A stretch of DNA of 64,000 nucleotides, taken from the NCBI GenBank assembly GCA_964619725.1, contig CAZUFC010000025.1, positions 10,385 through 74,384 on the forward strand, read 5' to 3'. The notes under the pieces were generated by a model. It saw only the letters and a program-made list of their open reading frames with translations. It ran no database searches and was not told the origin of the DNA. The DNA comes from an uncultured bacterium. Its GTDB lineage: Bacteria; CSSED10-310; CAZUFC01. Of the stretch, positions 1 to 64,000 are shown piece after piece. How positions within the stretch are numbered: position 1 is the first letter of the stretch; each line of letters opens with the position of its first letter. The position numbers were made by a program, and so were the translations under genes.

Positions 1-1098
1 GCCGATAAAATTCTCGTCTGAATCGTTCTCATCGCCTCTTAAGTATCCGGCAGCATAACCGGAACCGTCGCCGAATTCCAGCTTCGTGTTACCGCCGGTC
101 CAGAGCTCCAGCCAGGAATTGGAGTTGCCCGCACGAAAAGCATCCCCGTTGCTTACGACGTCAAGCTTGTACTGAGGTTGATTTGAACCTATACCGAGAT
201 TTCCGTCCGTATCCAGCACCATTCTCGTGTAGCAGGGATTGCATTTTCTGAAATAAAGAGCATGAGCAGGATAAACGCTGCCGTCGCCGTTAACGGTGAT
301 TTTCCAGATGCCTTCAGTCTCATCCGTGTTGCTGATATGCAGGCCCGTACTTGAGCCGCTTCCCGAAAGATGCAAGGGAATCGTGCCCCCGACGACCCGG
401 ATGTCATACGAACTTGTGGGCAGCGTTCCTATTCCGATATGTCCGTTTAATTTATCGTAATAGATTTCCGCCCCTGCCGCCGCATCGTTGTCATTATAAA
501 GCAATTGCCGGTTCGAACCCCCTACAGGGCCTGTCGGGCCGCTGGGCCCCTGCGATCCCGAAGGTCCCGAAGGCCCGCTCGGACCCTGCGATCCGGAAGG
601 CCCCGAAGGCCCGGACGGACCTGTTAACCCGGTCGGATCGCCGACCCATTCGCCGTATTCGTTGATGACCGTTCCGTATCCTGAAATGTCTACACTCGAG
701 GGTGTAATGGCTTCCTCATGTACGTCCGATGCATTCAACGCCTGACCTGTTGAAGTCAATTCGAGTCTCGGCATCAACGTTTCTTCATTGACTTTGATCT
801 GCAGCCAATATTGATCGTCGAAATCAAGATTCAGGGGATTGACCGTTCCCAATATCACGCTGAAATAACCCGCGGTTACTTCCACGCCGGCTTGTGTTTC
901 CGTCCAAACAGGCATGCCGCCCGATGCAGTGAGATATATCCCGAATTCCAGCTCGTAGATGCCGCTTAACGGCTCACCCTCAGAATTCTCCAAATGCCCC
1001 TGATAATTGATGCGTTCAGGGACCATTCCCATTGAAGTTCCGTTAAGAACCGCCGCTACTGCCCCAAAAATAAAAATAATACAAAGTTGCTTTTTCAT
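1..1098 (-). CDS. Secreted protein with collagen-like Gly-X-Y repeat and tail-fibre-like GIGT motifs; runs off the left edge
   Basis: Absent from the ORF track because it is open at the edge. Manual translation from ATG 1098 (RBS GAAAGGA) gives [20 protein letters not shown]...[11 protein letters not shown]...GYFSVILG, then (GPS/GSQ)n at about 520-630, then GHIGIGT and [16 protein letters not shown]. No stop before position 1. Confidence 0.85.
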
Positions 1099-1449
1099 CT
1101 TTGTCCTTTCAGACCGTTTAATCATTCTCGCAAAGCTCAACTTCATCAATCAGCTTTGCGGAAACGGCACGAATGAAATTAGGTAACTGCTTTCATGATG
1201 AAATTTTTTTGAACATATCCATGATAAATGTTCAAATTTTTTTCCTCTTTCATAAAAAGCACATTAGTGATCGAACTGCGTGAAGAATCAGCGTTTAAAA
1301 GAGGAGATTCAACAATCGGTTTTTACTCATGCGTCAAGCGCCCTCCTTTCTAAAAATTGAAAGCGTTTTTAAATGATTGCCGCTAAGTTTTAAAAGAGTC
1401 AGCGAAGCCATCAAATTGAATCGACATTCGGAAACAACCCTTACTCATT

Positions 1450-1525
1450 AATGTACTGAAAAATGATCATCAGTCAAGAAAAAGTCAAGGAAAGGGTTGA
1501 CTTTCAATTTTGTTTGTTTTAGTTT
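1450..1525. promoter_or_regulatory. Back-to-back sigma70-like promoters
   Basis: Plus strand TTGACT(1497-1502)-17nt-TAGTTT faces hdrA. Minus strand TTGACT(1477-1472)-16nt-TACATT faces the collagen-repeat gene. Confidence 0.4.
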
Positions 1526-1793
1526 GAGTTACGATAAAGAGTTTGATTCATTAACCCATCAATCTCGGGAAGCGATACTGGCCATGGTTTTAATCGAACG
1601 TTACGGCGACAGACTCTCGTTTCACTACATGAATTTTCTTTCCTTGAACATTTTGCATTTCTTTTAAAAGACCCAATTAAAAATCGAATAAGTCTTTTGA
1701 CAGGAGAGGCGTCAACATGCCTGAAGAGGATTCAACCTATCGGCGATATCGTCATGACACAGTATCAAAAAAGGAGATAAAGGAGGGCGATCA

Positions 1794-4718
1794 GTGGCAG
1801 AAAGTTCAGTATTAGTGTATGGAACGAATCTGGCAGGGTATCGGGCGGCATATGCTTTATGCAAGAAGGGTCATCAGGTAATCCATTTGAACAGGGGTTC
1901 GTATATAGATGAGTATAAGAATCAGGCATTGCAGCAACTTCCGCTTGATTTTTGCTGGGTTTGCGGACATATGCCTCAAAGGTTGTTCAAAGGAATGGGT
2001 TGTCTGAAGGACAATTACAGCGTTGAGGTAACGGAAGTAACGGGAGAAGCGGGAGATTTCACGATCAAGTTCAGGAAGCAGGATCAGCTTGTGAACAATT
2101 TCATATGCTGCGAATGCGACAGGTGCATCGAGGCGTGTCCGGAGGAGAAGGACGGGAGAAAGGCGATATATGTATTGCCTCATGTAGCGTGGGAGAACAT
2201 TTATTTAATAGACGAGGAGATGTGCACGCAATGCGGGCGGTGCGAGGATGCTTGTCCGACCGGGGCTTTAAAGTTGGAGCGTCCGGTGGAGGAGATGGAG
2301 GTGAAGGCGGGGGCGATAGCTTTAGCGCTTGAGTATGAGAGTCCGACGGCGGAGGAGCTGGCGCAGTTTGGACTGGGTAAGAGCAGCCGGGTGCAGACTA
2401 ATGCGGAGATAGGGCGCAGGTCGTCGTTGAGCAATTTTACGATAGATGCGTTAAGGACCCGAAGCGGTGAAGTCCCTGATGATTTTTCAATCATAGTGAC
2501 TCCCCAGTTCAATGAGGCGATCGTGGAGCATGAAAATTACAATCTTTCTATAACAGCGATTTACAGGGCGCTGAAGATAAAGGAACTGATGCCGTCGGCG
2601 AAAGTAACCGTTTACCTGCAGCATTTCAAGGGATCGGGCGAGAATCATTACCGGTTTTATGAGAAGGCGAAATCGACGGGCGTGAAAATAGAGAAGGTTG
2701 ATAAGTTGAGCGTATTTGTGGAGTCGGAAGAAGATGTGGTGATTCGATATGAGCAAGCGGGAGAGAGTCTGGAGCATAAGACAGGTATGGTGATTTTAGT
2801 AACGGGTCAGAAGCGTCCGTCCGTGATGGATGAGGTAACGAGCAAATTTAAAGTTGAAAGCGATGAAAGAGGATTTTGCAGGACGCAACCTTTTTCAGTG
2901 GGTGAGACGACTATTCCGGGAATATTCGCAGCAGGCGAATTTACCGGAGTGAAGGGGTTGCCGGAGATCGTGTGGGAAGGATGCGCCATGATGACGGAGA
3001 TGCTGCCTTACCTGGGCGAGAAGAATTTTTCTCCGGCTCCGCCGCCGAGTTTACGTGATTTAAGCGTTGAGAGACCCAATGTCGGGGTTTTCATATGCAG
3101 TTGTTTTGGGACTTTTTCTGATAAAATGGACTTGGGATTGCTGAAAGAGAAGGTAAAGGGGCTGAAGGATGTCGGGCATGTTGAAATCATACAAGGTTGC
3201 TGCACTCCTTCGACGATGACCGAGACTGCTGAAAAGATAAAGGCATCGGGCGTAAACAGGGTTATACTGGCGGTATGCACGCCGCTTCAGAAGCTGTTGA
3301 AGTATCGAAAAACGGTCATGATGGCGGGCGTTAATCCCTTGTTAAGCGAATTTTTAAGGCTGCGGGAAGACGTCATCAATGTTCACGGCGACAGGAAGAA
3401 GATGCTGGATAAAGCCTTGACGTTGATACGTTCAGGGGTAGAGAAAGTCAAAAGGTCGCATCAGGAACCCACGTTAATGACGGAATTTACCGACAGGGTT
3501 CTTGTAATCGGCGGAGGCGTATCCGGAATCATGGCGGCCTATGAGATCGGCAAAGCGGGTTACCCTGTGACAATTGCGGAGAAAAAAAGAGACCTGGGCG
3601 GTATGGCAGACAGGCTTAGCGAAGATCAGAGGAATTATGTCAACGATAAACTGGAAAAACTCGGCAAAATGGAGAATGTTGAGATACTCACCCGTTCTGA
3701 AGTCAAGAAAGTGACCGGACAAGCCGGCGATTTCACTGTAAAGATTGAGGGAGAAGAAGCTAAGGAAATTAAAGCAGGCGCGATAATGATCGCTGTCGGA
3801 GCCCGTGAAAGTATTCCCGAAGGTTGGCTTTACGGCGAGGATGAACGCGTGATGACTCAAAGCGAAGTAAAAGAAAAGTTAAGCCGGGACGCTGAACTGA
3901 AGGGCCGGATAGCGATGATTCAGTGCGTGGGTTCAAAAGATGCCGATCATCCCTATTGTTCCAGAATTTGTTGCGCTCAAGCTTTGGAGAATGCCGTGTC
4001 CCTGAGAGAAAAGGGGGCGGAAGTATCAATTTATTATACTGATTTGAATCTTTATGATGAAGAGACGGAGCTTTATAAACAAGCGACCGGAAGAGATGTA
4101 AATTTCATCCGGGTGAAGGAGCGTCCCAAAGTTTTGAGAGAGAATGAGCGGTTATATGTGGACGATGGAAACAAGAAAGAGGAGTATGATTATATCGTTC
4201 TGAGCACGGGGATAGAACCTGATTATGAGATGAACAAAGCGCTGTCTGAAATGTTGGATTATCCCCTGGGCAAAAACGGTTTTTTCGTCAACGACGTCAG
4301 CGGTTATCCTTACGAAGAGGTGATAAAGAAGCTGGTAAAACCGTTTGAACTGGGGTCCAATTTTATTTTTCCGATAGGGATGGCTCATTCGCCCCGTAAT
4401 TTCGATCAAACGCTGTTGATTGCAAAGGATGCTGCAGGAAGGGCCATGGTAATGCTGGACAAGCCGAAGGTTCCGCCGCCCAACGCCATGTATGTTGCTG
4501 GTGTGGTAGAGTCAATTTGCATGGGGTGCGGAGTCTGCATCGATGTATGTCCCTATTACGCCCGGTATCTGGACACATCGAAGAATATTGCGGCGGTGCG
4601 GCCGATGTTGTGCGATTCATGCGGGACCTGCGTGGCTATATGCCCGAATAATGCCTCATATCTGAGGGATTTAAGGGGCGATCAGGTGATGGCTTCGCTG
4701 GATGAAGTCTTGATATAG
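1794..4718 (+). CDS. hdrA: Large HdrA-family FAD/Fe-S protein made of two fused HdrA-like halves
   Basis: VGVFICSC, VLVIGGGVSG, QCVGSKD...YCSRICC and several CxxCxxCxxxCP motifs. The N-terminal half has a degenerate Rossmann motif (VYGTNLAG). GTG start with AGGAGG RBS. Confidence 0.85.
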   Translation: MAESSVLVYGTNLAGYRAAYALCKKGHQVIHLNRGSYIDEYKNQALQQLPLDFCWVCGHMPQRLFKGMGCLKDNYSVEVTEVTGEAGDFTIKFRKQDQLVNNFICCECDRCIEACPEEKDGRKAIYVLPHVAWENIYLIDEEMCTQCGRCEDACPTGALKLERPVEEMEVKAGAIALALEYESPTAEELAQFGLGKSSRVQTNAEIGRRSSLSNFTIDALRTRSGEVPDDFSIIVTPQFNEAIVEHENYNLSITAIYRALKIKELMPSAKVTVYLQHFKGSGENHYRFYEKAKSTGVKIEKVDKLSVFVESEEDVVIRYEQAGESLEHKTGMVILVTGQKRPSVMDEVTSKFKVESDERGFCRTQPFSVGETTIPGIFAAGEFTGVKGLPEIVWEGCAMMTEMLPYLGEKNFSPAPPPSLRDLSVERPNVGVFICSCFGTFSDKMDLGLLKEKVKGLKDVGHVEIIQGCCTPSTMTETAEKIKASGVNRVILAVCTPLQKLLKYRKTVMMAGVNPLLSEFLRLREDVINVHGDRKKMLDKALTLIRSGVEKVKRSHQEPTLMTEFTDRVLVIGGGVSGIMAAYEIGKAGYPVTIAEKKRDLGGMADRLSEDQRNYVNDKLEKLGKMENVEILTRSEVKKVTGQAGDFTVKIEGEEAKEIKAGAIMIAVGARESIPEGWLYGEDERVMTQSEVKEKLSRDAELKGRIAMIQCVGSKDADHPYCSRICCAQALENAVSLREKGAEVSIYYTDLNLYDEETELYKQATGRDVNFIRVKERPKVLRENERLYVDDGNKKEEYDYIVLSTGIEPDYEMNKALSEMLDYPLGKNGFFVNDVSGYPYEEVIKKLVKPFELGSNFIFPIGMAHSPRNFDQTLLIAKDAAGRAMVMLDKPKVPPPNAMYVAGVVESICMGCGVCIDVCPYYARYLDTSKNIAAVRPMLCDSCGTCVAICPNNASYLRDLRGDQVMASLDEVLI

Positions 4719-4727
4719 GAGGTTATA

Positions 4728-5153
4728 ATGGACGAAAATTTTGAACCGAAGATAATATATTTCATGTGTTCCTGGTGCGGAACAGGAGGTTGTGAAACGG
4801 CTTCCGCTTATCATTATTCCTATCCTGAAAACGTATTGCCGTTCAGGTATAACTGTACCGGCTCAATACCGACGGTTCATCTGTTGCGGTCGTTCCTGGA
4901 GGGAGCAGACGGCGTCGTCATCAGCGGATGTCATCCCGGCGACTGCCATTATAACGACGGCAATTTCAGGGCGAGAAGAAAAGTCGCTCTGGTCAAAAAT
5001 TTAATGAATTCTTTCGGATTGGAATCGGACAGATTGTGGTTCAGATATGTGGCTCATGGGGAGGCCAGGAGATTCGCGGATACGGCAAACGAATTCGAGA
5101 GACATGTAAGAGAAATGGGACGCAATCCGCTGAAAGCGAGGAAGGAAACATGA
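4728..5153 (+). CDS. mvhD: MvhD/FlxD-family [2Fe-2S] subunit
   Basis: FEPKIIYFMCSWC, CTG, GCHPGDCHY motifs. Confidence 0.9.
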   Translation: MDENFEPKIIYFMCSWCGTGGCETASAYHYSYPENVLPFRYNCTGSIPTVHLLRSFLEGADGVVISGCHPGDCHYNDGNFRARRKVALVKNLMNSFGLESDRLWFRYVAHGEARRFADTANEFERHVREMGRNPLKARKET

Positions 5154-6226
5154 GTTTATCGGAGGAAATAAAAAAAGTGATATCGCAGATGGTTCAGGGA
5201 GAGATGCTGGATGCCGTTATCGTTCCTATGAGAACGCCGGGTGGAGATTCTTACGCCTATGTTTTGACCGATAAGCAGGAACTGATCGAAAAATCGATCC
5301 CGGTCCCGCCGGCCATGCCGCAGCAGGGCGGAAAAGCTTTGATGAGCCTGACAAGATGGGGAGAAACGAAGAAGAGGATCGGGGCTTTACTGCATCCTTG
5401 CGAAGTAAAGGCGGTAATCGAGCTTTTCAAGTTAAAACAGACTCACTTGGAAAACATTTATCTGATGAGTTACGAATGCGAAGGCGTCTTTAAAACGCGG
5501 GAATATCAGAACAATGCGGATGAGGTGGAGCGTGAGTTCAACGAAGGCAAAATTGATGGAGAGCGACTGCGATTCGCCTGCAGCATTTGCGATGATTTTG
5601 CATCAGCGGATGCAGATTTGTATTTCGGCATTTCCGGGGGGCAGATCGGGGTGATATCCTGCAGTGAAAAAGGACGGCAGCTTGCCGAGGGCGTTTCATT
5701 GCCTGTCGACGTCAAGAGCGATATGCCTGATCGATTGAGAGAAAAAAGAGGGGAGAGCAAGAGGGCATTTATCGATAAAATGAAAATCGAAGCGAGCGGA
5801 GCGGATAAATTTATCGAGGTGTTCAGTCAATGCATCAATTGCAGGAATTGCATGAGGGTGTGTCCGATATGCTATTGCCGGCAGTGTTTTTTTGATTCTT
5901 CTGCGGTGAAGATGTCGCCCGACAATTACATACGACGAGCGGAGAAGAGGGGAGCGTTGAGATTGCCGGCGGACACCATTCTTTTCCATCTGGGGCGAAT
6001 GTCTCACATGATGCTGTCCTGTTCAAAATGCGGCGTATGCGAAGATGCCTGTCCTATGGACATACCGGTATCGCAGATGTTCATTTATGCTGCTGAGAAT
6101 GCGCAGAAAGAATTTGACTACAGTGCGGGAAGCGACCGCAATGAAGAATTGCCGCTTGTTGTTTATGAAGAGGAGGAATTTGAATCAATCGTTGCTCCTT
6201 ATGCAGAAACATTTAAGGGAGAATAG
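5150..6226 (+). CDS. FdhB/FrhB-like (Flx-type) 4Fe-4S protein
   Basis: ATG at 5150 overlaps the mvhD stop (ATGA). PCE, CINCRNCMRVCPICYCRQC, FHLGRMSH...CSKCGVCEDACP. Confidence 0.8.
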   Translation: MSLSEEIKKVISQMVQGEMLDAVIVPMRTPGGDSYAYVLTDKQELIEKSIPVPPAMPQQGGKALMSLTRWGETKKRIGALLHPCEVKAVIELFKLKQTHLENIYLMSYECEGVFKTREYQNNADEVEREFNEGKIDGERLRFACSICDDFASADADLYFGISGGQIGVISCSEKGRQLAEGVSLPVDVKSDMPDRLREKRGESKRAFIDKMKIEASGADKFIEVFSQCINCRNCMRVCPICYCRQCFFDSSAVKMSPDNYIRRAEKRGALRLPADTILFHLGRMSHMMLSCSKCGVCEDACPMDIPVSQMFIYAAENAQKEFDYSAGSDRNEELPLVVYEEEEFESIVAPYAETFKGE

Positions 6227-6227
6227 A

Positions 6228-7325
6228 ATGAAACGCACAGCGAGACTGAATAAAAAAGCGGAAGAGGGTTTGAAATCTCTGCTTGAATTTCTTGTCGAAG
6301 AAAAGAGAGTTGATGCTGTTTTTGCGCCGGCTGCGATAGGAGAGAAGGAAGAATACAATTATTTTCTTATAAAAGACAAGGAATTGATAAAAAACGTCAG
6401 TCCTTTTTATCCGTTCATGCCGGGTAATGCGGGGAAGATACTGGCTCAACTGGTTTTGAACGATCCATTCGACAAGCCTTGCGCGGTCGTCGCGAAGCCC
6501 TGTGAGATTCGTGCTTTCGTCGAGATCGTCAAGCAGAACCAGGCCAATCCTGAGAACGTATATTTCATAAGCTATACTTGTCCGGGAGTATTTCCTTTGA
6601 GAACGTTCACAGAAAGCGGGGCATCGGAGAAGGTTCAGGATTTCCTGGATAATATCGGCGCAGAAGAAATTTCCGAAGATATACGGGAAACCTGCAAAGC
6701 CTGTGAGCATCCTGTGCCGGTGAATTCAGACATCACTTTCGTCCTTTTCGGCGAAGACGCCCGGAACGAATCGGTATTGATTGCGGAAAATGAGAAGGGG
6801 GCCGGATTGCTGGAGGGTTTCGGCGCAGAGTATATCGAGCGCAAGAAGAATTATGACCCTATATTGAAGAAGAGGAAAGCGGAGAAGGAACGATTAGTGA
6901 AAGAATATCAGGAAAAGTATCAGGGGCTTGAAAATTTGACCGGTCTGTTCGGTCGCTGCATATCCTGTCATGCCTGTAGCAGGGTTTGCCCCATATGTTC
7001 CTGCAATCTATGCGATTTTGATTCTGCGCTTCATGAATTAAAGCCTGAGAAATACGAAAGTGAGATGGCGAAACGAGGAGGGATCAGGGTACCGACAAAT
7101 GTATTGCTGTTTCATCTGGGCCGATTGGTCCATGCAGGCGTTTCCTGTGTGAATTGCGGGATGTGTACCGATGTATGTCCGTCCGATATACCGGTGGCTC
7201 AAATTTTTCTGAAAGTCGGAGGTGCAGTGCAGAAACTGTTTGATTACACGCCGGGCAAAGACTATGAGGAAGAATTGCCCATGAAGAAATATGAGCAGGA
7301 AGAATTAGTGGAGTTTGCTCTTTAG
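6228..7325 (+). CDS. FdhB/FrhB-like (Flx-type) 4Fe-4S protein, paralogue of the upstream gene
   Basis: ATG at 6228. KPCE, CISCHACSRVCPICSCNLC, FHLGRLVH...CVNCGMCTDVCP. Confidence 0.8.
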   Translation: MKRTARLNKKAEEGLKSLLEFLVEEKRVDAVFAPAAIGEKEEYNYFLIKDKELIKNVSPFYPFMPGNAGKILAQLVLNDPFDKPCAVVAKPCEIRAFVEIVKQNQANPENVYFISYTCPGVFPLRTFTESGASEKVQDFLDNIGAEEISEDIRETCKACEHPVPVNSDITFVLFGEDARNESVLIAENEKGAGLLEGFGAEYIERKKNYDPILKKRKAEKERLVKEYQEKYQGLENLTGLFGRCISCHACSRVCPICSCNLCDFDSALHELKPEKYESEMAKRGGIRVPTNVLLFHLGRLVHAGVSCVNCGMCTDVCPSDIPVAQIFLKVGGAVQKLFDYTPGKDYEEELPMKKYEQEELVEFAL

Positions 7326-7339
7326 GAGGTTGAATCAGT

Positions 7340-7768
7340 ATGGACAGGAATAATTTTTCTCCGAGAATAGTCGGATTCTTGTGTAAATGGTGTGCTTACA
7401 GCGGCGCTGACCTGGCCGGCGTAAGCCGTGAAAAATATCCGCCCAATATGTTTCCGATTCGTGTCATGTGTTCAGGAAGAGTCGATCCCCTCTTCCTGGT
7501 AAAAGCTCATCTTTACGGCGCGGATTCTGTCATGATAGGCGGTTGCCATCCGGGTGATTGTCATTACAATTCAGGTAACCTGATGGCCCGAAGGCGTTTT
7601 GCTGTTTTGAAGGAAGTGCTGGAAAACACGGGGCTTGAAGCAGACAGACTGAAGCTTCATTGGATTGCGGCATCCGAAGGCAGCAAATACGCCAGAACGG
7701 TAGAAAAATTGACGGCGGAGACGAAGAAAAAAGGGCCTAATCCCATAGGAAAGGAAATATTTATTTAG
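7340..7768 (+). CDS. mvhD: MvhD-family [2Fe-2S] subunit
   Basis: FLCKWCAYSGADLAG, IRVMCSGRV, GCHPGDCHY. Confidence 0.92.
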   Translation: MDRNNFSPRIVGFLCKWCAYSGADLAGVSREKYPPNMFPIRVMCSGRVDPLFLVKAHLYGADSVMIGGCHPGDCHYNSGNLMARRRFAVLKEVLENTGLEADRLKLHWIAASEGSKYARTVEKLTAETKKKGPNPIGKEIFI

Positions 7769-7793
7769 GCGGATGCCGAATAACGGAAATTAT

Positions 7794-7841
7794 AAAACCG
7801 GCTGTCGAGCGATGCCTTCGTCCGACAGCCGGCGTTTTTTT
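7794..7841. terminator. Intrinsic, probably bidirectional terminator
   Basis: CCGGCTGTCG(7798-7807)/CGACAGCCGG(7823-7832) stem with flanking A and T tracts, between convergent genes. Confidence 0.7.
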
Positions 7842-7887
7842 GATTGATGCCTGATGACCGATCCCGAAACGATTTTCCCGAATCGGA

Positions 7888-9273
7888 TCATCTGGTTTCC
7901 ATGAGCGAGGCTACGAGGTCGGAAAGCTCCTCATTGATTTTCTCGTCGTCTTTCAAGTTGTCTGCAGCAGGAGGTTTCCAATATCCGCCCATTGATTTGA
8001 AGATAGAGCGCTTGGGTTTGAGTTTGACTCTTTTTCTGACTTTAGGAACAGTCATGCAAGCCGACGGCATGAAGAGAATTTTTTCACGGCCTTTTTGAGT
8101 CACAGCGGCATCCAATGCTTCCTGCAGGGTCCTGAAGGGCTTCATGAATATGGACTTCATCAAACCGGGATCGATATCGGTCACGGCCCAAATTTGAGCC
8201 CAACGGGCTATTTCGGCGATTTTAGCTGCCTTGTGGTAGCCCAGGACGTATTCTTTTTCGATTTTATCGAGAGCGGCCTGGGGGTCTCTGGCGCTGGACA
8301 ACAGTTTGACGAACGTATCATGTCCGACGCCGCTGCGGCATTTTGATACGAGAATTAGGATGCCGTTGGGAGCCAGGGCATGTTTCGCGTTATCAATCGC
8401 CTTCTGGGACTGATAGAGATCAATATCCATGGGATAAGGCGCTACTGCGACGACGATTTCCGCTTTTTCCTTGATGTCGACCGCAAAGACCTGATGGGCC
8501 TTCTCTATGGCGGCATTAAGCGATTCGCTGATATCGCCTGCAGTGGCGGCATAGATTCTCTCTTCACGATCCAGCACCGTCATAATGGTGAAGATATCTT
8601 TATCCTTGATGATTTGGATAGCGTCCTCCATATCTTCATGAACGGGATTGCCTTTCAACGCCAGCGATTGCGCGCTCATTTTAAGAGCGAGTTTATGATT
8701 CTGCTGAATCGTTTTGTAGGAGGCTATACCGGGAAGGAAAGCTTTTCTGCCGCCGGTGTATCCCGCGAAATAATGCGGTTCGACAGACCCGATGATAACT
8801 ATTTTCTGTGCTTCTACGCCCAGACGGTTCACCCACATTTCCGTCCCGTTTTTTGAGACGCCGATTTTGACCATATCCTCATCTTTTTTGGCATCGTGCA
8901 CATGAATTCTATCCCTGTATTCGTCCAGCCGTTTTCCGAAGATGAACTGCAATTCGCCTTCGGTGGGACCTCGATGTACGCCCGTTGCGATGATGAAACG
9001 AACTTTTTTATCGGCAATTCTGTCATGGATGATGTCGAGGACTTTGGCCGTAGGTGTAGGCCTCGTTCCGTCGTTGACGATAAAGAGTATATCGTCGGCA
9101 TCATCAAGGAAATCATCGAAGGATTTTGATGCGACAGGATTATTCAAAGCCTTGAATAAAGTTTCCTTTTCATCGGACCTGGGTACGGCGTTAGGATAGA
9201 CGTAACCGCCGAAATTTTCGTCGTTGATAAAAGCTTCAACGATTTCACGGCCGTAAGGAATTTCAACTCTCAT
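7888..9273 (-). CDS. larA: LarA-family nickel-pincer-dependent 2-hydroxyacid racemase
   Basis: NDGTRPTP, ATGVHR, EPHYFAGYTGGRK, LYQSQKA motifs typical of the LarA family. Confidence 0.88.
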   Translation of the reverse strand: MRVEIPYGREIVEAFINDENFGGYVYPNAVPRSDEKETLFKALNNPVASKSFDDFLDDADDILFIVNDGTRPTPTAKVLDIIHDRIADKKVRFIIATGVHRGPTEGELQFIFGKRLDEYRDRIHVHDAKKDEDMVKIGVSKNGTEMWVNRLGVEAQKIVIIGSVEPHYFAGYTGGRKAFLPGIASYKTIQQNHKLALKMSAQSLALKGNPVHEDMEDAIQIIKDKDIFTIMTVLDREERIYAATAGDISESLNAAIEKAHQVFAVDIKEKAEIVVAVAPYPMDIDLYQSQKAIDNAKHALAPNGILILVSKCRSGVGHDTFVKLLSSARDPQAALDKIEKEYVLGYHKAAKIAEIARWAQIWAVTDIDPGLMKSIFMKPFRTLQEALDAAVTQKGREKILFMPSACMTVPKVRKRVKLKPKRSIFKSMGGYWKPPAADNLKDDEKINEELSDLVASLMETR

Positions 9274-9306
9274 CAGCTAATCTGACCTTCTTTCTTTTTA
9301 ATTTTC

Positions 9307-10242
9307 TCAGACAAGGGCCATTTCTTCCAGTTTTTCAATAACCTGTTTGACGCCGTAGGCAGAGTTGTTCAACGCTTCCTGCTCATCGTCATTAAGCGTC
9401 AGTTCAATGATTTTTTCAACGCCGCCTTTGCCGAGAATGATCGGAACGCCCACAAACAGCCCTTCAATGCTGTATTCGCCTCTCAGGTAGGCTGAACAGG
9501 GAAGAATTCTCTTTTTATCCCTGATGATGCATTCGACCATTTCAGCGGCCGAAGCGGCGGGCGCCCAGAATGCGCTGCCGGTTTTAAGGTATGAAACGAT
9601 TTCCGCTCCGCCTTTCCTGGTGCGTTCGACCAGTTTTTCAATTTTATCTTTTGTCATAATTTCCGGTAAAGGAATACCGCAAACGGTCGTGTAACGGGGC
9701 AGAGGCACCATGGCATCTCCGTGACCGCCTAGGACCAGCGCGGTAGTATCTTTAACGCTGACGCCGAGTTCAGAAGCGATGAAGTATCTGAAGCGGGTCG
9801 AATCCAGTATTCCGGCCATTCCGACGACCCGTTTCAATGCGAAACCGGTGGTTTTAAGAGCCATGTAACTCATCACGTCCAAAGGATTCGCCACCATAAC
9901 TATCGTGGAATCAGGCGCGTATCTCGCTATCTCCTGAGAAACGCTTTTATTGATTTTAGCGTTCACCTGGAGAAGATCGTCGCGTGACATGCCCGGCTTC
10001 CTGGCTACTCCAGCCGTCACAACCACCACGTCCGAATCTTTCATGGCCGAAAAATCTTCGGTTCCATAGATATCGGTGTCATATTTACGAATAGGGGCCG
10101 CCTGAATAGCGTCCATCCCTCTTCCGCGGGCGAGCCCTTTAATGACGTCGATAAGAACTACGTCAGCAATTCTCTTTTCTGCAATATACAAAGCCGCTGT
10201 GGCGCCGACATTTCCGCTGCCGATTATAGACACTTTTGCCAT
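9307..10242 (-). CDS. mdh: Malate dehydrogenase (LDH-like MDH)
   Basis: GSGNVG, ARKPGMSRDDLL, ANPLD, LDSTR, GGHGD. Confidence 0.95.
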   Translation of the reverse strand: MAKVSIIGSGNVGATAALYIAEKRIADVVLIDVIKGLARGRGMDAIQAAPIRKYDTDIYGTEDFSAMKDSDVVVVTAGVARKPGMSRDDLLQVNAKINKSVSQEIARYAPDSTIVMVANPLDVMSYMALKTTGFALKRVVGMAGILDSTRFRYFIASELGVSVKDTTALVLGGHGDAMVPLPRYTTVCGIPLPEIMTKDKIEKLVERTRKGGAEIVSYLKTGSAFWAPAASAAEMVECIIRDKKRILPCSAYLRGEYSIEGLFVGVPIILGKGGVEKIIELTLNDDEQEALNNSAYGVKQVIEKLEEMALV

Positions 10243-10244
10243 TT

Positions 10245-11192
10245 TTATTCCTCCTTCTCGTCGCTTTCAAGGTCCAAGGCTTTAATAGCATTCCTTACTA
10301 CGGTAGCCGATTTGTCGAACGCTTCTTTTTCCTCCAGAGTCAAATCCAGTTCGATTATTCTTTCAATGCCTTTTTGACTTAGTTGAACGGGAACGCCCAG
10401 GCATATATCCTTGTGACCATACTCGCCGTCAAGATAAACAGGAGCGCAAAGAATCCGCTTGGTATTTCGTATTATCGCTTCAACGGTGTCGGCTACTGCA
10501 GCGCCCGGCGCATAAGAAGCGCTTCCAGTCTGCAGATTTTTGACTATATCGTTTCCAGCTTTCCTGGTCATTCCAACGATCGTTTCGATTTTTTCAGGCG
10601 ATAATATTTCCCCTATGGGTATTCCTTCAACTCGGCAATACCGGGGAAGAATGACCATGTAATCATGATGTCCGCCCAGGATCAGGGCCGTCATATTAAC
10701 GCTGGACAAATTCAATTCGCGGGCGACGAATTCGCGCAACCGGGTCGAGTCCAGGTCTCCTGATACCCCCATAACCTTTTTGGAACTGAAACCGCCCTTT
10801 TTCACGAGATAGTATGAAGTGGTATCCACAGGTTCCGTCAGATTGATGATGACGGCTTCAGGCGCGTGTCTTTTGATCTCCTGAGTAATTTGATCGACAA
10901 CGGGAATATTATGCTCCAGAAGGTCCAGACGCATCATTTCCGGTTTTCGCACTTTTCCTGCCGCAATCACGACGACTTTTGAACCGGCCATATCGCTGAA
11001 ATTGTCAGAACCGTCGACCATTACGTCGTATCCCCTTATCGGAGCCGCCTCCATTAGGTCGAGAGCTTTCCCCCTTGCGCGTCCTTGCTCGACATCAATC
11101 AGCAGGATGTCGGCGATGTTTTTTTCCGCAAGGTAAAATGCGGCGGCCGTTCCAACATTACCGGCTCCCAGAATGGTAACTTTTTCCACCAT
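10245..11192 (-). CDS. mdh: Divergent malate dehydrogenase paralogue
   Basis: GAGNVG, VRKPEMMRLDLL, LDSTR and GGHHD. The conserved NP motif is changed to EP. Confidence 0.8.
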   Translation of the reverse strand: MVEKVTILGAGNVGTAAAFYLAEKNIADILLIDVEQGRARGKALDLMEAAPIRGYDVMVDGSDNFSDMAGSKVVVIAAGKVRKPEMMRLDLLEHNIPVVDQITQEIKRHAPEAVIINLTEPVDTTSYYLVKKGGFSSKKVMGVSGDLDSTRLREFVARELNLSSVNMTALILGGHHDYMVILPRYCRVEGIPIGEILSPEKIETIVGMTRKAGNDIVKNLQTGSASYAPGAAVADTVEAIIRNTKRILCAPVYLDGEYGHKDICLGVPVQLSQKGIERIIELDLTLEEKEAFDKSATVVRNAIKALDLESDEKEE

Positions 11193-11392
11193 TTTCCTCC
11201 TTTAACGACAAATGTTATCCTCACAAGTCACAAGTCTTAACATAAAAACTAATTAAACTAAAATCAAGACGTATTTGTAAGAAAGGGCAAAAAATCGAAA
11301 ATATTCCGCGCTCTTCAGGCATGCTTCAGGCGGAGTATGAATCCTGAAGAGCCGTCGACCGACGTTTATCGGTCTGCATTTCCTGCGAATCA

Positions 11393-11420
11393 GGCGGATT
11401 CGTTTTGAAGCGAATCCGCC
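11393..11420. terminator. Stem-loop downstream of the fumarate-reductase-like gene (possible terminator)
   Basis: GGCGGATTCG/CGAATCCGCC perfect 10-bp stem, but no clear U tract. Confidence 0.45.
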
Positions 11421-11521
11421 GTTAATTACATTGATGATTATAAAGCAAAAAGATGAGAAGGCGACTTCAGCCCTCCCAGAGAAACCGAAAGGGTAAGCGC
11501 TTGAGAATCACGTCCGTCGCA

Positions 11522-13183
11522 TCAAGAGATGTCGATCATGCGCGACAGGGCGGCTTTCCCTCGATATTCGGGCAGAAGTATGGGGGCTTTTCGTTTCGTT
11601 TCGATTCCCGCATCTCTCAGCATGCTGACGTATTTAGAAACGTGTTTGAGAGTCAATTGACCGTTTTTAAGTCCATCTTTGACCATTTTAGCAGCGCTGA
11701 TGCCAGACCTTCTTCCGAAGACCATGGTATCGAGAGTGGAGTTGCCCATAAGTCTGTTTTTGCCGTGGACGCCGCCGGAAACTTCGCCGGCGACCCAAAG
11801 TCCTTCGAGACTCGTTTTACCCCAGGGATCGGTTTCCACGCCGCCGTTCTGGTAATGGAGGGTGGGGAAGACCAGGACGGGGTTTTTACTGATGTCGATG
11901 TCATGCCTGGCGAACATTCTTTTCATGCCGGGAAAAGCTTTTTCGATATAGCCTTCGCCGTTTTTCAATTCAATGAGAGGGGTATCGAGCCAAACGCCGC
12001 GAAGACCCGTAGGCGTAGTGATGCCTTTATCATTGCCGTAGCATTCCCTGATGATGGCCGCGGCTTCGACGTCTCTGGGTTCCATGGGGAAGACGAAAGC
12101 TTCTCCGTCCCTGTTGATGGGTTGAGCTCCGGAAGTTCTGAGTTTTTCAGTAAGGAGATAACCGATGATTTGCAAAGGATAGGCAGCCCCGGTAGGATGG
12201 TATTGAACAGTATCGAGGTCTTTGAGATTTGCGCCGGCTCTATAGGAGATGACCACTCCGTCGCAAGTGGCGCCGTAATGGTTCGTAGTGGGGAAACCCC
12301 TGATATGAAGCCTGCCGAAACCTCCCGTGGCTATAATGACGGCTTTGGCCCTGGCGACTTTGTATTCACTGGTCTCAATATTATAAAGCAAGGCGCCGCT
12401 GACTTTTCCGTCATAATCCGTAAAAAGTTCGATAGCCGGGAAATGTTCGATGCATCCGATGCCGCGGCTTCTGAACTCATCCCTGATGACTCGGAATTCT
12501 TCAAGTCCCGTAAAATCGCGGCAGGAATGCATACGTCTTATCGAAGTTCCTCCGCCGTATTTTTCGACGAAATCGCCGTTTTCTTCCCGGTCTATAAGTG
12601 CGCCGAGTTCCAGCAGCCAATGGATGATATAAGGAGCGTCTTCAACGAGGGCTCTTACGACGTCCGGTTTGTTGGCGTAGTGTCCTCCGCCGATAGTGTC
12701 GATGAAATGTCTGGTGACGGAATCGACATCGCGGTCTGCAGCCTGAGTGCCTCCCTCGGCCATAATGGAATTGGCATCGCCGTGTCTGAGTTTATTGACC
12801 AGGAGAATCCGGTCAGCGGGTACGCCTTCCGTATTGGCCCAAATGGCTGCGCTCGTACCGGCCAGACCGCCTCCTATTATCATTACGTCAACATCATAAT
12901 CTATTTTGCTTGCATCGATTTCCTCTTCTTCGACAAGAGGGTAAGCTTCCAGGAGGTCCGCTACCGGTTCAGGGGCCATGTCGCCCTTGTTGGGACCTAT
13001 TTTTATTTCACGCTTGCCGCCGGTCACATAATCTGGATGAAACTGCGACAGCACTTCATTCTGCTGTTCCGGCGTCATTGCCGGGGGCGTGTAATGCAAA
13101 CGCTCTTTTCTGGTCTTGTGGACCACCTGCATTAATTCATAAATATCCTGCGGATAACCTTCCATATATTTTGCTTCAGCCAT
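11522..13183 (-). CDS. Soluble fumarate reductase/succinate dehydrogenase flavoprotein (TfrA-like)
   Basis: GGGLAG, QYHPT, PRD, LHYQNGG and HGKNRLMGNS catalytic motifs. The usual covalent-FAD His position reads ANSIMAEGG. Confidence 0.85.
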   Translation of the reverse strand: MAEAKYMEGYPQDIYELMQVVHKTRKERLHYTPPAMTPEQQNEVLSQFHPDYVTGGKREIKIGPNKGDMAPEPVADLLEAYPLVEEEEIDASKIDYDVDVMIIGGGLAGTSAAIWANTEGVPADRILLVNKLRHGDANSIMAEGGTQAADRDVDSVTRHFIDTIGGGHYANKPDVVRALVEDAPYIIHWLLELGALIDREENGDFVEKYGGGTSIRRMHSCRDFTGLEEFRVIRDEFRSRGIGCIEHFPAIELFTDYDGKVSGALLYNIETSEYKVARAKAVIIATGGFGRLHIRGFPTTNHYGATCDGVVISYRAGANLKDLDTVQYHPTGAAYPLQIIGYLLTEKLRTSGAQPINRDGEAFVFPMEPRDVEAAAIIRECYGNDKGITTPTGLRGVWLDTPLIELKNGEGYIEKAFPGMKRMFARHDIDISKNPVLVFPTLHYQNGGVETDPWGKTSLEGLWVAGEVSGGVHGKNRLMGNSTLDTMVFGRRSGISAAKMVKDGLKNGQLTLKHVSKYVSMLRDAGIETKRKAPILLPEYRGKAALSRMIDIS

Positions 13184-13275
13184 TTATCATTTCCTCCGAA
13201 AAACCGAGACCGAATTTAATGAATAATTCCGGCGGAATATAGTCTTAATTCCACCCTTAAAAAATCTGAACTGCT

Positions 13276-14040
13276 TTATTCGGCTTCCGATTCGCGTTCA
13301 CGCGATTCATAAAGTCTGGTCAATTCCTCTTTATCCAAAGCAGTGAGTTTTTCCATCTCTTCATCGAATTTACCCTGAGCCAATTCCTCCAATCTTCTCT
13401 TCAGGTGTTCCGGTTCAGGACAGCCGTATCTGCCGTACATCCTCCGGCCCAACTGCGCCACGTGATAATGAACGATTTCAGCAGGACACCTGATGGCGCA
13501 TAAACCGCACTGAATGCAATCGAACGATATCTCCGCCACTTCCTCAAAATCTCCCCTCAATGCCGCCTGAATATAATCCATAACCTCCAGGTCCTGGGGA
13601 CAGGCTTTTGTACAAGTATTACACGAAACGCAGCGGGCTATTTCGGGAAAATACTTCAGGAAAACGTTCGGATGATACTCCTCTTTCGAAATATCATAAG
13701 CGGGTTTTACTGCAGGAGAGAAAGGAATCTGAACCAGGTGCATCCCGTCTTCCACTCTTGTCTGGCAGGCCAGGTCCGTTTCGAGTTTATATTCACCCTG
13801 TCTCCGATAAACGGTGGAACAGGCTCCGCAGAAGCCCTGACGGCAGCCTACGGCCCTGACGAGTTTATAGCCGGCGTATTCCATAGCGTTAAGAATGGTC
13901 AAATCGGCGGGAACCTTATATCCTTTTCCCATGATGTAGATGGTGGCCCATTCTTTGATGTCCTTGTCATCAATCCCGGTAGTCACCGACGATGTGGCGT
14001 CGGCTATTTTTTGCATAATGTCTATCTTTTCTTCAGCCAT
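13276..14040 (-). CDS. Fe-S partner subunit (2Fe-2S plus 2x4Fe-4S; SdhB/TfrB N-terminal-like)
   Basis: GCRQGFCGAC...LACQT, CVSCNTCTKACP, CIQCGLCAIRCP. Confidence 0.82.
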   Translation of the reverse strand: MAEEKIDIMQKIADATSSVTTGIDDKDIKEWATIYIMGKGYKVPADLTILNAMEYAGYKLVRAVGCRQGFCGACSTVYRRQGEYKLETDLACQTRVEDGMHLVQIPFSPAVKPAYDISKEEYHPNVFLKYFPEIARCVSCNTCTKACPQDLEVMDYIQAALRGDFEEVAEISFDCIQCGLCAIRCPAEIVHYHVAQLGRRMYGRYGCPEPEHLKRRLEELAQGKFDEEMEKLTALDKEELTRLYESRERESEAE

Positions 14041-14055
14041 TTTGTCGCTCTTCCT

Positions 14056-14949
14056 TCAGAGAATATTTTTTTGCTTTAACAAAGGCAGCGGATTGACGCG
14101 ATTTAATTCGAATCCGCAAACATTTTCATTCAAGCCGAAAGCGCAAGCCATGAGTTGCGTGAAATACAAAACAGGCATTTGCTCGAAATCGGCATATTTT
14201 TCCGTTACTTCCTTCTGCCGGTCGTCAAGATTGAACATACACAGAGGACAGCTCGTAATCATAGCTTCGGCGCCGGCATCGCGGGCGTGAGAAATGATGT
14301 CGTAGGTCAGATCGACAACCATTTCTTTGTTCGATACGGTCTGGTAGTTGCCGCAACATACGCTCCTGTAAGGATTCTCCACGACTTCAGCTCCCAGAGC
14401 TTCGAGCAGCATGTTGTAGATGAGAGGATTTTCAGGGTCGTCGATTCCACTTTCTTTGGGTCGCATCAGCATACAATCGTAATAAGGCGCGACTTTCAGC
14501 CCCTCAAGAGGTTTTACCGTTTTTTCCTTCACTTTGTCGAAGCCTATTTCCTTTAATAATTCCAAGAAGTGAACGACCTCGACATTCCCCTCATAGTCCT
14601 GTTCAAGATAAGCCAGACTATTGATTTTTTCCAAATCCTCCGCGTTTTCTTTCAGTCTTATGTTGGTCCTTTTCAACGTGTTGAAACACATGGAGCATAA
14701 AGTCACCAAGCGTCTTTCATTGTCTACGAGACCGTTTTGATTCATTTCCTGAACGCGAATGAATACGCGTGCCGGCGCTATATGATGCATCAGGTCGTCG
14801 GCCGCCAGAGAATATACGGTCCCGCAACAATTCCAGCGGGGAAGTTCCACTAATTCCAAGCCCAGTACTTCAGCAGACGCCAGGGCTGAGCTTTCAAAAC
14901 CCTTGGCGCTGGTTTTTAGAGAGCATCCTGGATAATACGGCAGTTTCAT
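14056..14949 (-). CDS. hdrB: Heterodisulfide reductase subunit B (CCG domains)
   Basis: YYPGCS, WNCCG, CSMC, VCCG, CPLC. Confidence 0.92.
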   Translation of the reverse strand: MKLPYYPGCSLKTSAKGFESSALASAEVLGLELVELPRWNCCGTVYSLAADDLMHHIAPARVFIRVQEMNQNGLVDNERRLVTLCSMCFNTLKRTNIRLKENAEDLEKINSLAYLEQDYEGNVEVVHFLELLKEIGFDKVKEKTVKPLEGLKVAPYYDCMLMRPKESGIDDPENPLIYNMLLEALGAEVVENPYRSVCCGNYQTVSNKEMVVDLTYDIISHARDAGAEAMITSCPLCMFNLDDRQKEVTEKYADFEQMPVLYFTQLMACAFGLNENVCGFELNRVNPLPLLKQKNIL

Positions 14950-14964
14950 TTTGTTCCCACTTTT

Positions 14965-15369
14965 CTATCCTGTCATTTTACGGAAGCTGCTGACCAGTGC
15001 GATTTGCGGCAGCCTCTTGATCTCATCCTCAGGTATACATCTGATTTCGATATGATCCTTGGCTTTCCTCAGCGAAATTTGACGTAATGCCTCTGCAACT
15101 TTCGAAGGATCAAGGCCGCGAGGGCATCTGACGGTGCAGGTAAAACAAGAAGCGCAAATCCACATGGCTTTTGATTCGCAGACATCCTCCTGACCCAGTT
15201 GAACTTTACGCATCATCTGGGATGGAGTGATATCCATTTCCGATACCATAGGGCAACTTCCCGAACAGGTCCCGCACTGTTCGCACAGCGTCACGACCTC
15301 GCCCGACAAAGTTTCCACTTTTTCCACGAATTTCGTGTTTTTATCAGTCAATATTACTTTTTTAACCAT
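14965..15369 (-). CDS. hdrC: Heterodisulfide reductase subunit C
   Basis: CEQCGTCSGSCP, WICASCFTCTVRCP. Confidence 0.92.
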   Translation of the reverse strand: MVKKVILTDKNTKFVEKVETLSGEVVTLCEQCGTCSGSCPMVSEMDITPSQMMRKVQLGQEDVCESKAMWICASCFTCTVRCPRGLDPSKVAEALRQISLRKAKDHIEIRCIPEDEIKRLPQIALVSSFRKMTG

Positions 15370-15440
15370 AAGTTACTCCCAGCAAATACAAATTTGAAGA
15401 GCCAGTCGAAGAACCGGTCCCTTAAGGAATATCCTGAAAG

Positions 15441-15866
15441 TTAAGTTTTTTCTTTAACTTTCAGATTCAGGGGACCGAGTTTTTTAATATCTTCCGTGAA
15501 TTCTTTAACGACTCGACCGAATTTGACGCCCTCGGAGGCGGAAACCCAGTCAAGTCGAAGTCTTTCTGAATCAATGCCCAACTGTTCCAGCGTTTTTTTG
15601 AGCAGGATGGCCCTTCGTAGAGTTTTGTAATTGCCGTTGACATAATGGCAGTCGCCGAGGTGGCAACCGGCGATAAGGACTCCATCGGCGCCTTCATTAA
15701 AGGCGTTAAGGATATGAGAAGGTTCGACCCTGCTGGAACACATGACTCTGATAGGGATCATGTTGACGGGGTATTGAACTCTGGAGGTGCCTGCCAGATC
15801 GGCGCCGAGGTAAGAACACCAGTTGCACAGAAAACCGATAATTTTAGGTTTAAATTCTTCTCCCAT
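15441..15866 (-). CDS. mvhD: MvhD [2Fe-2S] subunit
   Basis: FLCNWCSYLGADLAG, RVMCSSRV, GCHLGDCHY. Confidence 0.93.
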   Translation of the reverse strand: MGEEFKPKIIGFLCNWCSYLGADLAGTSRVQYPVNMIPIRVMCSSRVEPSHILNAFNEGADGVLIAGCHLGDCHYVNGNYKTLRRAILLKKTLEQLGIDSERLRLDWVSASEGVKFGRVVKEFTEDIKKLGPLNLKVKEKT

Positions 15867-15872
15867 TTGAAT

Positions 15873-17813
15873 TTACTCCAATGCTTTTTCAACCATCGCT
15901 AAAATCTGGTTAGAAGTGAATCCTCTTTGTTCCATGGCCCCTGAGGGGCAAGTAGCCGCGCAATTTCCGCAGCATTTGCATAAAACGGTATTGACGTTCG
16001 AAATTCTTTTACCGTTTTTAACTTCGAGTGAAATAGCCGAGTAAGGACAGACTGCAACGCAAGCGCCGCATCCTGAACAAACATCCTCATCGACCAGTGA
16101 TGTGTAGGGGTCCGCAATGAATTTTCCCGGATTCATCAGAGTTATCGCTCTGGCAGCGGCGGCGCTGCCCTGTGCGACGCTGTCTGGAATGTCCTTGGGA
16201 CCCTGGACGGTTCCCGCGACGAAGACGCCTTCGGATAGAGTATCGACCGGTCTGAATTTGGGATGCGCTTCTTTCAGAAAACCGTCATCCCCCTTGGCCA
16301 GCCTCAGAAGCTCCGCAACGATGCCGGTTCCCTCATGGGGTATCATGCCGACGGAAAGAATGACTGAATCGAATTCCGATTCGATAATATCTCTGGAGAG
16401 CGTATCTTCTGCTTTAAGAAGAATTCTTCCGTTATGCATGTTTTCCTGTAATTGAGCGACGCGTCCCCTGATAAATTTCACCCCTTCTCTCTGCGCTCTT
16501 TTATAGTATTCCTCGAATCCTTTTCCGTAGGCTCTGAGGTCCGTATAGAAAATATAGACGTCTTTGGATTTGTCGGTTCTTTTCAGCAACTGGGCCAATT
16601 TGCTTGCGTACATGCAGCAGATTCTGGAGCAGTATTCGTTTCCGCACTGTTCGTCTCTGGAGCCGACGCATTGAATAAAGGCGATTCTTTTACCGAGGTC
16701 GGTGATGGGTTCGCCTTCGGTAGCGTGTGCAATAATTCTTTCCAGTTCCAAGGAAGTATAGACGTTATCGAATTTGCCGAAGCCGTAGACGGCCTTTTGC
16801 GTGGCGTCGAAAACCTGATAACCTGTTGAGACAATGATCGTATCGACGGTGAAAGTTAATTCCTGTGGTTTATCGTCGTAATTGATGGCGTTGGGTTCGC
16901 AAACTTCTGAGCATTTAGTGCAAGCCAGGGGGAAAAGGCCCAGGCATGATTCGGAGTCAAGGATGTAGGTGTGAGGAACAGCGATGGAGTTGGGCAGGTA
17001 GATGGCTCTTCGGGAGGTCAGTCCTTCGTCTTGTTCGTTGGGGACGACGACGGGGCAGACATCTTCGCATTTTTCACAGCAGGTGCAGAGCGACGGATCG
17101 ACGAAGGTGGGTTTCTTTCTGACCGTAACCTGATAGTTACCCAGAAAACCGTCCACACTCAGCAATTCCGTGCTGGTCATCAGTTCGATGTTGGGATTTG
17201 CGGGAACGTCGGCCATTTTGGGCGAAAGAATACAGGCGGCGCAGTCTTCCGTGGGGAAGGTCCTGGAGAGTTTAACCATGTGACCGCCTATGGATGGTTC
17301 TTTCTCAACAAGATAAACCTTGAAGCCTGCATTGCCGAGGTCAAGAGCGGCCTGGATGCCGGCAATACCGCCGCCGACGACCAGGACTCTTTTGCCGACA
17401 GGCATTGACAATTTTTCCAGAGGTTCATCCAATCTTGCTTTTGTAATGGCCATATTGGTGAGCGATTTCGCTTTTTCGGTCGCTTCCTCTTTAAAGCTGA
17501 AGTGGGGCCAGGAGCATTGTTCGCGAATATTGGCCATTTCAAAGACATAAGGGTTCAATCCAGCTTTTTCCACTGTGGTCATGAACGTCGCACCCTGGAA
17601 CTGGGGTGAGCATGCCGCTATGACTACGCGATCCAGTTTGTGTTCCTTGATGTCATCAATGACCAATCTTTGACCGACCTCAGAACACATATGAGTGTGA
17701 TCCTTAACCATAACGACGTCACCCTGTTGTTCCGCAAATCGCACTACTTGATCAATATCAACGACTTCAGCGATGTTGCTTCCACAGTGACAAACATATA
17801 CACCGATTCTCAT
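15873..17813 (-). CDS. hdrA: Heterodisulfide reductase subunit A (canonical length)
   Basis: RIGVYVCHCG, AACSP, ANIREQCSW, GGGIAG, TFPTEDCAACIL, QCVGSRD...YCSRICC and a C-terminal ferredoxin domain. Confidence 0.95.
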   Translation of the reverse strand: MRIGVYVCHCGSNIAEVVDIDQVVRFAEQQGDVVMVKDHTHMCSEVGQRLVIDDIKEHKLDRVVIAACSPQFQGATFMTTVEKAGLNPYVFEMANIREQCSWPHFSFKEEATEKAKSLTNMAITKARLDEPLEKLSMPVGKRVLVVGGGIAGIQAALDLGNAGFKVYLVEKEPSIGGHMVKLSRTFPTEDCAACILSPKMADVPANPNIELMTSTELLSVDGFLGNYQVTVRKKPTFVDPSLCTCCEKCEDVCPVVVPNEQDEGLTSRRAIYLPNSIAVPHTYILDSESCLGLFPLACTKCSEVCEPNAINYDDKPQELTFTVDTIIVSTGYQVFDATQKAVYGFGKFDNVYTSLELERIIAHATEGEPITDLGKRIAFIQCVGSRDEQCGNEYCSRICCMYASKLAQLLKRTDKSKDVYIFYTDLRAYGKGFEEYYKRAQREGVKFIRGRVAQLQENMHNGRILLKAEDTLSRDIIESEFDSVILSVGMIPHEGTGIVAELLRLAKGDDGFLKEAHPKFRPVDTLSEGVFVAGTVQGPKDIPDSVAQGSAAAARAITLMNPGKFIADPYTSLVDEDVCSGCGACVAVCPYSAISLEVKNGKRISNVNTVLCKCCGNCAATCPSGAMEQRGFTSNQILAMVEKALE

Positions 17814-17983
17814 GTTATTGTATCCCTCTACTTTATGTTTTCCTAAACATTACCGTTGCGTTGAAGGCAGTCTGAGCGTCCCTGCCGCAAGGACCAATCG
17901 CCTGGAAACGAGCATTTTGCGTTCGATGAAGCGTTAAGTTTTCTGTGATCGGGCTCATACTGCCGAGATTAAAAATTCCGAAT

Positions 17984-18853
17984 TTATGGGATTAAAGAAG
18001 CCAGAGTTTTTCCGATGTCAGCGGGACTTCCGGCCACGGCAGCTCCGGCCTTTTTCAGCGCCTCTATTTTCTCAGGCGCGGTTCCTTTGCCGCCAGAGAT
18101 AATGGCGCCGGCATGCCCCATACGTTTTCCCGGAGGCGCTGTTCTGCCTGCGATAAACGCTGCCACAGGTTTTTTGACTTCCCCCTTGATGAATTCCGCC
18201 GCTTCCTCTTCCGCTGTTCCTCCTATTTCCCCGATAAGGACAATGGCGTCGGTATCCGGGTCTTCATTGAACAGTTTAAGGTAATCGATGAAATTCATTC
18301 CAAGTATGGGATCGCCGCCCATGCCGATGCATGTCGATTGTCCTATGTCCCTTTCAGAGAGCTGGTGTATGGCTTCGTAAGTGAGGGTTCCGCTGCGCGA
18401 TATGACGCCGACGGCGCCGGGCTTATGAATATATCCCGGCATAATTCCTATTTTGCACTTTCCGGGAGAAATGACGCCCGGGCAGTTCGGCCCTATCAGT
18501 CGAACGTCCGTGTTCTCAATGATTCTTTTTACTTTCACCATATCCAGTACGGGAATGCCTTCGGTTATGCATACGATCAGTTTAATTCCAGCGTCGGCCG
18601 CTTCCAGTATCGCATCTGCGGCGAATGCCGGAGGTACGAAAATCATGGTCGCGTCAGCGCCGGTGGTTTCCCTGGCTTCCGATACGGTATCAAAGACTGG
18701 AATTCCTTCCACTTCCTCGCCGCCTTTTCCCGGCGTAACTCCGCCGACTACTTTCGTGCCGTATTCAAGACAACGGAGAGTATGGAAGGCGCCGGCCTTT
18801 CCGGTAATACCCTGACAAATCATTTTGGTTTTTTCATCTGCTAGAATCGACAT
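17984..18853 (-). CDS. sucD: Succinyl-CoA synthetase alpha subunit
   Basis: [27 protein letters not shown]. Confidence 0.97.
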
Positions 18854-18868
18854 TTTGCTCGCCCTTAC

Positions 18869-20032
18869 TCAATTTTTGATATTGGAAATTGCTTTTACCG
18901 CCGCGTCGTTAAAGTCTGAGGCTGTAATGATTTTAATATTCGATCTTTCCAGGATCGCCTTTCCTTCCTTCATGTTTGTTCCTTCAAGTCTGACGATGAG
19001 AGGAACTTTCAGGTCGACTTCCTTGAGAGCCGTCAGAATACCTTCGGCGATGACGTCGCATTTCATGATTCCGCCGAAAATATTGACCAGGACCGCTTTC
19101 ACGTTAGGGTCCTGAGTAAGAATTTTAAAGGCTTCCGTAACTTGATCGGTACTTGCGCTCCCTCCTACGTCCAGGAAATTCGCCGGTTCCGCGCCGTGCA
19201 GTTTAATGATGTCCATGGTAGCCATCGCCAGCCCCGCTCCATTGACCAGGCAGCCGATATTACCGTCAAGAGAAATATAACTCAGTCCGTTTTCCCTGGC
19301 AACTACCTCCTTCGGGTTCTCTTCGGTAACGTCTCTCAATTCAACGATATCAGCATGTCTGAACAATGAATTGTCGTCGAAATTCAGCTTGGCATCCAGC
19401 GCTAGCATATCGCCCTGTTTCGTGACGACCAGCGGGTTGATTTCCGCCAGCGAGCAATCATTGGCCAGGAATGCCCGGTAAAGGTTTGTGATCATCTTAA
19501 GGGCCGATTTGAATGTCTTTTTTTCTCGCAGGCCGAGTTTAAAAGCCATTCGTCTCGCCTGGTAGGACATCAATCCCACGGCCGGATCAACGAATTCCTT
19601 GTATATTTTTTCCGGGGTCTCAGCAGCGACCTTCTCTATTTCCATACCGCCTTCCGAGCTGCCCATTACGGCGACGCGATTAGTGCTTCTGTCGATGACC
19701 ATTCCCAGATATAGTTCCCGGTCAATATCACAGGCTTGTTCTATTAAGACTTTGCGAACTTCTTTGCCCTCGGGGGCCTGATGCGTCTTAAGAAGCATTC
19801 CCAGAATGTTTCCGGCATGAGAACGAACCTCCTGCTCCGATGAAGCCAGTTTGATGCCGCCCGCCTTTCCACGGCCCCCGGCATGCACCTGCGCTTTAAC
19901 TACCCATTTGTCGCCTCCGATGCGGGAGGCCGCTTCCGCCGCTTCCTCGACTGAAGCCGCTACCGCTCCGGCAGGAACAGGAACATTGAATTTCCTCAGT
20001 ATATCTTTTGCTTGATATTCGTGTACTTTCAT
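18869..20032 (-). CDS. sucC: Succinyl-CoA synthetase beta subunit
   Basis: [37 protein letters not shown]. Confidence 0.97.
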
Positions 20033-20043
20033 CCTATTTCTCG

Positions 20044-20628
20044 CTAGTATTTAATTTCAAGGATTCTTCCTGCCGCTTCAGAAGATTCTTGCTCCACCTT
20101 CCGATGCAAACTTTGCCCATACGAATCCATGGTTACGACTACGGGAAATCTTTCCACTTCCAGCACCCACAATGCTTCAGGAGTGCCGAATTCTTCCAGT
20201 TTAAAGACTTTTTTAACTTTTTTTATGGATTCCGCCAGAACAACAGCCAGTCCGCCTATCGCATGGAAATATACCGCTCCGTATTCGCTGCACGCTTCCA
20301 GCGTCCGGTCTCCCATGCCTCCTTTGCCTATGATCCCGACTACTCCATATTCCTTTATCACGTCCGCTTCATACGGTTCTTCGCGAATGCTGGTCGTCGG
20401 ACCGGCTGCAACGACTTTCCAACCCTCGTCTGTCTTCTTCATTATAGGGCCGCAATGATAAATAACCGAACCCCGCAGGAAGTCTCTCAGTTCTTCCGGC
20501 TTTTCCTCCACCATGTATTTATGAGCGGCGTCGCGGGCGGTAACGATCTGTCCGGTCAGCGCCGCTTCATCGCCTACTTTGAGTTCTCTGATTCTTTTTT
20601 CCGTGGTCGGTAATTCAATTTCAATCAT
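20044..20628 (-). CDS. Class I (Fe-S) fumarate hydratase, beta subunit
   Basis: TARDAAH, YHCGP, GPTTSIR, IGKGGM. Confidence 0.9.
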
Positions 20629-21484
20629 ACGTCACGCCACCTCCCGAATCGATAATCATTGTGCGGCGCCGGCAAGCCCAGCACATATAGGAAACGGATA
20701 CGAAAAAACAGGCCGGGTGACGCACCATGGCGCCCAGTTTGACGCCGAGAACGGTGGTTTTTCCGCCGAAACCCATGGGGCCTATGCCCAGCGAATTCAA
20801 TTCATCCGTCAATTTGGATTCCATTTTCGCCAGGGCCGCATTCTCGTTTTCATCGTCAAGCAATCTGAAAAACTGCTCCTTCGACAACCGATAAGAGGTC
20901 ATCCTGTCGCCGCCTATGCCTGCTCCTACCGTGCCCGGCGCGCATCCTTTGCCCTGAGCGGACACGATTGCATCGATAATGCATTTTCTGACTCCCTCAA
21001 GGTCCCGGCCGGCATTCAGCCTGCTGTCCGGCAATTTGTATTGAACGCCTACATTCTCGCTTCCCCCGCCTTTCAACATAAGACGGATTCGCAAGTCCTC
21101 CCTCTCCCACTGCTTGAAAGATATGTAAGGCGCTCCGGTTCCTGTGCCGTCGCCCACATTCTTCCCGCTTATCACGTCCACCGTGTTCGGCCTTAAATAA
21201 CACTTCGCCGTTGCCTCCCTGACGGCTTCCGTGATCAGCTCTTTCAATCCATTCTGCTTTCGCGATACGGGATGATCAACATAAAATAACGTAGTCCCCG
21301 TATCCTGGCACATCGGGACGGATTGTTCTCGAGCAAGCTCTATATTTTCCAGTATCCTGTTTAGCGTACTGCGAGCCAGACTCCCTTCCTGCTCCTCCGA
21401 TGCCGCCGTCCTTATCCGATTCTCAACATCAACGGGCAAATCCGTCGATGTCCTCCTGATTAGTTCGACAATTTCTTCCTTCAT
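20621..21484 (-). CDS. Class I (Fe-S) fumarate hydratase, alpha subunit
   Basis: PMCQDTG, KGGGSEN, GCAP, GIGPMGFGG, CWACRR. Confidence 0.9.
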   Translation of the reverse strand: MKEEIVELIRRTSTDLPVDVENRIRTAASEEQEGSLARSTLNRILENIELAREQSVPMCQDTGTTLFYVDHPVSRKQNGLKELITEAVREATAKCYLRPNTVDVISGKNVGDGTGTGAPYISFKQWEREDLRIRLMLKGGGSENVGVQYKLPDSRLNAGRDLEGVRKCIIDAIVSAQGKGCAPGTVGAGIGGDRMTSYRLSKEQFFRLLDDENENAALAKMESKLTDELNSLGIGPMGFGGKTTVLGVKLGAMVRHPACFFVSVSYMCWACRRRTMIIDSGGGVTYD

Positions 21485-22150
21485 GATGCATAACTGCTTC
21501 CTGAGGCGTTAAAATTTCTCGCTCCTACGTCCTCCTTGATAAAAACCGCAGGATTACTAAACTCTTCGATTAAGCGTCATCCGTAATCGACGACAATGGG
21601 GATTACGGATGATGCGGACGGTAACATAAAGATGAATACTTGTAAAGTGAAAAAACCTGAGAATACTCTATTTTTTTAAGCGAGTTCAATTTTTCCGACG
21701 AAACCGGTCTGTTTCTTCATCAAAGTAAAACGGGAAATTATCTTTATCAGGTTTTATGACTATTCAGCGCCTGTGGGCAGTTGTCCTAACAGTCGCCCGA
21801 TTATTCGCATCTATCGGGAAAATCGTTCCAACTTCTGGAAGAGCTGCTGACGGTATAGCGTTAAGAAGCATTTCCGGTTTTTTAGACTTGAATAACATCC
21901 TGTTCGCAACAGAGAGAATTTTTTGCAGAATGAGCAAAAGGATGGCTGGTTCGGGACTGAGTTCCGGTTTTAAAATGGAGGAGTACAGCAAGCAGGCGAC
22001 ATGATTTGAATATATCTGAGTAGCCTTTAAATTATAGATTTTAAATAGGAAACTGAGTCAAAAGGCTGGAGAAGAGGTATTATTTTTGTCCGGCGGCGGC
22101 GAGAAAGCAAAAAAACTTTGAATTAGAGGAGAATTTAACAAAAATAAGTG

Positions 22151-22180
22151 TTGATATGAAGGTGAGGAATTTGCTATGTT
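22151..22180 (+). promoter_or_regulatory. Putative sigma70 promoter of the hydrogenase operon
   Basis: TTGATA-18nt-TATGTT with a TG extension. Confidence 0.35.
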
Positions 22181-22388
22181 GCGTATGGTCCCGATTTCCG
22201 AAGAGGGACTGCCGGTTAAGAAATTTTGGCGCAAATCCGTTTTCTGTCTGGTGCGTTATTTAGGATTTAAGGAGGAATGAGAGACAAGGCGAAAGGTAGG
22301 AATAGAAGAGTGAAGGGAAAGTTTACGCCAAATTTTCATAAAATTTTTTATTTTTTTCAGGAGAAGAACTAATTAAAGGAGGTTGCGC

Positions 22389-23381
22389 ATGGCGAAACCA
22401 AAGGTAGGCTTTTACTGGTGCGCATCGTGCGGAGGGTGTGAGGAAGCGGTAGTAGACCTGGCGGAGGACATCCTGACGGTCGTGGATGCGGTAGACATAG
22501 TCTTTTGGCCTGTGGCGATGGATTTCAAGAAGAAGGACGTGGAGGCGATGGCCGACGGCGAGCTGGCAGTAAGTTTCATCAATGGAGGAGTTCGGAACGA
22601 CGAGCACGAGGAGATGGTTAAGTTACTGAGGCGGAAGAGCGGATTAGTGGTAGCATTCGGGGCCTGTGCGCATTTAGGAGGCATTCCGGGGTTAGCCAAT
22701 TTTTCGAATCGCGAGCTGGTGTTTGAGCGAGCGTATAAGAAGACGGCATCGACGCATAATCCGGATTACGTAACGCCACAGACGAAGAGCAGCGTGAACG
22801 GCAAGGAGTTGGAGCTTCCATTGTTTTGGGACACGTTGCATCCCTTGGATCATATAATCGATGTAGATTACTATTTGCCGGGATGTGCGCCGCCGCCGGA
22901 TTTAATAATGGATGCAGTGACGGCCATATTAAAGGGAGAGCTTCCGGAGAAGGGAGCGGTATTGTCGCCGAACAAGTCTTTATGCGATACGTGTCCGCGT
23001 TCGGAGAGCAAGCCTGATAAGCTGATGATGAAGGACATCAAGCGTCCTTATGAGGTCATTTTAGACCCAGAGAAATGTTTTCTTGAGCAAGGTGTGATAT
23101 GTTTAGGAATATCGACGAGGACGGGATGCGGGGAGCGCTGCATCAACGCGAACATGCCGTGTCGAGGATGTTTCGGGCCGTTGGACGGAATCCAGGACCA
23201 TGGGGCCAAGACATTGTCGGCCATAGCGTCTTTAGTGGGTATAGAAGGTGAGGAGAGCATGAGCGAGGAAGAGGTGCAGACGCAGATAGAAAAGATCAAG
23301 GACCCTGCAGGACTGTTCTATATGTATGGGTTGGCATCTTCTTTACTCGGAAGGAAACGCATTAAAGGAGGAAAAGCATAA
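22389..23381 (+). CDS. mvhG: F420-non-reducing [NiFe] hydrogenase small subunit
   Basis: ATG 22389 after AAGGAGG. CASCGGC, GACA, PGCAP, CFLEQGVICLG, PCRGC; no Tat signal. Confidence 0.92.
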   Translation: MAKPKVGFYWCASCGGCEEAVVDLAEDILTVVDAVDIVFWPVAMDFKKKDVEAMADGELAVSFINGGVRNDEHEEMVKLLRRKSGLVVAFGACAHLGGIPGLANFSNRELVFERAYKKTASTHNPDYVTPQTKSSVNGKELELPLFWDTLHPLDHIIDVDYYLPGCAPPPDLIMDAVTAILKGELPEKGAVLSPNKSLCDTCPRSESKPDKLMMKDIKRPYEVILDPEKCFLEQGVICLGISTRTGCGERCINANMPCRGCFGPLDGIQDHGAKTLSAIASLVGIEGEESMSEEEVQTQIEKIKDPAGLFYMYGLASSLLGRKRIKGGKA

Positions 23382-24838
23382 TGAAAAGGGTAACCATAGA
23401 CCCGATCACCAGGCTGGAGGGCCACGGCAAGATAGAGATATTTCTTGATGATACGGGCAATGTGGACAAGGCATTTCTGCAGATACCCGAATTAAGGGGA
23501 TTTGAGGAATTTTCAGTGGGCCGTATGGCGGAAGAGATGCCCCGGATTACGCCCAAGATATGCGGGGTATGTCCGACGACGCATCACATGGCTTCAGGAA
23601 AAACGCTGGACGACCTGTTTAACGTGGACCCGCCTGCAGCGGCCAAGAAGATTCGCGAGTTGATAAACTGTGCGTTCATGGCTGAGGATCACATACTGCA
23701 TTTTTATTTTCTGGGCGGACCTGATTTCGTGGTAGGTCCGGATGCTCCGGCTGCGGAACGCAATATTCTCGGCGTGATCAGCAAGGCGGGAATAGAGGCC
23801 GGCAAGAAGGTCATCGACATAAGGAAGAAGCTTCGCAACATAATAACGAAGCAGGGCGGTCGTGTGATTCATCCCGTATGCAATCTGCCCGGCGGCGTAT
23901 CCAAGGGAGTGACGCGTGAGGACCGGGAGGAGTACATAGCCATAGGGAAGGAAGCGATAGAGTTTGCGCAGTTTTCGTTGAAGCTTTTCGACGACATAGT
24001 GTTGAAGAATCAGAGTTACGTTGATACGATCGTGGGCGATGTTTACAAGCACAACACCTATTACATGGGTCTGGTCGACGGGAACAACAAGGTGAATTTT
24101 TACGACGGCGACATCCGCGTGGTTGACCCTGAAGGAACGGAATACGTCAAGTTCAAGCCGAGCGAGTATCTGGAACACATTGAAGAGCATGTGGAGCCGT
24201 GGAGTTATATCAAGTTTCCATATTTAAAGAATATTGGCTGGAAAGGATTCGTGGACGGCAAGGAGAGCGGAGTTTACCGCGTAGCGCCGCTGGCGCGATT
24301 GAATGCTGCAGACGGTATGGCGACGCCTCTGGCGCAGGCTGAATACGACAAGATGTACGAAGTTCTGGGCGGCAAACCGGCTCATAATACTCTGGCTTAT
24401 CATTGGGCCCGGCTGGTGGAAGTCCTCTATGCAGCCGAGAGATTGCTGGAATTGGCGGAAGATGAAGAAATACTTGATCCGACGGTGAGGAAGATACCGG
24501 AATCAGAGCCGAATGAAGGAATAGGAGTGGTGGAAGCGCCGCGGGGCACGCTTTTTCACCATTACAAGTCGGACAAGGACGGCATACTGACGGATGTAAA
24601 TTTAATTGTAGCGACAGTCAACAATTCTGCAGCATTGTGCATGTCTGTAGCCAAAGCCGCTTCAGGCGTCATCAAAAACGGCGAAGTGACGGACGGCGCT
24701 CTCAACATGGTCGAAATGGCCTTCCGCGCTTATGATCCGTGTATGGCGTGCGCGACGCATTCGCTGCCTGGCCAGACGCCGTTGGAAGTGAAGATACGCG
24801 ATCCCAGGGGAAGAACGCTCAAAACTTTGCGACGTTAG
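23381..24838 (+). CDS. mvhA: Group 3c [NiFe] hydrogenase large subunit
   Basis: TRLEGHG, PKICGVC, EAPRG, RAYDPCMACATH plus a C-terminal extension. Confidence 0.93.
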   Translation: MKRVTIDPITRLEGHGKIEIFLDDTGNVDKAFLQIPELRGFEEFSVGRMAEEMPRITPKICGVCPTTHHMASGKTLDDLFNVDPPAAAKKIRELINCAFMAEDHILHFYFLGGPDFVVGPDAPAAERNILGVISKAGIEAGKKVIDIRKKLRNIITKQGGRVIHPVCNLPGGVSKGVTREDREEYIAIGKEAIEFAQFSLKLFDDIVLKNQSYVDTIVGDVYKHNTYYMGLVDGNNKVNFYDGDIRVVDPEGTEYVKFKPSEYLEHIEEHVEPWSYIKFPYLKNIGWKGFVDGKESGVYRVAPLARLNAADGMATPLAQAEYDKMYEVLGGKPAHNTLAYHWARLVEVLYAAERLLELAEDEEILDPTVRKIPESEPNEGIGVVEAPRGTLFHHYKSDKDGILTDVNLIVATVNNSAALCMSVAKAASGVIKNGEVTDGALNMVEMAFRAYDPCMACATHSLPGQTPLEVKIRDPRGRTLKTLRR

Positions 24839-24872
24839 CATTTCCGAAAGGGGAAATTATCATCTCGATATT

Positions 24873-25328
24873 ATGAGAACGTTAGTATTGGGTTTGGGCA
24901 ATCCGATTTTATCGGATGATTCTGTGGGAATAAAAGTGGCGCAGATGCTCAAAAAGGCGGACCCGCCTTTAAAAGCGGAGATAAAAGAGGCGTGTGCGGG
25001 GGGGCTTACTATCCTGGACGAACTGGACGGTTTCGACCGGGTGATACTGGTGGACTCGATAAAGACGGGTAAAGCTTCCCCGGGAACGATTTACAGGCTG
25101 AAAGAGGAGGATTTCAACAGCACGACGCAGTTGTCCGATTCCCATGGCATTGATTTTTTCACAGCGATTGAGATGGGGCGGATATATGGTTGTAAAATGC
25201 CGGAGTTAATCGACATTTTCGCTGTTGAGGTGGAAGATAACGTTACCTTTAGCGAAGACTGCACTGACAAGGTGATGGAGAGTATCCCCATATTAGTGCG
25301 TCAGATAACGGAGGAGGTAAGCCGTTAA
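24873..25328 (+). CDS. Hydrogenase maturation protease
   Basis: LGLGNPILSDDSVG, ILVDS, SH motif. Confidence 0.92.
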   Translation: MRTLVLGLGNPILSDDSVGIKVAQMLKKADPPLKAEIKEACAGGLTILDELDGFDRVILVDSIKTGKASPGTIYRLKEEDFNSTTQLSDSHGIDFFTAIEMGRIYGCKMPELIDIFAVEVEDNVTFSEDCTDKVMESIPILVRQITEEVSR

Positions 25329-26773
25329 TGGAAATAGATTTTGATCGATTAGAAAAAATTGTCGGACCGCAGAACGTGAGAAAGGACCCTGTGGATTTGT
25401 ACATTTATGGAACGGATTCTTCAGTGCACGGGGTTCCTGCGAGCGTAGTGGTAAGGCCTGAAAGCACAGAGCAAGTGCAGGAAGTGCTGCGTTACGCTAA
25501 TTCCGCGGTCATTCCGGTTACGGCTCGCGGGGGCGGTTCCGGCATGTCGGGCCAGGCGATTCCGATGCGCGGCGGAATAGTGTTGGATTTAAAGCGGATG
25601 AACCGCATTCTTGATATAAGACCGGCCGATACGTTATGCGTCGTTGAAGCCGGGGTTGTGGACGACGACCTTAACCGCGCTCTGAAGCCTTACGGGGTTT
25701 TCTGGCCTGCGGCTCCCGCTTCGAGTCGCGTGGCGACTATCGGCGGCGAGATCGTCAACAACGCCAGCGGATTGCGTTCCGTCAAATACGGGGCGACAAG
25801 AGATTCTGTATTGGGAATGAAGGTCGTTATGGCCAACGGCGATTTGATTAAATTGGGAGCAAACACGCGAGTAGAAGCTTCAGGGTATCAGCTTGACAGA
25901 CTCATGGTCGGGTCGGAGGGCACCCTCGGCATCGTCGTAGAAGCCACCCTCAAAATAGTGCCCCTGCCGAAATTCAGATGCATGGGGGTTTCCTATTTCA
26001 AGGAACTGGAGCATGCAGGTGACGCTATTACGGACATTATTTCAAAGGGATGTCAGCCGTCGGTCCTGGAACTGATGGACGACGTAGCCATCGTTGCGGT
26101 GAATCGCGCCCTGGATATGGGCTTGCCGGAAGTTGAAGCTCTGCTCTTTTTTGAAGCGGACGGCATGGTTAAAGAAGTAGTGGATTATGAAATGGACAGA
26201 ATGAAGACTCTATGTGAAGAAAAGGGCGGCTTCGGCATTCATATGAGTTACGATGCCAAGGAAAGAACCAAAATTTTCTCTTCGCGGAAGAAACTTTTCC
26301 CTGCATTATCTCAGTATAGAGACGATCTGGCGTGCACATCTCTGGCCGATGATATGGCCGTCCCTTATTCTCGTATGGCGGAACTGGCCCGGAAAATACA
26401 TGAAATTGCGGATAAAAATAACGTGGTGATGACGGCATACGGCCACTGCGGTTCAGGTTGCATGCATACCAAGATATTGATGGACCCGACCAAGGAATCG
26501 CAATGGGACGATGCCAGAAGAGCTGTCCAGGAAACTTATGATTATGTTTATTCCCTGGGCGGAACTACTTCAGCAGAACATGGGATCGGGCTGTCCAAAG
26601 CTCCTTCCTTCAAGAAAGAAAAGGCGGATTCGCTGGCCGTAATGAAGGCCGTCAAGAAGGCGCTTGACCCTAATAACATTCTGAACCCTGACAAGATGCA
26701 GGATGCCCCTGATGATTGGGTTACGGCGACCAAGCTTCGTTATAACGTGTGCGGATGCTCCGGTTACTATTAG
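25328..26773 (+). CDS. FAD-linked oxidoreductase, GlcD/D-2-hydroxyacid dehydrogenase family
   Basis: ARGGGSG, ATIGG, VKYG, GSEGTLG, GHCGSGCMH, SAEHGIG, LDPNNILNP. Confidence 0.9.
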   Translation: MEIDFDRLEKIVGPQNVRKDPVDLYIYGTDSSVHGVPASVVVRPESTEQVQEVLRYANSAVIPVTARGGGSGMSGQAIPMRGGIVLDLKRMNRILDIRPADTLCVVEAGVVDDDLNRALKPYGVFWPAAPASSRVATIGGEIVNNASGLRSVKYGATRDSVLGMKVVMANGDLIKLGANTRVEASGYQLDRLMVGSEGTLGIVVEATLKIVPLPKFRCMGVSYFKELEHAGDAITDIISKGCQPSVLELMDDVAIVAVNRALDMGLPEVEALLFFEADGMVKEVVDYEMDRMKTLCEEKGGFGIHMSYDAKERTKIFSSRKKLFPALSQYRDDLACTSLADDMAVPYSRMAELARKIHEIADKNNVVMTAYGHCGSGCMHTKILMDPTKESQWDDARRAVQETYDYVYSLGGTTSAEHGIGLSKAPSFKKEKADSLAVMKAVKKALDPNNILNPDKMQDAPDDWVTATKLRYNVCGCSGYY

Positions 26774-26797
26774 GGGATTGAGGATAGAGGAGGAACA

Positions 26798-27346
26798 ATG
26801 GAATTCAAGAATTCGGAAAAATGGAGATGCAAATTAAATGCGTGCATCAGGTGCGGGTATTGCTATGAAAATTGTCATTTGTTCCGCGTAAGCGGATGGG
26901 AAACGGATACGTCGCGGTCCAAGTTGGTGATGCTGCACGGTATAATGGAGGGCGACCTGGAACCGACGGAATATGCTGTCGAGAAGTTCTTCCAATGTTA
27001 CATGTGCAAGCGGTGCGATACTACATGTTCCGCCAAGGTCCCCGTTACGGATATTTTCAAGGATGCGCGGGCTGATTTCATTGAAGCCGGCTTTGATCCG
27101 GTAGGAACCATATCTCAAACGGATGAAGATGTCTGCTGCAGGTGTCAGATATGCATTTCCGTCTGCAAGCATGAAGCTCGTTCCTATGACAAGGAAAACG
27201 ATAAAATCGTGGTGGACAAGGTTAAATGTGAAAGTTGCGGCTGTTGCGTCGCGGCATGCCCTTCGGGAGCTGCCTATAGTCCGGAGGGTTTTGGCGTCAG
27301 TCAAAAAGAATTGCGAGAACAGGTTGTTGTTTTTCTGGGAGGATAA
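26798..27346 (+). CDS. Poly-ferredoxin: GlcF/HdrC-like N domain fused to an HdrA-C-terminal-like ferredoxin domain
   Basis: CIRCGYCYENC, CYMCKRCDTTC, DEDVCCRCQICISVC, CESCGCCVAACPSGA. Confidence 0.8.
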   Translation: MEFKNSEKWRCKLNACIRCGYCYENCHLFRVSGWETDTSRSKLVMLHGIMEGDLEPTEYAVEKFFQCYMCKRCDTTCSAKVPVTDIFKDARADFIEAGFDPVGTISQTDEDVCCRCQICISVCKHEARSYDKENDKIVVDKVKCESCGCCVAACPSGAAYSPEGFGVSQKELREQVVVFLGG

Positions 27347-27351
27347 TTAAT

Positions 27352-27744
27352 ATGAGCGACCGAAAAACCATTATTTTCTTTTGTGAGTGGTCATCGCATC
27401 CCGGTCTGAAACTGTCGCGTTATGCCGAAGAGGAATCCGGCAAGGAACAAAAAATGATCGTCAGCATGTGCCAGGGAAGGGTTTCCCCGGAATTGATCCT
27501 GGAAGCCTTCGGAAAGGGCGCCTGGGGCGTCATGCTGGCCAGTTGCCCGCCGGATGAATGCGAACATGATGCTAATTACAAGGCGCGCCGCAGAATTCTG
27601 TTGACGCAAAAAGTCCTGGAACAATTCGGTATAGAAAAGGATCGGCTTCAAATGGAGTGGATCAGCAAGGGAGACGCCGCCGCTTTCGATAAAGCAGTTC
27701 TCAACTTCGAAAGTCACATCACTGAACTGGGGCCGCCGCTTTGA
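27352..27744 (+). CDS. mvhD: Divergent MvhD-family subunit
   Basis: FFCEWS, MCQGRV, SCPPDECEH, NYKARRR, DRLQMEW. Confidence 0.8.
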   Translation: MSDRKTIIFFCEWSSHPGLKLSRYAEEESGKEQKMIVSMCQGRVSPELILEAFGKGAWGVMLASCPPDECEHDANYKARRRILLTQKVLEQFGIEKDRLQMEWISKGDAAAFDKAVLNFESHITELGPPL

Positions 27745-27804
27745 TTAATCTTATGACTTGAAGGGAAAAGGTTCTGCTGCCGCTTCCTGATTCTGAAAGT
27801 TATC

Positions 27805-27845
27805 AAATGCCGGAAGTCTGGTCGAACCAGGCTTCCGGCATTTTT
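27805..27845. terminator. Bidirectional intrinsic terminator
   Basis: AAATGCCGGAAGTCTGGT-cga-ACCAGGCTTCCGGCATTT hairpin between convergent genes. Confidence 0.8.
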
Positions 27846-29220
27846 AGTCGGAAATCCAAACAGTCTTGATATTGACGAATTCTCGTATGCCCTCTTCGGA
27901 AAGCTCTCTCCCGTAACCGGATTCTTTTATGCCGCCGAAGGGAAGCCGTGGGTCCGATTTAACCATTCCGTTGACGAATATGCAGCCGGCATTTATTTTT
28001 GAGGCCAGCCCGGCGCCCAGTTTCGTATCGGCGGTCCAGACGGAAGCGCCCAATCCGTAAGGGGTATGATTGGCCAGTCTGACGGCATCTTCAGTATCCC
28101 TGGCTTCAATAACCGCTGCAACCGGACCGAAAGTTTCTTCATCAGCCGCCGGCATACCGGGCGCGACGCGGGTCAGCATCGTCGCAGGATAGAAATACCC
28201 TTTGCCTTCAGGAACTTTTCCGCCCAGCACAACCTCAGCCCCCTTCTCAACAGACTCCGTTACCTGCCTGTGCAATTTATTCCTCAGGTCTTCACGAGCG
28301 AGAGGTCCGATATCAGCGTCATCCTGCAGAGGATCGCCCATTTTGAGTCTGGCGAGTCCTTTTTTCATAAGGTCGCAAAATTCTTCCCAAACCTCTTTGA
28401 CAACAATAAAACGCTTCGCCGCAATGCAACTCTGCCCGGAATTCAACGCCCTGGATTGAACTCCGGTCTCAGCCGCTCGTTTCAAATCAGCATCCTTGAG
28501 GACGATAAAAGGGTCGCTGCCTCCCAATTCCATTACTGTCTTTTTCAGCGCACGACCCGCTGTAGAAGCAACGCTTCGGCCTGCCCTGTCGCTTCCCGTT
28601 AAAGTGACGGCGCTGACGGCGTTATGACTTATAATATCGCCTACATCCTCTTCTGAAACGAAAAGATTTACAAAAACGCCTTCAGGAAAACCGGCCTCAC
28701 GGAAAATCCCTTCAATGGCCTGGGCGCACTGGGGAACGTTCGGCGCATGCTTCAACAAAGCAGCGTTGCCCGCCGTCAGCGCCGGCGCCGCAAATCGGAA
28801 TACCTGCCAGAATGGAAAATTCCAGGGCATTATCGCCAGTATCACTCCCAGAGGATCGTAACGAACGTAACTCTCTTTCGCATCAGAACTCTTGCGGCGG
28901 CTCAACAGAAATTCTTCCGCATTATCCGCGAAATAACGGCATACCCAGGCGCATTTCGCCGCTTCACCCTGCGCTTCCTTTATAGGCTTGCCCATCTCGA
29001 CCGTCATCAGCTCACCCAATCGTCTCTTCTCGTCCTCAAGCAGGTCCGCCGCCTTGTGCAGAAGCTCGGTTCTTTTTTTCAAAGGCGTTTCTCGCCACGA
29101 ATCGAAAGCTCTTGACGCAGTTCCCAATAATACCTTCGTCTCCTCTTTGCTTATACATTCAAACTCTTTTAATACCTCGCCGCTTGATGGATTTCGTGAG
29201 ATAAAATTCCTTGCGCTCAT
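27844..29220 (-). CDS. NAD(P)-dependent succinate-semialdehyde dehydrogenase (Sad/GabD1 type)
   Basis: IMPWNFP, TLTGS, ELGGSDP, GQSCIAAK, EETFGP, PFGGIKESGYGRE. Confidence 0.88.
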   Translation of the reverse strand: MSARNFISRNPSSGEVLKEFECISKEETKVLLGTASRAFDSWRETPLKKRTELLHKAADLLEDEKRRLGELMTVEMGKPIKEAQGEAAKCAWVCRYFADNAEEFLLSRRKSSDAKESYVRYDPLGVILAIMPWNFPFWQVFRFAAPALTAGNAALLKHAPNVPQCAQAIEGIFREAGFPEGVFVNLFVSEEDVGDIISHNAVSAVTLTGSDRAGRSVASTAGRALKKTVMELGGSDPFIVLKDADLKRAAETGVQSRALNSGQSCIAAKRFIVVKEVWEEFCDLMKKGLARLKMGDPLQDDADIGPLAREDLRNKLHRQVTESVEKGAEVVLGGKVPEGKGYFYPATMLTRVAPGMPAADEETFGPVAAVIEARDTEDAVRLANHTPYGLGASVWTADTKLGAGLASKINAGCIFVNGMVKSDPRLPFGGIKESGYGRELSEEGIREFVNIKTVWISD

Positions 29221-29713
29221 TGCTTGATTCTCCTGATAATTAACTAATCATTGAACAACAGGACCGCCGCTTCCTTTTCCCATTCATTCTCTTTCCTTGC
29301 CCGCAATACTTGAAATAACTCATCATCAACTGCGGATCGGCCCCGCGGAACTCCTTCGACTGATGTCCTTTTATTGGATTCCCGTTAACTTATTGCTGCG
29401 AAAACTTTTACCGCTGATTCACCGATTTGCGCCACTGGCGTTCGAGGCTCACTGTCACGGTACGAACAGCCCCGGACGGGAATGTTTATATTAATATAAT
29501 GAAATAATGCTGTAAAGGAGCAGGACATCGTGAGGATGTGCAAACGGCATCTGAAAATAATTTTGCTGCTGCAGGGGGAATGATTTTTTGGAATTTTTTT
29601 TATTTATCGCAAAAAAGACTTGACTTGACTTGATTCTTGGAGTAATTATTAGAACTTAGTCTAGGTCATTGACCATGAATTTCTAGTCAAGGATTTCAAC
29701 AGAAACCAAAACA

Positions 29714-30901
29714 ATGAATAAAACATCAGAAAAAATTTCAATCAACGAAGGTCGACTGAGTGGAAGTCAAGCATGCGTCGAGGGCGCCTTTGCGGCAGGA
29801 TGCCGTTTTTACAGCGGTTATCCGATAGAGCCTGCATTGGATGTAATGAATTATTTTTTAAAGCGGGCGCCTCATTTTGATGCCACGTTCATTCAAATGG
29901 AAGATGAGATATCGGCTCTGGCGGCATTGCTGGGAGCGGTATGGACGGGCAAGCGAGGATTAACGGCGACGTCCGGACCGGGTTTTTCGCTCATGATGGA
30001 GCATCTGGGACTGGGCATCATGCTTGAGACTCCATGCGTAATTGTGGATGTGCAGAGGGCCGGTTTATCGACGGGGATACCGGAGATGGCTGGTCAGGGA
30101 GACGTGATGCAGGCCCGGTGGGGGTCACACGGAGATTACGAATTAGTAACGTTATGTCCGAGTTCTCCACAGGAAATGTTTAATTTCACGTTTGAGGCGT
30201 TCAATCTGGCGGAGAGGTACAGGATACCAGTGGTAGTATTGACGGATGAGTATGTAGCGCACATGGAGGGTGAGGTAACGGCGCCGGACAGGGTAGAGAT
30301 TGAGCCGCGCCGGTATTTTACGGGTCCGAAGGATCAGTATTTTCCGTTCAAGCGGGACAGGGACCTGATTCCCCGCATGGTGGACATAGGACAGGGTTAC
30401 AGGTTTCATGTGACAGGACTGACGCACGATGACCGGGGTTACCCCATTATGAACGAGGAATGCCAGGAGTATAACGTTCATCCTCTGGTCTGGAAGATAC
30501 GGAGGAACGAGGACAAGTTAACGCGGGTGAAGGAGACCAGGACGGAGGATGCTGAGGTTATCATCGTTTCATACGGAGCGACGGTGAAATTTGCTCTTCG
30601 TGCGGTAGAGGAGGCGCGAAAGGCGGGAATAAAGGCGGGTCATATGCAAATAGAGGTGATCTGGCCGTTTCCCGACAAGCATATAGCTAAAGCGGCCAAG
30701 AACGTGAAGGCTTTCGTAGTGCCTGAGATGAATCACGGTCAGGCAGTTTACGAGGTTCAGAGGAGCAGCTACGGCGGAGCCAACGTTGTATTCGTGCATC
30801 ATGGAGAGGATGGAATCGAGAACATAGATGCGATGCTTTCCGCTATGGAAAACGCCATAAAAGAACCGGGTATCAAAGAGGGGATACTCGAATACCGTTA
30901 G
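29714..30901 (+). CDS. korA: 2-oxoacid:ferredoxin oxidoreductase alpha subunit (copy 1, YPIEP variant)
   Basis: GYPIEP, QMEDE, TSGPGFSLM, QRAG, VPEMN. Confidence 0.85.
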   Translation: MNKTSEKISINEGRLSGSQACVEGAFAAGCRFYSGYPIEPALDVMNYFLKRAPHFDATFIQMEDEISALAALLGAVWTGKRGLTATSGPGFSLMMEHLGLGIMLETPCVIVDVQRAGLSTGIPEMAGQGDVMQARWGSHGDYELVTLCPSSPQEMFNFTFEAFNLAERYRIPVVVLTDEYVAHMEGEVTAPDRVEIEPRRYFTGPKDQYFPFKRDRDLIPRMVDIGQGYRFHVTGLTHDDRGYPIMNEECQEYNVHPLVWKIRRNEDKLTRVKETRTEDAEVIIVSYGATVKFALRAVEEARKAGIKAGHMQIEVIWPFPDKHIAKAAKNVKAFVVPEMNHGQAVYEVQRSSYGGANVVFVHHGEDGIENIDAMLSAMENAIKEPGIKEGILEYR

Positions 30902-30911
30902 GGAGCTATTA

Positions 30912-31775
30912 ATGGAAGTAACTGAAGAAAAAAAGATTCAAGCGAGTGAAAACGAACATCCGTTGGAGGACCTGCTCCGAATGGACAGGATTCCTCATAT
31001 CTGGTGTCCCAGTTGCGGCATAGGCTTGGGGGTGACGGCTTTTGCCGATGCTTTGAACCGTGCCGAGGTTGATCTGGACAATCTGGCGATTGTTTCAGGT
31101 ATCGGGTGCACCGGAAGGGTGGCGGGATATACGAAGCTGGATTCTTTTCATACGACGCATGGAAGGCCAATCGCTTTTGCGACGGGCATCAAGGTGGGCA
31201 ATCCCAAGTTGAAGGTGGTGGTTTTTTCCGGCGACGGCGATTTGATATCGATCGGCGGGAACCATTTCATTCATGCTGCGAGAAGAAACATAGACATGCT
31301 GGTGATATGCGTGAACAATTTCATATACGCCATGACGGGCGGTCAGGTCGCTCCGACGACGCCGCTGGGCGCATATGCGACGACTTCGCCGTACGGATGC
31401 TGCGAAGCGCCGTTTAACGTTCCCTATATAGCGGATTCGGCGGGCGCTGTTTATGTAGCCAGGTGGACCGCATTGCATATCAGGAGGTTGACCAATTCCA
31501 TCGTCGAGGCGTTGAACAAGAATGGGTTATCGGTCATTGAGGTGATATCGCCTTGCGCAATGTATTATTCCAGGATCAATAAGCTGGGCGACGGTTTGGA
31601 CATGATGAGGTTCTATCATGAGAATTCGGAAGTGAGGAACGGCGAGGATACGAAGAACGTTGATTTATCATTTCAGTCAAAAATCGTCGTCGGGAAATTT
31701 GTAGATAGAGAGAGACCGAGTTACACGGATTTGTATAAGAAGTGGGCAGATGAAGTCAAAGGAAAGAAAGAATGA
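30912..31775 (+). CDS. korB: 2-oxoacid:ferredoxin oxidoreductase beta subunit (intact TPP motif)
   Basis: WCPSCG, SGIGC, HGR, GDGD...NN, SPC. Confidence 0.9.
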   Translation: MEVTEEKKIQASENEHPLEDLLRMDRIPHIWCPSCGIGLGVTAFADALNRAEVDLDNLAIVSGIGCTGRVAGYTKLDSFHTTHGRPIAFATGIKVGNPKLKVVVFSGDGDLISIGGNHFIHAARRNIDMLVICVNNFIYAMTGGQVAPTTPLGAYATTSPYGCCEAPFNVPYIADSAGAVYVARWTALHIRRLTNSIVEALNKNGLSVIEVISPCAMYYSRINKLGDGLDMMRFYHENSEVRNGEDTKNVDLSFQSKIVVGKFVDRERPSYTDLYKKWADEVKGKKE

Positions 31776-33013
31776 AGGCAGACCCTAAAAATGTAAAGAC
31801 AGGCATATATTGCATGGACGGGGATGTTGCAGCGGGATATGGAGCGTTGGCTGCCGGTTGCGGTTTCATTGCGGGTTATCCGATTACTCCGTCGACTGAA
31901 GCAGCGGAGGCGTTCGCAAAGATTGCGCCTACGGCAGGCGCCCTGTTTATTCAGATGGAAGATGAGCTGGCATCCATTGCCGCCATCATGGGGGCAGTCT
32001 GGGCCGGCGTTAAAGCCATGACTATAACGTCAGGACCGGGATTCTCGCTCATGATGGAAACCATCGGTTTGGGCGCTATGATCGAAGCTCCGTTCGTCCT
32101 GCTGAACATCCAGAGGGGAGGACCGTCGACGGGAGTTCCCACGAAGACGGGCCAGGCGGACATGATGCAGTCCCGCTGGGGATCGCAAGGCGATTATGAG
32201 GTTATCGCGTTATCGCCGGATTCGCCGCAGGAAATGTTCAATTATACGATAAAGGCGTTTAATCTTGCTGAAAAATACCGATGTCCGGTTATGATTATGT
32301 CGGATGAATGCGTCGGGCACATGACCGAGAAGGTCGTCGTGCCGGAAGCCGACGAGATTGAAATTGTTCCGAGGCGTTTTTATTCGGGACCGAGAGAAGA
32401 ATACAAGCCCTTCAAGCCCGATCAGGATATGGTTCCCCCCATGGTCAGGATAGGCGACGGTTACAATCTCTGCATCTCCAGCATGATCCATGACGAAATG
32501 GGCCATCCCATTGATAAGGAGCATTACAGGTCGAAATATACGAGACGCCTGGTCGACAAAATAAGGCGTAATAAAAACGACATCATCGAGTTGTCGGAAG
32601 ACGGCATCGAGGATGCCGAAGTTGTCGTGGTTTCTTACGGCATTTCTTACAGAGTGGCGGTGAGAGGTATCGAGAAGGCCAGGGAGAGAGGGATAAAGGT
32701 CGGAAATTTAAGACTTATAACAGTATTTCCCTTTCCCGATGAAAAAATTGCTGAATTGTCTCACAGGGTTAAAGCGTTCGTTGTTCCTGAGATTAACTAT
32801 GGCCAGATCGTATACGAAGTGGAAAGGTGTTCGCATGGCAATGCCAACGTGGTTCTGGTTCCTCACGGAGGAGCGGGAGTTCAGCATCCGGACGATATAG
32901 CCGATGCTATTGAGTATGCAGCGAAAGAAGAACGCAGGATAGAGGGCTTTATCGAACATCAAACAAAACTTGAAAAACTGGTTTTTTCAGAAGGTTACGT
33001 AGTAAAAGAATGA
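31772..33013 (+). CDS. korA: 2-oxoacid:ferredoxin oxidoreductase alpha subunit (copy 2, canonical)
   Basis: GYPITPS, QMEDE, TSGPG, QRGGPSTG. Confidence 0.9.
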   Translation: MKADPKNVKTGIYCMDGDVAAGYGALAAGCGFIAGYPITPSTEAAEAFAKIAPTAGALFIQMEDELASIAAIMGAVWAGVKAMTITSGPGFSLMMETIGLGAMIEAPFVLLNIQRGGPSTGVPTKTGQADMMQSRWGSQGDYEVIALSPDSPQEMFNYTIKAFNLAEKYRCPVMIMSDECVGHMTEKVVVPEADEIEIVPRRFYSGPREEYKPFKPDQDMVPPMVRIGDGYNLCISSMIHDEMGHPIDKEHYRSKYTRRLVDKIRRNKNDIIELSEDGIEDAEVVVVSYGISYRVAVRGIEKARERGIKVGNLRLITVFPFPDEKIAELSHRVKAFVVPEINYGQIVYEVERCSHGNANVVLVPHGGAGVQHPDDIADAIEYAAKEERRIEGFIEHQTKLEKLVFSEGYVVKE

Positions 33014-33774
33014 ATCCGTTAATCAAAGCAATAGAAAAAGGAATCGAAAAATCGGGATTTGCGCCCTGCAATGTCTGCATTGCTTCGGATATCCCGTTTA
33101 AACCGGAAACAGTGAAGAATCTGGGGGTCGATTTTTTTCATGTTATTCGAGGGCGTACCGTCGCCTTCGGGACGGGAATTAAATTGGCTAATCCTATGTT
33201 GAAAGTTGTTCCTGTGGTCGGAGACCTGATGACGCTCGGAGGAAACCACGTGGTTCATGCGGGCAGAAGAAACATGGAACTTCATGTGATATGCGTAAAC
33301 ACCTTCATATATGATAGAATAGCCGGAAAAAAGGCGCCGTCTGCCGACACCCGCTTCGCAAACTATTCTACATTCGAGAGTCCCTTTAATGTACCTCATG
33401 TCGCCAATTCCTGCGGAGCGGTATTTACAGCGCGATGGACGGCATTGCATACGAATGAGATAGCCGATTCGATAGCTGCGTCCTTTGAGAAGAGCGGTTT
33501 TACAGTTGTGGAAGTTTTATGCCCGGGGCCAAATTTTTATTCGGACATTGATCATATCAACGAGGAACTGCTTTCTTTTTACCATGAGAATTCGGATGTG
33601 AGAAACGGCGAGGAACCGAGGAGCGCAGAGATCGACCCGGAGGAAAAAATTGCAGTGGGCAATTTCACTGATATTGAGAGACCGACGTTTTTAGACGTCT
33701 ACAACATTCAACTACCAAAAAGATTGGGTGACAAGTTTACCCCGTATTGTGGATGTGGTGAGCAAAATGGCTGA
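33010..33774 (+). CDS. Degenerate 2-oxoacid:ferredoxin oxidoreductase beta-like subunit
   Basis: Similar to the upstream beta subunit (AFGTGIK.ANP.LKVV, GGNH.VHA.RRN, ARWTALH) but lacks WCPxCG and GDGD. Confidence 0.8.
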   Translation: MNPLIKAIEKGIEKSGFAPCNVCIASDIPFKPETVKNLGVDFFHVIRGRTVAFGTGIKLANPMLKVVPVVGDLMTLGGNHVVHAGRRNMELHVICVNTFIYDRIAGKKAPSADTRFANYSTFESPFNVPHVANSCGAVFTARWTALHTNEIADSIAASFEKSGFTVVEVLCPGPNFYSDIDHINEELLSFYHENSDVRNGEEPRSAEIDPEEKIAVGNFTDIERPTFLDVYNIQLPKRLGDKFTPYCGCGEQNG

Positions 33775-34309
33775 GATTCGCTTTGCAGGTTATGGAGGTC
33801 AGGGCATAATAAGGTCGGGAATTATTGTAGCGAAAGGCGCATCGATTCACGACGACAAATTCGCAACCATGAACCAATCCTTTGGGCCGGAAGCGAGAGG
33901 CGGGGCCTGCAGCGCGCAGCTCGTTATGTCGGACAAAAAGGTGCTTTACCCTTATGTGGAGAGGTCAGATGTTCTTCTGGCCTTGTCGCAACCGGGCTAT
34001 GACAAATTCAAGGATGAACTGTCTGAAGCCGGGACGCTTGTATATGATGAAGACCTTGTAACGCCCGATAAATCCCAGGAAAGCGTCAAAGCCTACGGCA
34101 TTCCTTCCACCAGGCTGGCCGAAGAACTGGGGCATCGCATTATGGCTAATGTGGTTATGCTGGGATTCTTCACGGCAGTAACGAAACTGGTTTCGAAAGA
34201 AGGAATGAGAAAGGCCGTGGCGGATTCTGTGCCCCCGGGCTTTGTAGAGCTTAATTTGAAAGCTTTCGACAAGGGTTATGATTACCTGGAACAATCAAGA
34301 GAAGGTTAA
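33767..34309 (+). CDS. korC: 2-oxoacid:ferredoxin oxidoreductase gamma subunit
   Basis: ATG 33767. EIRFAGYGGQG, SFGPEARGG, NVVMLG. Confidence 0.9.
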   Translation: MAEIRFAGYGGQGIIRSGIIVAKGASIHDDKFATMNQSFGPEARGGACSAQLVMSDKKVLYPYVERSDVLLALSQPGYDKFKDELSEAGTLVYDEDLVTPDKSQESVKAYGIPSTRLAEELGHRIMANVVMLGFFTAVTKLVSKEGMRKAVADSVPPGFVELNLKAFDKGYDYLEQSREG

Positions 34310-34312
34310 GCA

Positions 34313-34612
34313 ATGGCAAATAAGAGATATTGGCGAAAACCTTTCGATTTGAACAGACGTGAACGTCCGCTGGGCAAGATTCACATCATCAAGGAAAGAT
34401 GCAAGGGCTGCGGTTTTTGCGTTCAATACTGCCCCTGCGGCGTTCTGGAATTGTCAAAAGAATTTAATACGAAAGGTTATCATCCGCCTTATGTGAAGAA
34501 TCCGGACGATTGCGTCAATTGCGGATTGTGTGAAATGTTGTGTCCGGAATTCGCCATCTGGTCGACGCTGGATAAAATGATCAGCGGCGAAAAAGTTTTA
34601 AAGAAACGGTAA
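34313..34612 (+). CDS. korD: 2x[4Fe-4S] ferredoxin (delta subunit)
   Basis: CKGCGFCVQYCP, CVNCGLCEMLCPEFAI. Confidence 0.88.
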   Translation: MANKRYWRKPFDLNRRERPLGKIHIIKERCKGCGFCVQYCPCGVLELSKEFNTKGYHPPYVKNPDDCVNCGLCEMLCPEFAIWSTLDKMISGEKVLKKR

Positions 34613-34943
34613 GGCTTTTGACAGGACGCTGAGTCCTTTTTCCGTATATATTTCTCCGGCGTATATGTTGATTCGCCGACAGTAGCCGGGTATATGCGTC
34701 TGGAAGGACTCAGGATAGTAATTCATGATGTGCTTATGCTGAGTCCCCGACTTCGTCGCGTTTCAGCATAAGCGCATTGATTTTTGGGGACTGATCAAAC
34801 ACGGTTTGCTCAGACTCCAAAATTTGTATATGGGAGAGCGATATGCTAAAGGTAGGGATGTGACTGGAATTTCTTGGACAGCGAATGAGGGAAGAGACAT
34901 TTTTTCGGGATATGTAACAAGGAGAAAATGGGAGGGTAGGGTT

Positions 34944-37403
34944 ATGAAGCAATTTGCTTCTGTGTTTTTTTCTGTTTTTTACGTTTTGTTTGTTTTGATT
35001 CCCTGTATTCAGGCAGCTTACGGGACGGGTGATTACGTTGAGGATTTGTGTTTGCCGGATGCTTACGGCAACACGGTTTGTTTTTCCGATTATCCCAATC
35101 ATGTAATAATATTAAATTGGTGGCGAGACGGGTGAAGCGGTTGCGATGTGGAGGCTCCGCATCTTCAGGACGTATACGAGGATTACCAGGATACTAACGT
35201 AATAGTGATGGCAATCGGCAATGAGATGAATCAATCGGAGTGTCAGCAGTGGATATCGGAGCACGGGTTGACGCATCCGGTGCTTTCGGACATGGATTAT
35301 ATCAGTTATCCGTTGTTCGGCAACGGATGGATACCTTTCAATGCGATTATCGATTATGACATGCTTTTAACCTGGTCGGATTCAGGATTTGACGAAGACG
35401 ATATGAGAGCGCGAATCGATACGCAGATAGCCAGGAATCCCCGCATTTATTTCACTCCGCTACCGGATTCAGAAGATGACGCAGAGCCCTATCCTGTTTC
35501 GGCGAGAGCGGCGTCGATAGTGGATTTAATTGAGAACAGCGTTATTCTTTATTGGAATACGACAGGCGCGCCTCCATTTGCTGAGATAACGCTTCAGCTT
35601 CAGGATTCAAGAGTTGAGGACGGCATATTTGCAGGAGAAATCCCGGCTCAGGACCTGGGCACGGGCGTTTACTATTATATAGGCGCTTCGGATACGGCGG
35701 GGAGGACGAAAACGCATCCTTCAGATGCGCCGCTTCACGTGCATGAATTTTACGTCGGACCTGATACGACGCCGCCGGAGATAGAACATGAACCTCATCC
35801 CGATTGGCCGGAAACTTTATGGCCCGCGACTATAGGCGCTCATATTACAGACAACATAGGCGTTCAGGAAGCGATTCTGGAATTTATGATAGACTGGGGA
35901 GCCCCGGAAACGGTCGTAATGACAGATATGGGTGATGATTATTATACGGCCGAATTATTCGGCAGCGTGATCGTCGGTTCTGTAGTCCAGTATAAAATCG
36001 AGGCAGTCGATTCATCTGCAGGGCAGAATGCAGCATATGAGCCGCAGTCGGGTTACCACGCGTTTCAGATCATCGACAAGTTGCCGGTATTTATTTATAA
36101 TGCGGACGAAAACAACAACAGTGCTCCGGTTATAAGCGACATGCTGAACGAATTGGGAATAGCCTGGGAGAGCGATACGGCGATGCCGGATAATTTGAAT
36201 ATTTACGAATCGGTTTTCGTATGCCTGGGCATTTTTTCCAATAACCATGTACTGACGGAAGAGGAAGGGGCTCAACTGGCTTCATTTCTGGAACAGGGCG
36301 GCAGGATTTACATGGAAGGCGGCGACACCTGGTATTATGACGACGAAACGCCTGTTCACGCTTATTTCAAAATAGACGGGATAAGCGACGGAACCGGAGA
36401 TGCCGGACCGATAAACGGGGTCGCCGGTACATGGACTTCGGGCCTGTCTTACACCTATTCCGGGGACAATAGTTGGATCGATCATCTGGGACCCCTCAAC
36501 GATGCTTATACGATATTGAGGAACGGTTCGCCGGATTACGACAACGGCATCGCCTATAACTCAGGGAGCTATAAGACGATCGGAGCGAGCATCGAATTCG
36601 GCGGTTTGGAAGAGGGTTCGTCTGGCTCCAGGCTGGAACTTATGCAACGCATTCTGGAATTTTTCGATATCATAGCGGCAAACACGCCGACTCCCGCTCC
36701 GCCGACTCACACTCCCACAGTAACCCCAACTTCACCGCCGACTTTTAGTCCCACTGTGACTCCATCTCTCCCGCCGACTGAAACCCCGACAAATACTCCT
36801 ACGGCTCCTCCTTCTTACACGCCGACAAGAACACCCACATCAACATCGACCATGACCCCGACCGCAACGCTGCCCTTTACCTGGACGCCTACCGCCACTC
36901 TTTCGCCCACCAATACTCATACGCAGGTTCCAACAGCAACGCCCACACGCACGCCGACTTCAACTTATTTCCCAACCAACCCGCCCACAGAAACTGCTCC
37001 TCCGACTTATACATTCGCGCCGCCGACCGTATCCCCATCTGCAACTCCTTTCTGCAGCGAATTCGAGTATTATCTGATTTTGAATCAGGATGTTTTTCGA
37101 GCGAACGACGACTTCATACTTGGTTTTCAATGGTGTAATCCCGCAGATCAATTTACCGCCTGGCTTTACGTAATCCTGGATATCTACGGCTCTTACTGGT
37201 TCCATCCGAGCTGGAGCAAAGAGGCCGATTGGGAAAATGTTCTTTTTTCCGCATTAAAGGTTCACGAAAGGGTAATCCTGGAATTCACATGGCCGGAAAA
37301 TGCCGGAAGTATGGAGGGTTTAAAATTCTGGACAGGCGTTCTGGACCCTGATTCCCAGGAAATACTAGGTGAGATTCACTGGGTGGATTGGGGATTCGAA
37401 TAA
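34944..37403 (+). CDS. Secreted multidomain selenoprotein (819 aa): redoxin UxxC domain, Ig-like domains, P/T linker, C-terminal domain
   Basis: Track ORFs 34806-35135 and 35148-37403 are in one frame, separated only by TGA 35133-35135. Readthrough gives NWWRDG-U-SGC-DVEAPHL, the TlpA/redoxin CxxC position. Signal peptide from ATG 34944; hairpin 3' of the TGA. Confidence 0.8.
35145..35163 (+). other. Putative bacterial SECIS hairpin
   Basis: GATGTGGA-ggc-TCCGCATC stem begins 9 nt after the in-frame TGA and has a G-containing apical loop. Confidence 0.6.
36680..37050 (+). repeat. Pro/Thr-rich (TP)n linker-coding repeat
   Basis: Translation TPTPAPPTHTPTVTPT... over about 120 residues. Confidence 0.85.
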
Positions 37404-37512
37404 TCTCGCATACACTGATTTTACGATCATACCCTTGCGATACCGAAGCCGATTCCGATACCGATCTGAGAATGACCGGTCTGATATGTCGTCTGCTATT
37501 GATCGTCGAATA

Positions 37513-40500
37513 CTATTCCGTCCCGGTGATATCCGCGCAATGGAAAGTAAAAGCGCCGTTCCCTGTCTTGAAGAATGCAATATCGTCAACCAGATTGGTC
37601 AGTACAAGACGGCTTTTCGACCGGGTGTCCTCCCGGTTCTGAATAACCTTGAATTGGAGAACGGCGATATTTTGATTTGCATGCGTTGGATTCACAGGTT
37701 CCAGGTTGAAAGCGCCGATTCTCAGGTTTCCGGGAGTCAGTTCATTGTATTCGAAGAAACAAAAATGTTGAAGGTCGGCGCCTTTCCGGCACTTCATCAG
37801 TTCAAGCTTATCACGGTCAAATTGAAGGTCCAGTCCGATGGAATAAACTGATTGACCGGCGCTGTTCAAAGTGATGAAACATTCGATTACGTCGTCTGTG
37901 CAGCCCCACGAATCGGATATTTCTACGCTGCCCATTCCGTCGGCAGATGACCGGGTTGCATGATCAGTCATGCCGTAAGAGCTTTTGAAGGTCTGAACGG
38001 GATCAACGCAACTGCAATCGAGATGCACGTAGTTTTCCAGTATGCATTGAGCGTCCGCCGGGGTGACCTGATCGTATCCGTTACAGTCAGCCGAGCATAC
38101 TTCTTCATACGTGGGATAGGGAATGTATTCCAGGTAGATGGCGAAGCTCATCAGTCCGTCGGAAGGAGAGATTTGTCCGTTGTTGTCGACGTCTCCGTCA
38201 TTGCGGCATGATGAAGGACAAGGCTCGCCTTCAGGCACGGAGAGCCAGGGTTCATAAAGGACGTTTCCCCATACTTCATCGCCGCTTCCTATTCCCCAGC
38301 CGGAAGGACCGTCGGGAGCTCCCCAATAATTGAAGTCAGCGCGAAATGCTGCGTCGGAGGCATTATCGTCTACCAGCAATCCGTATTCCGAATTATTTTG
38401 TATATTATTGTAAGCGGCGTAACCTCCCGGAACACCATAAGGACCGCCGCATGCTCCGCCCCCTCCGAAAATGAAGATGCCGCGTGCGTTATCTGTAAAA
38501 TCGTTGCACATGCAGGTTAAGTTAACGATATCCCAGAGTCTCAGCGCTTGCGCCTGTAGGCTTTCGCCGGACGCAACGTATGTGAAAAGGTTATCCTGAA
38601 TATCGACGGCTACCGCATGATTCAGTTCCAATCCGGCCTGGTGATTGCCCGGATAGCCCTGGTTCCCGCCTATATGACTCCAGGTATTGTCGGATACCTC
38701 AACCATTTCCGTGGGATAAGAATGATTTCCCCTGATCGCTGTGGAGCCGTTGCAATGGTGTATATAATTTGATAAGAAGCTGACGGAAACGAGGGGCAAT
38801 TCATTTTCACCTTCCAGTCCGGGCGCTGAGACATCCATATCCAGTACGACGGGACCCAGGATATTTTTGAATTCCGAGTTCAGGACGGAGAAGTTCTGTC
38901 CGAGTTTGTTTCCGGGAATGCCGTTGCGGTTTTCTGTATTTTGGCCGTCAAAGGTGCAATGGTCTATGGTTAAATCATAAATCGCTCCGGAATTATTCAT
39001 GGCGACGAGAGCCTGTCCGCCGGCATCGCCTTTTACGACGAGATATTCCAGCGTCAAGCCGCTGATTGCATTAACATTCTGGAAGAGAATACCGCCTGTG
39101 ATGACGGGGGGATATTCGATTTCACCGGAGAGAGTCAAGCCGTCTTTATAGAATAAGGCGTCGAATTCGACTGTTTCGGGATATGTCCCGGCATGAATGT
39201 GAACGATGCTGCCGGGTGAGGTTACATCAACGCCGTCCTGGATATTGTCGAAAGCATCGAATCCGAAGACATGTCCGTCGACTATATCTCCGGGTTGAGA
39301 ACCCGCCCAGTCGTCGTCTACCCAGACTTCTGTGGGGAGCGGCGTAGGCGATGGAGTGCTCGTTGGCGAATGAGTCGGAGTTGGCGAGCGTGTGGGAGTT
39401 TTAGTCACGGTAAGGGTCGGTGAAAGCGTTACGGTGGGAGAGCGCGTAGGGGTTCTGGTGACGGTAGCGGTAGGCGAAAGCGTTCGGGTCGGGGACCTGG
39501 TGGGCGTTCTTGTCACGGTGGGAGTAGGCGAAAGCGTTCGAGTCGGAGTTCGGGTCGGTGTGGAACTGGGCGCCGGGGTCGGGGTTATGGTGAAAGTGGC
39601 CGTGGGCGAAGAAGCAGGCTCCTGGGTCGGCGTAGCGATGGGACCCGTCAGCCAGTTAGTGTAATTAACATCCTCAGAAACGTCGTCCCCGGGATCGTTG
39701 TCATTCATTGAATTTACGCAATCGTCCGTTTCATCGACATCATCATCCGGGCCCGCTCCGTCTCCCCACCAGTTGTACCGGGCATTGATACAGGTCGCCG
39801 AATCCGTATTGATCGCTCCATAAATGTCGTTGCCCTCGATATTGTTGCCGTTTGACGCTGAGCCCCCGATAACCGGAAGGGAACCGTTTTCTGCCATGAC
39901 GCCGCGGGGTTGGTTTTCAATCACGCACGCCCGTACGGCGGGATTCGATCCGGCGCCGTAACAATATATCCCGGCATAGGTATTGTCGTGAATATGACAG
40001 GAATAAATGCTGGGCGATGATCCGTTCAAACATTGGATGCCTATTCCATTGCCGTTTTTGATTTCAGTGTGTCTGATCGCAGGGGACGCTGCATCGCAGG
40101 TTATTGATGAGTAAATTGCAGCGTGATAACCCGCATACTCCATTACCAGGTTCCTTATGACGCAATTCGCATCAGAAGCGGAGTCGTTGAAGTAAATTCC
40201 GTACCATTCTCCGGACTCAGAAGGCGGATAATAATCGTGATTATACGTGAATGTGACCTTGTGCGCGGGCGATCCATTGATCATAAGGCCGCCTTGTTCA
40301 GAGGAGGTCGGACCGCCGATTTCCAATTGAGTATACCTCTGCCACTGGGCTTCCACACCGGGTTCCACGTTCAGGATAGAGGTGGCTTTTGCCGTGCCGC
40401 GAACCAGGACGTGACCGACTATCAGGTAAGGAATGGAGTGATAATGCCATGTGCAGTGGTTATTCAGCGTATCGCCGTAAACGTATATTCTTTGATATTT

Positions 40501-43500
40501 ATTGCCGTTGAATGTATTTCCGTAAATCTTATCGAGATGACGAGCGCTGCAAACCAGCGGGTCGCTGTCGTTTTCAACAAAAGAGTTGTTGTTGACTGTC
40601 GGACTCGATTCCGTATCCTCAATATAAAGGCCGTGACTGCCGTTCAGACGCAGAGCGCTGTTCGATACGCCGGGCGTACCCGCTCCTGTAATGTAAACGC
40701 CGTATGTACCGTTGTGTTCGATTGTACATTGGTCTATCTGGGGAGAAGAGATATCGCTCTGAATGCCGTGAGTACCGTTATGATTGCAGTTGCAATGAGT
40801 GACCGCAGGATTAGCGTCAAGATAGCAGTAGAGACCGATGGAGCTGCTGTATCTGATTTCGGTGTAAGTTATTAAAGGAGAACTTGAATTGCAGTAAACC
40901 GATGTTCCCCAGCTATATCCCGCATCTTCGACTATGCAGTGAGTGAGTCTGGAAATGCCGTCCGCAGCCTGATCAGCGAAATAGAGACCGTACCAGAATC
41001 CAGGTGATGAGACGCCGCCTGTGTCGCCGGTGAAAACTATTTTATTGCCCGCAGTTCCGACTGCCTTGAGCGCACCTGTTTTCAAGGGATCGGCATCATC
41101 TCCCACATAAACCGCTAATTGAGGTCTCATCAGAACTTCGACTCCGGGTTCTACGCTGAGCGTCGTAACGTTATCGCTGCCGTCCCGGCCTTCAATGAAC
41201 AAGTGTCCCGTGAGGAGGTAGGGAATTCCCGGGTCTTCCCAACGAGCATCCTGGCTGATGGTATCGCCGTAAACATAGAACTGCTGATAAAAATTATTCT
41301 GATAGGAGTTGTTCTGGAATCCGTTTACGTGACGGGCATAAGCGACGACGGGATGATTGTCGTTGTCGTCGAAAAGGCAACCGGTGACTAACGGCATACA
41401 TGTCGTATCCTGGACCCAGACGCCGTGGTCATCGTTTTCGATGAAATCGCATCCGGTAATCTGAGGGCAGCAGGAATCCTTGAGAGTAAGTCCGCTGGGA
41501 TAATTATCGCTTATAAGACAAGAATCGATTACGGGCGAAGAATTCAATTCAAGATAGACCCCATAATTATCATTTGAGCTGAATTCACATAAAGTAACTT
41601 CAGGAGAAGCCCCATCGTAGCAGTAGAGTCCTATTCCCGAAGAGAACTTCGATATAACCCGGCTTAGGAAAGGCGCTTTATGATTGCAATAAATGTTTGT
41701 TCCCCAACTGTAACCTCCGGAATCAATATGACAGTGTTCGAGTCTGCAGGCAGGTTCGTGTGCGTAATAAGCAAAATAAAGTCCGTACCAATATCCGGGA
41801 TTCGGTTGTCCAGCATCCGAAGTGAAGCAAACAGGATCGTTTTCCGTTCCGACGGCATGCAACCCGCCGGGCAGCTCTTCGTCGGCATCATCGCCGATCA
41901 TGATGGTCGTATGAACTGACATCATCATCGTAACGCCGGGTTCAAGCGTCAGAGTCGCTGTATTATCGGCGCCGTCCTGGCCTGTGACGTACAGATGGCC
42001 CATGATCAAATAGGGAATACCGTCATTGACCCAGGTGGAGTCCTGGGAGAGAGTGTCGCCGGCGACGTATATCTGCTGATAGAGGTTATCCGTATAGGAA
42101 TTGCCGGTGAAATAGCGGATGTGTCTGGCTGCTGCGTCTATGGGATAACTGTCGTTGTCTATGAAGTCGCAACCGGTTATCGCAGGCGAGCAATCGACTG
42201 AGTTTACGGATAATCCGCCGGCTCCGTTTTCGATGAAAGAGCAACCGGAAAAGGACGGGGTGCACAGGTCCGTCATCCTGACGCCGCAGGAACCGTTGCC
42301 GGCAATAATGCTGCCTGATATCTGTCCTGAGCCTTCGTCGTCGAATTCCATGCCATAGGTTCCATTGTCCTGAAATTCACAATCGTCTATATCTGGAGCG
42401 GCCTCATCGTATACATACAAGCCGATGCCTGACGAATATCGGCAAACCGTGTTGGAAATTTCGGGAGAGCATGTGTCGAGATATATATTCGTCCCGTAAG
42501 AATAGCCCCCGTATTCGACTATGCAATGGTCCAGTAAAGAAGCGTCGGAGGCGTAGTTATCGAAATAAATTCCGAACCAGGCGCCGGGAGATTCAGAATC
42601 GGCCGTAAATTTAATCCGGCCTTCTCCCGTCTGACCGTCCGCGACCAGTTTGCCGGGATAAGAAGCGTTTGTCGCGTGACCGATGAACAACCCGATATTA
42701 TTGGCGAATCTGAGCTCCACACCCGGATCGACGGTGAGTGTCGTCATGTTGTCCCCTCCATGTCGTCCCTGAACATAAAGGTGTCCGGCGATATAGTAGG
42801 GTAATTCATTATCACTCCAGGTTCCGTCTAAAGAAATAGTATCTCCGCTGACATAAATGGCTTCATATCCTGAACGAATTTGAGTGAAAGAGCTTCCCGT
42901 GACGTTGGGAACTTCATGAGGGTGTTCGATGACCAGGGGCCATCCGTTAAGATATTGGAAATCGTTTCCGTTTAAAACGGGGAAACATGTGGATTCGATA
43001 TATACTCCAGATTCGCTGTCTGCGAAAAGGGTATTGGAAATTGTTGGTGATGAGTTCAGTTCACAATAGAGAGTATTGCTGCCGCAGTTCGCGATGATGC
43101 AGTTGTTGAATTCAGGAGCTGCGCCGTCGTAGCAGTAAATTCCATAGTTAGAGGCCATATCGATAACGCAGGAGGAAAAGGAGGGTGATGATGCTTCGCA
43201 GTAAATGTTGGCTGAGGTGTATGCGCCGGCGTATTCTATAGTGCAGTAATTCATGTAACCGTTGTCGTTGGCCGATGGCCGGAAATGGACTCCGGCGTAA
43301 TAGCCGACGGACTTGTCTTTTTCATCCGATGTGAAGAGTATGCCGTTGTTTGAATTTCCGGCGGCGTTCAGCCTGCCCATGTCATTAGCGCCGGAACCCC
43401 CGATGTAGAGTCTCTTACCCGATGCGAATTGCACTTTGACTCCGGCCTGGATGGTCAATGTCGCGTTATTTCTGACGGTAACGTCGTCGACAACCCAGTA

Positions 43501-46500
43501 AATGCCGCTGCAGGAAGGAGAGCTGAGTCCCCAGGTTGTATTGGAGGTTATTTCTCCGGAAACGCTGTATGGAGTGCATGTGAAATTTTGAGTAGGCGTT
43601 CGCGTGGGTGTGGGTGAGTGTGTGTATGTTCTGGTAGGAGTGAATGTGCGAGTGGGCGTATGCGTAGGCGAACAGGTTGCTGTGTTCGCTGCCGGAGGAG
43701 TAGGAGTTCGCGTGGGCGATAATGTCGGTGAGGAAGTGGCTGTCGGGCTTCTGGTCGGCGTCAGGGTCGGCGTGCGCGTAGCCGTATTCGCCGGCGCCTG
43801 GGTCGGCGTATAGTTGGCTGATGTCATCCAGTTGGAATAATCCACGTCCTCGCTGACGGGATCGCCGGCATTATTGTCGTGTGCTCCGTTCATGCAACCG
43901 TCTTCATCGTCTATATCGTCGTCAGGGCCGCCCCCGTGACCCCACCAGTTGTATCGCGCATTCACGCAGGTTGTGGAATCATGATTATATACTCCATATG
44001 TCGTCTGGTTGATGAAGCTGTTGGCGTTTTCAGGAGAACCTCCGATTACCGGTAATGAACCGGCGGCGACGTATACGCCGTATAATTGCGTATCAAAACG
44101 GCATTTGCGGATGACCGGATCGGTTCCTGTATGGTGACAATATATTCCGTCGCTGGTGTTGTTATGCATCCGGCACGAGAATATCGTCGGGTCAGCCCCT
44201 TGCAGACAGTGAATCCCGCTGCCGTAACAGTGGTGTATTTCACAATGGTCCAGAGTCGGCGCTGAAGCGCTGATGTATATGCCGCTCGCATCGCTGTATC
44301 CGGCATATTCAATCTCTGCGTTCTTCATTACGCAATAATCATCGTCGGCATAATCGTTGAAATATATGCCGTACCATTCTCCATTGGGACTCGGCGTATA
44401 ATCCTTGTTATAGGTAAATTCCACTTTATCGCTCACCGTTCCGTTGACCATCAGGCCGCCCTTGTTCAGGACGCTCGTCGAACCGATATCAAGATAGGTG
44501 TAGCGCTCCCACTGCATTATGACCCCGGGATCGATGGTCAATACCGCCGTATTCCCGTCCGTCCCCTTTACGATGACGTGACCGGACATCAGATACGGGA
44601 TGGTCTGTCGCGGCCATACTGTGCTCTCCGTCAACGTATCGCCGGATACTTCTATTTTCTGAATTGAGTTGCCGGAAAAAGCGTTATTGGATATCCCGGA
44701 CAAATGCCTGGCGTAACATCCGATGGGATAGTAACCGTTTGAATTGATCGAGTTTTTCGTTATCAGCGGATTCGTGTCGGTCGTATCGACGAAAATTCCA
44801 TATGAAAGATTTGAGTTTATCGTGCAGGAGTGAATCGAAGGGGATGAGCCCGACGAGACTTGAATGCCGCAATTACTGTTGTATCTTATTGTGTTGAAAG
44901 AGACACTCGGCGAGGAAACGGAACAACTGAGCCCGTTATATGAGTTATGATGAATATTGGAGTCCACCATTGTTGGGGCGGCGCCTGCTGTGCAGTATAT
45001 GCCGTCGCCGTTTCCATATCTGACTTCTGTGCCCTGGATAAGCGGAGAGCTGCCGTAACAGTATATCTGCGTGCCCCAGGAGTAACCGGCATATTCGATC
45101 GTGCACTGATCGAGTTTGCATAAGAAATCGTTCGAGTAGACGCCGAAATATATGCCGTACCAGAATCCCGGTCCGGGCGAGTCTGAATCTGCAGTAAAAA
45201 TGACTTTATCGCTGGATAGACCTTCGACGGACAGCGCCCCCGGAACGTCAGGATCGGTATCGCTTGCTATAGATATGTAGGTTTGAGGACTCATCAGCAG
45301 CGTGACGCCTTGTTTTAAGGTCAGCGTCGCCGTATCGTCCGGACCTGATTGTCCCTCGACAATGATGCTTCCAGTAATTTTATAGGGGATGCCGGGATCG
45401 ATCCATACGCTGTCCCTGTCAATCGTGTCGCCGTACACGTAAAATTCCTGTATGCCGTTATTCACGTAAGTATTGCCGGTGAATCCGCCGGCCTGCCCGG
45501 CATGCACCACCGCCGGATAATCGTCGTTGCCGTTAAAAGTGCAGCTCATTACTTCGGGCCGGCTCGACGCGTCCGAACAATGGATTCCATGGTAGTAGTT
45601 GTAGTTAAGCGAACAGGAAAAGATCAGGGGGGTTGAATCGGTCGATGCGATTACGCCGATATTGTCGTTGTAGGAAATATCAGAGGAGATAATGATCGGC
45701 GATGATTCATAATCCATGTTGATTCCTTCTGTCGCGTTGTATTTGAATGAGCAGGCTATGACGAAGGGATCGATGCTGCGGGTGAAATATACGCCGATTC
45801 CTGAAGACCAGCTTGACTCGGTGTATGTTATGACCGGAGCCGCGCTGTTGCAATAAATGTTCGTCCCCCAACTGTATCCGGCGTATTTCACTATGCAATG
45901 TGTCAGTTCGCAGAGGGAATCATCGGAATAGTCTGAAAAATAAATGCCGTACCAATAACCGGGACCTGGAGAGTCCGTGTCGGGAATGAAGCTGATTTTC
46001 TCAGCGCTGTTGCCGACCGCGCTTAAACCTCCCGGCAGATCAGGATCGGTATCGGAGCCGACTGAAATATAGGTGCGGTAGGCCATTTCCAGGGTCGTTC
46101 CCGGCATGAGCGTCAAAGTCGTCACGCCGTCCGGTCCGTCCTGCCCCATAACGTTTAATGAGCCGGTCATGTAATAAGGAACCGGTTCATCTTCCCACGT
46201 CGCATCACGGGTTATGGTGTCTTCCATCACATAAATGAATTGATACGCGTTCGAAGCATAGGAATTGCCTTTCATTTTATCGATTTGTCCTGCATAAGCG
46301 ACTAAAGGGTAATCATCGCTGTACCGGATAGTACAATCGTATACCGACGGCGAACAATCAGCGTCCTCGACATACACTCCGCAGTAGTTGCGGTCCAGAG
46401 TATTCGCCAGCAGCACGGGAGAGCTCTCATTTAATATGTAGACTCCGTATGATCCGTTGTCGGAGATCGTACTTCCGGATATGATCGGAGACGAGCCTGC

Positions 46501-47793
46501 TCCTATGTATGCCCCGTAGCTCGGATTGTCGGTCAATTCGCAATTCGTAACCGTCGGAGAGGAACCGGAGCTGCACTCCAGCCCGATAGCGTTTCCATAC
46601 CGTGAAATGACGTTGGCGATACTCGGGGATGAAGAGATAAGCGTTATATTTGAATATCCCGCATAACCCGCATATTCCAGGGTGCAGTATTCAAGGATGG
46701 AAGCATCGTCGGAATAATCGGAAAAATAGAGGCACATCCAGTTATAACCGGCGCTCCATTGAGTAAAGGTGATGCGCTGGGAACTCGTTCCCTGGGCTAT
46801 CAGGCGTCCCGGAAGATTGGGATTTGTATCTGAGCCGATGGTTATGCAGACAGTATAGTCCAGTTTTACCGTTACGCCTGGTTCAAGTCGCCAGGTCGTT
46901 ACGCCGTCAGGACCGTCCTGACCCATCACTTCAACATGATTCGAAATATAATAGGGAATGCCCTGTTCATCCCAGGCGGCATCCCTGTCGATAAGCCCTC
47001 CTGTAACATGAATGCCGTTATAATCCGCCGGAGTCGAAATAAAAGCATTGTCAAAGATGGAGCCGATTTTGTCCGCGGACGCATAAACAGGCCACCAGCC
47101 ATTTGAGCGAAAAGTACTGTTTTTGACGACTGGATAACAATCGGAGTCGATATAAATGCCGCCGCCGGCGTTGTTGCGAATTTCCGTTCCTGATACGACT
47201 GGCGATGAATGATCTTCAAGGTATATCCCCCAGTCGGCATTGTAATTTGAATGACAATTGATTATCTCTGGAAAGGCATAGCGATAACAATAAATTCCAT
47301 AACCCGATGAATGAATGAAATGGCATTCCGTGAAACTCGGCGATGAAGAATAACAATATACGCTGACTCCGTTCGAATACCCCGCATAGTCCACCGTGCA
47401 ATAATTCATAAAACTCGTATCATCCGCCGCATCCTCAAAAGTTATCCCGGGAAAATATCCCGGTGATACGGTTCCGTTCGGCCTGAAAGTTATCGGATTC
47501 GCCGATGTCCCCTGGGCTTTCAGTTTTCCCCTGTCTGATTCGGTCGAACCTCCGATGTAAAGACCATAACCATAATCATGACGTACGGTGACTCCTCCTT
47601 CAATGGTTAATGTCGCTCCATCCCTTACCGTAACGTGGTCCGTCAGAATATACACGCCCTGAGGGTCTGGAGAAGTCCTGCCCCAGGTCGTATCAACGGT
47701 TATTTCGCCCCAGACGTCCGTCGCTGCATTTGCTGAAGCGGCCCAGACCGAACCGAACAGAAACATTAAAAAAATCGCCTTTTTAACGTTCAT
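37513..47793 (-). CDS. Giant (3426 aa) secreted right-handed beta-helix repeat protein with P/T linkers and dockerin-like and cohesin-like C-terminal domains
   Basis: ATG 47793 after GAGGAGG, signal peptide [23 protein letters not shown]. Many NxxxGIY...SSP repeats; two units of about 1300 aa; [14 protein letters not shown]...[13 protein letters not shown]; cohesin-like tail. Confidence 0.88.
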
Positions 47794-48203
47794 AAAATTC
47801 CTCCTCATAAGCGTCGCGCCGGATGACACGTTTTTTTCTGAATCATGATCGTCATCAAGCTTTCGATATTATGTAAACATTTTATGCCCTGTCTGATTCA
47901 AAAGCAAGTCTTTTTAGCCGATTAGCGAAAAAAACGCGACGAGGGCTTCGATGCCTTAAAAAGGTTTTTCAATCGTTGTGCTTGCTTTAAGACGCCTTCT
48001 TTTGATAGTGTTTTATATGATGTTCCTGATCGTAACGCCGGCGAAACGGGAGTGAATCCGTGATCCCGGCAGATGTCTAAACGGCTGATGTTTCAGGACT
48101 GTTAAGGAGCATTTTATTTCGACGGTTAAGCCATATTAAGAGGACTGCTTATTGAAGCGCGCAGGGCGCATAATGGAATAAACGCCCTGGAAAGGAGAGC
48201 AAA

Positions 48204-48929
48204 ATGAGCGACAAAGAAGCGGTAGGCTGCGCCCGGCCCACGGGAGGACCTGTAGGCGAGTCGAATGAAGACTCGAAGAAACGGGAAAGCCCGGTCGCTG
48301 AGTCAAAGGAGGTAAAAACTATGATAAAAGTAGGCAAGAAGGCGCCTGATTTTACGTCACCCGCCTATCACAAAGGCGAGTTTACTTCAGTAAAATTATC
48401 GGATTTTTTAGGAAAGTGGGTTTTGTTGTGTTTCTATCCGGGTGATTTCACATTTGTCTGAGCGACGGAAGTCTCGGCGGTCGCCGAGAAATTCCCGGAA
48501 TTGCAGCGGTTGGGAGTTGAAGTGCTTTCGATGAGCGTGGATAGTGTTTTCGTTCATAAGATGTGGAACGACAACGAGCTGTCCAAGATGGTGGAAGGCG
48601 GCATTCCTTTCCCGATGTTGTCCGACGCAGGGGGAAAAGTGGGAACGGTTTACGGCATTTATGACGAAGATGCCGGCGTGGAAACGCGTGGCAGATTCAT
48701 CATAGACCCTGACGGCGTAGTACAAGGGTTTGAAGTATTGACTCCGCCGGTGGGAAGGAACGTTTCCGAAACGCTGCGGCAGGTCCAGGCGTTTCAGAAA
48801 GTCAGGGAAAGCAAAGGCTCAGAAGCTACTCCATCCGGCTGGCGGCCTGGAAAGATGACCTTGAAACCGGGTCCTGAGCTTGTCGGCAATGTATGGAAAG
48901 TCTGGAAAACGGAGATGGCGTCCGATTAG
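48204..48929 (+). CDS. prxU: Selenocysteine-containing peroxiredoxin (AhpC/PrxU type)
   Basis: ORFs 48204-48461 and 48501-48929 are in one frame. TGA 48459-48461 falls at the peroxidatic position, [23 protein letters not shown] and VGRN motifs follow. An alternative start exists at 48321. Confidence 0.92.
48472..48489 (+). other. Putative bacterial SECIS hairpin of prxU
   Basis: TCTCGGC-ggtc-GCCGAGA perfect stem 10 nt after the TGA. Confidence 0.75.
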
Positions 48930-48972
48930 CATGCAAAAGGTTTAACCGTTTGAAGACGGCTGGAAGAATACG

Positions 48973-49014
48973 CCGGCGCATAATTTATAATGATTATGCG
49001 CCGGTGTTTTTTTT
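48973..49014 (+). terminator. Intrinsic terminator of prxU
   Basis: CCGGCGCATAAT/ATTATGCGCCGG stem followed by a T tract. Confidence 0.85.
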
Positions 49015-49207
49015 CAGCGGATATTCATGTTGCCGGCAGAGGACAGTCGAATCGCCTTTGATTATGACTTCGCTTCTTTTCAGTCAGGTAGTTTTTTCAT
49101 GTCTACATTGTCTTTTGCCGGGTCGCCTGACCGCCCTTGCTTGGCGCCGTCAGCACAAGCCGTCAGCGTATCGCCCAAAGAACTGAAGATTTGAACGCCA
49201 AAGGATA

Positions 49208-49564
49208 TCAGGGAGAGGAACGATCCTTCAAGTAATTCAATTCATAAAGCCGGTCGGTTTCTTTTACTTTCAAAATGAGGAAATAGATAAGGACGATGAG
49301 ACAAATCCACATCCAGCCGAGGAATACAGGCACTCCGATTTTTTCTCTTATGTCAGTCGGCCCTGCTTCAATTTCTTCAGCCGTTTGTTCCGCTTGCGCA
49401 TCGGTCTTTTTTTGCGGTTCTTGTTGAATCAGGGCTTTGGATGCGGCATCGAGAATTTCTTTTTCCTGGTGTATCTTTTGAGCGAGTCCCTTTACTGGTG
49501 TGAATAATAGAAAAAGAAGGCATGCGAATGAAATTGTGTGGAGGATGTATTTTCCTTTTTTCAT
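49208..49564 (-). CDS. Small membrane protein (signal/TM plus C-terminal TM), last gene of the Sdh-Rieske-cytb operon
   Basis: ATGA overlap with the cytochrome b stop; two hydrophobic segments; no CxxCH. Confidence 0.7.
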   Translation of the reverse strand: MKKGKYILHTISFACLLFLLFTPVKGLAQKIHQEKEILDAASKALIQQEPQKKTDAQAEQTAEEIEAGPTDIREKIGVPVFLGWMWICLIVLIYFLILKVKETDRLYELNYLKDRSSP

Positions 49565-50652
49565 AGGAGACTCCACAGGGTCATGACGAAGGCGTATGCC
49601 AGAAAAGCATAGGCGCTGTATGTTATGATGCGGCCTTTTTTGCCCATTGGGTCGCTATCGATGACGGGGAGCAGAAAAAAGAGGAATCCGCCCAGGAGGA
49701 TAAGCATTATTGAGACGGTTTCTCCGGAAACGATGAGCATATCGGCGGGGAAGAGTTTCAAGGTTTGGAATATAAAAAGGAAATACCATTCCGGTTTGAT
49801 GCCTTCGGGCGCCGGCGCCATTAAATCGGCCTGTTTGCCGAGTGAGGGCGGTAAAATTACGGCCAGTGTGATCAGTATACCGAAGAGCGCAGCCCATACT
49901 GCGGCTTCCCGGTAAATGAAATTGGGCCAGAAGGGCAGTGTTTTGACTTTCTTTTTTTCATGTTCGGCATCCAGGGGATAACTTATACCATGCCGCTGGA
50001 TCAAAAAAAGGTGCAGACCGATGACTGCCAGTATAGCGAGTGGAATCATCGATACATGAGCGCCGAAAAAGCGGCTGAGAGTATCCCCGGTAACGTCGTC
50101 ACCGCCTCTCAGCAGTTGCGTGATCCAGGTTCCTACCACGGGAATGCTCCGGGGAAAATCCGTACCGACCTTCGTCGCAGCCAGCGATAACGTATCCCAG
50201 GGAAGAAGATATCCTGTGAAACCGAATGAAAGCGAAAGAACAAGCAAGGCGACTCCCGTCATCCAGGTCGGTTCTCTTGGTTTTCGGTAAGCTTTTGTGA
50301 TCCAGATGCCCATCATGTGAAGAACAACAAAAATTACCATGAAAGAAGCGCCCCAGTGATGAACGGAACGTATGATCCATCCCAGGGGTAATTCCGTCAT
50401 GATCCTGGCCACGCTTTCATTCGCCTGTTCAAGAGTCGGCTTGTAATAACACATCAGCATGAAACCTGTGACGACCTGGATACCGAAAAACAGCAGGATC
50501 AGGCTGCCCGTATAATATAAAATTGTGTGCCTGGTCTGAGGTATCTCCTTGTTTCTTAAAAAAGTTAATATGTCGAATATTCCGAGACGTTCATCAAGCT
50601 CTTTTACGATTTTGTCCATCAAGTTCTTAATGTTCGTCATATTCCTCATCAT
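49561..50652 (-). CDS. Cytochrome b (b6-type His spacing fused to a subunit IV-like part)
   Basis: RSVHHWGA...LHM, TGYLLPW, H-x14-H in helix D, KPEWYF. Confidence 0.92.
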   Translation of the reverse strand: MMRNMTNIKNLMDKIVKELDERLGIFDILTFLRNKEIPQTRHTILYYTGSLILLFFGIQVVTGFMLMCYYKPTLEQANESVARIMTELPLGWIIRSVHHWGASFMVIFVVLHMMGIWITKAYRKPREPTWMTGVALLVLSLSFGFTGYLLPWDTLSLAATKVGTDFPRSIPVVGTWITQLLRGGDDVTGDTLSRFFGAHVSMIPLAILAVIGLHLFLIQRHGISYPLDAEHEKKKVKTLPFWPNFIYREAAVWAALFGILITLAVILPPSLGKQADLMAPAPEGIKPEWYFLFIFQTLKLFPADMLIVSGETVSIMLILLGGFLFFLLPVIDSDPMGKKGRIITYSAYAFLAYAFVMTLWSLL

Positions 50653-51119
50653 TATGCCGTTCCGTCTTCTTCCTCTCTCTCTTCTCTCCTTATGATGAGA
50701 TTCTCACCTTCTATGTAGATGAATAGGGTGCGGAGAGGTTTGGGCGGAGGACCTTTAATATTGATTCCGTTTTCATCGTACCAGCCGTCGTGGCAGGCGC
50801 AGAAAAATTTTCGTTTATCCGGCAGGTATTTGACGTTGCAGTCAAGATGAGTGCATACGGCTACGAAAGCGGTTAAAGAGCCGTCGTCGTTTCTTTTCAA
50901 CAGTCCGGGCTTGGCCCCCCAGGGGAAAACTTTCGTCGAATTGACAGGTATCTCTTTGTAATCCGCAAAAGGCAGAATGACTTCTTCCGGTTCCCGGTAA
51001 GGAGGAAAAACGAAGCGGGCAACGGGATAAGTCAGGAATCCCAGGAGCGCGGCCAGCCATCCGCCCAGCATACTGTTTAAAAATTCTCTTCTCGAAAACA
51101 GTGAAGATTTTAATTTCAT
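50652..51119 (-). CDS. Rieske Fe-S protein with Tat anchor
   Basis: SRREFL, CTHLDC, CACHDG, GPPPKPL. Confidence 0.93.
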   Translation of the reverse strand: MKLKSSLFSRREFLNSMLGGWLAALLGFLTYPVARFVFPPYREPEEVILPFADYKEIPVNSTKVFPWGAKPGLLKRNDDGSLTAFVAVCTHLDCNVKYLPDKRKFFCACHDGWYDENGINIKGPPPKPLRTLFIYIEGENLIIRREEREEEDGTA

Positions 51120-51841
51120 CGTTTCAGCCTGAAAATTCTTTTAAATTTCTCAAAAACAAGTTTTCTTCTCAGCGCTTCAATGCCGTCCGCAGGCCTTACC
51201 TCTTTGGGACAGACCTCGTTGCACCGAAAAATAGTGTCGCAACCCCAGGCCGCATTTTCCGTGTTGACTTCGAATAGCTCTTCATAAGACCTTTTATCGC
51301 GAGGGTCTGCGACAAGACGGTAGAGTTTCGCCAGGGCCGCCGGTCCGTAATAACTTTGATCTCTCGAAACCACGGGACATGCCGCATAACAGCAGCCGCA
51401 CATAATGCAGGTGATGTACTGCTGGATTTTTTCCATTTCGCTCTCTTCAATACGGTAACCATCACCTGCCGGATGCTCGTTGGAATGAACATAGGGCCTG
51501 ATCTTGTCCAGCGCTTCCCAGAACGGCTGCATATCCACTATCAGGTCCTTCAGTATCTCGAAATTGGGCATGGGTTCTATGACGACGAGTTTTGAGCCGA
51601 GCGACTCCAGGAGGGTACGGCAGGCCAACACTATTTCTCCGTTGACCACCATGCCGCAGGAACCGCAGACAGCCTCACGGCAACTGTACCTGAATGCCAG
51701 CCCCTCATCCTGTTCGTTGCGTATCTCCATCAAGGCGTCCAGAATAGCATTTTTTTCATTCGTTTCGACAGTATAGTCCTGAAAATAGGGCATTTCATCC
51801 TGTTCAGGGTTGTATCTGAGAATCCGGAAAAGATACTCCAT
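51116..51841 (-). CDS. sdhB: Succinate dehydrogenase/fumarate reductase Fe-S subunit
   Basis: ATG 51841. SCREAVCGSC, LAC, CIMCGCCYAACP, CDTIFRCNEVCP. Confidence 0.93.
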   Translation of the reverse strand: MEYLFRILRYNPEQDEMPYFQDYTVETNEKNAILDALMEIRNEQDEGLAFRYSCREAVCGSCGMVVNGEIVLACRTLLESLGSKLVVIEPMPNFEILKDLIVDMQPFWEALDKIRPYVHSNEHPAGDGYRIEESEMEKIQQYITCIMCGCCYAACPVVSRDQSYYGPAALAKLYRLVADPRDKRSYEELFEVNTENAAWGCDTIFRCNEVCPKEVRPADGIEALRRKLVFEKFKRIFRLKR

Positions 51842-51842
51842 A

Positions 51843-53546
51843 TCAGTAACTTCGCTCTGCAGGTTTATGTTTTTCGATATTGACCTCTTTATAGCTGATC
51901 TTAACATCGCCGGTATCCAGGCGGGTTATCAGCGTGTGCTTCAGCCATTCCTCATCATTGCGCTTTGGAAATTCCAGACGATAATGAGAACCCCGGGTCT
52001 CTTCACGGTTAATCGCTCCCCTGACGATCACATCGGCCAGATGAAGCATGGACTCAAATTCGATGAAGTTCACAAGCGCCTGACAATATCGCAACGTATC
52101 GCTGTTGATGAAAACGTTTTCGGCCCTTTCCTGAAGCTCGTGGATTTTTTGTAAAGCCCCGGAAAGTTCGCTTTTCTTTCTGAATATTCCGGCCTTGTCC
52201 ATCATGGTGTCTTTCAATTCAGCCATCAGATGATGTATTTTTTCTCCGGAATGCCGGTTCTTCAGTCGCTGGAGTTTACGTTCAAGCTCTTCAGCGGCTG
52301 AATTTATGTGCTTTTCGTCGTGTGAGCGGCTTTCGCGACCTTTGAAAAATTGAGTGGCCTGTTCACCGGCGATTTTACCGAAAACCACGGTTTCCAGAAG
52401 CGAGTTGCCTCCGAGCCGGTTGGCGCCGTGAACGCTGACGCAGGCGCACTCGCCTGCAGCGTACAGGCCATCCGCTTCAGCGGCGCGGCAGTTGCCGTCT
52501 ACGTCGATGCCCCCCATGGAATAGTGTTGGGCCGGTTGAACGGGAATGGGCGTTTCTATGGGGTCGAGTCCGCCGAATTTCATGCAAATTTCCCTGATGC
52601 TGGGGAGACGTTTTTTGATTTTTTCAGCGCCCAGGTGTCTCAGGTCAAGGTGAACGCAGCATTCGTCAAAACCGTTCCCCTGGTCGATCTCCGTCTGGAT
52701 CGCCCGGGACACAACGTCCCGTGATGCCAGCTCCATCGCATTGGGGGCATAATTCCGCATGAAACGCTCGCCTTTGTTATTGAGCAGGTATCCCCCTTCG
52801 CCGCGGGCTCCTTCCGTAATAAGAATATTCTTGCCCACCAGGGATGTGGGATGGAATTGGACGAATTCCATATCTTTCAGAGGTAATCCGGACCTGTATG
52901 CGATCGATATTCCGCTGCCGTGATTGATGAAAGCGTTCGTCGTTTTTTTATACACCCGGCCGTACCCGCCTGTGGCGAAAATTATCGTATCAGCCTGAAT
53001 GGGTACAATCTCGCCCGACGACAGATCAATCGCCAGTATCCCGATTACTCGCTCGCCCTGACGTATTAAACGGGTCATTAAAAATTCTTCGTAAAATTTT
53101 ATGCCCCTTCGAATCAGATGATCGAAAAGCGTATGAAGGATAACATGTCCGGTACGGTCAGCAGCATAACACGTTCGCGGGAAACCCGCTCCGCCGAAAG
53201 GTCGCTGAGCGATAACGCCGCCGGGAAAACGGCTGAAAGGCACACCCAGAAATTCCAAATCGTAAATCGCAGGTACAGCCTCGCGACACATCAGTTCTAC
53301 TGAATCCTGGTCCGCCAGATAATCGCTGCCTTTGATCGTGTCAAAAGCATGCCTTTCGGTACTGTCCTCTTTTCCTTCCGGATTGTTGCCCAATGCCGCA
53401 TTTATCCCGCCCTGGGCAGCTATGGAATGAGACCTGAGCGGGTGAACCTTTGAAACCACGGCGACAGATATGTCCCGGTCACTTGCCAGGGCCGCCGCCA
53501 GACCCGTCAGTCCACCCCCCACTATCAGGATGTCATGACTGATCAT
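51843..53546 (-). CDS. sdhA: Succinate dehydrogenase flavoprotein (covalent-FAD His present)
   Basis: [47 protein letters not shown]. Confidence 0.95.
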
Positions 53547-53882
53547 TTAATAATTCCTGGTAAAATAAACCGCCAGAAGCATCACGCTCAAACATATACT
53601 GCAGATCGTGAATATCCAGAAAAGAAGTTTCTCCTTTTTAACTCCCAGATCAATGATGAATGTCCTCAGTCCATACAGAGCGTGAAACACCACCAGCGGG
53701 ATCAATACAGTATCGATGAAGGCGTTGGCGTGAAGAACGATGGCCCAGTCCGGCTTCTGCTCTTTCGTCATGAGGAAAAAGGCCGTGATTACCTTCAGGC
53801 CGATCAATAAAATTAAAACAAGTCCTGAAATGCGATGAAAAACCCATACAAACATTGGAAATCTCCATTTTACCCCTCTCAT
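53547..53882 (-). CDS. sdhC: Succinate dehydrogenase cytochrome b membrane anchor (3 TM)
   Basis: WVFHRISG and FHALYGLR motifs. The start is 53882 or 53855; 53855 has a GGAG RBS. Confidence 0.85.
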   Translation of the reverse strand: MRGVKWRFPMFVWVFHRISGLVLILLIGLKVITAFFLMTKEQKPDWAIVLHANAFIDTVLIPLVVFHALYGLRTFIIDLGVKKEKLLFWIFTICSICLSVMLLAVYFTRNY

Positions 53883-54317
53883 TAAATTAGGAAAAGGCTT
53901 TTTTGTCAAGGAAAAAACAAGCACAGATATTTGGTCAAAGCTGGTCTTCTATTCATAGGGACGGCGCTTTTTCAAAATTTAACGGCTCACGGGAACTAAA
54001 ATAAAACGCCGTCTCTTACTTGGAAACGTTATTAATTCCTGATATAGTTTGGGCCGGTTATCGAGACTCTCTTTTTGCGATTGAAATATACGGCAGCGAC
54101 CGGAGATTAATATCGAATTCAACGCGGAAGCATCGTTCATGAGGGATATAATTTCTTGAGCATGATGCCGAGAGGGAAGTATGCGATTCATGGTCATTCG
54201 AGGAAATTTGCCGTAGAAGCATTGATCAGAAGGAGCATTCGAATGAGGGATATCTCGATAAACGTCCCGGCGGCGTGAGCGATTTTTTTGAATCGATCAG
54301 GTAGAAGGAGGAAGTAA

Positions 54318-55862
54318 GTGAGGGAAAAAAATTCAGAACTGCTGATAATGCGAAAAAAAGCGATGGAGGGCGGCGGAGCGGACAAAAAGGCGAAGCAGCA
54401 TGCTAAAGGGAAACTGACGGCCCGTGAGCGCATAGCCGTCCTGTTCGACGAGGGAACGTTTGAAGAGCTGGATATGTTCGTCACTCATGATTGCGTTGAT
54501 TTTGACATGGACAAGAAGAAGGTACTGACGGACGGAGTAGTAACCGGATATGGAAAGATCAACGGAAGAGATGCTTTCGTATTTTCGCAGGATTTCACGA
54601 TTTTCGGCGGCAGTTTGTCTCTTAGATACGCCATGAAAATCTGCAAGGTCATGGACATGGCGATGAAGGCCGGAGTACCGGTGATAGGGTTGAATGATTC
54701 GGGAGGAGCGAGGATTCAGGAGGGCGTGGCGAGCCTGGGAGGTTACGCTGAAATATTTTGGCGCAACACCATGGCCAGCGGCGTTATACCTCAGATTTCC
54801 GCGGTAATGGGTCCCTGCGCCGGCGGCGCGGTTTATTCTCCGGCCATAACCGATTTCATTTTCATGGTGGAGGAGAGCAGCTACATGTTCGTTACGGGGC
54901 CTAACGTGATCAAGACGGTTACGCACGAAGAGGTGACTTTTGAGGAGCTCGGAGGGGCTGCGGTTCATAATATTAAAAGCGGTGTGGCTCATTTTAAGGG
55001 AGAAAACGAGATTGAATGCATAAGAATGATACAGAAGCTTTTGACTTACATTCCGCAGAATAATCTGGAAACGCCGCCCGTGACGGCCTGCCATGACGAT
55101 CCGAACCGGGAAAACAAGGAGCTCAATAATTTCGTGCCCTCAAATCCTTTAAAGCCTTACGACATGAAGGAAATAATCCGGATCATAGTCGACGACGGCG
55201 ATTTTTTCGAAGTTCACGAACATTTTGCGAAGAATATAATCGTGGGATTCGGCCGGTTAGGCGGTCGTTCTGTCGGCATAGTAGCGCAGAATCCCGCTCA
55301 TTTAGCCGGAACGCTCGATATATCGTCGTCCATCAAGGGAGCGCGTTTCATAAGGTTCTGCGATGCCTTCAACATTCCGATCATTACTTTTGAGGATGTT
55401 CCGGGATTCTTGCCGGGAGTGGCGCAGGAGCACAACGGCATCATAGTGAACGGCGCTAAATTGTTGTATGCCTACTGCGAGGCTACTGTGCCGAGGTTGA
55501 CGGTAATCACCCGAAAGGCGTACGGCGGCGCTTATGATGTCATGAGCAGCAAGCATGTGAGGGGCGATTTCAATTTTGCCTGGCCGACCGCGGAAATAGC
55601 GGTGATGGGGCCTGAAGGCGCGGTCAATATCATCAATAAACGTGAAATTGAAGATGCTCCCGATCCTGACGGGAAGCGTGAGGAGCTGATTGCGGACTAC
55701 AGGGCACAGTTCGCTTCACCGTTCAAGGCGGCGGAAAGAGGCTACATAGACGACATAATACTTCCTTCGGAGACGCGTAAAAAGTTGATAAGGGCTTTAG
55801 AGCTTGTTGAACACAAGCGCGATAAAATTCCTGCGAAAAAGCACGGCAATATTCCTCTATAA
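54318..55862 (+). CDS. pccB: Acyl-CoA (propionyl-CoA) carboxylase carboxyltransferase subunit
   Basis: KGKLTARERI, DSGGARIQEG, GPCAGGAVYSP, DVPGFLPG, KKHGNIPL. Confidence 0.93.
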   Translation: MREKNSELLIMRKKAMEGGGADKKAKQHAKGKLTARERIAVLFDEGTFEELDMFVTHDCVDFDMDKKKVLTDGVVTGYGKINGRDAFVFSQDFTIFGGSLSLRYAMKICKVMDMAMKAGVPVIGLNDSGGARIQEGVASLGGYAEIFWRNTMASGVIPQISAVMGPCAGGAVYSPAITDFIFMVEESSYMFVTGPNVIKTVTHEEVTFEELGGAAVHNIKSGVAHFKGENEIECIRMIQKLLTYIPQNNLETPPVTACHDDPNRENKELNNFVPSNPLKPYDMKEIIRIIVDDGDFFEVHEHFAKNIIVGFGRLGGRSVGIVAQNPAHLAGTLDISSSIKGARFIRFCDAFNIPIITFEDVPGFLPGVAQEHNGIIVNGAKLLYAYCEATVPRLTVITRKAYGGAYDVMSSKHVRGDFNFAWPTAEIAVMGPEGAVNIINKREIEDAPDPDGKREELIADYRAQFASPFKAAERGYIDDIILPSETRKKLIRALELVEHKRDKIPAKKHGNIPL

Positions 55863-55921
55863 TTATCGGGGATTTTTTATTTAATATCCTGAAGAGATGA
55901 AACAACAGGAGCATCAGAATC

Positions 55922-57403
55922 ATGTTTCGTAAAATATTGATAGCAAACAGGGGAGAGATAGCGTGCAGGATCATGAGGGCCTGCCGGGCGTTGGATATAG
56001 GAACGGTGGCAGTTTACAGCGAAATCGACGCATACGCTCCTCATGCTGAACAGGCTGATGAGGCGTATTCTCTGGGTTCACCGGAACCTTCTGAAAGTTA
56101 TTTGAACGGCCAAAAGATCATTGAGGCGGCTTTGGAAGCCGGGGCAGAGGCGATACATCCCGGATACGGTTTTCTGTCGGAGAACAGTCAATTCGTGAAA
56201 ATGACCGAAGAGGCGGGACTGGTATTTATCGGGGCATCTTCAGAAGCAGTGGGCCTCATGGGCGACAAGATTTACGCCCGTAATCTGGCGGTTCGTGCGG
56301 GATTGCCGGTAATACCCGGACCGTTGAAGAGCCTGGGAACAATCGAAGAGATTACAGCCGCAGCTCAAGACGTAGGATATCCCTTATTATTAAAGGCTGC
56401 TTTCGGTGGCGGCGGAAAAGGCATGCGCGTGGTTCCGGGCGAAGAAGATTTGGAGCGGTTGTTCCGGGAGGCTACGAGCGAGGCGAAGCAGGCATTCGGC
56501 AATGGAACGCTTTTTGTGGAGAAGTATCTTACGGCCCCGCGTCATATCGAAGTCCAGATAATGGCTGATCATCATGGCAATGTGGTTTACCTGGGCGAGC
56601 GGGAATGTTCCATTCAGCGCCGTCATCAGAAACTGATTGAGGAAACGCCGTCGCCGGTCGTTGATGAGGAATTCAGGCGAAAACTCGGGGAAGCGGCCTG
56701 CAAGCTTGTTCGGGAGTCTGGTTATACCAATGCCGGCACGGTGGAATTCCTGGTGGACCAGGGTGAATTTTATTTTCTGGAGATGAACGCACGATTGCAG
56801 GTGGAGCATCCTGTAACGGAGATGGTGACGGGGATAGACCTGGTGAAGGAACAGATTCTGGCTGCGAGCGGCGAAAAGCTCTCTTTTGCTCAGGATCATG
56901 TGAAAATAAACGGGTCGGCAATTGAGTGCCGGATATATGCTGAAGACCCGGCGGCTAATTTTGCGCCATCGCCCGGTCGCATTGAACTGCTGGAATTGCC
57001 GCATGCGGAATACATCAGGAACGACATAGGCATCGAGGAAGGCAACAGGATTTCTCTTTATTACGATCCGCTCATCGCAAAACTGATCGTATGGGGAGAA
57101 AACAGAAAACAAGCCGTCGACAGAATGGAAAAAGCGCTCAAGGAGTACGTTATTATCGGACCGGCAACGACTATTCCATTCCATCTGCAGGTGATGCAGA
57201 ACAGCTTTTTTCGGAAAGGCGACATTTCGACCCGTTTCATAGACGAATATTTACTGTCGGAGATGGAATACGGAAACGACGAAAAGGCAGCCGCCCTGGC
57301 GGGACTGTTCTATTACCTGGAAAAAGAGGACCATTTCAAGCCGGAATATCAGCCCTCAACTCCCTGGAAAATCGCCGGCATCATAGAAGGAGCAGGAAAA
57401 TGA
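55922..57403 (+). CDS. Biotin carboxylase subunit
   Basis: ANRGEIA, HPGYGFLSEN, GGGGKGMR, RECSIQRRHQK, EMNARLQVEHPVTE. Confidence 0.95.
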   Translation: MFRKILIANRGEIACRIMRACRALDIGTVAVYSEIDAYAPHAEQADEAYSLGSPEPSESYLNGQKIIEAALEAGAEAIHPGYGFLSENSQFVKMTEEAGLVFIGASSEAVGLMGDKIYARNLAVRAGLPVIPGPLKSLGTIEEITAAAQDVGYPLLLKAAFGGGGKGMRVVPGEEDLERLFREATSEAKQAFGNGTLFVEKYLTAPRHIEVQIMADHHGNVVYLGERECSIQRRHQKLIEETPSPVVDEEFRRKLGEAACKLVRESGYTNAGTVEFLVDQGEFYFLEMNARLQVEHPVTEMVTGIDLVKEQILAASGEKLSFAQDHVKINGSAIECRIYAEDPAANFAPSPGRIELLELPHAEYIRNDIGIEEGNRISLYYDPLIAKLIVWGENRKQAVDRMEKALKEYVIIGPATTIPFHLQVMQNSFFRKGDISTRFIDEYLLSEMEYGNDEKAAALAGLFYYLEKEDHFKPEYQPSTPWKIAGIIEGAGK

Positions 57404-57903
57404 AACTGAAAGTCAGACTTTCGCAACAGGAATATGATGTAAACATCGTTCGTAATGAAAAGGGATATCTGATCAAATGCGGCGACCGGGAGTTTCCCGC
57501 CAGGATAGTCTCCAGAAGGTCCAATATGCTTGTCGTGGACATTAACGGGGTTCGTCATCATTTTGGAAAACAACGGAAGAAGCGTGAGGTTATATCTTTC
57601 CTGGAGGGATTGAATTATTCGACGGTCATAGAGGAACAACGGTTTACGGAACTGAAGCATATCGTGCGGCCTGCGCATAAAATGAAACTGGAGAAGGAGC
57701 TGGAAGCGCCCATTCCGGGACTGATAACCAGGATACTGGTTGAACCGGGACAGGAAGTGAAAAAAAATCAAAGCCTTTTAGTATTGATGGCCATGAAAAT
57801 GGAGAATGAGATAGGCGCTCCCATTGACGGAAAGATTAAAGATATTCACGTGGAGGAGGGCCAGGCTGTCGATAAAGGGGACATTTTAGTGAGGTTCGAA
57901 TAG
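57400..57903 (+). CDS. Biotin carboxyl carrier protein
   Basis: ATG 57400 (ATGA overlap). APIPG...AMKMEN. Confidence 0.9.
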   Translation: MKLKVRLSQQEYDVNIVRNEKGYLIKCGDREFPARIVSRRSNMLVVDINGVRHHFGKQRKKREVISFLEGLNYSTVIEEQRFTELKHIVRPAHKMKLEKELEAPIPGLITRILVEPGQEVKKNQSLLVLMAMKMENEIGAPIDGKIKDIHVEEGQAVDKGDILVRFE

Positions 57904-59553
57904 ATGAGTGAGTTAGACGACATTAAAAAGCAATATGAAGAGATGCTGGACGCTTCCAGGGATCGCAGGGAAAATTTCACTACTTCGTCCGGCATACCCC
58001 TGGAACCGCTTTACTGGCCGGAGCCCCTGAATGAAAAAGAGTATGCGGAAAGGACGGGGATACCCGGCAAAAAACCTTACACGCGGGGAATTCATCCCGG
58101 CATGTACAGGCAAAGATTATGGACGATGCGGCAATATTCAGGGTTCGGAAGCGCCGAGGAGACCAACTTGCGCTTCCGTAACCTGCTGGAAGCGGGACAA
58201 ACGGGTCTTTCCGTGGCTTTCGACCTGCCGACACAGATAGGATATGATTCCGATCATGAATTAAGCCGGGGCGAAGTCGGGAGAGTAGGTGTGGCGATCG
58301 ATACGCTGGAGGACATGGAAAGGTTGTTTCAAAACATACCCCTGGACCAGGTTAGCGTTTCCATGACGATCAATTCGACGGCGCCGATACTCCTGGCGCT
58401 GATAGTCTGCCTGGCAGAAAAGCAGGGAATATCCGCCGATAAGCTCAGGGGAACGGTCCAAAACGACATATTAAAAGAATATATCGCAAGGGGAACCTAC
58501 ATCTATCCGGTGAAACCGTCGCTGAGACTGGTAGTCGACATCATGAAATACTGCCGCGACAATATCCCCAAGTGGAACAGCATAAGCATCAGCGGATACC
58601 ACATTCGCGAAGCCGGCTCGACAGCCGCCCAGGAACTCGGTTTTACCTTCGCCAATGCAATATGCTATCTCGAAGAAGCCCGAAACCAGGGATTGAACCT
58701 GGAACGCATAGGCCGCAACATCTCCTTCTTCTTCAACGCACACAACAATTTCTTCGAGGAAACAGCGAAATTCCGGGCTGCCAGGCGCATCTGGACCAGG
58801 ATAATGAGCGAACGATTCGGGATAAAAGATGAGAAAGCGTGCAGGCTGCGCTTCCACACCCAGACAGCCGGCAGTTCCCTCTCGGCAGTCGAACCCGACA
58901 ACAACGTCGTTCGAGTCGCTCTGCAGGCCCTGGCGGCAGTCCTGGGAGGCACTCAATCGCTGCACACCAATTCAAAGGACGAAGCGCTGGCGCTGCCCAC
59001 GCAGGAATCAGCCACCCTGGCCCTGAGAACGCAACAGATCATAGCCTATGAAAGCGGCGCCGCCGACGTGGTTGATCCGCTGGGCGGCTCCTACCTGGTT
59101 GAAAAATTGACCGGTCAGGTCGAAAAAGCCGCATGGGAATACATTCAAGAAGTCGATAAAATGGGCGGCGCGGTCAAAGCCGTTCAGAAGAAATGGTTTC
59201 AATCGGAAATCGAACAGAGCGCCCATCAATACCAGAAAGGTCTGGAAAGCAAAGAAAACGTAGTGGTTGGAGTAAATAAATTCCGAATCCAGGAACAGAC
59301 AGGAATAGACGATTACAAAACATTGACCTTAGACCCCCAGGTACAGGAAAACCAGATCGCCAGGCTGAAAAAATATCGCTCCCAAAGAAATCAAAAAGAA
59401 ACTAAGGCGGCCCTGGACAAATTACAGAAGACCGCAACGCAGGAAAGCGCACATCTTATGCCCGATATCGTGGACTGCATAAAGGCGAAAGCCACCCTGG
59501 GAGAAATCTCTGATGCCTTAAGAAAGGTGTTCGGAACCTATGAAGCGAATTGA
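57904..59553 (+). CDS. Methylmalonyl-CoA mutase, substrate-binding (N-terminal domain) subunit
   Basis: PYTRG, TMRQYSGF, GLSVAFDLPTQ, QNDILKEYIARG, ISGYH, QSLHTN. No C-terminal DxHxxG B12 domain. Confidence 0.93.
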   Translation: MSELDDIKKQYEEMLDASRDRRENFTTSSGIPLEPLYWPEPLNEKEYAERTGIPGKKPYTRGIHPGMYRQRLWTMRQYSGFGSAEETNLRFRNLLEAGQTGLSVAFDLPTQIGYDSDHELSRGEVGRVGVAIDTLEDMERLFQNIPLDQVSVSMTINSTAPILLALIVCLAEKQGISADKLRGTVQNDILKEYIARGTYIYPVKPSLRLVVDIMKYCRDNIPKWNSISISGYHIREAGSTAAQELGFTFANAICYLEEARNQGLNLERIGRNISFFFNAHNNFFEETAKFRAARRIWTRIMSERFGIKDEKACRLRFHTQTAGSSLSAVEPDNNVVRVALQALAAVLGGTQSLHTNSKDEALALPTQESATLALRTQQIIAYESGAADVVDPLGGSYLVEKLTGQVEKAAWEYIQEVDKMGGAVKAVQKKWFQSEIEQSAHQYQKGLESKENVVVGVNKFRIQEQTGIDDYKTLTLDPQVQENQIARLKKYRSQRNQKETKAALDKLQKTATQESAHLMPDIVDCIKAKATLGEISDALRKVFGTYEAN

Positions 59554-59941
59554 TCACATCGGCATAGCCGTAAAAGATTTAGACAAAGCCCTGGAATTCT
59601 ATCAGAAAATACTGTCCGCCAAGCCCGATTGCATCGAAGAAGTAAGAGACATGAAAGTAAGAACCGCCAAATTCCGAGTGGGAGAATTAAGCATAGAACT
59701 GATAGAAAGCCTGGATGCCGAAGGAACGGTAGCCAGGTTCATAAAAAAAAGAGGCGAAGGAATTCATCACATCTGCCTGGAAGTGGAAGACATAGAAAAA
59801 GCGACAAACGAGCTGAAACGCAAAGGAATAAAACCCGTTTTTCCCGAAGCGAAACCTGGCAGCGAAGGAACGCTAATAAACTTCATTCCCCCCAAAAACG
59901 CTGCCGGGGTTTTGATAGAACTGGCGGAGCACCCGAAATGA
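59540..59941 (+). CDS. mce: Methylmalonyl-CoA epimerase
   Basis: IDHIGIAV, IELIE, GEGIHHIC, GVLIEL. Confidence 0.92.
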   Translation: MKRIDHIGIAVKDLDKALEFYQKILSAKPDCIEEVRDMKVRTAKFRVGELSIELIESLDAEGTVARFIKKRGEGIHHICLEVEDIEKATNELKRKGIKPVFPEAKPGSEGTLINFIPPKNAAGVLIELAEHPK

Positions 59942-60101
59942 AGCCGACGATCAGTTAATCGAACAGTTTTATTCTCAGAAGTAAGTTGTTTTTCCACGCA
60001 AGCATTCCTGATGACAAAGACGCTATTGTCTTCTATGTCTGGCGAGAAGGCGGGATTGCCGGTCAAAGATTTTAGGCTTCATATCCCATCAGAGAGGCGT
60101 A

Positions 60102-60425
60102 CTATAGAATCTCTTTGTCATTCCTTTTTTCAATATCTTTCCTGATGGACTGGGGGGCCCGCGCGCCGTCAAAAAGTCCAAAAACAAGGATATTGTTTCC
60201 CTCTAATTTGTAGTAGACTGCGTACGGGAATCGTCTAAGTAAACTCCTTCGAAATTGGCCATGCGCTTTTGAGTAAATCAACGGATTTCTCGCAATATTG
60301 CCTGCGCATGCATAAAACATCCTTAAGAATTCATCTCCAAGTCCACTTGCTTTCTCTTCATACCATCTGTATCCTGCCGCCGCATCATCCTCCACTTCAG
60401 GAAGAAAATGAAGGATATAGCTCAT
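60102..60425 (-). CDS. RelE/ParE-family type II toxin
   Basis: WYEE...GLG.EF...RR.LLRRFPY pattern; overlaps the antitoxin stop. Confidence 0.88.
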   Translation of the reverse strand: MSYILHFLPEVEDDAAAGYRWYEEKASGLGDEFLRMFYACAGNIARNPLIYSKAHGQFRRSLLRRFPYAVYYKLEGNNILVFGLFDGARAPQSIRKDIEKRNDKEIL

Positions 60426-60643
60426 TTACGTTTCTCCACTCTTCCTTGCAATTCTTTGAGAGACAAAAGGTTTCCCGGACTAGAATTATATTTTTTCAGT
60501 CTTCTGTCCAATTCCTTTTTATGGCTTTGCGGGACAGGCACGCTTGATTCTTCTCTTACAATGCTGTCCCATAAATCCTCTATAAGAAGTATCTTTTCGG
60601 GAATAGTTAATTCATCAATTCCATTGATTTCTGATACGCGCAC
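60422..60643 (-). CDS. Addiction-module antitoxin
   Basis: L...EKILLIEDLWDSI...ELDRR pattern; GTG start; directly upstream of the toxin. Confidence 0.85.
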   Translation of the reverse strand: MRVSEINGIDELTIPEKILLIEDLWDSIVREESSVPVPQSHKKELDRRLKKYNSSPGNLLSLKELQGRVEKRK

Positions 60644-60848
60644 TTTTTAGCCCCTTCTGTTTATTAAAATAATTGAATTTGTTGAACGCATCTTTCATGT
60701 TTCTCTCAACTTGATGCGTCAAACAAAAAAGCCGCCTGAAAAATGTGTAAAACATTAATGTCAAATTCAAAGCAATCTTCTCCCGGTTTTTTGAGAATCG
60801 ATGTTTATCATCCGTTGCTTGCCCTTCGCCTGCAACGATACTCGTTAG

Positions 60849-61047
60849 TTTTTGTCCATAAACGGTGAATTTTTCCAATACTGCGTCAGGCTGCGGATTT
60901 GCTCAGTCAACGTATAAGCGACGCCCCTGCCTCGCAAATCTTTACCATCCTTGTCTTAAGAAAAATTCGCTCGTTTATGGATCAAAAACCGCAGTGACTG
61001 TCCAGCATTAAATTTTGAATCGACAATCGAGTTTATGGACAGTCACT
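60849..61047. repeat. Palindromic, MITE/REP-like non-coding element
   Basis: Imperfect inverted repeat 60849-60874/60961-60988 and perfect 12-bp inverted repeat AGTGACTGTCCA(60993-61004)/TGGACAGTCACT(61036-61047). Confidence 0.55.
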
Positions 61048-61143
61048 CGTTAAGAAGAATATCAAAGAATTAAAGGATTTTCAATAATTCGGCGCCGCTG
61101 CCAGGACTTTTCTTTTTTGTTTGCGTTTATGAAACAACAACGG

Positions 61144-61206
61144 AAAGGACCAAAGGGACTTAAGGGACCAAAGGGGCCAAAGGGACCAAAGGGATTTAAG
61201 GGACAA
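61144..61206 (+). repeat. Tandem 9-mer repeat (AAGGGACCA-like, 7 copies)
   Basis: aaaggacca aagggactt aagggacca aaggggcca aagggacca aagggattt aagggacaa. Confidence 0.85.
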
Positions 61207-61371
61207 GGTTTTATTTTTAACGTCAGATTCTGGAAATCACGCCTCGCCAGTTTATTGAGATCGCATTAACCGTGCAGCAGTTTCAGCCGCATAGGTTAAA
61301 TTTACCCACGGTTCTTTCAAAAAAACGTTAATCCTCCCGCCAATCATCAATCCAACCTGACAATCGTCCCT

Positions 61372-61426
61372 TTCCAACTTTCCACCCATCCACCCATCCA
61401 ACGTTCCAATCTTCCCCCTTCCAACT
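61372..61426 (+). repeat. Degenerate tandem 8-mer repeat (TTCCAACC-like, about 7 copies)
   Basis: ttccaact ttccaccc atccaccc atccaacg ttccaatc ttccccc ttccaact. Confidence 0.7.
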
Positions 61427-61663
61427 GCCATCCCTGTAGCTCATCCAGGAGCATTCGCGACCAGCGCTTTAAAAATTTTTCCCGATGTTTTATATTTTCA
61501 AAGAATATAAACGCGAGTGCGGGAGAAACAATCATGCTGGAAATTCAGAACTCTTGACATACCCTAGTCAACCAATTGATTTTAATAGATTTTTACTCTC
61601 ACTAAATCGGCAAAATTATTGTGAAATATTTTTGGATTTCACGACAAGCAATATTGATATGAT

Positions 61664-63730
61664 TTGAACCGTGATCCGTTTTCATCAAAAAAATTCACAA
61701 TTCTTTTCAGGCACATTGTCAGGAGCTCAGAAATTAAGGAATTTATTTCACCGAAGTGGATACCTTTATTATGGAAGGAACTGCGAAAGATACAGGATAA
61801 AAGAAAGCAGGAGCTGACGAAAATCGGGGATGTTTTCGGCGACCCTTATATGCTGTCGAAATATTACGTGGAACCGAAATGTCAGCAGCTCAATCCGGCC
61901 GATTATGATGAAGATGAACCTTCCTTGCCTGTGCGCAGCCCGGTATTCGAGACCATAAACGAGTTTTTCAACAAGGAATTCAAAACGCCTGATCCCGGCG
62001 GCAAAAACCAGATGTTCGTGTTGTCTGATGCCGGCATGGGGAAGACATCGCTTCTGATGATGATAAAGATGATGCATCTGATGTCGTTCTGGCCGTCCGG
62101 TTATGAATGCATACTTTTGAAACTGGGACCGGAGACGATCGGGGAAATAAATGAAATAACCGAACGGGCAAAAACGGTTCTGCTGCTGGATGCCCTGGAT
62201 GAGGACCCGACGGCCTGGGGAAAAGTTGAGGAACGACTCATTGAGCTTCTCACCGAGACATCCAATTTCCGGCGGGTCATCATTTCGTGCCGCACTCAGT
62301 TTTTTCCGGAAAAGGGCAAGGACCCGTTCTGCCGGCCGGGATGGGTGGAAGTCGGCGGGTCGCTATGTCCCATGATTTTTATGTCATTATTCGATGATGC
62401 GCAGGTGGAAAAATATTTAAAAAAGCGTTTTCCCAGACGATGGAAAGACCTTCTGCTGCGGCGAGACAACCTGTCGAAAACCCGGGCCGAAGAACTGATC
62501 GGTAAAATGGCTTCGCTCAGATCACGTCCGCTGTTGCTGGCCTATATTGATGACATTTTGGATGCCGGGATAGAAAATTTGAACGAATATTCCGTTTATA
62601 ATTCGCTGGTCGAATCCTGGCTGCTGCGGGAAGAAAGAAAATCACGGAAAATGAAGATAGGCTCCCGGCCTTCAAAAGAATCGCTGCTGGAAGCCTGCAT
62701 GATTATCGCGGAAAAAATGCAGTCTGACGGAACCAGGTTCATCAGGGAAAAACAGTTGAAAGAAATGATGGAAACCAGGAGAGAGCTGAAACAATTGGAA
62801 ATGATAGACGTCGGCGGCCGATCGCTTCTTAACAGAAATTCCGACGGCGATTTCCGTTTTTCTCACTACAGCATCCAGGAATTCATGATAGTAAGGGGCG
62901 CGGTCGAAGGACGATTAAGCCGGAACGGAAAGAAATTAAGGACCACGGATCAGATGTTGGATTTTCTTTTGTGCGCGCCGGGAGATGATATTTTTGATTT
63001 CTTTGATATTGGACAGATGGGCAGAAAGAAGTTTATAAACCGAAACGTGAAGATGATCAAAATAAAGGGCGGGAGTTTCATCATGGGCGATAAAGGTGAT
63101 GAAAAAATATCCGTCTCCGTTGATGACTTTTTGATGGCTGAGTTTCCGGTGACTCAACTGATTTACCGGTTGGTTACAGGTGAGAATCCCAGTGGTTTCA
63201 AGGGTAAATTAAGGCCTGTTGAAAATGTTTCATGGGATGATGCCGTTCGATTCTGCAATATGTTGTCAGAATTAATGGACCTTAAACCCGTCTATGAAAT
63301 TAAAGGAAGGGATGTGAAATGGATTGAGGAAGCTGACGGTTTTCGGTTGCCCACGGAAGCTGAATGGCAATACGCCTGTCAGGCGGGAAGCAAACGCGAC
63401 CGGTATGGAAAGCTTGATGATATTGCCTGGTATAGCGAAAATTCGAACAAGCAAACTCATGCTGTGGGAAAGAAAAAATCGAACGATTACGGGCTTTATG
63501 ACATGCTGGGAAACGTTTATGAATGGTGTTGGGATTGGTACGGCAAGCTTACTGCTGTGAGTGACAACAGGAATCCGAAAGGTCCGGAAACGGGCTCTCT
63601 CCGGGTGATCCGCGGCGGCGCCTGGCTCGGCGTCGCTCTTGACTGCCGTTGTTCCTATCGCTTCGTCTTCAGCGCTCCGTCCGACCGCGGTGATGGCCTG
63701 GGCTTTCGCCTTTCCAGGTCGTTACCCTGA
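61664..63730 (+). CDS. NACHT/STAND NTPase fused to a C-terminal FGE-sulfatase (CLec-fold) domain; probable DGR target
   Basis: Walker A SDAGMGKT, Walker B LLLDALDE, ISCR, RPLLL, FRFSHYSIQEF. FGE motifs PVENVSWDDA, RLPTEAEW, YGLYDMLGNVYEW, RVIRGGAW...GFRL. The TTG start is uncertain. Confidence 0.88.
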   Translation: MNRDPFSSKKFTILFRHIVRSSEIKEFISPKWIPLLWKELRKIQDKRKQELTKIGDVFGDPYMLSKYYVEPKCQQLNPADYDEDEPSLPVRSPVFETINEFFNKEFKTPDPGGKNQMFVLSDAGMGKTSLLMMIKMMHLMSFWPSGYECILLKLGPETIGEINEITERAKTVLLLDALDEDPTAWGKVEERLIELLTETSNFRRVIISCRTQFFPEKGKDPFCRPGWVEVGGSLCPMIFMSLFDDAQVEKYLKKRFPRRWKDLLLRRDNLSKTRAEELIGKMASLRSRPLLLAYIDDILDAGIENLNEYSVYNSLVESWLLREERKSRKMKIGSRPSKESLLEACMIIAEKMQSDGTRFIREKQLKEMMETRRELKQLEMIDVGGRSLLNRNSDGDFRFSHYSIQEFMIVRGAVEGRLSRNGKKLRTTDQMLDFLLCAPGDDIFDFFDIGQMGRKKFINRNVKMIKIKGGSFIMGDKGDEKISVSVDDFLMAEFPVTQLIYRLVTGENPSGFKGKLRPVENVSWDDAVRFCNMLSELMDLKPVYEIKGRDVKWIEEADGFRLPTEAEWQYACQAGSKRDRYGKLDDIAWYSENSNKQTHAVGKKKSNDYGLYDMLGNVYEWCWDWYGKLTAVSDNRNPKGPETGSLRVIRGGAWLGVALDCRCSYRFVFSAPSDRGDGLGFRLSRSLP
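63593..63730 (+). other. Putative DGR variable region (VR)
   Basis: Only 9 A in 138 nt within an otherwise A-rich gene. Variable-position codons are NNC/NNT, in the RGG.W...GFR segment. Confidence 0.7.
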
Positions 63731-63907
63731 GCCCTTTTACCCTTTTACACTTTGCAAATATTGAATTGATTTTTCCGAGCGGAGTGGAGGGAGAGAAAGA
63801 GCGGCGTAGCGAAGCCGCCGTTCCGAAACGACCGGAACGGAGCGAGGCCGCCGCTGTTCCGCTTTTATATTGATTCTTTGCGTTTATTTTGATTGTGACG
63901 AAGTTCA

Positions 63908-64000
63908 TTACTTTACACGCGGATATCCTGCTATATTGATTTCCTGGCGCTGATCAAAAATGGCCATGTCAGGGTTACAATTTCTCAGTTTGAATCCTTC
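63908..64000 (-). CDS. Possible 3' end of a gene entering from the right edge
   Basis: Open minus frame EGFKLRNCNPDMAIFDQRQEINIAGYPRVK* reaching the window edge; too short to classify. Confidence 0.3.
   Translation of the reverse strand, partial: EGFKLRNCNPDMAIFDQRQEINIAGYPRVK

Follow-up and report, generated by a model that had tools for sequence, protein, structure and literature searches.

The question raised by this locus is why a gene for a flavoprotein of the FrdA superfamily should follow a set of genes for Hdr subunits, and from where such a flavoprotein would draw its electrons. The window, i.e. the whole 64,000-nucleotide stretch of DNA analysed, offers an answer towards which the balance tips, if only somewhat: the products of hdrA, mvhD, hdrC, hdrB, the Fe-S gene and the flavoprotein gene would form one soluble complex, fed by H2 and bifurcating, with fumarate in the place that CoM-S-S-CoB has in methanogens and with ferredoxin as second acceptor. 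Behind the one-complex reading are the genes present, their motifs, the conservation of their order, their co-occurrence in genomes and a complex model that passes. Assembly of one complex in the cell, bifurcation at HdrA, ferredoxin as second acceptor, H2 as donor and the direction of the reaction are what we infer. Three computational tests of this interpretation, which goes back to an earlier note on the same DNA, were run (phylogeny, synteny and complex model); none refuted it, and it stands supported.

Gene order and the flavoprotein

From 21484 to 11522 on the minus strand, open reading frames and family profiles give the order fumA-fumB-sucC-sucD-hdrA-mvhD-hdrC-hdrB-FeS-flavoprotein (Table 1), confirming the co-directional run described earlier; its limits are exactly the stop of the flavoprotein gene and the start of fumA. 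Intergenic distances range from an 8-base overlap up to 170 bases. A terminator-like hairpin is present 3′ of the flavoprotein stop (11478-11454), in the 329-base gap before the mdh-like gene, and the mdh pair is possibly on a separate transcript; with 13 terminator-like sites found where 18.2 are expected, the region shows no enrichment of them. Downstream of the flavoprotein gene are the mdh-like gene and mdh, both of the malate dehydrogenase family, and a LarA-like gene, while mvhG and mvhA are upstream of the cluster and divergent from fumA. The LarA-like gene, a second mdh-like gene and a GlcD-like gene are all near the cluster. The claim that a membrane anchor is missing also holds: no anchor-like segment was found in the cluster products, the maximum 19-residue Kyte-Doolittle mean among 22 scanned proteins being 1.64.

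Table 1. Features of the cluster and its surroundings, with the profile scores on which each assignment rests
Gene	Product	Length (aa)	Position	Strand	Evidence
fumA	class I Fe-S fumarate hydratase alpha	287	20621..21484	-	PF05681 259 bits; TIGR00722 250 bits, cut-off 100.65
fumB	fumarate hydratase beta	194	20044..20628	-	PF05683 173.8 bits; TIGR00723 189.7, cut-off 145
sucC	ADP-forming succinate-CoA ligase beta		18869..20032	-	NF001913 569.8 bits, cut-off 370
sucD	succinate-CoA ligase alpha		17984..18853	-	TIGR01019 468.4 bits, cut-off 353.2
hdrA	FAD and poly-[4Fe-4S] subunit, 30 Cys	646	15873..17813	-	NF040770 HdrA2; Cys motifs
mvhD	[2Fe-2S] adaptor between donor module and HdrA	141	15441..15866	-	PF02662 180.9 bits
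hdrC-like	two [4Fe-4S] motifs	134	14965..15369	-	TIGR03290 72.6 bits, below cut-off 160
hdrB-like	two CCG domains	297	14056..14949	-	PF02754 65.5 bits, 2 stretches
Fe-S	one [2Fe-2S] and two [4Fe-4S] motifs	254	13276..14040	-	family and Cys motifs
flavoprotein	proposed catalytic fumarate reductase subunit	553	11522..13183	-	PF00890 203.6 bits
mvhG-like	[NiFe] hydrogenase small subunit		22383..23381	+	best NF045875 VhuG 212.7 bits, below cut-off 450
mvhA-like	[NiFe] hydrogenase large subunit		23381..24838	+	best NF041785 VhuA 418.6 bits, below cut-off 800
	hydrogenase maturation protease		24873..25328	+	TIGR00072 93.8 bits, cut-off 47.45
mdh-like			10245..11192	-	NF004863 365.6 bits, cut-off 283
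mdh			9307..10242	-	NF004863 442.8 bits, cut-off 283
kor	2-oxoacid:ferredoxin oxidoreductase, two alpha/beta pairs and gamma		29714..34309	+	PF01855, PF17147, PF02775, PF01558

The flavoprotein retains by alignment all seven dicarboxylate catalytic residues (H329, T345, E346, R349, R370, H443 and R477, whose counterparts in FrdA are H233, T245, E246, R249, R288, H356 and R391), in keeping with what had been claimed for it. It reads GDANSIMAEGG where the window's own SdhA (51843-53546) reads PLRSHSIAA, and N138 falls in the column of H45 of both E. coli FrdA and SdhA; the His for covalent FAD attachment is, as had been noticed, absent, and non-covalent FAD is proposed. The best fold matches of its structure model (pLDDT 89.5) are FrdA/SdhA, with E. 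coli FrdA 1kf6_A first (E 1.7e-35), though the usual C-terminal domain PF02910 is lacking and a folded N-terminal extension of 95 residues is present. The best-scoring curated profile is that of TfrA (292.6 bits, cut-off 718), the SdhA/FrdA profile giving 258.5 bits (cut-off 567.3), values so far under every curated cut-off that fumarate is here a presumed substrate.

Phylogeny places the flavoprotein in a separate clade of 18 rows (SH-aLRT 98), outside the NadB clade (to which E. coli NadB and the NadB-like protein of this genome belong), the SdhA/FrdA clade and the TfrA-like clade alike. Identity with NadB was considered and is opposed by that position, by G210 in the column where E. coli NadB and the NadB-like protein carry Glu (NadB Glu121), and by a TIGR00551 score of 252, under the cut-off of 452.75. 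The catalytic residues are common to L-aspartate oxidase too, which counts against the fumarate reading. That the substrate is L-aspartate, another enoate, or a 2-hydroxy- or amino-dicarboxylate draws on the sub-threshold scores, the unusual architecture and the hint of other dicarboxylate chemistry given by the LarA-like, second mdh-like and GlcD-like neighbours, and is nevertheless very unlikely, given the full set of FrdA catalytic residues, the Gly at the Glu121 column, the separate NadB-like gene in the genome, and the recurrence of fumAB, sucCD and kor as cluster neighbours in several phyla.

Hdr subunits and the predicted docking of the Fe-S protein

HdrA is full length, carries both ferredoxin-like cluster motifs, the inserted one and the C-terminal one, and has as its best profile NF040770 (HdrA2), matched over positions 1-641 of 777 with 831 bits, below the cut-off of 1100. 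MvhD matches the C-terminal part of the same profile (positions 646-774), and in two related loci, L001 and L003, hdrA and mvhD are fused. In HdrC there are two CxxCxxCxxxCP motifs and a conserved, family-specific C-terminal tail. HdrB scores 168 bits against TIGR03288, below the cut-off of 345, with its ten CCG cysteines invariant in all 10 aligned orthologues. The cysteines of the Fe-S subunit, C66, C71, C74 and C92 forming the [2Fe-2S] motif, are likewise invariant (17/17 aligned sequences), and P0122 is a natural Fe-S::flavoprotein fusion. Judged by its sequence the Fe-S subunit is not a canonical SdhB/FrdB, to which the resemblance is weak and limited to the 2Fe-2S domain (hhalign probability 19% and 76%); its own structure model is weak (pLDDT 67.7), and Foldseek gave no match for it at E <= 0.001. 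Different parts of the TfrB profile NF004898 are matched by the Fe-S protein (positions 19-82), HdrC (127-222) and HdrB (346-478), and the three proteins together therefore resemble a split TfrB.

The model of HdrB, HdrC and the Fe-S protein together, the structure prediction proposed earlier, has an ipSAE of 0.82 (runs 0.81, 0.82 and 0.83) as against 0.00 for the best of three controls. It clears a threshold that admits 58 of 80 solved complexes and lets through 2 of 110 mismatched pairs; this calibration is only rough here, because own alignments and three chains were used. The runs share at least 95% of contacts, and partner pLDDT is at least 74. On this model the Fe-S protein is predicted to dock on HdrB/HdrC: residues 8-9 and 38-41 of HdrB (with the CCG cysteines C9 and C41) are set against residues 135-145 of the Fe-S protein, its first 4Fe-4S motif, and residues 109-134 of HdrC, in the conserved tail, are within the predicted Fe-S protein interface.

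CCG motifs in Hdr and TfrB are a thiol/disulfide site. The retention of all ten cysteines in HdrB thus favours an arrangement where MvhAGD-HdrABC reduces a disulfide (of a small thiol, or of a DsrC- or thioredoxin-like protein) and the Fe-S/flavoprotein pair reoxidises the thiol, a CCG protein passing its electrons to fumarate, in which case two reactions would be joined by a diffusible carrier and not wired in a complex. In L015 a thioredoxin gene and a thioredoxin-reductase-like gene immediately precede the Fe-S/flavoprotein pair, and in L001 a thioredoxin-glutaredoxin fusion is near the cluster; passages of PMC11636981 name a DsrC-like carrier as one option. Such a division is unlikely, however: HdrB and HdrC are each encoded once in the cluster, neither the Fe-S protein nor the flavoprotein contains a CCG domain, no thiol-carrier gene is present among the annotated cluster genes, and in the model the 4Fe-4S motif of the Fe-S protein faces the first CCG cluster of HdrB, where a direct wire would have it.

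Conservation, electron donors and direction

Synteny is conserved across phyla, as the earlier interpretation would have it, and both parts of the module co-occur in genomes. In all 21 loci with upstream sequence the Fe-S gene immediately precedes the flavoprotein gene, and in 11 of the 12 whose sequence extends 2.9 kb or more beyond the Fe-S gene hdrB is upstream; among the labels of the hdrB-linked loci are Cloacimonadota, WOR-3, Phycisphaerae, Aminicenantes and Bathyarchaeia, the spread being over several bacterial phyla and one archaeon, and the order hdrA-mvhD-hdrC-hdrB-FeS-flavoprotein recurs across phyla. Across 151 genomes from a single phylum, the flavoprotein and the HdrB type are both present in 68, the flavoprotein alone in 10, this HdrB alone in 10 and neither in 63, counts that overstate the association because related genomes are not independent. 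A close HdrB (at least 420 bits) is present in 35 genomes, 33 of which have the flavoprotein. Gene neighbourhood and co-occurrence would fit two separate enzymes in one pathway, too.

Were they independent enzymes sharing an operon, the Fe-S/flavoprotein pair would be a soluble fumarate reductase dependent on ferredoxin or NAD(P)H, and the Hdr/Mvh products would make reduced ferredoxin with another acceptor. Pertinent here are Fe-S/flavoprotein pairs without Hdr nearby in L014 (with 6.9 kb upstream), L015, L017 and L020, as well as the 10 of 78 flavoprotein-bearing genomes in which HdrB of the cluster type was not found at E <= 1e-60; among 5 genomes of Hdr-less loci, 2 had none at E <= 1e-20. 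The repetition of the six-gene order across phyla, the near-constant presence of the flavoprotein alongside close HdrB, the contrast between model and controls, and the placement of the conserved HdrC tail in the predicted interface render this distinctly improbable.

In the single-complex reading, electrons would enter via MvhD, in this genome from H2 by way of MvhAG, the [NiFe] hydrogenase encoded divergently, and be split at the HdrA flavin. The high-potential branch would lead through HdrC, the two CCG clusters of HdrB and the Fe-S subunit to the flavoprotein, on whose non-covalent FAD fumarate would be reduced to succinate, and the low-potential branch would reduce ferredoxin; the HdrA-based complex is probably bifurcating, with fumarate as high-potential acceptor. 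A reductive citric-acid-cycle branch would then run from oxaloacetate to malate (mdh), fumarate (fumAB), succinate, succinyl-CoA (sucCD) and 2-oxoglutarate (kor), each fumarate reduced yielding the reduced ferredoxin required by the Kor step, for which the nearby 2-oxoglutarate:ferredoxin oxidoreductase would be the consumer. The genome holds an ATP-citrate-lyase-like pair, which counts for this reading, and of 25 related loci 8 have kor genes inside the Hdr/flavoprotein cluster, while sucCD genes occur in 2 and fumAB-like genes in 2.

By arithmetic from standard potentials, the drop from H2 to fumarate is large enough for the reaction to run without coupling, and HdrA, HdrC and HdrB might be a mere wire in an H2 (or NADH):fumarate oxidoreductase with ferredoxin not reduced. 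This is decidedly unlikely in view of the full-length HdrA with its inserted and C-terminal cluster motifs and of the ferredoxin-consuming kor genes inside the cluster in eight loci, and to our knowledge the HdrA complexes characterised so far all bifurcate.

The earlier note's alternative direction, confurcation, in which oxidation of succinate and reduced ferredoxin would yield H2 during propionate or glutamate breakdown, is disfavoured by arithmetic from standard potentials. Genes for methylmalonyl-CoA mutase, epimerase and carboxylase in the same window (54318-59941) fit it, and the flavoprotein family has many carriers whose labels are those of uncultured, fermentative lineages. If fumarate/succinate is taken at +33 mV (as given in a passage of PMC5861303) and ferredoxin assumed near -450 mV, the mean comes to about -208 mV, so that H2 could form only at about 1e-7 bar, a pressure far under those usual in anoxic settings, and two canonical quinone-type SdhA/FrdA genes in the genome are available for succinate oxidation; this direction has the slimmest of chances. 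Given those two genes, fumarate reduction does not depend on the Hdr-linked module.

Apart from the window, only one of the 25 loci (L004) was found to have Mvh genes adjoining the module. Donor modules differ around a constant core, being Flx-like in L008 and GltD/NfnB-like in L003, and as far as gene content indicates they are interchangeable; H2 is accordingly one of several likely donors. No Flx-like gene is among the annotated cluster genes in the window.

Comparison with known systems

The MvhAGD-HdrABC complex reportedly used by hydrogenotrophic methanogens shares with the window a [NiFe] hydrogenase, MvhD, a full-length HdrA, an HdrC with two 4Fe-4S motifs and an HdrB with ten CCG cysteines. 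The window subunits, however, all score below the methanogen equivalog cut-offs, its HdrC is short with a family-specific tail, and the proposed acceptor is fumarate, reached via two extra subunits, instead of CoM-S-S-CoB. Thiol:fumarate reductase (TfrAB) of Methanothermobacter is said to be a soluble fumarate reductase, as is proposed for the window enzyme. TfrA is the top curated profile for a flavoprotein that nonetheless lacks its C-terminal domain and is outside the TfrA-like clade, and the functions of TfrB are split over three window genes; with HdrA and MvhD added relative to TfrAB, a thiol donor need not be involved.

HdrABC-MvhD also works with non-disulfide partners, e.g. MetFV-HdrABC-MvhD of Moorella, the BamB-I benzoyl-CoA reductase of Geobacter and HdrA2B2C2 of Methanosarcina. 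These too combine an Hdr core with a different terminal reductase, and the fused HdrA::MvhD of L001 and L003 resembles HdrA2, the best profile of the window HdrA. The terminal module in the window differs in being an FrdA-superfamily flavoprotein with its own Fe-S subunit. Hydrogenobacter thermophilus reportedly has a five-subunit soluble NADH-dependent fumarate reductase, likewise of the reductive TCA cycle and with extra electron-input subunits, a likeness by description only.

The idea of Hdr-based reduction of fumarate and ferredoxin is not new, since passages of PMC6315080 (2019) contain an NADH-driven bifurcating version proposed for tubeworm symbionts. In Ca. Endoriftia and Thioflavicoccus mobilis, tfrAB is described as interspersed with flxABCD-hdrABC and korABCD in a reductive-TCA cluster (Rubin-Blum 2019, PMC6315080; Mitchell 2024, PMC11636981; restated in PMC13147460). 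P0356, labelled ‘endosymbiont of Ridgeia piscesae’ and presumably the published tfrA, is 41% identical to the window flavoprotein over 512 residues, in an alignment that spans the N-terminal extension and the C-terminal tail. The layout in those passages, with korABCD between hdrA and hdrBC, equals that of loci L009-L013, and the mechanism proposed there, fumarate and ferredoxin reduction for the 2-oxoglutarate step, is the same. In the other autotrophs surveyed in the relevant passage of PMC13147460, the A/AB genes are not co-located with an Hdr-type complex, whereas the loci compared here show them side by side in many uncultured phyla. The published donor is NADH via FlxABCD; the window instead has an adjoining Mvh-type [NiFe] hydrogenase. 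Both versions are proposals, and the combination of hydrogenase, Hdr module and soluble fumarate reductase suggests that H2 reduces fumarate and ferredoxin together, feeding a reductive citric-acid-cycle branch.

The ten-gene run and its surroundings

G000, the genome from which the window comes, is a 9.17-Mb metagenome-assembled genome in 344 contigs (completeness 90.9%, contamination 6.5%). On its minus strand, from 21484 down to 11522, ten genes follow one another with small gaps, among them ones of 170, 71 and 92 bases, and the run that the earlier note had placed there proved correct in position and, with families assigned, in content (see table). The absence of a membrane anchor also held up, there being no strongly hydrophobic 19-residue stretch in the 22 proteins scanned (maximum 1.64). 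The 329-base gap 3′ of the flavoprotein gene contains a terminator-like hairpin, of a kind not enriched overall. Promoter and terminator scans of the region gave counts at or below chance overall, the 898-base divergent spacer between the run and mvhG holds no convincing ORF, and an Rfam scan of the whole window returned no family at the gathering score. A search of sequencing runs found this DNA in four, all from one microbial-mat study and none of them an RNA run.

Features of the cluster, of its surroundings and of one further contig of the same genome (positions count within the window unless another contig is named)
Feature	Position	Strand	Remarks
fumA, fumB	within 21484-11522	-	two-subunit Fe-S fumarase
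sucC, sucD	within 21484-11522	-	each exceeds its curated cut-off
hdrA	within 21484-11522	-	646 aa
mvhD	within 21484-11522	-	five cysteines in product
hdrC	within 21484-11522	-	134 aa
hdrB	within 21484-11522	-	297 aa
Fe-S protein gene	within 21484-11522	-	254 aa
flavoprotein gene	within 21484-11522	-	553 aa
mdh-like, mdh, LarA-like	7888-11192	-	next genes beyond the 329-base gap
mvhG, mvhA, hydrogenase maturation protease	beyond the 898-base spacer		divergent from the ten-gene run
GlcD-like FAD-linked oxidase, 182-aa poly-cluster Fe-S protein, second MvhD	25328-27744	+	directly 3′ of mvhG-mvhA-protease
2-oxoacid:ferredoxin oxidoreductase, two alpha/beta pairs and gamma subunit	29714-34309		
SdhC-SdhA-SdhB (canonical), then Rieske protein and cytochrome b	49561-53924	-	SdhA TIGR01812 754 bits, above cut-off
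carboxyl transferase, biotin carboxylase, biotin carrier domain, methylmalonyl-CoA mutase, glyoxalase-fold (epimerase-like) gene	54318-59941	+	
ATP-citrate-lyase-like pair	L039 (G000:C133) 5547-9596	-	420 aa and 920 aa

Among the next genes downstream, the mdh-like gene scores slightly under its cut-off (TIGR01763, 344.5 bits, 351.85 being required) and the LarA-family gene has nickel-dependent malate racemase LarAH6 as its top profile, also under cut-off (390 bits, with 500 required); the same trio in identical order is present in L002, a Cloacimonadota locus. On the divergent side the hydrogenase genes are candidates for group 3c (Mvh/Vhu-type) [NiFe] hydrogenase: their best profiles are of the Vhu type, under cut-off (VhuA 418.6 vs 800, VhuG 212.7 vs 450), and two MvhD genes are near them. 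The GlcD-like oxidase (TIGR00387, 370 bits, under the cut-off of 568), the 182-aa protein with its four CxxCxxCxxxC motifs and the second MvhD look like a second donor module, a putative D-2-hydroxyacid dehydrogenase that could dock on HdrA via MvhD. GlcD-like and related Fe-S genes are found 3′ of the flavoprotein gene in L002.

A second Hdr-like cluster (1794-7768, plus strand) codes for an HdrA-like protein of 974 aa that carries additional ferredoxin domains, for MvhD, for an Fe-S protein, for a protein like FrhB and for MvhD once more. With a canonical SdhCAB followed by Rieske protein and cytochrome b, G000 has a quinone-linked enzyme too, and a further SdhA/FrdA is encoded on its contig C29. 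The genes from carboxyl transferase to epimerase-like protein are, to judge from their families, a succinyl-CoA/propionyl-CoA route on the same contig as the Hdr cluster. A 3438-aa ORF (37513-47829, minus strand) contains right-handed beta-helix stretches, eleven in all, as well as NosD-like repeats, and its C-terminal part matches cohesin weakly.

The flavoprotein family

The flavoprotein, the proposed catalytic fumarate reductase subunit, belongs to the FAD_binding_2 superfamily (PF00890, 203.6 bits vs a cut-off of 20.4, residues 99-482). The combination read earlier from the sequence, catalytic motifs present and covalent-FAD His absent, is borne out: Asn138 occupies the His column, and all seven FrdA catalytic positions are kept (H329, T345, E346, R349, R370, H443 and R477, whose FrdA counterparts are, in translated-gene numbering, H233, T245, E246, R249, R288, H356 and R391), all of them invariant in 37 family sequences except T345, which is at least 90% conserved. 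The C-terminal domain PF02910 gave no match in the protein at E ≤ 0.001, and only 76 residues follow the last catalytic Arg vs 154-211 in E. coli NadB, SdhA and FrdA. The first 95 residues are conserved family-wide and confidently folded (model pLDDT 89.5, pTM 0.90).

Placement among the known families draws on curated profiles and on a tree, and the protein scores far below every curated cut-off: 292.6 vs 718 bits for TfrA (NF004900), 258.5 vs 567.3 for SdhA/FrdA (TIGR01812) and 252.2 vs 452.75 for NadB (TIGR00551). The 112 rows of the tree comprise the query with six close relatives, 99 representatives of 50% clusters (the best 150 minus the 51 shorter than 380 aa), three E. coli proteins (SdhA, FrdA and NadB) and the three other PF00890 proteins of G000. 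The query family forms its own 18-row clade (SH-aLRT 98), apart from the SdhA/FrdA clade and from its sister, the TfrA-like clade of 25 rows. By fold the model comes closest to E. coli FrdA and further chains of SdhA/FrdA, with NadB ranking lower. The protein does not classify as a respiratory SdhA/FrdA, given the sub-cut-off score, N138, the missing PF02910, the short tail and the separate clade. For TfrA proper, too, the score is under cut-off and the query falls outside the TfrA-like clade, a placement that rests on TfrA-like rows, true methanogen TfrA and indeed any sequence above the TfrA cut-off being absent from the tree. Seven of the 25 members of that clade were sampled; their TfrA scores are 510-646 bits, and in five of the seven no other profile scores higher. 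The clade joins SdhA/FrdA rather than the query family. L-aspartate oxidase, the outcome on which the earlier note would have given way, is rejected as well: NadB, with the E. coli protein and G000's own NadB-like protein, is a separate clade of 36 rows (SH-aLRT 100), the profile score is under cut-off, and G210 stands in the column of E. coli NadB Glu121, a functional residue.

Members of the family are numerous and much alike: the 120 best matches are 71-77% identical over the full length and labelled, among others, Deltaproteobacteria, Aminicenantes, Fermentibacteria, WOR-3, Phycisphaerae and Thermoplasmatota. A further member of the family, P0285 (in the cluster of P0128; 542 aa, about 41% identical), comes from a 2.59-Mb contig that bears the label 'Prochlorococcus sp. 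MIT 1201'; an enzyme of anaerobe type would not be expected in such a host. In the window's own phylum the flavoprotein (E ≤ 1e-100) was found in one of 14 genomes, G000 alone, and this, with 76-77% identity to proteins of other phyla, points to its putative gain by horizontal transfer.

Hdr partners, gene order and co-occurrence

HdrB has the two CCG domains of its family (PF02754, 65.5 bits in two stretches), and their cysteines (C9, C41, C42, C85, C88, C159, C198, C199, C234 and C237) are invariant in 10 of 10 aligned orthologues. HdrC has two CxxCxxCxxxCP motifs. Of CxxCxxCxxxC motifs HdrA has three complete ones, two of them towards its C-terminus; its 30 cysteines also form groups at 290-305 and 382-400. 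The equivalog cut-offs for CoB-CoM heterodisulfide reductase were missed by all three (HdrA2 831 vs 1100; HdrB, TIGR03288, 168.3 vs 345; HdrC, TIGR03290, 72.6 vs 160). The Fe-S protein carries a plant-type 2Fe-2S motif (C66, C71, C74, C92) and two 4Fe-4S motifs, their cysteines invariant in 17 of 17 orthologues. Full-length similarity to SdhB/FrdB was not found (TIGR00384, 28.3 bits vs 88), and such likeness as there is, weak and confined to the 2Fe-2S domain, gave hhalign probabilities of 19% with the window's SdhB and 76% with E. coli FrdB over 46-61 columns; a Foldseek search with its model, itself weak (pLDDT 67.7), had no match at E ≤ 0.001. The Fe-S protein, HdrC and HdrB each match a different piece of the TfrB profile, so that together the three resemble a split TfrB.

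Structure prediction of this very complex, suggested beforehand as a check, came out in its favour. The three-chain model (HdrB and HdrC with the Fe-S protein as partner; custom alignment per chain) has an ipSAE of 0.82 (runs 0.81, 0.82 and 0.83) vs 0.00 for the best of three controls, with a mark attained by 58 of 80 solved complexes and 2 of 110 mismatched pairs, a calibration only rough here. Between runs at least 95% of the contacts are shared, and the partner has a pLDDT of 74 or more. In the predicted interface the first CCG cysteines of HdrB (C9, C41) meet Fe-S residues 135-145, which hold that protein's first 4Fe-4S motif, and the conserved C-terminal tail of HdrC (109-134) meets Fe-S residues 123-136. 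The model supports, and does not show, binding of the Fe-S protein to HdrB/HdrC.

In the main synteny set, 25 loci of species-representative genomes, the Fe-S gene immediately precedes the flavoprotein gene in each of the 21 loci having upstream sequence. In 12 loci the sequence extends at least 2.9 kb beyond the Fe-S gene on its upstream side, and 11 of these contain hdrB (the exception is L014). Other genes are more sporadic among the 25: hdrA in 10, kor (2-oxoacid:ferredoxin oxidoreductase, i.e. 2-oxoglutarate synthase) in 8, sucCD in 2, fumAB-like genes in 2, and mdh-like/mdh/LarA-like genes in one (L002). Conservation of the synteny, on which the proposal also depended, is upheld: the order hdrA-mvhD-hdrC-hdrB-FeS-flavoprotein recurs in L002, in L001 and L003 as a variant with an hdrA-mvhD fusion, and again in L048, L050 and L051, two kor pairs following directly in L048 and L051. 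These last belong to six loci added for closeness of flavoprotein and HdrB, which show gene order and not adjacency frequency (one of the six, L049, is the contig of L004). One 727-aa representative is a natural fusion of Fe-S protein and flavoprotein. Donor genes vary, with mvhA and protease in L004, Flx-like genes in L008, and in L003 a GltD/NfnB-like flavoprotein gene after Nuo-like genes.

Two paralogous full sets are adjacent in some genomes of a WOR-3-like phylum (L050 on G099:C5, L053 on G049:C13), each set with hdrA, mvhD, hdrC and hdrB. Compared with the flavoprotein of the window, the two copies show identities of about 70-75% and about 53%. Elsewhere, thioredoxin and thioredoxin-reductase-like genes are directly upstream of the Fe-S/flavoprotein pair (L015, Aminicenantes-labelled, 593-1943), and a thioredoxin-glutaredoxin fusion is close to the cluster in L001 (2360-2962), which may hint that some lineages have a thiol link.

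Five genomes with no Hdr genes near the Fe-S/flavoprotein pair were searched: in three of them a close hdrC-hdrB lies elsewhere, beside korA or hdrA, and in the other two there was no HdrB-type match at E ≤ 1e-20. In a sample of 151 genomes from the phylum of G018, another genome of the comparison, the flavoprotein (E ≤ 1e-100) and the HdrB type (E ≤ 1e-60) were each found in 78: both in 68, flavoprotein alone in 10, HdrB type alone in 10 and neither in 63, the relatives not being independent. A close HdrB (at least 420 bits) occurs in 35 genomes, 33 of them with the flavoprotein, and in 17 genomes of the sample the two are at most 10 kb apart.

Proposed electron flow and relation to known systems

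The full bifurcating model is the best reading of these data, a supported interpretation to which we give slightly better than an even chance; a more modest claim, that the enzyme is a soluble fumarate reductase linked to Hdr, is in our judgement the likelier. Electrons from H2 would pass from MvhAG through MvhD to the flavin of HdrA. One branch would then run via HdrC, HdrB and the Fe-S subunit to non-covalent FAD, where fumarate would be reduced, and the other would reduce ferredoxin, the coupling that defines flavin-based bifurcating Hdr complexes. With every fumarate reduced, the complex would also provide reduced ferredoxin for carboxylation of the succinyl-CoA that results, which fits the repeated presence of kor within the cluster.

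The potentials assumed are -414 mV for H2 and near -450 mV for ferredoxin. With +33 mV for fumarate/succinate, as given in PMC5861303, the mean acceptor potential comes by our own arithmetic to about -208 mV, at which the forward reaction would be favourable down to about 1e-7 bar H2. The reverse, confurcating succinate oxidation, which the earlier note kept as the alternative direction, is implausible on the same arithmetic.

As to pathway, the 420-aa ATP-citrate-lyase-like protein has ATP-grasp and ACL citrate-binding domains, and its 920-aa partner, unusually long for a large subunit, has CoA-binding, CoA-ligase and citrate-synthase-like parts; dsrA and CdhC were not found in G000 (completeness as stated). 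This pair, together with those absences, makes a reductive TCA cycle possible in G000. The methylmalonyl-CoA pathway genes in the window make a succinate-to-propionate route possible too.

Stated at its broadest, and here we are tentative, thinking it somewhat short of an even bet, the six-gene module would be a widespread, horizontally mobile bifurcating fumarate reductase. Fumarate would be the high-potential acceptor of Mvh/Flx-Hdr in bacteria and archaea lacking CoM and CoB, which would settle a long-standing question about these systems. Donors (H2, NADH, NAD(P)H) would be interchangeable, and one reduced ferredoxin per fumarate would prime 2-oxoglutarate synthase, so that the reductive TCA branch would sustain itself. 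This would apply to lineages labelled Cloacimonadota, WOR-3, Aminicenantes, Phycisphaerae and Bathyarchaeia and to gammaproteobacterial symbionts. If fumarate is the real acceptor of this type of Hdr, it would represent a new acceptor class for flavin-based bifurcation; the supply of reduced ferredoxin to 2-oxoglutarate synthase at low H2 would be accounted for, and for several uncultured phyla that are abundant, carbon and hydrogen metabolism would be read differently. The conserved six-gene core with its predicted HdrB-FeS interface is a defined object for study.

Many non-methanogens, none of which is known to make CoM or CoB, encode MvhADG-HdrABC. Genome papers still assign CoM-S-S-CoB reduction to the complex in non-methanogens, e.g. 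a WOR-3 survey (PMC12542636), which in the passages concerned handles MvhADG-HdrABC and fumarate reductase as separate. Closest to the present case are tubeworm symbionts and Thioflavicoccus, for which Rubin-Blum et al. (2019, PMC6315080) describe tfrAB and korABCD interspersed with flxABCD-hdrABC and suggest one complex giving electrons to both enzymes. The tubeworm-symbiont cluster is reported as co-expressed, tfrAB excepted (Mitchell et al. 2024, PMC11636981). A 2026 survey (PMC13147460) restates the idea, with NADH reducing fumarate and ferredoxin simultaneously, and in the passages concerned describes the A/AB genes of the other autotrophs surveyed as not co-located with such a complex. 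An archaeal preprint describes a thiol:fumarate reductase syntenic to an Hdr-like complex. A protein labelled 'endosymbiont of Ridgeia piscesae' shares 41% identity with the window flavoprotein and has the extension and tail as well, so that the two belong to the same family; it is presumably the published tfrA. In the literature searched, with few subscription journals covered, no paper on an Mvh-linked bacterial version or on wide distribution was found. The general kind of enzyme has already been proposed, so far on paper only; what would be new is an H2-driven version with modular donors that is widespread.

Follow-up and report, generated by a model that had tools for sequence, protein, structure and literature searches.

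Organization of the hydrogenase operon and its surroundings

The analyzed window is a stretch of bacterial DNA 64,000 nt long. On its plus strand, positions 22389-27744 are occupied by six genes, identified by Pfam and NCBIfam profile searches, that encode the hydrogenase subunits MvhG and MvhA, a maturation protease, a GlcD-family flavoprotein, an Fe-S protein (below, the adaptor) and an MvhD paralog (MvhD2). The ORFs are located exactly where the original prediction had placed a tight operon, and the intergenic spacings, from 5' to 3', are -1, 34, -1, 24 and 5 nt, none exceeding 34 nt.

The mvhG-like gene of the [NiFe]-hydrogenase small subunit (22389..23381) matches Oxidored_q6 (1.8e-22) and VhuG (NF045875, 6e-63; 212.7 bits, below the 450-bit cut-off). 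Its longest ORF opens at TTG 22383, while ATG 22389 carries the ribosome-binding site AAAGGAGG just upstream and is thus the likely start. The large-subunit gene, mvhA (23381..24838), matches NiFeSe_Hases (2e-33), and its best family is VhuA (NF041785, 2e-125; 418.6 bits, below the 800-bit cut-off). Large subunits of [NiFe] hydrogenases are defined by nickel-iron ligands in an N-terminal CxxC and a C-terminal DPCxxC motif and by a cleavable C-terminal extension. As expected of the Mvh/Vhu type (group 3c), MvhA carries CGVC (residues 61-64) and, close to its C-terminal end, DPCMAC, beyond which 25 residues remain as the extension for cleavage. The adjacent gene (24873..25328) encodes a maturation endopeptidase of the HycI/HybD family (HycI 1.6e-8; TIGR00072, hydrog_prot, 9e-27, above the cut-off).

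The usual partners of this hydrogenase type, MvhD and HdrABC, are also present, MvhD2 in the operon itself and an hdrA-mvhD1-hdrC-hdrB cluster on the opposite strand, 4.5 kb upstream of it. The latter comprises, by Pfam and NCBIfam matches, hdrA (15873-17813), mvhD1 (15441-15866), hdrC (14965-15369), an hdrB/SdhE-like gene (14056-14949), an frdB-like gene (13276-14040) and an frdA/tfrA-like gene (11522-13183), all on the minus strand. The proposal that the GlcD enzyme takes the place of HdrABC had to be abandoned, since this hdr-frd operon spans 11522-17813 and the genome holds a single copy of the Mvh-type hydrogenase. The latter probably serves both clients, the GlcD module and the hdrA-mvhD-hdrCB-frdBA operon, and the Hdr-fumarate reductase operon could be its main one.

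Genes of fumarase, malate dehydrogenase and fumarate reductase adjoin the operon. Divergent from it, on the minus strand at 17984..21484, profile matches identify sucD, sucC and the beta and alpha subunits of fumarate hydratase, and further along the same strand there are two NAD-malate dehydrogenases (9307-10242 and 10245-11192) and a LarA-family racemase (7888-9273), whose best profile match is the malate racemase LarAH6.

The adaptor and its MvhD partner

The adaptor (26798..27346, 182 aa) contains four CxxCxxCxxxC motifs, and its 16 cysteines are invariant among 81 aligned sequences. Domain mapping assigns residues 1-100 to an HdrC/GlcF-like domain and residues 103-182 to a domain resembling the C-terminal ferredoxin of HdrA. 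Within the first domain, residues 13-86 match GlcF (NF008434, 1.3e-9) and Fer4_17/Fer4_8. The Pfam search found no CCG domain (PF02754), two of which characterize GlcF and HdrD-type proteins, and neither the FAD-binding thioredoxin-reductase domain nor the inserted ferredoxin domain of HdrA, all identified domains being of the Fer4 type. The expected similarity to the GlcF N-terminus, devoid of CCG domains, is thereby borne out.

The same is true of the parallel drawn between the second half and the C-terminus of HdrA. Residues 106-169 are 44% identical to residues 572-636 of HdrA from the same window (E 2e-11). The top three matches of the adaptor C-half in the 9.2-Mb genome are all tails of HdrA-family ORFs, and each of these ORFs has an MvhD-family gene at most ~80 nt downstream. 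Among all PDB sequences, HdrA tails score 59-69 bits per single stretch, and any other single stretch at most 45 bits. Judged by sequence, the C-half is therefore closest to the HdrA C-terminal ferredoxin domain, beyond generic ferredoxin similarity.

The AF2 model of the adaptor (pLDDT 93.6, pTM 0.86), compared with VIA-align, matches the HdrA tail and HdrC. The HdrC-like N-domain aligns with 8rwn_C (Z 9.6-10.2, 87-88 residues), and the C-domain with the HdrA chains 8rvu_A (Z 11.5, 74 residues) and 5odc_A (Z 10.1, 78 residues). By structural Z-score, the C-domain is as close to plain ferredoxins (9.8-10.7) as to HdrA tails (10.1-11.5), but only HdrA chains extend over the terminal helix, with 74-78 aligned residues against 55-60 in plain ferredoxins. 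Thus a generic ferredoxin, named at the outset as a finding that would undo the prediction, is disfavored by sequence, whereas by structural Z-scores it ties. The contact between the HdrA C-terminal ferredoxin domain and MvhD, which the prediction took as established, agrees with an excerpt of PMC9012536, where this domain is stated to relay electrons from MvhD.

The last gene of the operon (27352..27744; FlpD, PF02662, 1.4e-33, 115.9 bits versus the 22.3-bit cut-off) encodes MvhD2, of the [2Fe-2S] type, a paralog dedicated to the adaptor. Its cluster cysteines C11, C40, C65 and C70 are invariant in 77 sequences, and it is 38% identical to the HdrA-adjacent MvhD1. In a tree with 42 other MvhDs, the adaptor-linked ones form one separate clade (SH-aLRT 100). 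In total, the window has six genes for MvhD and several for HdrA-like proteins.

Fusions of the adaptor with MvhD are frequent among database matches (17 of 92 in one search, 71 of 76 in another), and the order of the fused parts is the same as in HdrA2-MvhD fusions (NF040770 matches). A fused relative is predicted to fold into one compact body (pTM 0.86), and its MvhD part matches 5odc_D (Z 16.0, rmsd 2.7 over 125 residues).

Distribution and gene neighborhoods

Of about 185,000 species genomes, 294 encode the adaptor; they come from sediment, mat and digester lineages, and 80 of their loci were used for the gene-neighborhood counts. An MvhD gene lies directly 3' of the adaptor gene in 78 loci, forming a single ORF with it in 44 of the 78, and a GlcD ortholog lies upstream in 69. 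Hence the gene order is not peculiar to this genome, and conserved adjacency, natural fusions, the separate MvhD clade and the recurrent hydrogenase linkage described below support a pairing of the adaptor with both GlcD and MvhD.

The Mvh hydrogenase is present in the same cluster in 31 of the 80 loci, from several phyla, and in 13 of them the distance does not exceed 151 nt; loci from KSB1 and Marinimicrobia with the order mvhG-mvhA-glcD-FeS-mvhD-larA are included. In all seven hydrogenase-containing loci without GlcD, the adaptor and MvhD2 genes stay next to those of the hydrogenase, and in each of the five tested a GlcD ortholog is encoded elsewhere in the genome. In locus L049 the adaptor and MvhD2 genes are inserted between mvhG and mvhA.

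In 45 of the 80 loci there is no hydrogenase within 8 kb. When ten genomes with such loci were searched for the Mvh-type large subunit, one yielded a best match of only 31% and another yielded no match. The GlcD-adaptor-MvhD2 module is therefore not hydrogenase-specific, and MvhD2 must have other partners in genomes where the Mvh-type large subunit is missing (at least two of the ten). Neighboring genes include FrdA in 15 and full-length HdrA in 14 of the 80 loci, and in loci of Dehalococcoidia the triad is directly upstream of larA-fumarase-hdrC-hdrB-frdB-frdA. Some loci, e.g. L010, carry both partner types of GlcD, the classical GlcF-like one and the adaptor. The genome studied here also encodes a classical pair, a GlcD paralog (64% identity) beside a GlcF-like ORF of 367 aa.

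Candidate substrates of the GlcD-family enzyme

The fourth gene of the operon (25328..26773; FAD_binding_4 2e-43, FAD-oxidase_C 3e-54) encodes a metal-dependent FAD enzyme of the GlcD/LDHD/D2HGDH subfamily of VAO flavoproteins, as indicated by its domains and its subsite A. Its relatives in PDB are 9qgz_A (1e-75), LctD (7qh2_C, 3.3e-72) and mouse LDHD (1e-58), and it scores below the cut-off of the glycolate oxidase equivalog TIGR00387 (370.5 versus 567.9 bits). Residues R320, H373, H380, E417 and H418 align with R347, H398, H405, E442 and H443 of mouse LDHD, which form subsite A, binding the metal and the glycolate moiety; they are invariant in 65 orthologs, and identity among orthologs across phyla is 62-76%.

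The D-lactate-specific LDHD/LctD type has a hydrophobic subsite B, and in the alignment its LDHD residues Trp351, Ser365 and Ile407 correspond to Phe324, Ala340 and Lys382. The lysine is invariant in 65 of 65 orthologs, while the same pocket position is Ile407 in LDHD, Tyr in LctD and Asn443 in D2HGDH. If the alignment is right, a charge in the pocket would point to a dicarboxylate as the substrate. LarA-type racemase genes occur in 35 of the 80 loci, and for all five neighboring LarA homologs compared, malate racemase LarAH6 is the best match (374-394 bits versus 289-309 for lactate racemase; the LarAH6 cut-off, NF052593, is 500 bits). The enzyme is predicted to act on D-2-hydroxyacids, probably D-malate or D-lactate, and the malate-racemase-type neighbors together with the invariant pocket lysine favor the former. 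The racemase-based argument is weakened by the search for NPN cofactor genes: in the 91%-complete genome no LarC was found, and the best LarE candidate has 38 bits versus the 150-bit cut-off.

Proposed electron path and alternative readings

Beside the observed gene identities, domain architecture, conserved GlcD-adaptor-MvhD2 pairing and recurrent hydrogenase linkage, we infer, with a probability of about 0.55, that the products of the six genes form one soluble complex, in which the [NiFe] site and the FAD of the D-2-hydroxyacid dehydrogenase are the two ends of a linear cluster chain. In order, the chain would consist of NiFe (MvhA), three [4Fe-4S] clusters of MvhG, the [2Fe-2S] cluster of MvhD2, two [4Fe-4S] clusters of the HdrA-tail-like domain, two of the HdrC/GlcF-like domain and the FAD of GlcD. 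Overall, such a complex would catalyze H2 + 2-oxoacid <-> D-2-hydroxyacid with no bifurcation, the likeliest couple being oxaloacetate/D-malate, with pyruvate/D-lactate less likely, and the LarA-type racemase would join the D-acid to the L-malate, fumarate and succinate genes next door. Which way the reaction runs would probably depend on H2 pressure, with uptake at high H2 and evolution when H2 is very low and oxoacid is low; given the standard potentials (H2 -414 mV, oxaloacetate/malate -172 mV, pyruvate/lactate -190 mV), H2 evolution would be hard. The reductase direction assumed in the original prediction is conjectural.

The triad may instead be a hydroxyacid-oxidizing input module whose MvhD end plugs into a non-hydrogenase partner, e.g. 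an HdrA-type complex such as the neighboring Hdr-fumarate reductase, yielding a malate/lactate:fumarate oxidoreductase; the hydrogenase genes would then be adjacent merely as co-clients of one Hdr gene neighborhood. We consider this a possible but lesser explanation. It would account for the triad kept in the 45 hydrogenase-free loci, for its position just before larA-fumarase-hdrC-hdrB-frdB-frdA in Dehalococcoidia, for FrdA in 15 of the 80 loci and for the abundance of MvhD (six genes) and HdrA-like genes in the window. Moreover, by the titles of entries 7bkb and 8rvu, solved complexes exist in which MvhD serves donors other than hydrogenases, and passing electrons to fumarate from malate or lactate is a strongly downhill process. 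However, in the fusions the HdrA side of MvhD is already taken by the HdrA-tail-like domain of the adaptor, so that the MvhG-binding face known from 5ODC would stay accessible, and the seven GlcD-less loci hold the adaptor and MvhD2 against hydrogenase genes; in L049 they separate mvhG from mvhA.

The uphill step to H2 would be solved in a confurcating or bifurcating super-complex, in which GlcD and the adaptor feed the high-potential electron pair to HdrA instead of HdrBC (hydroxyacid + reduced ferredoxin -> 2 H2), as an Hdr-based analog of the Ldh-EtfAB lactate system. The HdrC-like adaptor N-domain (8rwn_C, Z 9.6-10.2), the frequency of HdrA genes (full-length in 14 of the 80 loci) and the work of LctD, a close solved relative of GlcD, in a confurcating complex (7qh2, by its title) fit this scheme. 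It is nevertheless unlikely, as many hydrogenase-linked loci (e.g. L015, L020, L073 and L080) lack full-length HdrA in the available sequence, and the HdrA-tail-like domain and MvhD would be redundant in an adaptor docked on HdrA like HdrC. Least probable is the reading that the Fe-S protein is an ordinary soluble polyferredoxin, co-transcribed by chance, and that GlcD and the hydrogenase act independently: the tie in structural Z-scores of the C-domain agrees with it, but from a generic ferredoxin one would not expect a conserved gene order, frequent fusion to MvhD, an MvhD clade of its own, sequence similarity specific to HdrA tails, or GlcD orthologs that are 62-76% identical across phyla.

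If the preferred reading, a hydrogenase-dehydrogenase complex, is true, the MvhD-to-2-hydroxyacid-dehydrogenase adaptor is a second, non-bifurcating client of group 3c hydrogenases, tying H2 directly to oxaloacetate/malate or pyruvate/lactate. No published description of a hydrogenase-adaptor-hydroxyacid dehydrogenase module was found in the literature, and an H2-to-central-organic-acid link of this type is apparently undescribed. Outside methanogens, group 3c (Mvh-type) hydrogenases are routinely labeled "MvhADG-HdrABC", as in excerpts of surveys of Cloacimonadota and WOR-3. A rather speculative and, in our opinion, doubtful extension would make the module a D-malate dehydrogenase coupled to hydrogen, within a stereochemical shunt that includes the LarA homolog and the NAD-malate dehydrogenases (NADH + oxaloacetate -> L-malate -> D-malate -> oxaloacetate + H2, in either direction). 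It would let anaerobes of many phyla swap electrons among NADH, C4 acids and H2 without an NAD-binding hydrogenase, and would supply the missing physiological role, as a candidate function, for the very widespread malate racemases.

Comparison with known systems

With MvhADG-HdrABC, the bifurcating H2:heterodisulfide/ferredoxin complex of methanogens (PDB 5ODC/5ODH), the module shares the Mvh-type large and small subunits, MvhD (Z 16, 41-44% identity), a two-cluster ferredoxin domain of the HdrA C-terminal type before MvhD, and an HdrC-like two-cluster domain. Unlike that complex, it lacks the flavin/thioredoxin-reductase and inserted ferredoxin domains of HdrA and the HdrB/CCG active site; its chain ends in a GlcD-family flavoenzyme, and thus no bifurcation site is evident.

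The catalytic subunit LctD of the confurcating lactate dehydrogenase Ldh-EtfAB (LctBCD) from Acetobacterium woodii (PDB 7QH2) is a close relative of the GlcD-family enzyme (3.3e-72). In the module, however, the electron partner is the Fe-S/MvhD wire, often near a hydrogenase, and not EtfAB with NAD, position 382 of the pocket is Lys and not Tyr, and the neighboring racemases are malate-racemase-like. A scan of 20 window proteins encoded around the operon revealed no ETF domain, and among the loci inspected, ETF genes occur only in one from Desulfobacula (L052), on the opposite strand. A LarA-type racemase, found in 35 of the 80 module loci, is also associated with the lct operon.

GlcDEF glycolate oxidase and D-lactate dehydrogenases of anaerobes that combine GlcD with HdrD/GlcF-like proteins (Dld-II/LdhAB type; Dld-HdrD of Asgard archaea, in the part of PMC9723677 considered) also have GlcD and a GlcF/HdrC-like two-cluster Fe-S domain; the module differs in having the HdrA-tail-like ferredoxin domain and MvhD in place of CCG domains. 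For Asgard archaea, the same part of that paper proposes a route from lactate to H2 only indirectly, via CoM/CoB thiols and Hdr-Mvh. Finally, in Fdh-MvhD-Hdr (PDB 7BKB) and Elp-Hdr (PDB 8RVU), both matched by the MvhD part of the fused-relative model (7bkb_F, Z 15.9; 8rvu_F, Z 15.8), MvhD is an interchangeable plug from a donor module to the HdrA-tail domain. There the tail belongs to a bifurcating HdrA, whereas here an HdrA-type tail is part of a small adaptor that would connect onward to a hydroxyacid dehydrogenase.

Organization of the operon

Six consecutive genes occupy positions 22389-27744 on the plus strand, with intergenic spacings of -1, 34, -1, 24 and 5 nt, and their domain matches agree with the originally predicted order mvhG-mvhA-protease-glcD-like-FeS-mvhD. 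The first two encode the small (VhuG, 6e-63) and large (VhuA, 2e-125) subunits of an Mvh/Vhu-like [NiFe]-hydrogenase, MvhA retaining the metal-site motifs CGVC and DPCMAC. They are followed by genes for a maturation endopeptidase, a GlcD-family flavoprotein (25328-26773; FAD_binding_4 plus FAD-oxidase_C), a 182-aa Fe-S protein (26798-27346), below called the adaptor, and an MvhD/FlpD protein (27352-27744; 1.4e-33), below MvhD2. The consensus ribosome-binding site AAAGGAGG lies 6 nt ahead of the ATG at 22389, and at the 3' end 99 nt separate the operon from a convergent aldehyde dehydrogenase gene.

We infer that the operon is co-transcribed and that its subunits bind each other. The promoter and terminator scan, with 6 and 2 candidate sites respectively, no more than in shuffled sequence, is uninformative on co-transcription, the Rfam search of the window gave zero matches, and the sequencing runs with the locus are four DNA runs of one study, two of them with only a small share of the locus words, with no RNA runs listed. 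The region between the divergent fumA and mvhG genes (21485-22388) is unusually long, about 900 nt, and may be regulatory; it contains an 82-aa ORF (21756-22004) with no Pfam match.

The Fe-S adaptor

The adaptor has four CxxCxxCxxxC motifs, and 16/16 cysteines are invariant among 81 homologues. Its residues 13-86 match GlcF (1.3e-9), LutB and Fer4_17/Fer4_8, with no CCG domain found in the protein by domain search, and residues 106-169 are 44% identical to residues 572-636 of the window's own HdrA (E 2e-11). Both halves of the predicted architecture, GlcF-like without CCG domains and parallel to the HdrA C-terminus, are thus borne out.

The likeness to the HdrA tail extends beyond a generic ferredoxin, since in the 9.2-Mb assembly the C-terminal half finds its three best matches in the tails of HdrA-family ORFs, three in all, each with the start of an MvhD-family gene at most about 80 nt downstream. 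When all PDB sequences are searched with the adaptor-family profile, polyferredoxins top the ranking solely through summed repeats; per single stretch, HdrA tails (9sfi_A, 8rvu_a, 5odc_A) score 59-69 bits and non-HdrA stretches at most 45 bits. Judged from these comparisons, the likeness is more specific than that of one ferredoxin to another. In the AlphaFold2 model of the adaptor (pLDDT 93.6, pTM 0.86) residues 103-182 match HdrA tails (8rvu_A, Z 11.5, 74 residues; 7bkb_A, Z 10.8, 77 residues; 5odc_A, Z 10.1, 78 residues), and residues 5-100 match HdrC (8rwn_C, Z 9.6, 87 residues). The predicted structure alone is compatible with the HdrA-tail assignment, with no discriminating power, because plain 2x[4Fe-4S] ferredoxins tie with the HdrA tails (Z 9.8-10.7), covering just 55-60 residues (103-162).

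Distribution of the module

The scan of one genome per species yielded 294 genomes with an adaptor relative, and the best 80 loci were examined by tblastn with the window's proteins as queries. In 78/80 loci an MvhD gene lies no more than 200 nt downstream of the adaptor (the remaining two are one without room and one without MvhD despite room), and 44 of these 78 pairs form a single ORF. The fusions are confirmed by PF02662, carried by 17/92 near-length and 71/76 longer database matches to the adaptor; the other 5 longer matches are weak and partial, and none of the 76 is a GlcD-adaptor or hydrogenase-adaptor fusion. P0064, a natural fusion that shares 58% identity with the window's adaptor, is predicted as one compact body (pLDDT 89.2, pTM 0.86), the last 130 residues of the model matching the MvhD chain 5odc_D (Z 16.0, rmsd 2.7, 125 residues, 44% identity). 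In a quick-search MvhD tree (119 sequences from the loci and the window, 129 columns), one branch with SH-aLRT 100 splits 77 adaptor-adjacent proteins from 42 others; MvhD2 is 38% identical to the window's HdrA-adjacent MvhD1. At E<=1e-30 the adaptor was not found in 30 other genomes, 13 of them of the same phylum, which suggests a patchy distribution and, probably, horizontal spread.

The GlcD orthologue, which shares 62-76% identity between phyla, lies upstream of the adaptor on the same strand in 69/80 loci, within 200 nt in 60 of them and with a gene in between in 9; three further loci have no room to judge, and eight lack GlcD despite room. In L010, the one of the nine that was checked, the intervening gene encodes a GlcF-like Fer4+CCG protein; a DsrE/DsrF-like sulfur-carrier gene follows mvhD2 there (L010:9235-9657).

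Mvh subunits that share over 50% identity with those of the window are present in 31/80 loci (24 with GlcD, 7 without), and in 13 loci no more than 151 nt separate them from the module. The gene set, whose uniqueness to one genome would have spoken against the original prediction, is thus not confined to this organism. Record labels of the hydrogenase-linked loci include Fidelibacterota, KSB1, Cloacimonadota, Armatimonadota, Thermoplasmatota, Woesearchaeota and Coatesbacteria. The gene order is mvhG-mvhA-glcD-FeS-mvhD-larA in a KSB1 locus (L015) and mvhG-glcD-FeS-mvhD-larA in a Marinimicrobia locus that ends at a contig end (L014).

No hydrogenase is found within 8 kb in 45/80 loci (Acidobacteriota, Thermodesulfobacteriota, Chloroflexota and others), though GlcD, adaptor and MvhD are present. 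Desulfobacter/Desulfobacula-type organisms have the adaptor-MvhD fusion unlinked to a hydrogenase. Ten genomes of such loci were searched for an Mvh-type large subunit: the match is 56-69% identical in five, 46-62% but interrupted by stops in one, and no better than 39-43% in two, while in one more it does not exceed 31% and the tenth gave no match; therefore MvhD2 must have other partners in some organisms. In the genomes of L048, L066, L079 and L058 (G041, G044, G005, G042) the Mvh-like large-subunit matches contain one in-frame TGA each, the pattern expected of selenocysteine (Vhu-type) enzymes; in that of L053 the match falls into two pieces and is broken by TGA and TAG.

Probable substrate of the GlcD-family protein

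The nearest solved relatives of the GlcD protein are a glycolate oxidase (9qgz_A, 1e-75) and LctD of the A. woodii Ldh-Etf complex (3e-72), followed by mouse LDHD (1e-58) and human D2HGDH (2e-46). Residues R320, H373, H380, E417 and H418, invariant in 65 orthologues, align with R347, H398, H405, E442 and H443, described as metal/glycolate-binding in LDHD (PMC10589216). In the specificity pocket, Phe324 corresponds to W351 of LDHD and T390 of D2HGDH, Ala340 to S365 and K401, and the invariant Lys382 to I407 and N443; the last position is Lys here, whereas it is Tyr in LctD and Leu in 9qgz. The conserved positive charge of Lys382 would suit a second carboxylate.

A LarA-family racemase gene is present in 35/80 loci and in the window (7888-9273, minus strand), and the genome has a second homologue on contig C21. 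All five homologues examined (5/5) score best as malate racemase LarAH6, at 374-394 bits, all below the 500-bit cut-off, and at 289-309 bits as lactate racemase. LarAH6/Mar2 is a malate racemase by experiment (PMC7583248), and malate racemases are described as the largest LarA group (PMC11770544). Lactate, the default substrate at the outset, was downgraded after these scores and the pocket alignment at Lys382. The minus-strand genes at 7888-21484 encode the racemase, two NAD-malate dehydrogenases, an Hdr-linked fumarate reductase, succinyl-CoA synthetase and fumarase. Because of Lys382, the racemase scores and this C4-acid context, we favour oxaloacetate/D-malate as the putative couple (probability about 0.5) over pyruvate/D-lactate, which appears unlikely, or other hydroxyacids. 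In the 91%-complete assembly, the search for genes of the nickel-pincer cofactor gave zero matches to LarC (PF01969) and a best match of 38 bits to LarE (TIGR00268, 150-bit cut-off), a caveat on the malate-racemase argument.

Downstream of the operon (27844-33013) lie the convergent gene, NADP-succinate-semialdehyde-dehydrogenase-like (589 bits, below the 730-bit cut-off), and genes for 2-oxoacid:ferredoxin oxidoreductase subunits, further C4/C5-acid metabolism. A GlcD paralogue, 64% identical, was observed on contig C34 (56923-58792, minus strand) directly upstream of a 367-aa ORF, the N-terminus of which is 45% identical to the adaptor N-domain. This ORF is presumably the classical GlcF/CCG-type partner of the paralogue, and the genome therefore holds both GlcD partner types.

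Proposed electron path and alternative models

In the simplest model, a linear non-bifurcating wire would connect the NiFe site with the FAD of GlcD by way of MvhG, MvhD2 and the four adaptor clusters. The standard potentials are -414 mV for H+/H2, -172 mV for oxaloacetate/malate and -190 mV for pyruvate/lactate, so H2-driven oxoacid reduction would be strongly favourable. The reverse, H2 evolution, would require H2 at a few Pa and very little oxoacid relative to hydroxyacid, conditions that are plausible under syntrophy if the oxoacid is oxaloacetate.

The originally proposed replacement of HdrABC by GlcD does not hold: the same genome has a soluble, Hdr-linked fumarate reductase operon (11522-17813, minus strand) with the genes hdrA-mvhD1-hdrC-hdrB(SdhE-like)-frdB(Fer2+Fer4)-frdA(TfrA-like), and its assembly has only one Mvh-type hydrogenase, which probably alternates between two MvhD-tipped clients. 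Electrons of the module might instead go to this fumarate reductase rather than to the hydrogenase; in Dehalococcoidia loci (L029) its hdrC-hdrB-Fe-S-frdA part is found again, downstream of the GlcD module, and FrdA is present in 15/80 loci. On the hydrogenase side, adaptor and MvhD2 stay beside the hydrogenase in 7/8 loci without GlcD, and in one locus (L049:3002-6399) their genes lie between mvhG and mvhA, within the hydrogenase structural genes. In 5/5 tested genomes of such loci the GlcD orthologue (65-73%) is encoded elsewhere, adjoining a GlcF-like gene in 3, a LarA gene in 2 and fumarase in 1.

Confurcation based on HdrA, by analogy with Ldh-Etf, would be another rival to the linear wire, and a further model would do without any dedicated complex.

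The window has a second Hdr-like module (1794-7768, plus strand), which encodes an HdrA-like protein of 974 aa that has ferredoxin domains at its N- and C-terminal ends, two MvhD proteins, a Fer4 protein and an FrhB/FdhB-like protein. L001 has a comparable set upstream of its GlcD module, and six MvhD genes are found in the genome, four of them in the window.

Comparison with known systems

A search of openly accessible full texts found no account of a complex of GlcD with a hydrogenase or with MvhD. Surveys of the carrier phyla label the hydrogenase just MvhADG-HdrABC. The nearest published idea found is indirect: Dld-HdrD would reduce the CoM/CoB heterodisulfide, which Hdr-Mvh would then couple to H2 (PMC9723677). 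Each part of the present system is of a known kind; what appears new is the putative coupling of Mvh/MvhD wiring to a GlcD-family dehydrogenase.

Follow-up and report, generated by a model that had tools for sequence, protein, structure and literature searches.

The gene at positions 61664–63730 (+ strand) of the 64,000-nucleotide stretch of DNA that was analysed (hereafter the window) ends in the variable repeat (VR) of a diversity-generating retroelement (DGR). This interpretation, put forward in an earlier note on the same DNA, is supported by a matching template repeat (TR) carried by C280, a separate contig of this assembly. We consider it highly probable that the gene encodes an NLR-like protein, in which a NACHT-type STAND NTPase is joined to a C-type lectin (CLec)-fold domain, and that its last ∼40 codons have been written by the DGR from C280.

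The adenine-poor 3′ end of the gene and its template

The earlier note had drawn attention to an abrupt loss of adenine near the end of this gene. The last 45 codons and the stop codon (63593–63730; 138 nt) contain 9 A, 49 C, 42 G and 38 T, corresponding to 6.5% adenine, as compared with 27.8% (574 of 2067 nt) for the gene as a whole. When the 64-kb window was scanned in 138-nt stretches at a step of 10 nt, the adenine fraction averaged 0.255 (standard deviation 0.051); its minimum (0.058) was located at 63591, and all of the six lowest values came from stretches at 63571–63621.

A near-copy of this region that differs solely at template adenines, which the note had expected to lie outside the window together with a reverse transcriptase (RT), is found in the same assembly at C280:367–491 (minus strand), and the RT is on C280 as well. 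Comparison with this 125-nt TR defines the VR as positions 63593–63717 (+ strand), corresponding to codons 644–685 of 688. The two repeats display 19 mismatches, all of which (19/19) are located at TR adenines, while none of the 99 non-adenine positions is altered and 7 of the 26 TR adenines are retained. The probability that all 19 differences would fall by chance on the 26 adenine sites among 125 positions is 4.9e-17. A search of the genome with the TR adenines set to N and with no other substitution allowed returned two places only (the window VR and the TR), and the same pattern with up to eight substitutions returned only four.

The codons quoted in the earlier note are all present as written, and its guesses as to which positions would read Asn in the template were largely correct once the template was in hand. 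The VR codons CTC GGC GTC lie opposite AAC AAC GAC in the template, TTC GTC TTC AGC opposite ATC GAC ATC AAC, and GGT GAT GGC opposite AAT GAT AAC, while the codons assigned to the scaffold (CGG GTG, CGC GGC GGC, TGG and GGC TTT CGC) are free of adenine in the template as well. Adenine is present in 18 codons of the template, with the variable residues located between residues 646 and 678. These 18 codons correspond to about 10^15 possible peptides.

The DGR locus and its sibling targets

The gene order on C280 consists of a target gene in cis, an HRDC gene, avd, the RT gene and then the TR, which overlaps the 3′ end of the RT gene and starts 13 nt before its stop codon. The RT (C280:476–1504, minus strand; 342 aa) matches Pfam RVT_1 with 63.5 bits (cut-off 29.6), displays the motifs YMDD and IGNLTSQ in its translation, and is at most 58% identical to the closest RTs in the database. 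The motif [LIV]GxxxSQ is a mark of DGR RTs. The Avd protein matches both NCBIfam NF033474 (DivGenRetAVD; 107.6 bits, cut-off 80) and Pfam bAvd (73.7 bits, cut-off 40), and the HRDC gene product matches Pfam HRDC with 64.4 bits (cut-off 23.8). The reading frames of all three (RT, Avd and HRDC) are intact. The template thus adjoins an RT and an avd gene, as the earlier note had anticipated, and its suggestion that sibling genes might share the same 3′ tail was borne out by two further targets: the cis target (C280:2507–4489) and a third gene on another contig (C324:536–2518).

The VRs of both siblings also differ from the TR mostly at its adenines (19 of 20 mismatches for the C280 VR and 17 of 19 for the C324 VR), with one and two non-adenine substitutions, respectively, versus none in the window VR. 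The window target and the cis target belong to different NTPase lineages (22% identity over the NTPase region). No template was found in the assembly for the VR-like gene ends on three additional contigs (C153, C168 and C141). A search of C280 and C324 against Rfam identified no RNA family, and a consensus fold considered for the region 3′ of the TR was set aside, since the four sequences on which it was based, three of them close kin, are too few for claiming a structure.

Sequence features downstream of the VR

The VR and the TR are identical through a final CCAG and diverge thereafter. A further ∼35 nt, common to all three VRs and absent from the TR, forms a VR-specific 3′ flank (63718–63754, + strand in the window) comprising the last codons of the gene, the stop codon and a C/T-rich element, and constitutes a candidate IMH-like address element. 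Relative to its siblings, the flank in the window contains two single-nucleotide indels (one base extra and one missing) that shift the reading frame, such that the proteins end in SLP-stop versus SYP-stop while the nucleotides themselves are kept. The C/T-rich stretch is found after the stop codon of five FGE-domain genes in the same genome, and a similar stretch follows the VRs of related DGRs from Gammaproteobacteria.

Further downstream is a G+C-rich inverted repeat (63797–63858, + strand) that might form a weak hairpin or cruciform, or act as a terminator. Folding of a 148-nt stretch containing it gave an MFE of −24.9 kcal/mol (z −1.85, with 10 of 200 shuffled sequences folding equally well), a weak signal as compared with the much stronger hairpins downstream of the sibling VRs (z −11.2 and −10.4). 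The inverted repeat is positioned ∼80 nt from the VR, beyond the 4–34 bp given for phage DGRs in the cited part of PMC3240598. A simple terminator scan identified no + strand site after the gene.

One possible reading, which we advance tentatively, is that the ∼35-nt flank is a clade-specific DNA or RNA address tag, and that this tag, and not a closely spaced hairpin, directs the RT and TR into unrelated sensor genes in trans. If so, the window gene would represent a naturally occurring capture of a VR cassette by an NTPase lineage other than that of the cis target, and a hypervariable NLR repertoire could grow by the movement of a ∼160-nt module.

Domain organization of the target protein

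The target gene is read from a TTG start codon at 61664 and encodes 688 residues, whereas the gene call in the database starts 62 codons further downstream (626 aa). Homologues are conserved from approximately residue 27, and the long form is therefore the better reading. An AlphaFold2 model of the 688-residue protein has a mean pLDDT of 75.7 and a pTM of 0.72, with confidence falling below 50 at residues 619–652 and 662–674, which include much of the VR.

The NTPase module, with a helical and winged-helix extension, spans approximately residues 110–440 (61991–62983, + strand). Foldseek matched it to rabbit NOD2 (5irm; E 4.7e-11), NLRP3, NLRP9 and NLRC4 with a probability of 1.00 over about 400–470 columns. 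Its Walker A motif (P-loop) GMGKTS (residues 124–129; 62033–62050, + strand) does not vary among the 26 family members that were aligned, and neither do L173–L178, E180 and D181 of the Walker B region LLLDALDED (residues 173–181; 62180–62206, + strand). The Pfam scores for this module lie under their respective cut-offs (NACHT, 17.3 bits versus 26.7; nSTAND3, 18.0 bits versus 27.2), and among the named Atlas clusters those nearest to it are nSTAND/NACHT, which we treat as a lead only. The NACHT assignment made in the earlier note is thus borne out by the fold and the Walker motifs, but not by the Pfam scores.

[quoted passage not shown] The best match among proteins of known structure, both by sequence (E 9e-41) and by Foldseek (E 7.7e-15), is TvpA (2y3c). 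The domain appears to be of the non-catalytic, binding type: alignment with human FGE (2aft and 2aii, with cysteine numbering taken from the titles of PDB entries) places Cys341 opposite Cys661 and Cys336 opposite Gly656, and the catalytic cysteine pair is therefore incomplete. The codon for Gly656 is one of the variable codons, and its template is AAC.

The ∼110 residues before the P-loop, modelled as two helices, returned no match to Pfam, NCBIfam or PADLOC that would indicate an N-terminal effector, and PADLOC likewise gave no match for the target proteins. Since no effector domain is recognisable, the output of the protein would need to pass via a partner. The protein is predicted to be cytoplasmic because no hydrophobic N-terminus is seen.

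Homologues and genomic context

The NTPase family to which the window protein belongs is widespread and without a name, and appears as a recurrent DGR target across phyla. Database records label its members ‘formylglycine-generating enzyme family protein’ or ‘SUMF1/EgtB/PvdO family’. Record titles assign homologues to cable bacteria, to Thiosymbion ectosymbionts and to organisms that form mats or flocs; the family is also present in Competibacteraceae, and some members carry pentapeptide-repeat tails. In 40 related genomes (of the same phylum or farther removed), every non-self match begins at query residue 445 or beyond, within the FGE domain.

Among 80 homologous loci that were fetched, an avd and/or RT gene lies directly downstream of the homologue in eight, and the 3′ end of the homologue is a VR with an adenine-biased template in three (from Contendobacter, Methylococcaceae and Acidobacteriota). 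No cluster of neighbouring genes that might indicate a conserved partner was found in more than 15 of these loci. The largest such cluster (15 of 80 loci) appears from its representative to consist of additional genes with an FGE domain, for example second DGR targets, and the representatives of five of the other neighbour clusters tested gave no Pfam match. In the window, the neighbours of the target gene include genes for propionyl-CoA carboxylase, methylmalonyl-CoA mutase and an epimerase, as well as a two-gene pair on the opposite strand of which an antitoxin-family component alone was identified. No defence-island context was seen in the window.

Proposed mechanism and alternative explanations

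By analogy with DGRs that have been studied, the TR would be transcribed, RT and Avd would copy it into cDNA while misreading adenines, and the cDNA would replace the VR in each of the three genes, perhaps guided by the G+C-rich 3′ end that is identical in VR and TR and by the VR-specific 3′ flank. We infer that the DGR is active at present and that the 18 variable codons form a putative ligand-binding surface. Binding of a ligand to that surface may then lead to NTP-dependent oligomerisation and to a response, for example in defence or in self/non-self recognition.

Two alternatives concern the DGR itself and its relation to the window gene. We think it unlikely that the tail was written in the past by an element that no longer diversifies the gene, leaving the VR as a fixed allele. 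Variation was assessed in Logan assembled contigs from four microbial-mat metagenome runs of a single study (X1–X4). The window VR is unchanged in two of them (X1, record 1; X2, record 12), no new variants beyond the three known VRs appear in the contigs of any of the four, and every other letter encountered within the VR (63626–63696) is that of the C324 or C280 sibling VR; together with the weakness of the inverted repeat downstream, these observations would fit a relic. Minority variants are hidden in such contigs, however, with rare ones dropping out, and the intact RT, Avd and HRDC frames and the retained VR-specific flank point the other way, as does the absence of non-adenine substitutions from the window VR, which argues for recent rewriting. 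(Breaks in the contigs near the start of the VR, with one from X4 ending at 63589 and one from X2 spanning 63594–63746, occur at a depth of ∼3 and were not counted as evidence.) It is far less probable still that C280 and C324 come from another organism of the mat, with the window gene merely sharing a VR cassette that has spread horizontally. The assembly is a MAG of 344 contigs with an estimated contamination of 6.5%, the contig that carries the RT and TR is not that of the window gene, C280 and C324 measure only 4.5 and 2.5 kb, and word depths in run X4 differ somewhat (2.8–3 versus 5.5). No overlap joining C280 to the window's contig (C25) was found; C25 terminates in a dispersed repeat of ∼55 nt present in more than 40 copies, and C280 and C324 break off within their target genes. 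Against such an artefact stand the identity of 99 of 99 non-adenine positions over 125 nt, the similar depths of the window, C280 and C324 in run X1 (8 versus 7.2 and 5.5) and a composition typical of the bin (tetranucleotide correlation with the genome pool of 0.91 for C280 and 0.87 for C324, with a median of 0.87 for 77 small contigs). Moreover, the dispersed repeat at the start of C324 occurs in more than 200 copies across the genome, one of which is in the window.

The remaining alternatives concern what the protein does. It may work as proposed yet serve in kin or self/non-self recognition or in the sensing of environmental ligands, as opposed to a response to phage; we regard this as a real possibility, though the less probable one. 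It would agree with the lack of a defence-island context in the window and of PADLOC matches, with the occurrence of homologues in the cable bacteria, ectosymbionts and mat- or floc-forming organisms listed above, and with the discussion by Doré et al. (PMC10907252), which, in the part cited here, raises kin recognition as an alternative. In the other direction, related STAND NTPases (Avs and bacterial NACHT proteins) are experimentally antiviral according to work cited in the same paper, and one homologous locus (L091) carries a TIR-metallophosphatase-NACHT-FGE target; the present data favour neither role. That the gene encodes an ordinary FGE, with a compositional accident at its 3′ end, can be given almost no weight. 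The strong Pfam FGE-sulfatase match and the names given to homologues in databases would suggest it, but the template is adenine-specific, the equivalent of Cys336 is a glycine at a variable codon, the closest solved relative (TvpA) is non-enzymatic, and the domain forms part of a fusion with an NTPase.

Comparison with known systems

The locus leaves the published picture unchanged. It offers a clean and apparently intact example of an NLR-like protein with a variable sensor tip in bacteria, in which every part has been identified, from the template, RT, Avd and HRDC to the cis target and the two other targets, and it adds one more data point to the view that bacteria forming mats and filaments maintain hypervariable sensors resembling those of innate immunity. 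In practical terms, it should improve the annotation of genes of this type and provides a candidate element for addressing targets in trans, which might be of use in targeted in vivo diversification.

The DGR of Bordetella phage BPP-1 (mtd-avd-TR-brt) shares with this system the adenine-specific transfer from TR to VR, an Avd protein, a gene for a CLec-fold protein whose 3′ end holds the VR, and, downstream of the VR, a VR-specific sequence and an inverted repeat (a weak one in the window); in BPP-1 these two elements suffice to address a heterologous gene, as stated in the cited part of PMC3240598. It differs in that the present system is arranged as HRDC-avd-RT-TR, the TR following the RT (in the portion of Wu et al. 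cited here, PMC5758913, avd-RT-TR corresponds to architecture B2 and HRDC types to architecture C), in that the targets are cellular NTPases and not a phage tail fibre, and in that a C/T-rich repeat is followed by a more distant candidate hairpin, in place of a hairpin with a 4-nt loop within 4–34 bp.

Treponema denticola TvpA provides the best match in both sequence and fold, with an alignment that spans the VR, and the Treponema DGR likewise includes an accessory HRDC gene and acts on remote targets, both of which are known features of DGRs (PMC5758913, in the part cited). TvpA is a CLec-only protein of ∼290 residues (solved chain), whereas the window protein adds an NTPase module of ∼450 residues and is predicted to be cytoplasmic. 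As judged from its model, the window protein would resemble Avs, bacterial NACHT proteins, NOD2, NLRP3 and NLRC4 in placing a NACHT-fold NTPase before a C-terminal sensor domain; unlike those proteins, it has a hypermutable CLec sensor instead of TPR, LRR or WD40 repeats, and neither an N-terminal effector nor a PADLOC match was found.

The closest parallels are in the systems of Doré et al. (PMC10907252), who in 2024 already published proteins of this kind; the part of their paper cited here describes DGR-diversified STAND-CLec proteins as putative antigen sensors. DGR 3 and DGR 6 of Thiohalocapsa PB-PSB1 (clade 5D) have targets in which nSTAND1 or NACHT is combined with a C-terminal FGE/CLec domain containing the VR; systems of that clade, from multicellular bacteria, have several targets per DGR in a cellular, non-phage context, and some of the targets described there are likewise free of a recognised N-terminal effector. 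The present system differs from them in that the window target is located on another contig among housekeeping genes, and not in a conflict-system neighbourhood, and in that a single DGR serves two unrelated NTPase lineages.

The adenine-poor tail and its template

The window gene (61664–63730, plus strand) is the sole long frame at its site, a 688-aa ORF with a TTG start. Family conservation begins at approximately residue 27 in an alignment of 26 members, and we therefore prefer this long, TTG-started form to the 626-aa gene call in the database. An abrupt drop of adenines in the last codons, described in the earlier note, was borne out by a composition scan: adenine accounts for 9 of the last 138 nt of the gene (63593–63730), beside 49 C, 42 G and 38 T, and for 574 of the 2067 nt of the gene overall. 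Stretches of 138 nt across the 64-kb window (step 10) have a mean adenine fraction of 0.255 (sd 0.051); the lowest value, 0.058, falls at 63591, and the region 63571–63621 contains all six of the lowest stretches. The tail is the strongest adenine depletion of the window.

We searched the assembly to which the window belongs (GCA_964619725.1; 9.17 Mb in 344 contigs, 90.9% complete with 6.5% contamination) at the DNA level with 63480–63760 and obtained three near-copies of 84–85% identity, a pair on contig C280 and a single one on contig C324. The adenine-rich copy (C280:367–491, minus strand; 26 A in 125 nt) is the template repeat (TR) of a diversity-generating retroelement (DGR). The variable repeat (VR) of the window gene, 63593–63717, shows 19 differences from it, each at a template adenine (8 changed to T, 8 to G and 3 to C; 7 adenines are kept), so that the predicted near-copy differing only at template adenines is indeed present in the assembly. 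The chance of all 19 differences landing on the 26 adenine sites is 4.9e-17. The remaining copies, C280:2520–2644 and C324:549–673, differ from the TR at 20 and 19 positions, of which 19 and 17, respectively, are adenines. When each template adenine was replaced by N, the resulting pattern matched the assembly without additional substitutions at two places, the TR itself and the window VR, and at no more than four places when up to 8 substitutions were allowed. Read in frame, the TR has 18 codons with adenine (six AAC and one AAT, with GAC, GAT, ATC, CAT, TAT and ACC), in agreement with most, but not all, of the template asparagine positions guessed beforehand; its codons allow approximately 10^14.9 peptides over residues 646–678. 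That the tail has been hypermutated by a DGR, as first proposed, is thus well supported.

Just upstream, on the opposite strand, lies a small two-gene pair (60102–60643, minus strand) comprising a 73-aa ‘putative addiction module component’ (PF09720, E 9e-16) and an overlapping 107-aa ORF with no Pfam match, presumably its toxin partner. Elsewhere in the window, 37513–47829 (minus strand) is a single ORF of 3,438 aa.

The retroelement and its targets

Contig C280 (4,491 nt) carries, in order on its minus strand, a target gene broken off by the contig end (2507–4489), a 166-aa HRDC protein (1835–2335; HRDC, 64.4 bits, cut-off 23.8), a 113-aa Avd (1501–1842; bAvd, 73.7 bits, cut-off 40; NCBIfam DivGenRetAVD, 107.6, cut-off 80), a 342-aa reverse transcriptase (RT; 476–1504; RVT_1, 63.5 bits, cut-off 29.6) and the TR (491–367), which begins 13 nt ahead of the RT stop codon. 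Template and reverse transcriptase, both expected outside the window, are therefore found on one contig, with intact reading frames for the RT, Avd and HRDC. The RT translation contains YMDD and IGNLTSQ, the latter of a motif type that marks DGR RTs. Wu et al. (PMC5758913) found an HRDC gene in 14 of 372 DGRs, roughly half of these also having avd, name the avd-RT-TR order architecture B2, and describe non-adjacent and remote targets for non-phage DGRs; the C280 cassette is thus of a known, uncommon architecture.

The region directly 3′ of the TR (C280:215–366, minus strand) opens with a hairpin, as it does at homologous loci L035, L037, L044 and L091 and on contigs C9 and C26 of the same assembly. 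A CCGTTCC(G/A)G-like motif, approximately 70–110 nt farther along, is common to seven DGRs of different phyla (four sequences aligned). The region has no match in Rfam; by analogy, it may be a counterpart of the spacer/priming RNA of phage BPP-1.

The two sibling targets of the same TR (C280:2507–4489 and C324:536–2518) encode proteins that are 79% identical, while their identity to the window protein is only 35% in the FGE domain and 22% in the NTPase region, indicating that one DGR serves two NTPase lineages. The common 3′ tail anticipated for such siblings is a nucleotide block (approximately 63575–63754) that extends ∼37 nt past the end of TR homology: beyond a common ...CCAG the TR diverges, whereas the three VRs remain alike for ∼35 nt. 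Two 1-nt indels make this flank read S-L-P-stop in the window and S-Y-P-stop in the siblings, altering the peptide while the flank is kept, so it is the nucleotides that are conserved. A 17-mer core of the flank occurs eight times in the assembly (≤2 mismatches), five of them directly 3′ of the stop of an FGE-domain gene (the window's contig C25, C280, C324, C153 and C168). In Contendobacter, Competibacteraceae and Methylococcaceae, the VRs of related DGRs are followed by a comparable C/T-rich stretch and then by a G+C hairpin and T-run; no such stretch follows the DGR VRs on C9 and C26. About 40 nt downstream, the siblings carry a strong ∼100-nt hairpin (z −11.2 and −10.4), and the window has a weaker inverted repeat at 63797–63858 (z −1.85, 148-nt stretch).

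Tetranucleotide correlations with the genome pool are 0.91 for C280 and 0.87 for C324 (median 0.87; 77 contigs of 2–6 kb), and in metagenome run X1 the three contigs with a VR have word depths of 8, 7.2 and 5.5. C324 starts with a ∼55-nt dispersed repeat present in more than 200 copies in the assembly, one of them in C25 within the window. No overlap joining C25 to C280 was found. Two families of such repeats occur across the assembly (in the window at 63946–64000 and 60973–61027), with many copies at contig ends; the terminal 55 nt of C25 recur on more than 40 further contigs at 90–100%, and word depth in X1 rises to ∼400 at 63936–64000. They are probably MITE/REP-like elements that break up the assembly.

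Domains and fold of the protein

Pfam assigns residues 462–683 to FGE-sulfatase (E 1.6e-43); nSTAND3 (18.0 bits, cut-off 27.2) and NACHT (17.3, cut-off 26.7) both score under threshold. A database search with residues 1–460 gave at least 1,061 relatives at E ≤ 0.001 out of 8,000 scored candidates; among the matches listed, the closest apart from the protein itself are 56–57% identical. At the C-terminus these relatives have pentapeptide repeats in some cases and an FGE domain in others; the putative sensor domain is therefore interchangeable, which suggests swapping of this domain inside one STAND family. The same ∼430-residue NTPase module with a pentapeptide-repeat C-terminus occurs in many bacteria, among them, by record title, Aeromonas, Colwellia, Paraglaciecola and Hydrogenophaga, and at loci including L065–L090. 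Across the 26 aligned members, little or no variation is seen in GMGKTS (Walker A, 124–129), LLLDALDED (173–181), SCRTQFFPE or an N-terminal YYVEPKCQxxNPAD motif.

An AlphaFold2 model built from that alignment (mean pLDDT 75.7, pTM 0.72) was compared with solved structures using Foldseek. The N-terminal module matched NOD2, NLRP3, NLRP9 and NLRC4 (E 5e-11 to 1e-8, probability 1.00), and the C-terminal domain matched TvpA (2y3c; E 7.7e-15, 37% identity). By sequence, TvpA is also far the closest solved relative of residues 454–688 (E 9e-41, versus 1e-18 for human FGE), in an alignment that spans the VR. Cys336 of human FGE pairs with Gly656, encoded by a variable codon; judged from its sequence, the domain is of the binding type and not catalytic. 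No effector domain was recognized in the ∼110 residues ahead of the P-loop by Pfam, NCBIfam, PADLOC or the model.

Activity and distribution

Part of the stretch is present in five metagenome runs, four of which, from one microbial-mat study, were compared as Logan contigs. The window VR is unchanged in X1 (a 2,102-nt contig over 62900–63808, 0 differences) and in run X2 (63594–63746, 0 differences), and each other letter listed for 63626–63696 is that of the C324 or C280 VR. The four runs yielded no new VR variants in Logan contigs, which cannot reveal minority variants. Non-adenine positions are changed at 0 of 99 sites in the window VR and at 1 and 2 in the siblings, which suggests that the window VR was rewritten recently.

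A pattern search of one-genome-per-species contigs gave 200 matches; 106 of them encode a relative, and 80 loci were retained. By record title, these include Candidatus Electronema, Electrothrix, Thiosymbion, Competibacter/Contendobacter and Methylococcaceae, together with Desulfobacterales, Aminicenantes, Verrucomicrobiota and Acidobacteriota. Avd and/or RT lie immediately downstream of the homologue in 8 of the 80 loci, and adenine-biased repeat pairs were found in 4. In three of these four loci the VR is the homologue's 3′ end (L035, 17/20 differences at A; L037, 19/21; L091, 13/14). All these counts are lower bounds, given the short length of many loci and the fact that templates lying elsewhere escape such an analysis. 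Locus L091, from an Acidobacteriota MAG, has a second DGR target (6325–10329, minus strand), a 1,334-aa TIR-metallophosphatase-NACHT-FGE protein with the full effector-NTPase-sensor NLR layout and a DGR-written tip.

The assembly holds at least two DGRs besides that of C280, each adjoining an RT of ∼335 aa: C9:105606–107126, with a TR/VR pair of 128 nt (13/15 mismatches at A), and C26:30955–33906, with a single TR and two 137-nt VRs (18/18 and 19/19 at A). A GC hairpin with a GCGAAGC loop lies 3′ of the C26 VRs and closely resembles that after the Contendobacter VRs. FGE-domain genes with VR-like 3′ ends lie at C153:3780–4010, C168:580–810 and C141:13867–14080; the ends are 75–83% identical, with differences affecting all four bases, and C153 and C168 carry the C/T-rich flank of the window gene. 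No adenine-specific template for these ends was found in the assembly; it may be unassembled or lost.

Comparison with known systems

In phage BPP-1, the IMH and a nearby hairpin/cruciform are required, and are sufficient to address a heterologous gene (PMC3240598). We read the C/T-rich 3′ flank as equivalent to the BPP-1 IMH, and by that analogy it would be an IMH-like address element. That the flank further acts as an address tag for targets in trans, the window gene having captured a VR cassette, is a tentative idea that we think rather doubtful.

In multicellular bacteria, Doré et al. 2024 (PMC10907252) describe DGRs whose targets are STAND NTPases (nSTAND1 or NACHT) carrying a fused, diversified CLec domain; such a DGR often has two targets, and some targets are without a recognised effector. 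The role they propose is antigen sensing or, alternatively, kin recognition, which they themselves call untested. The window gene is a well-supported further example of this published DGR-diversified STAND-CLec kind.
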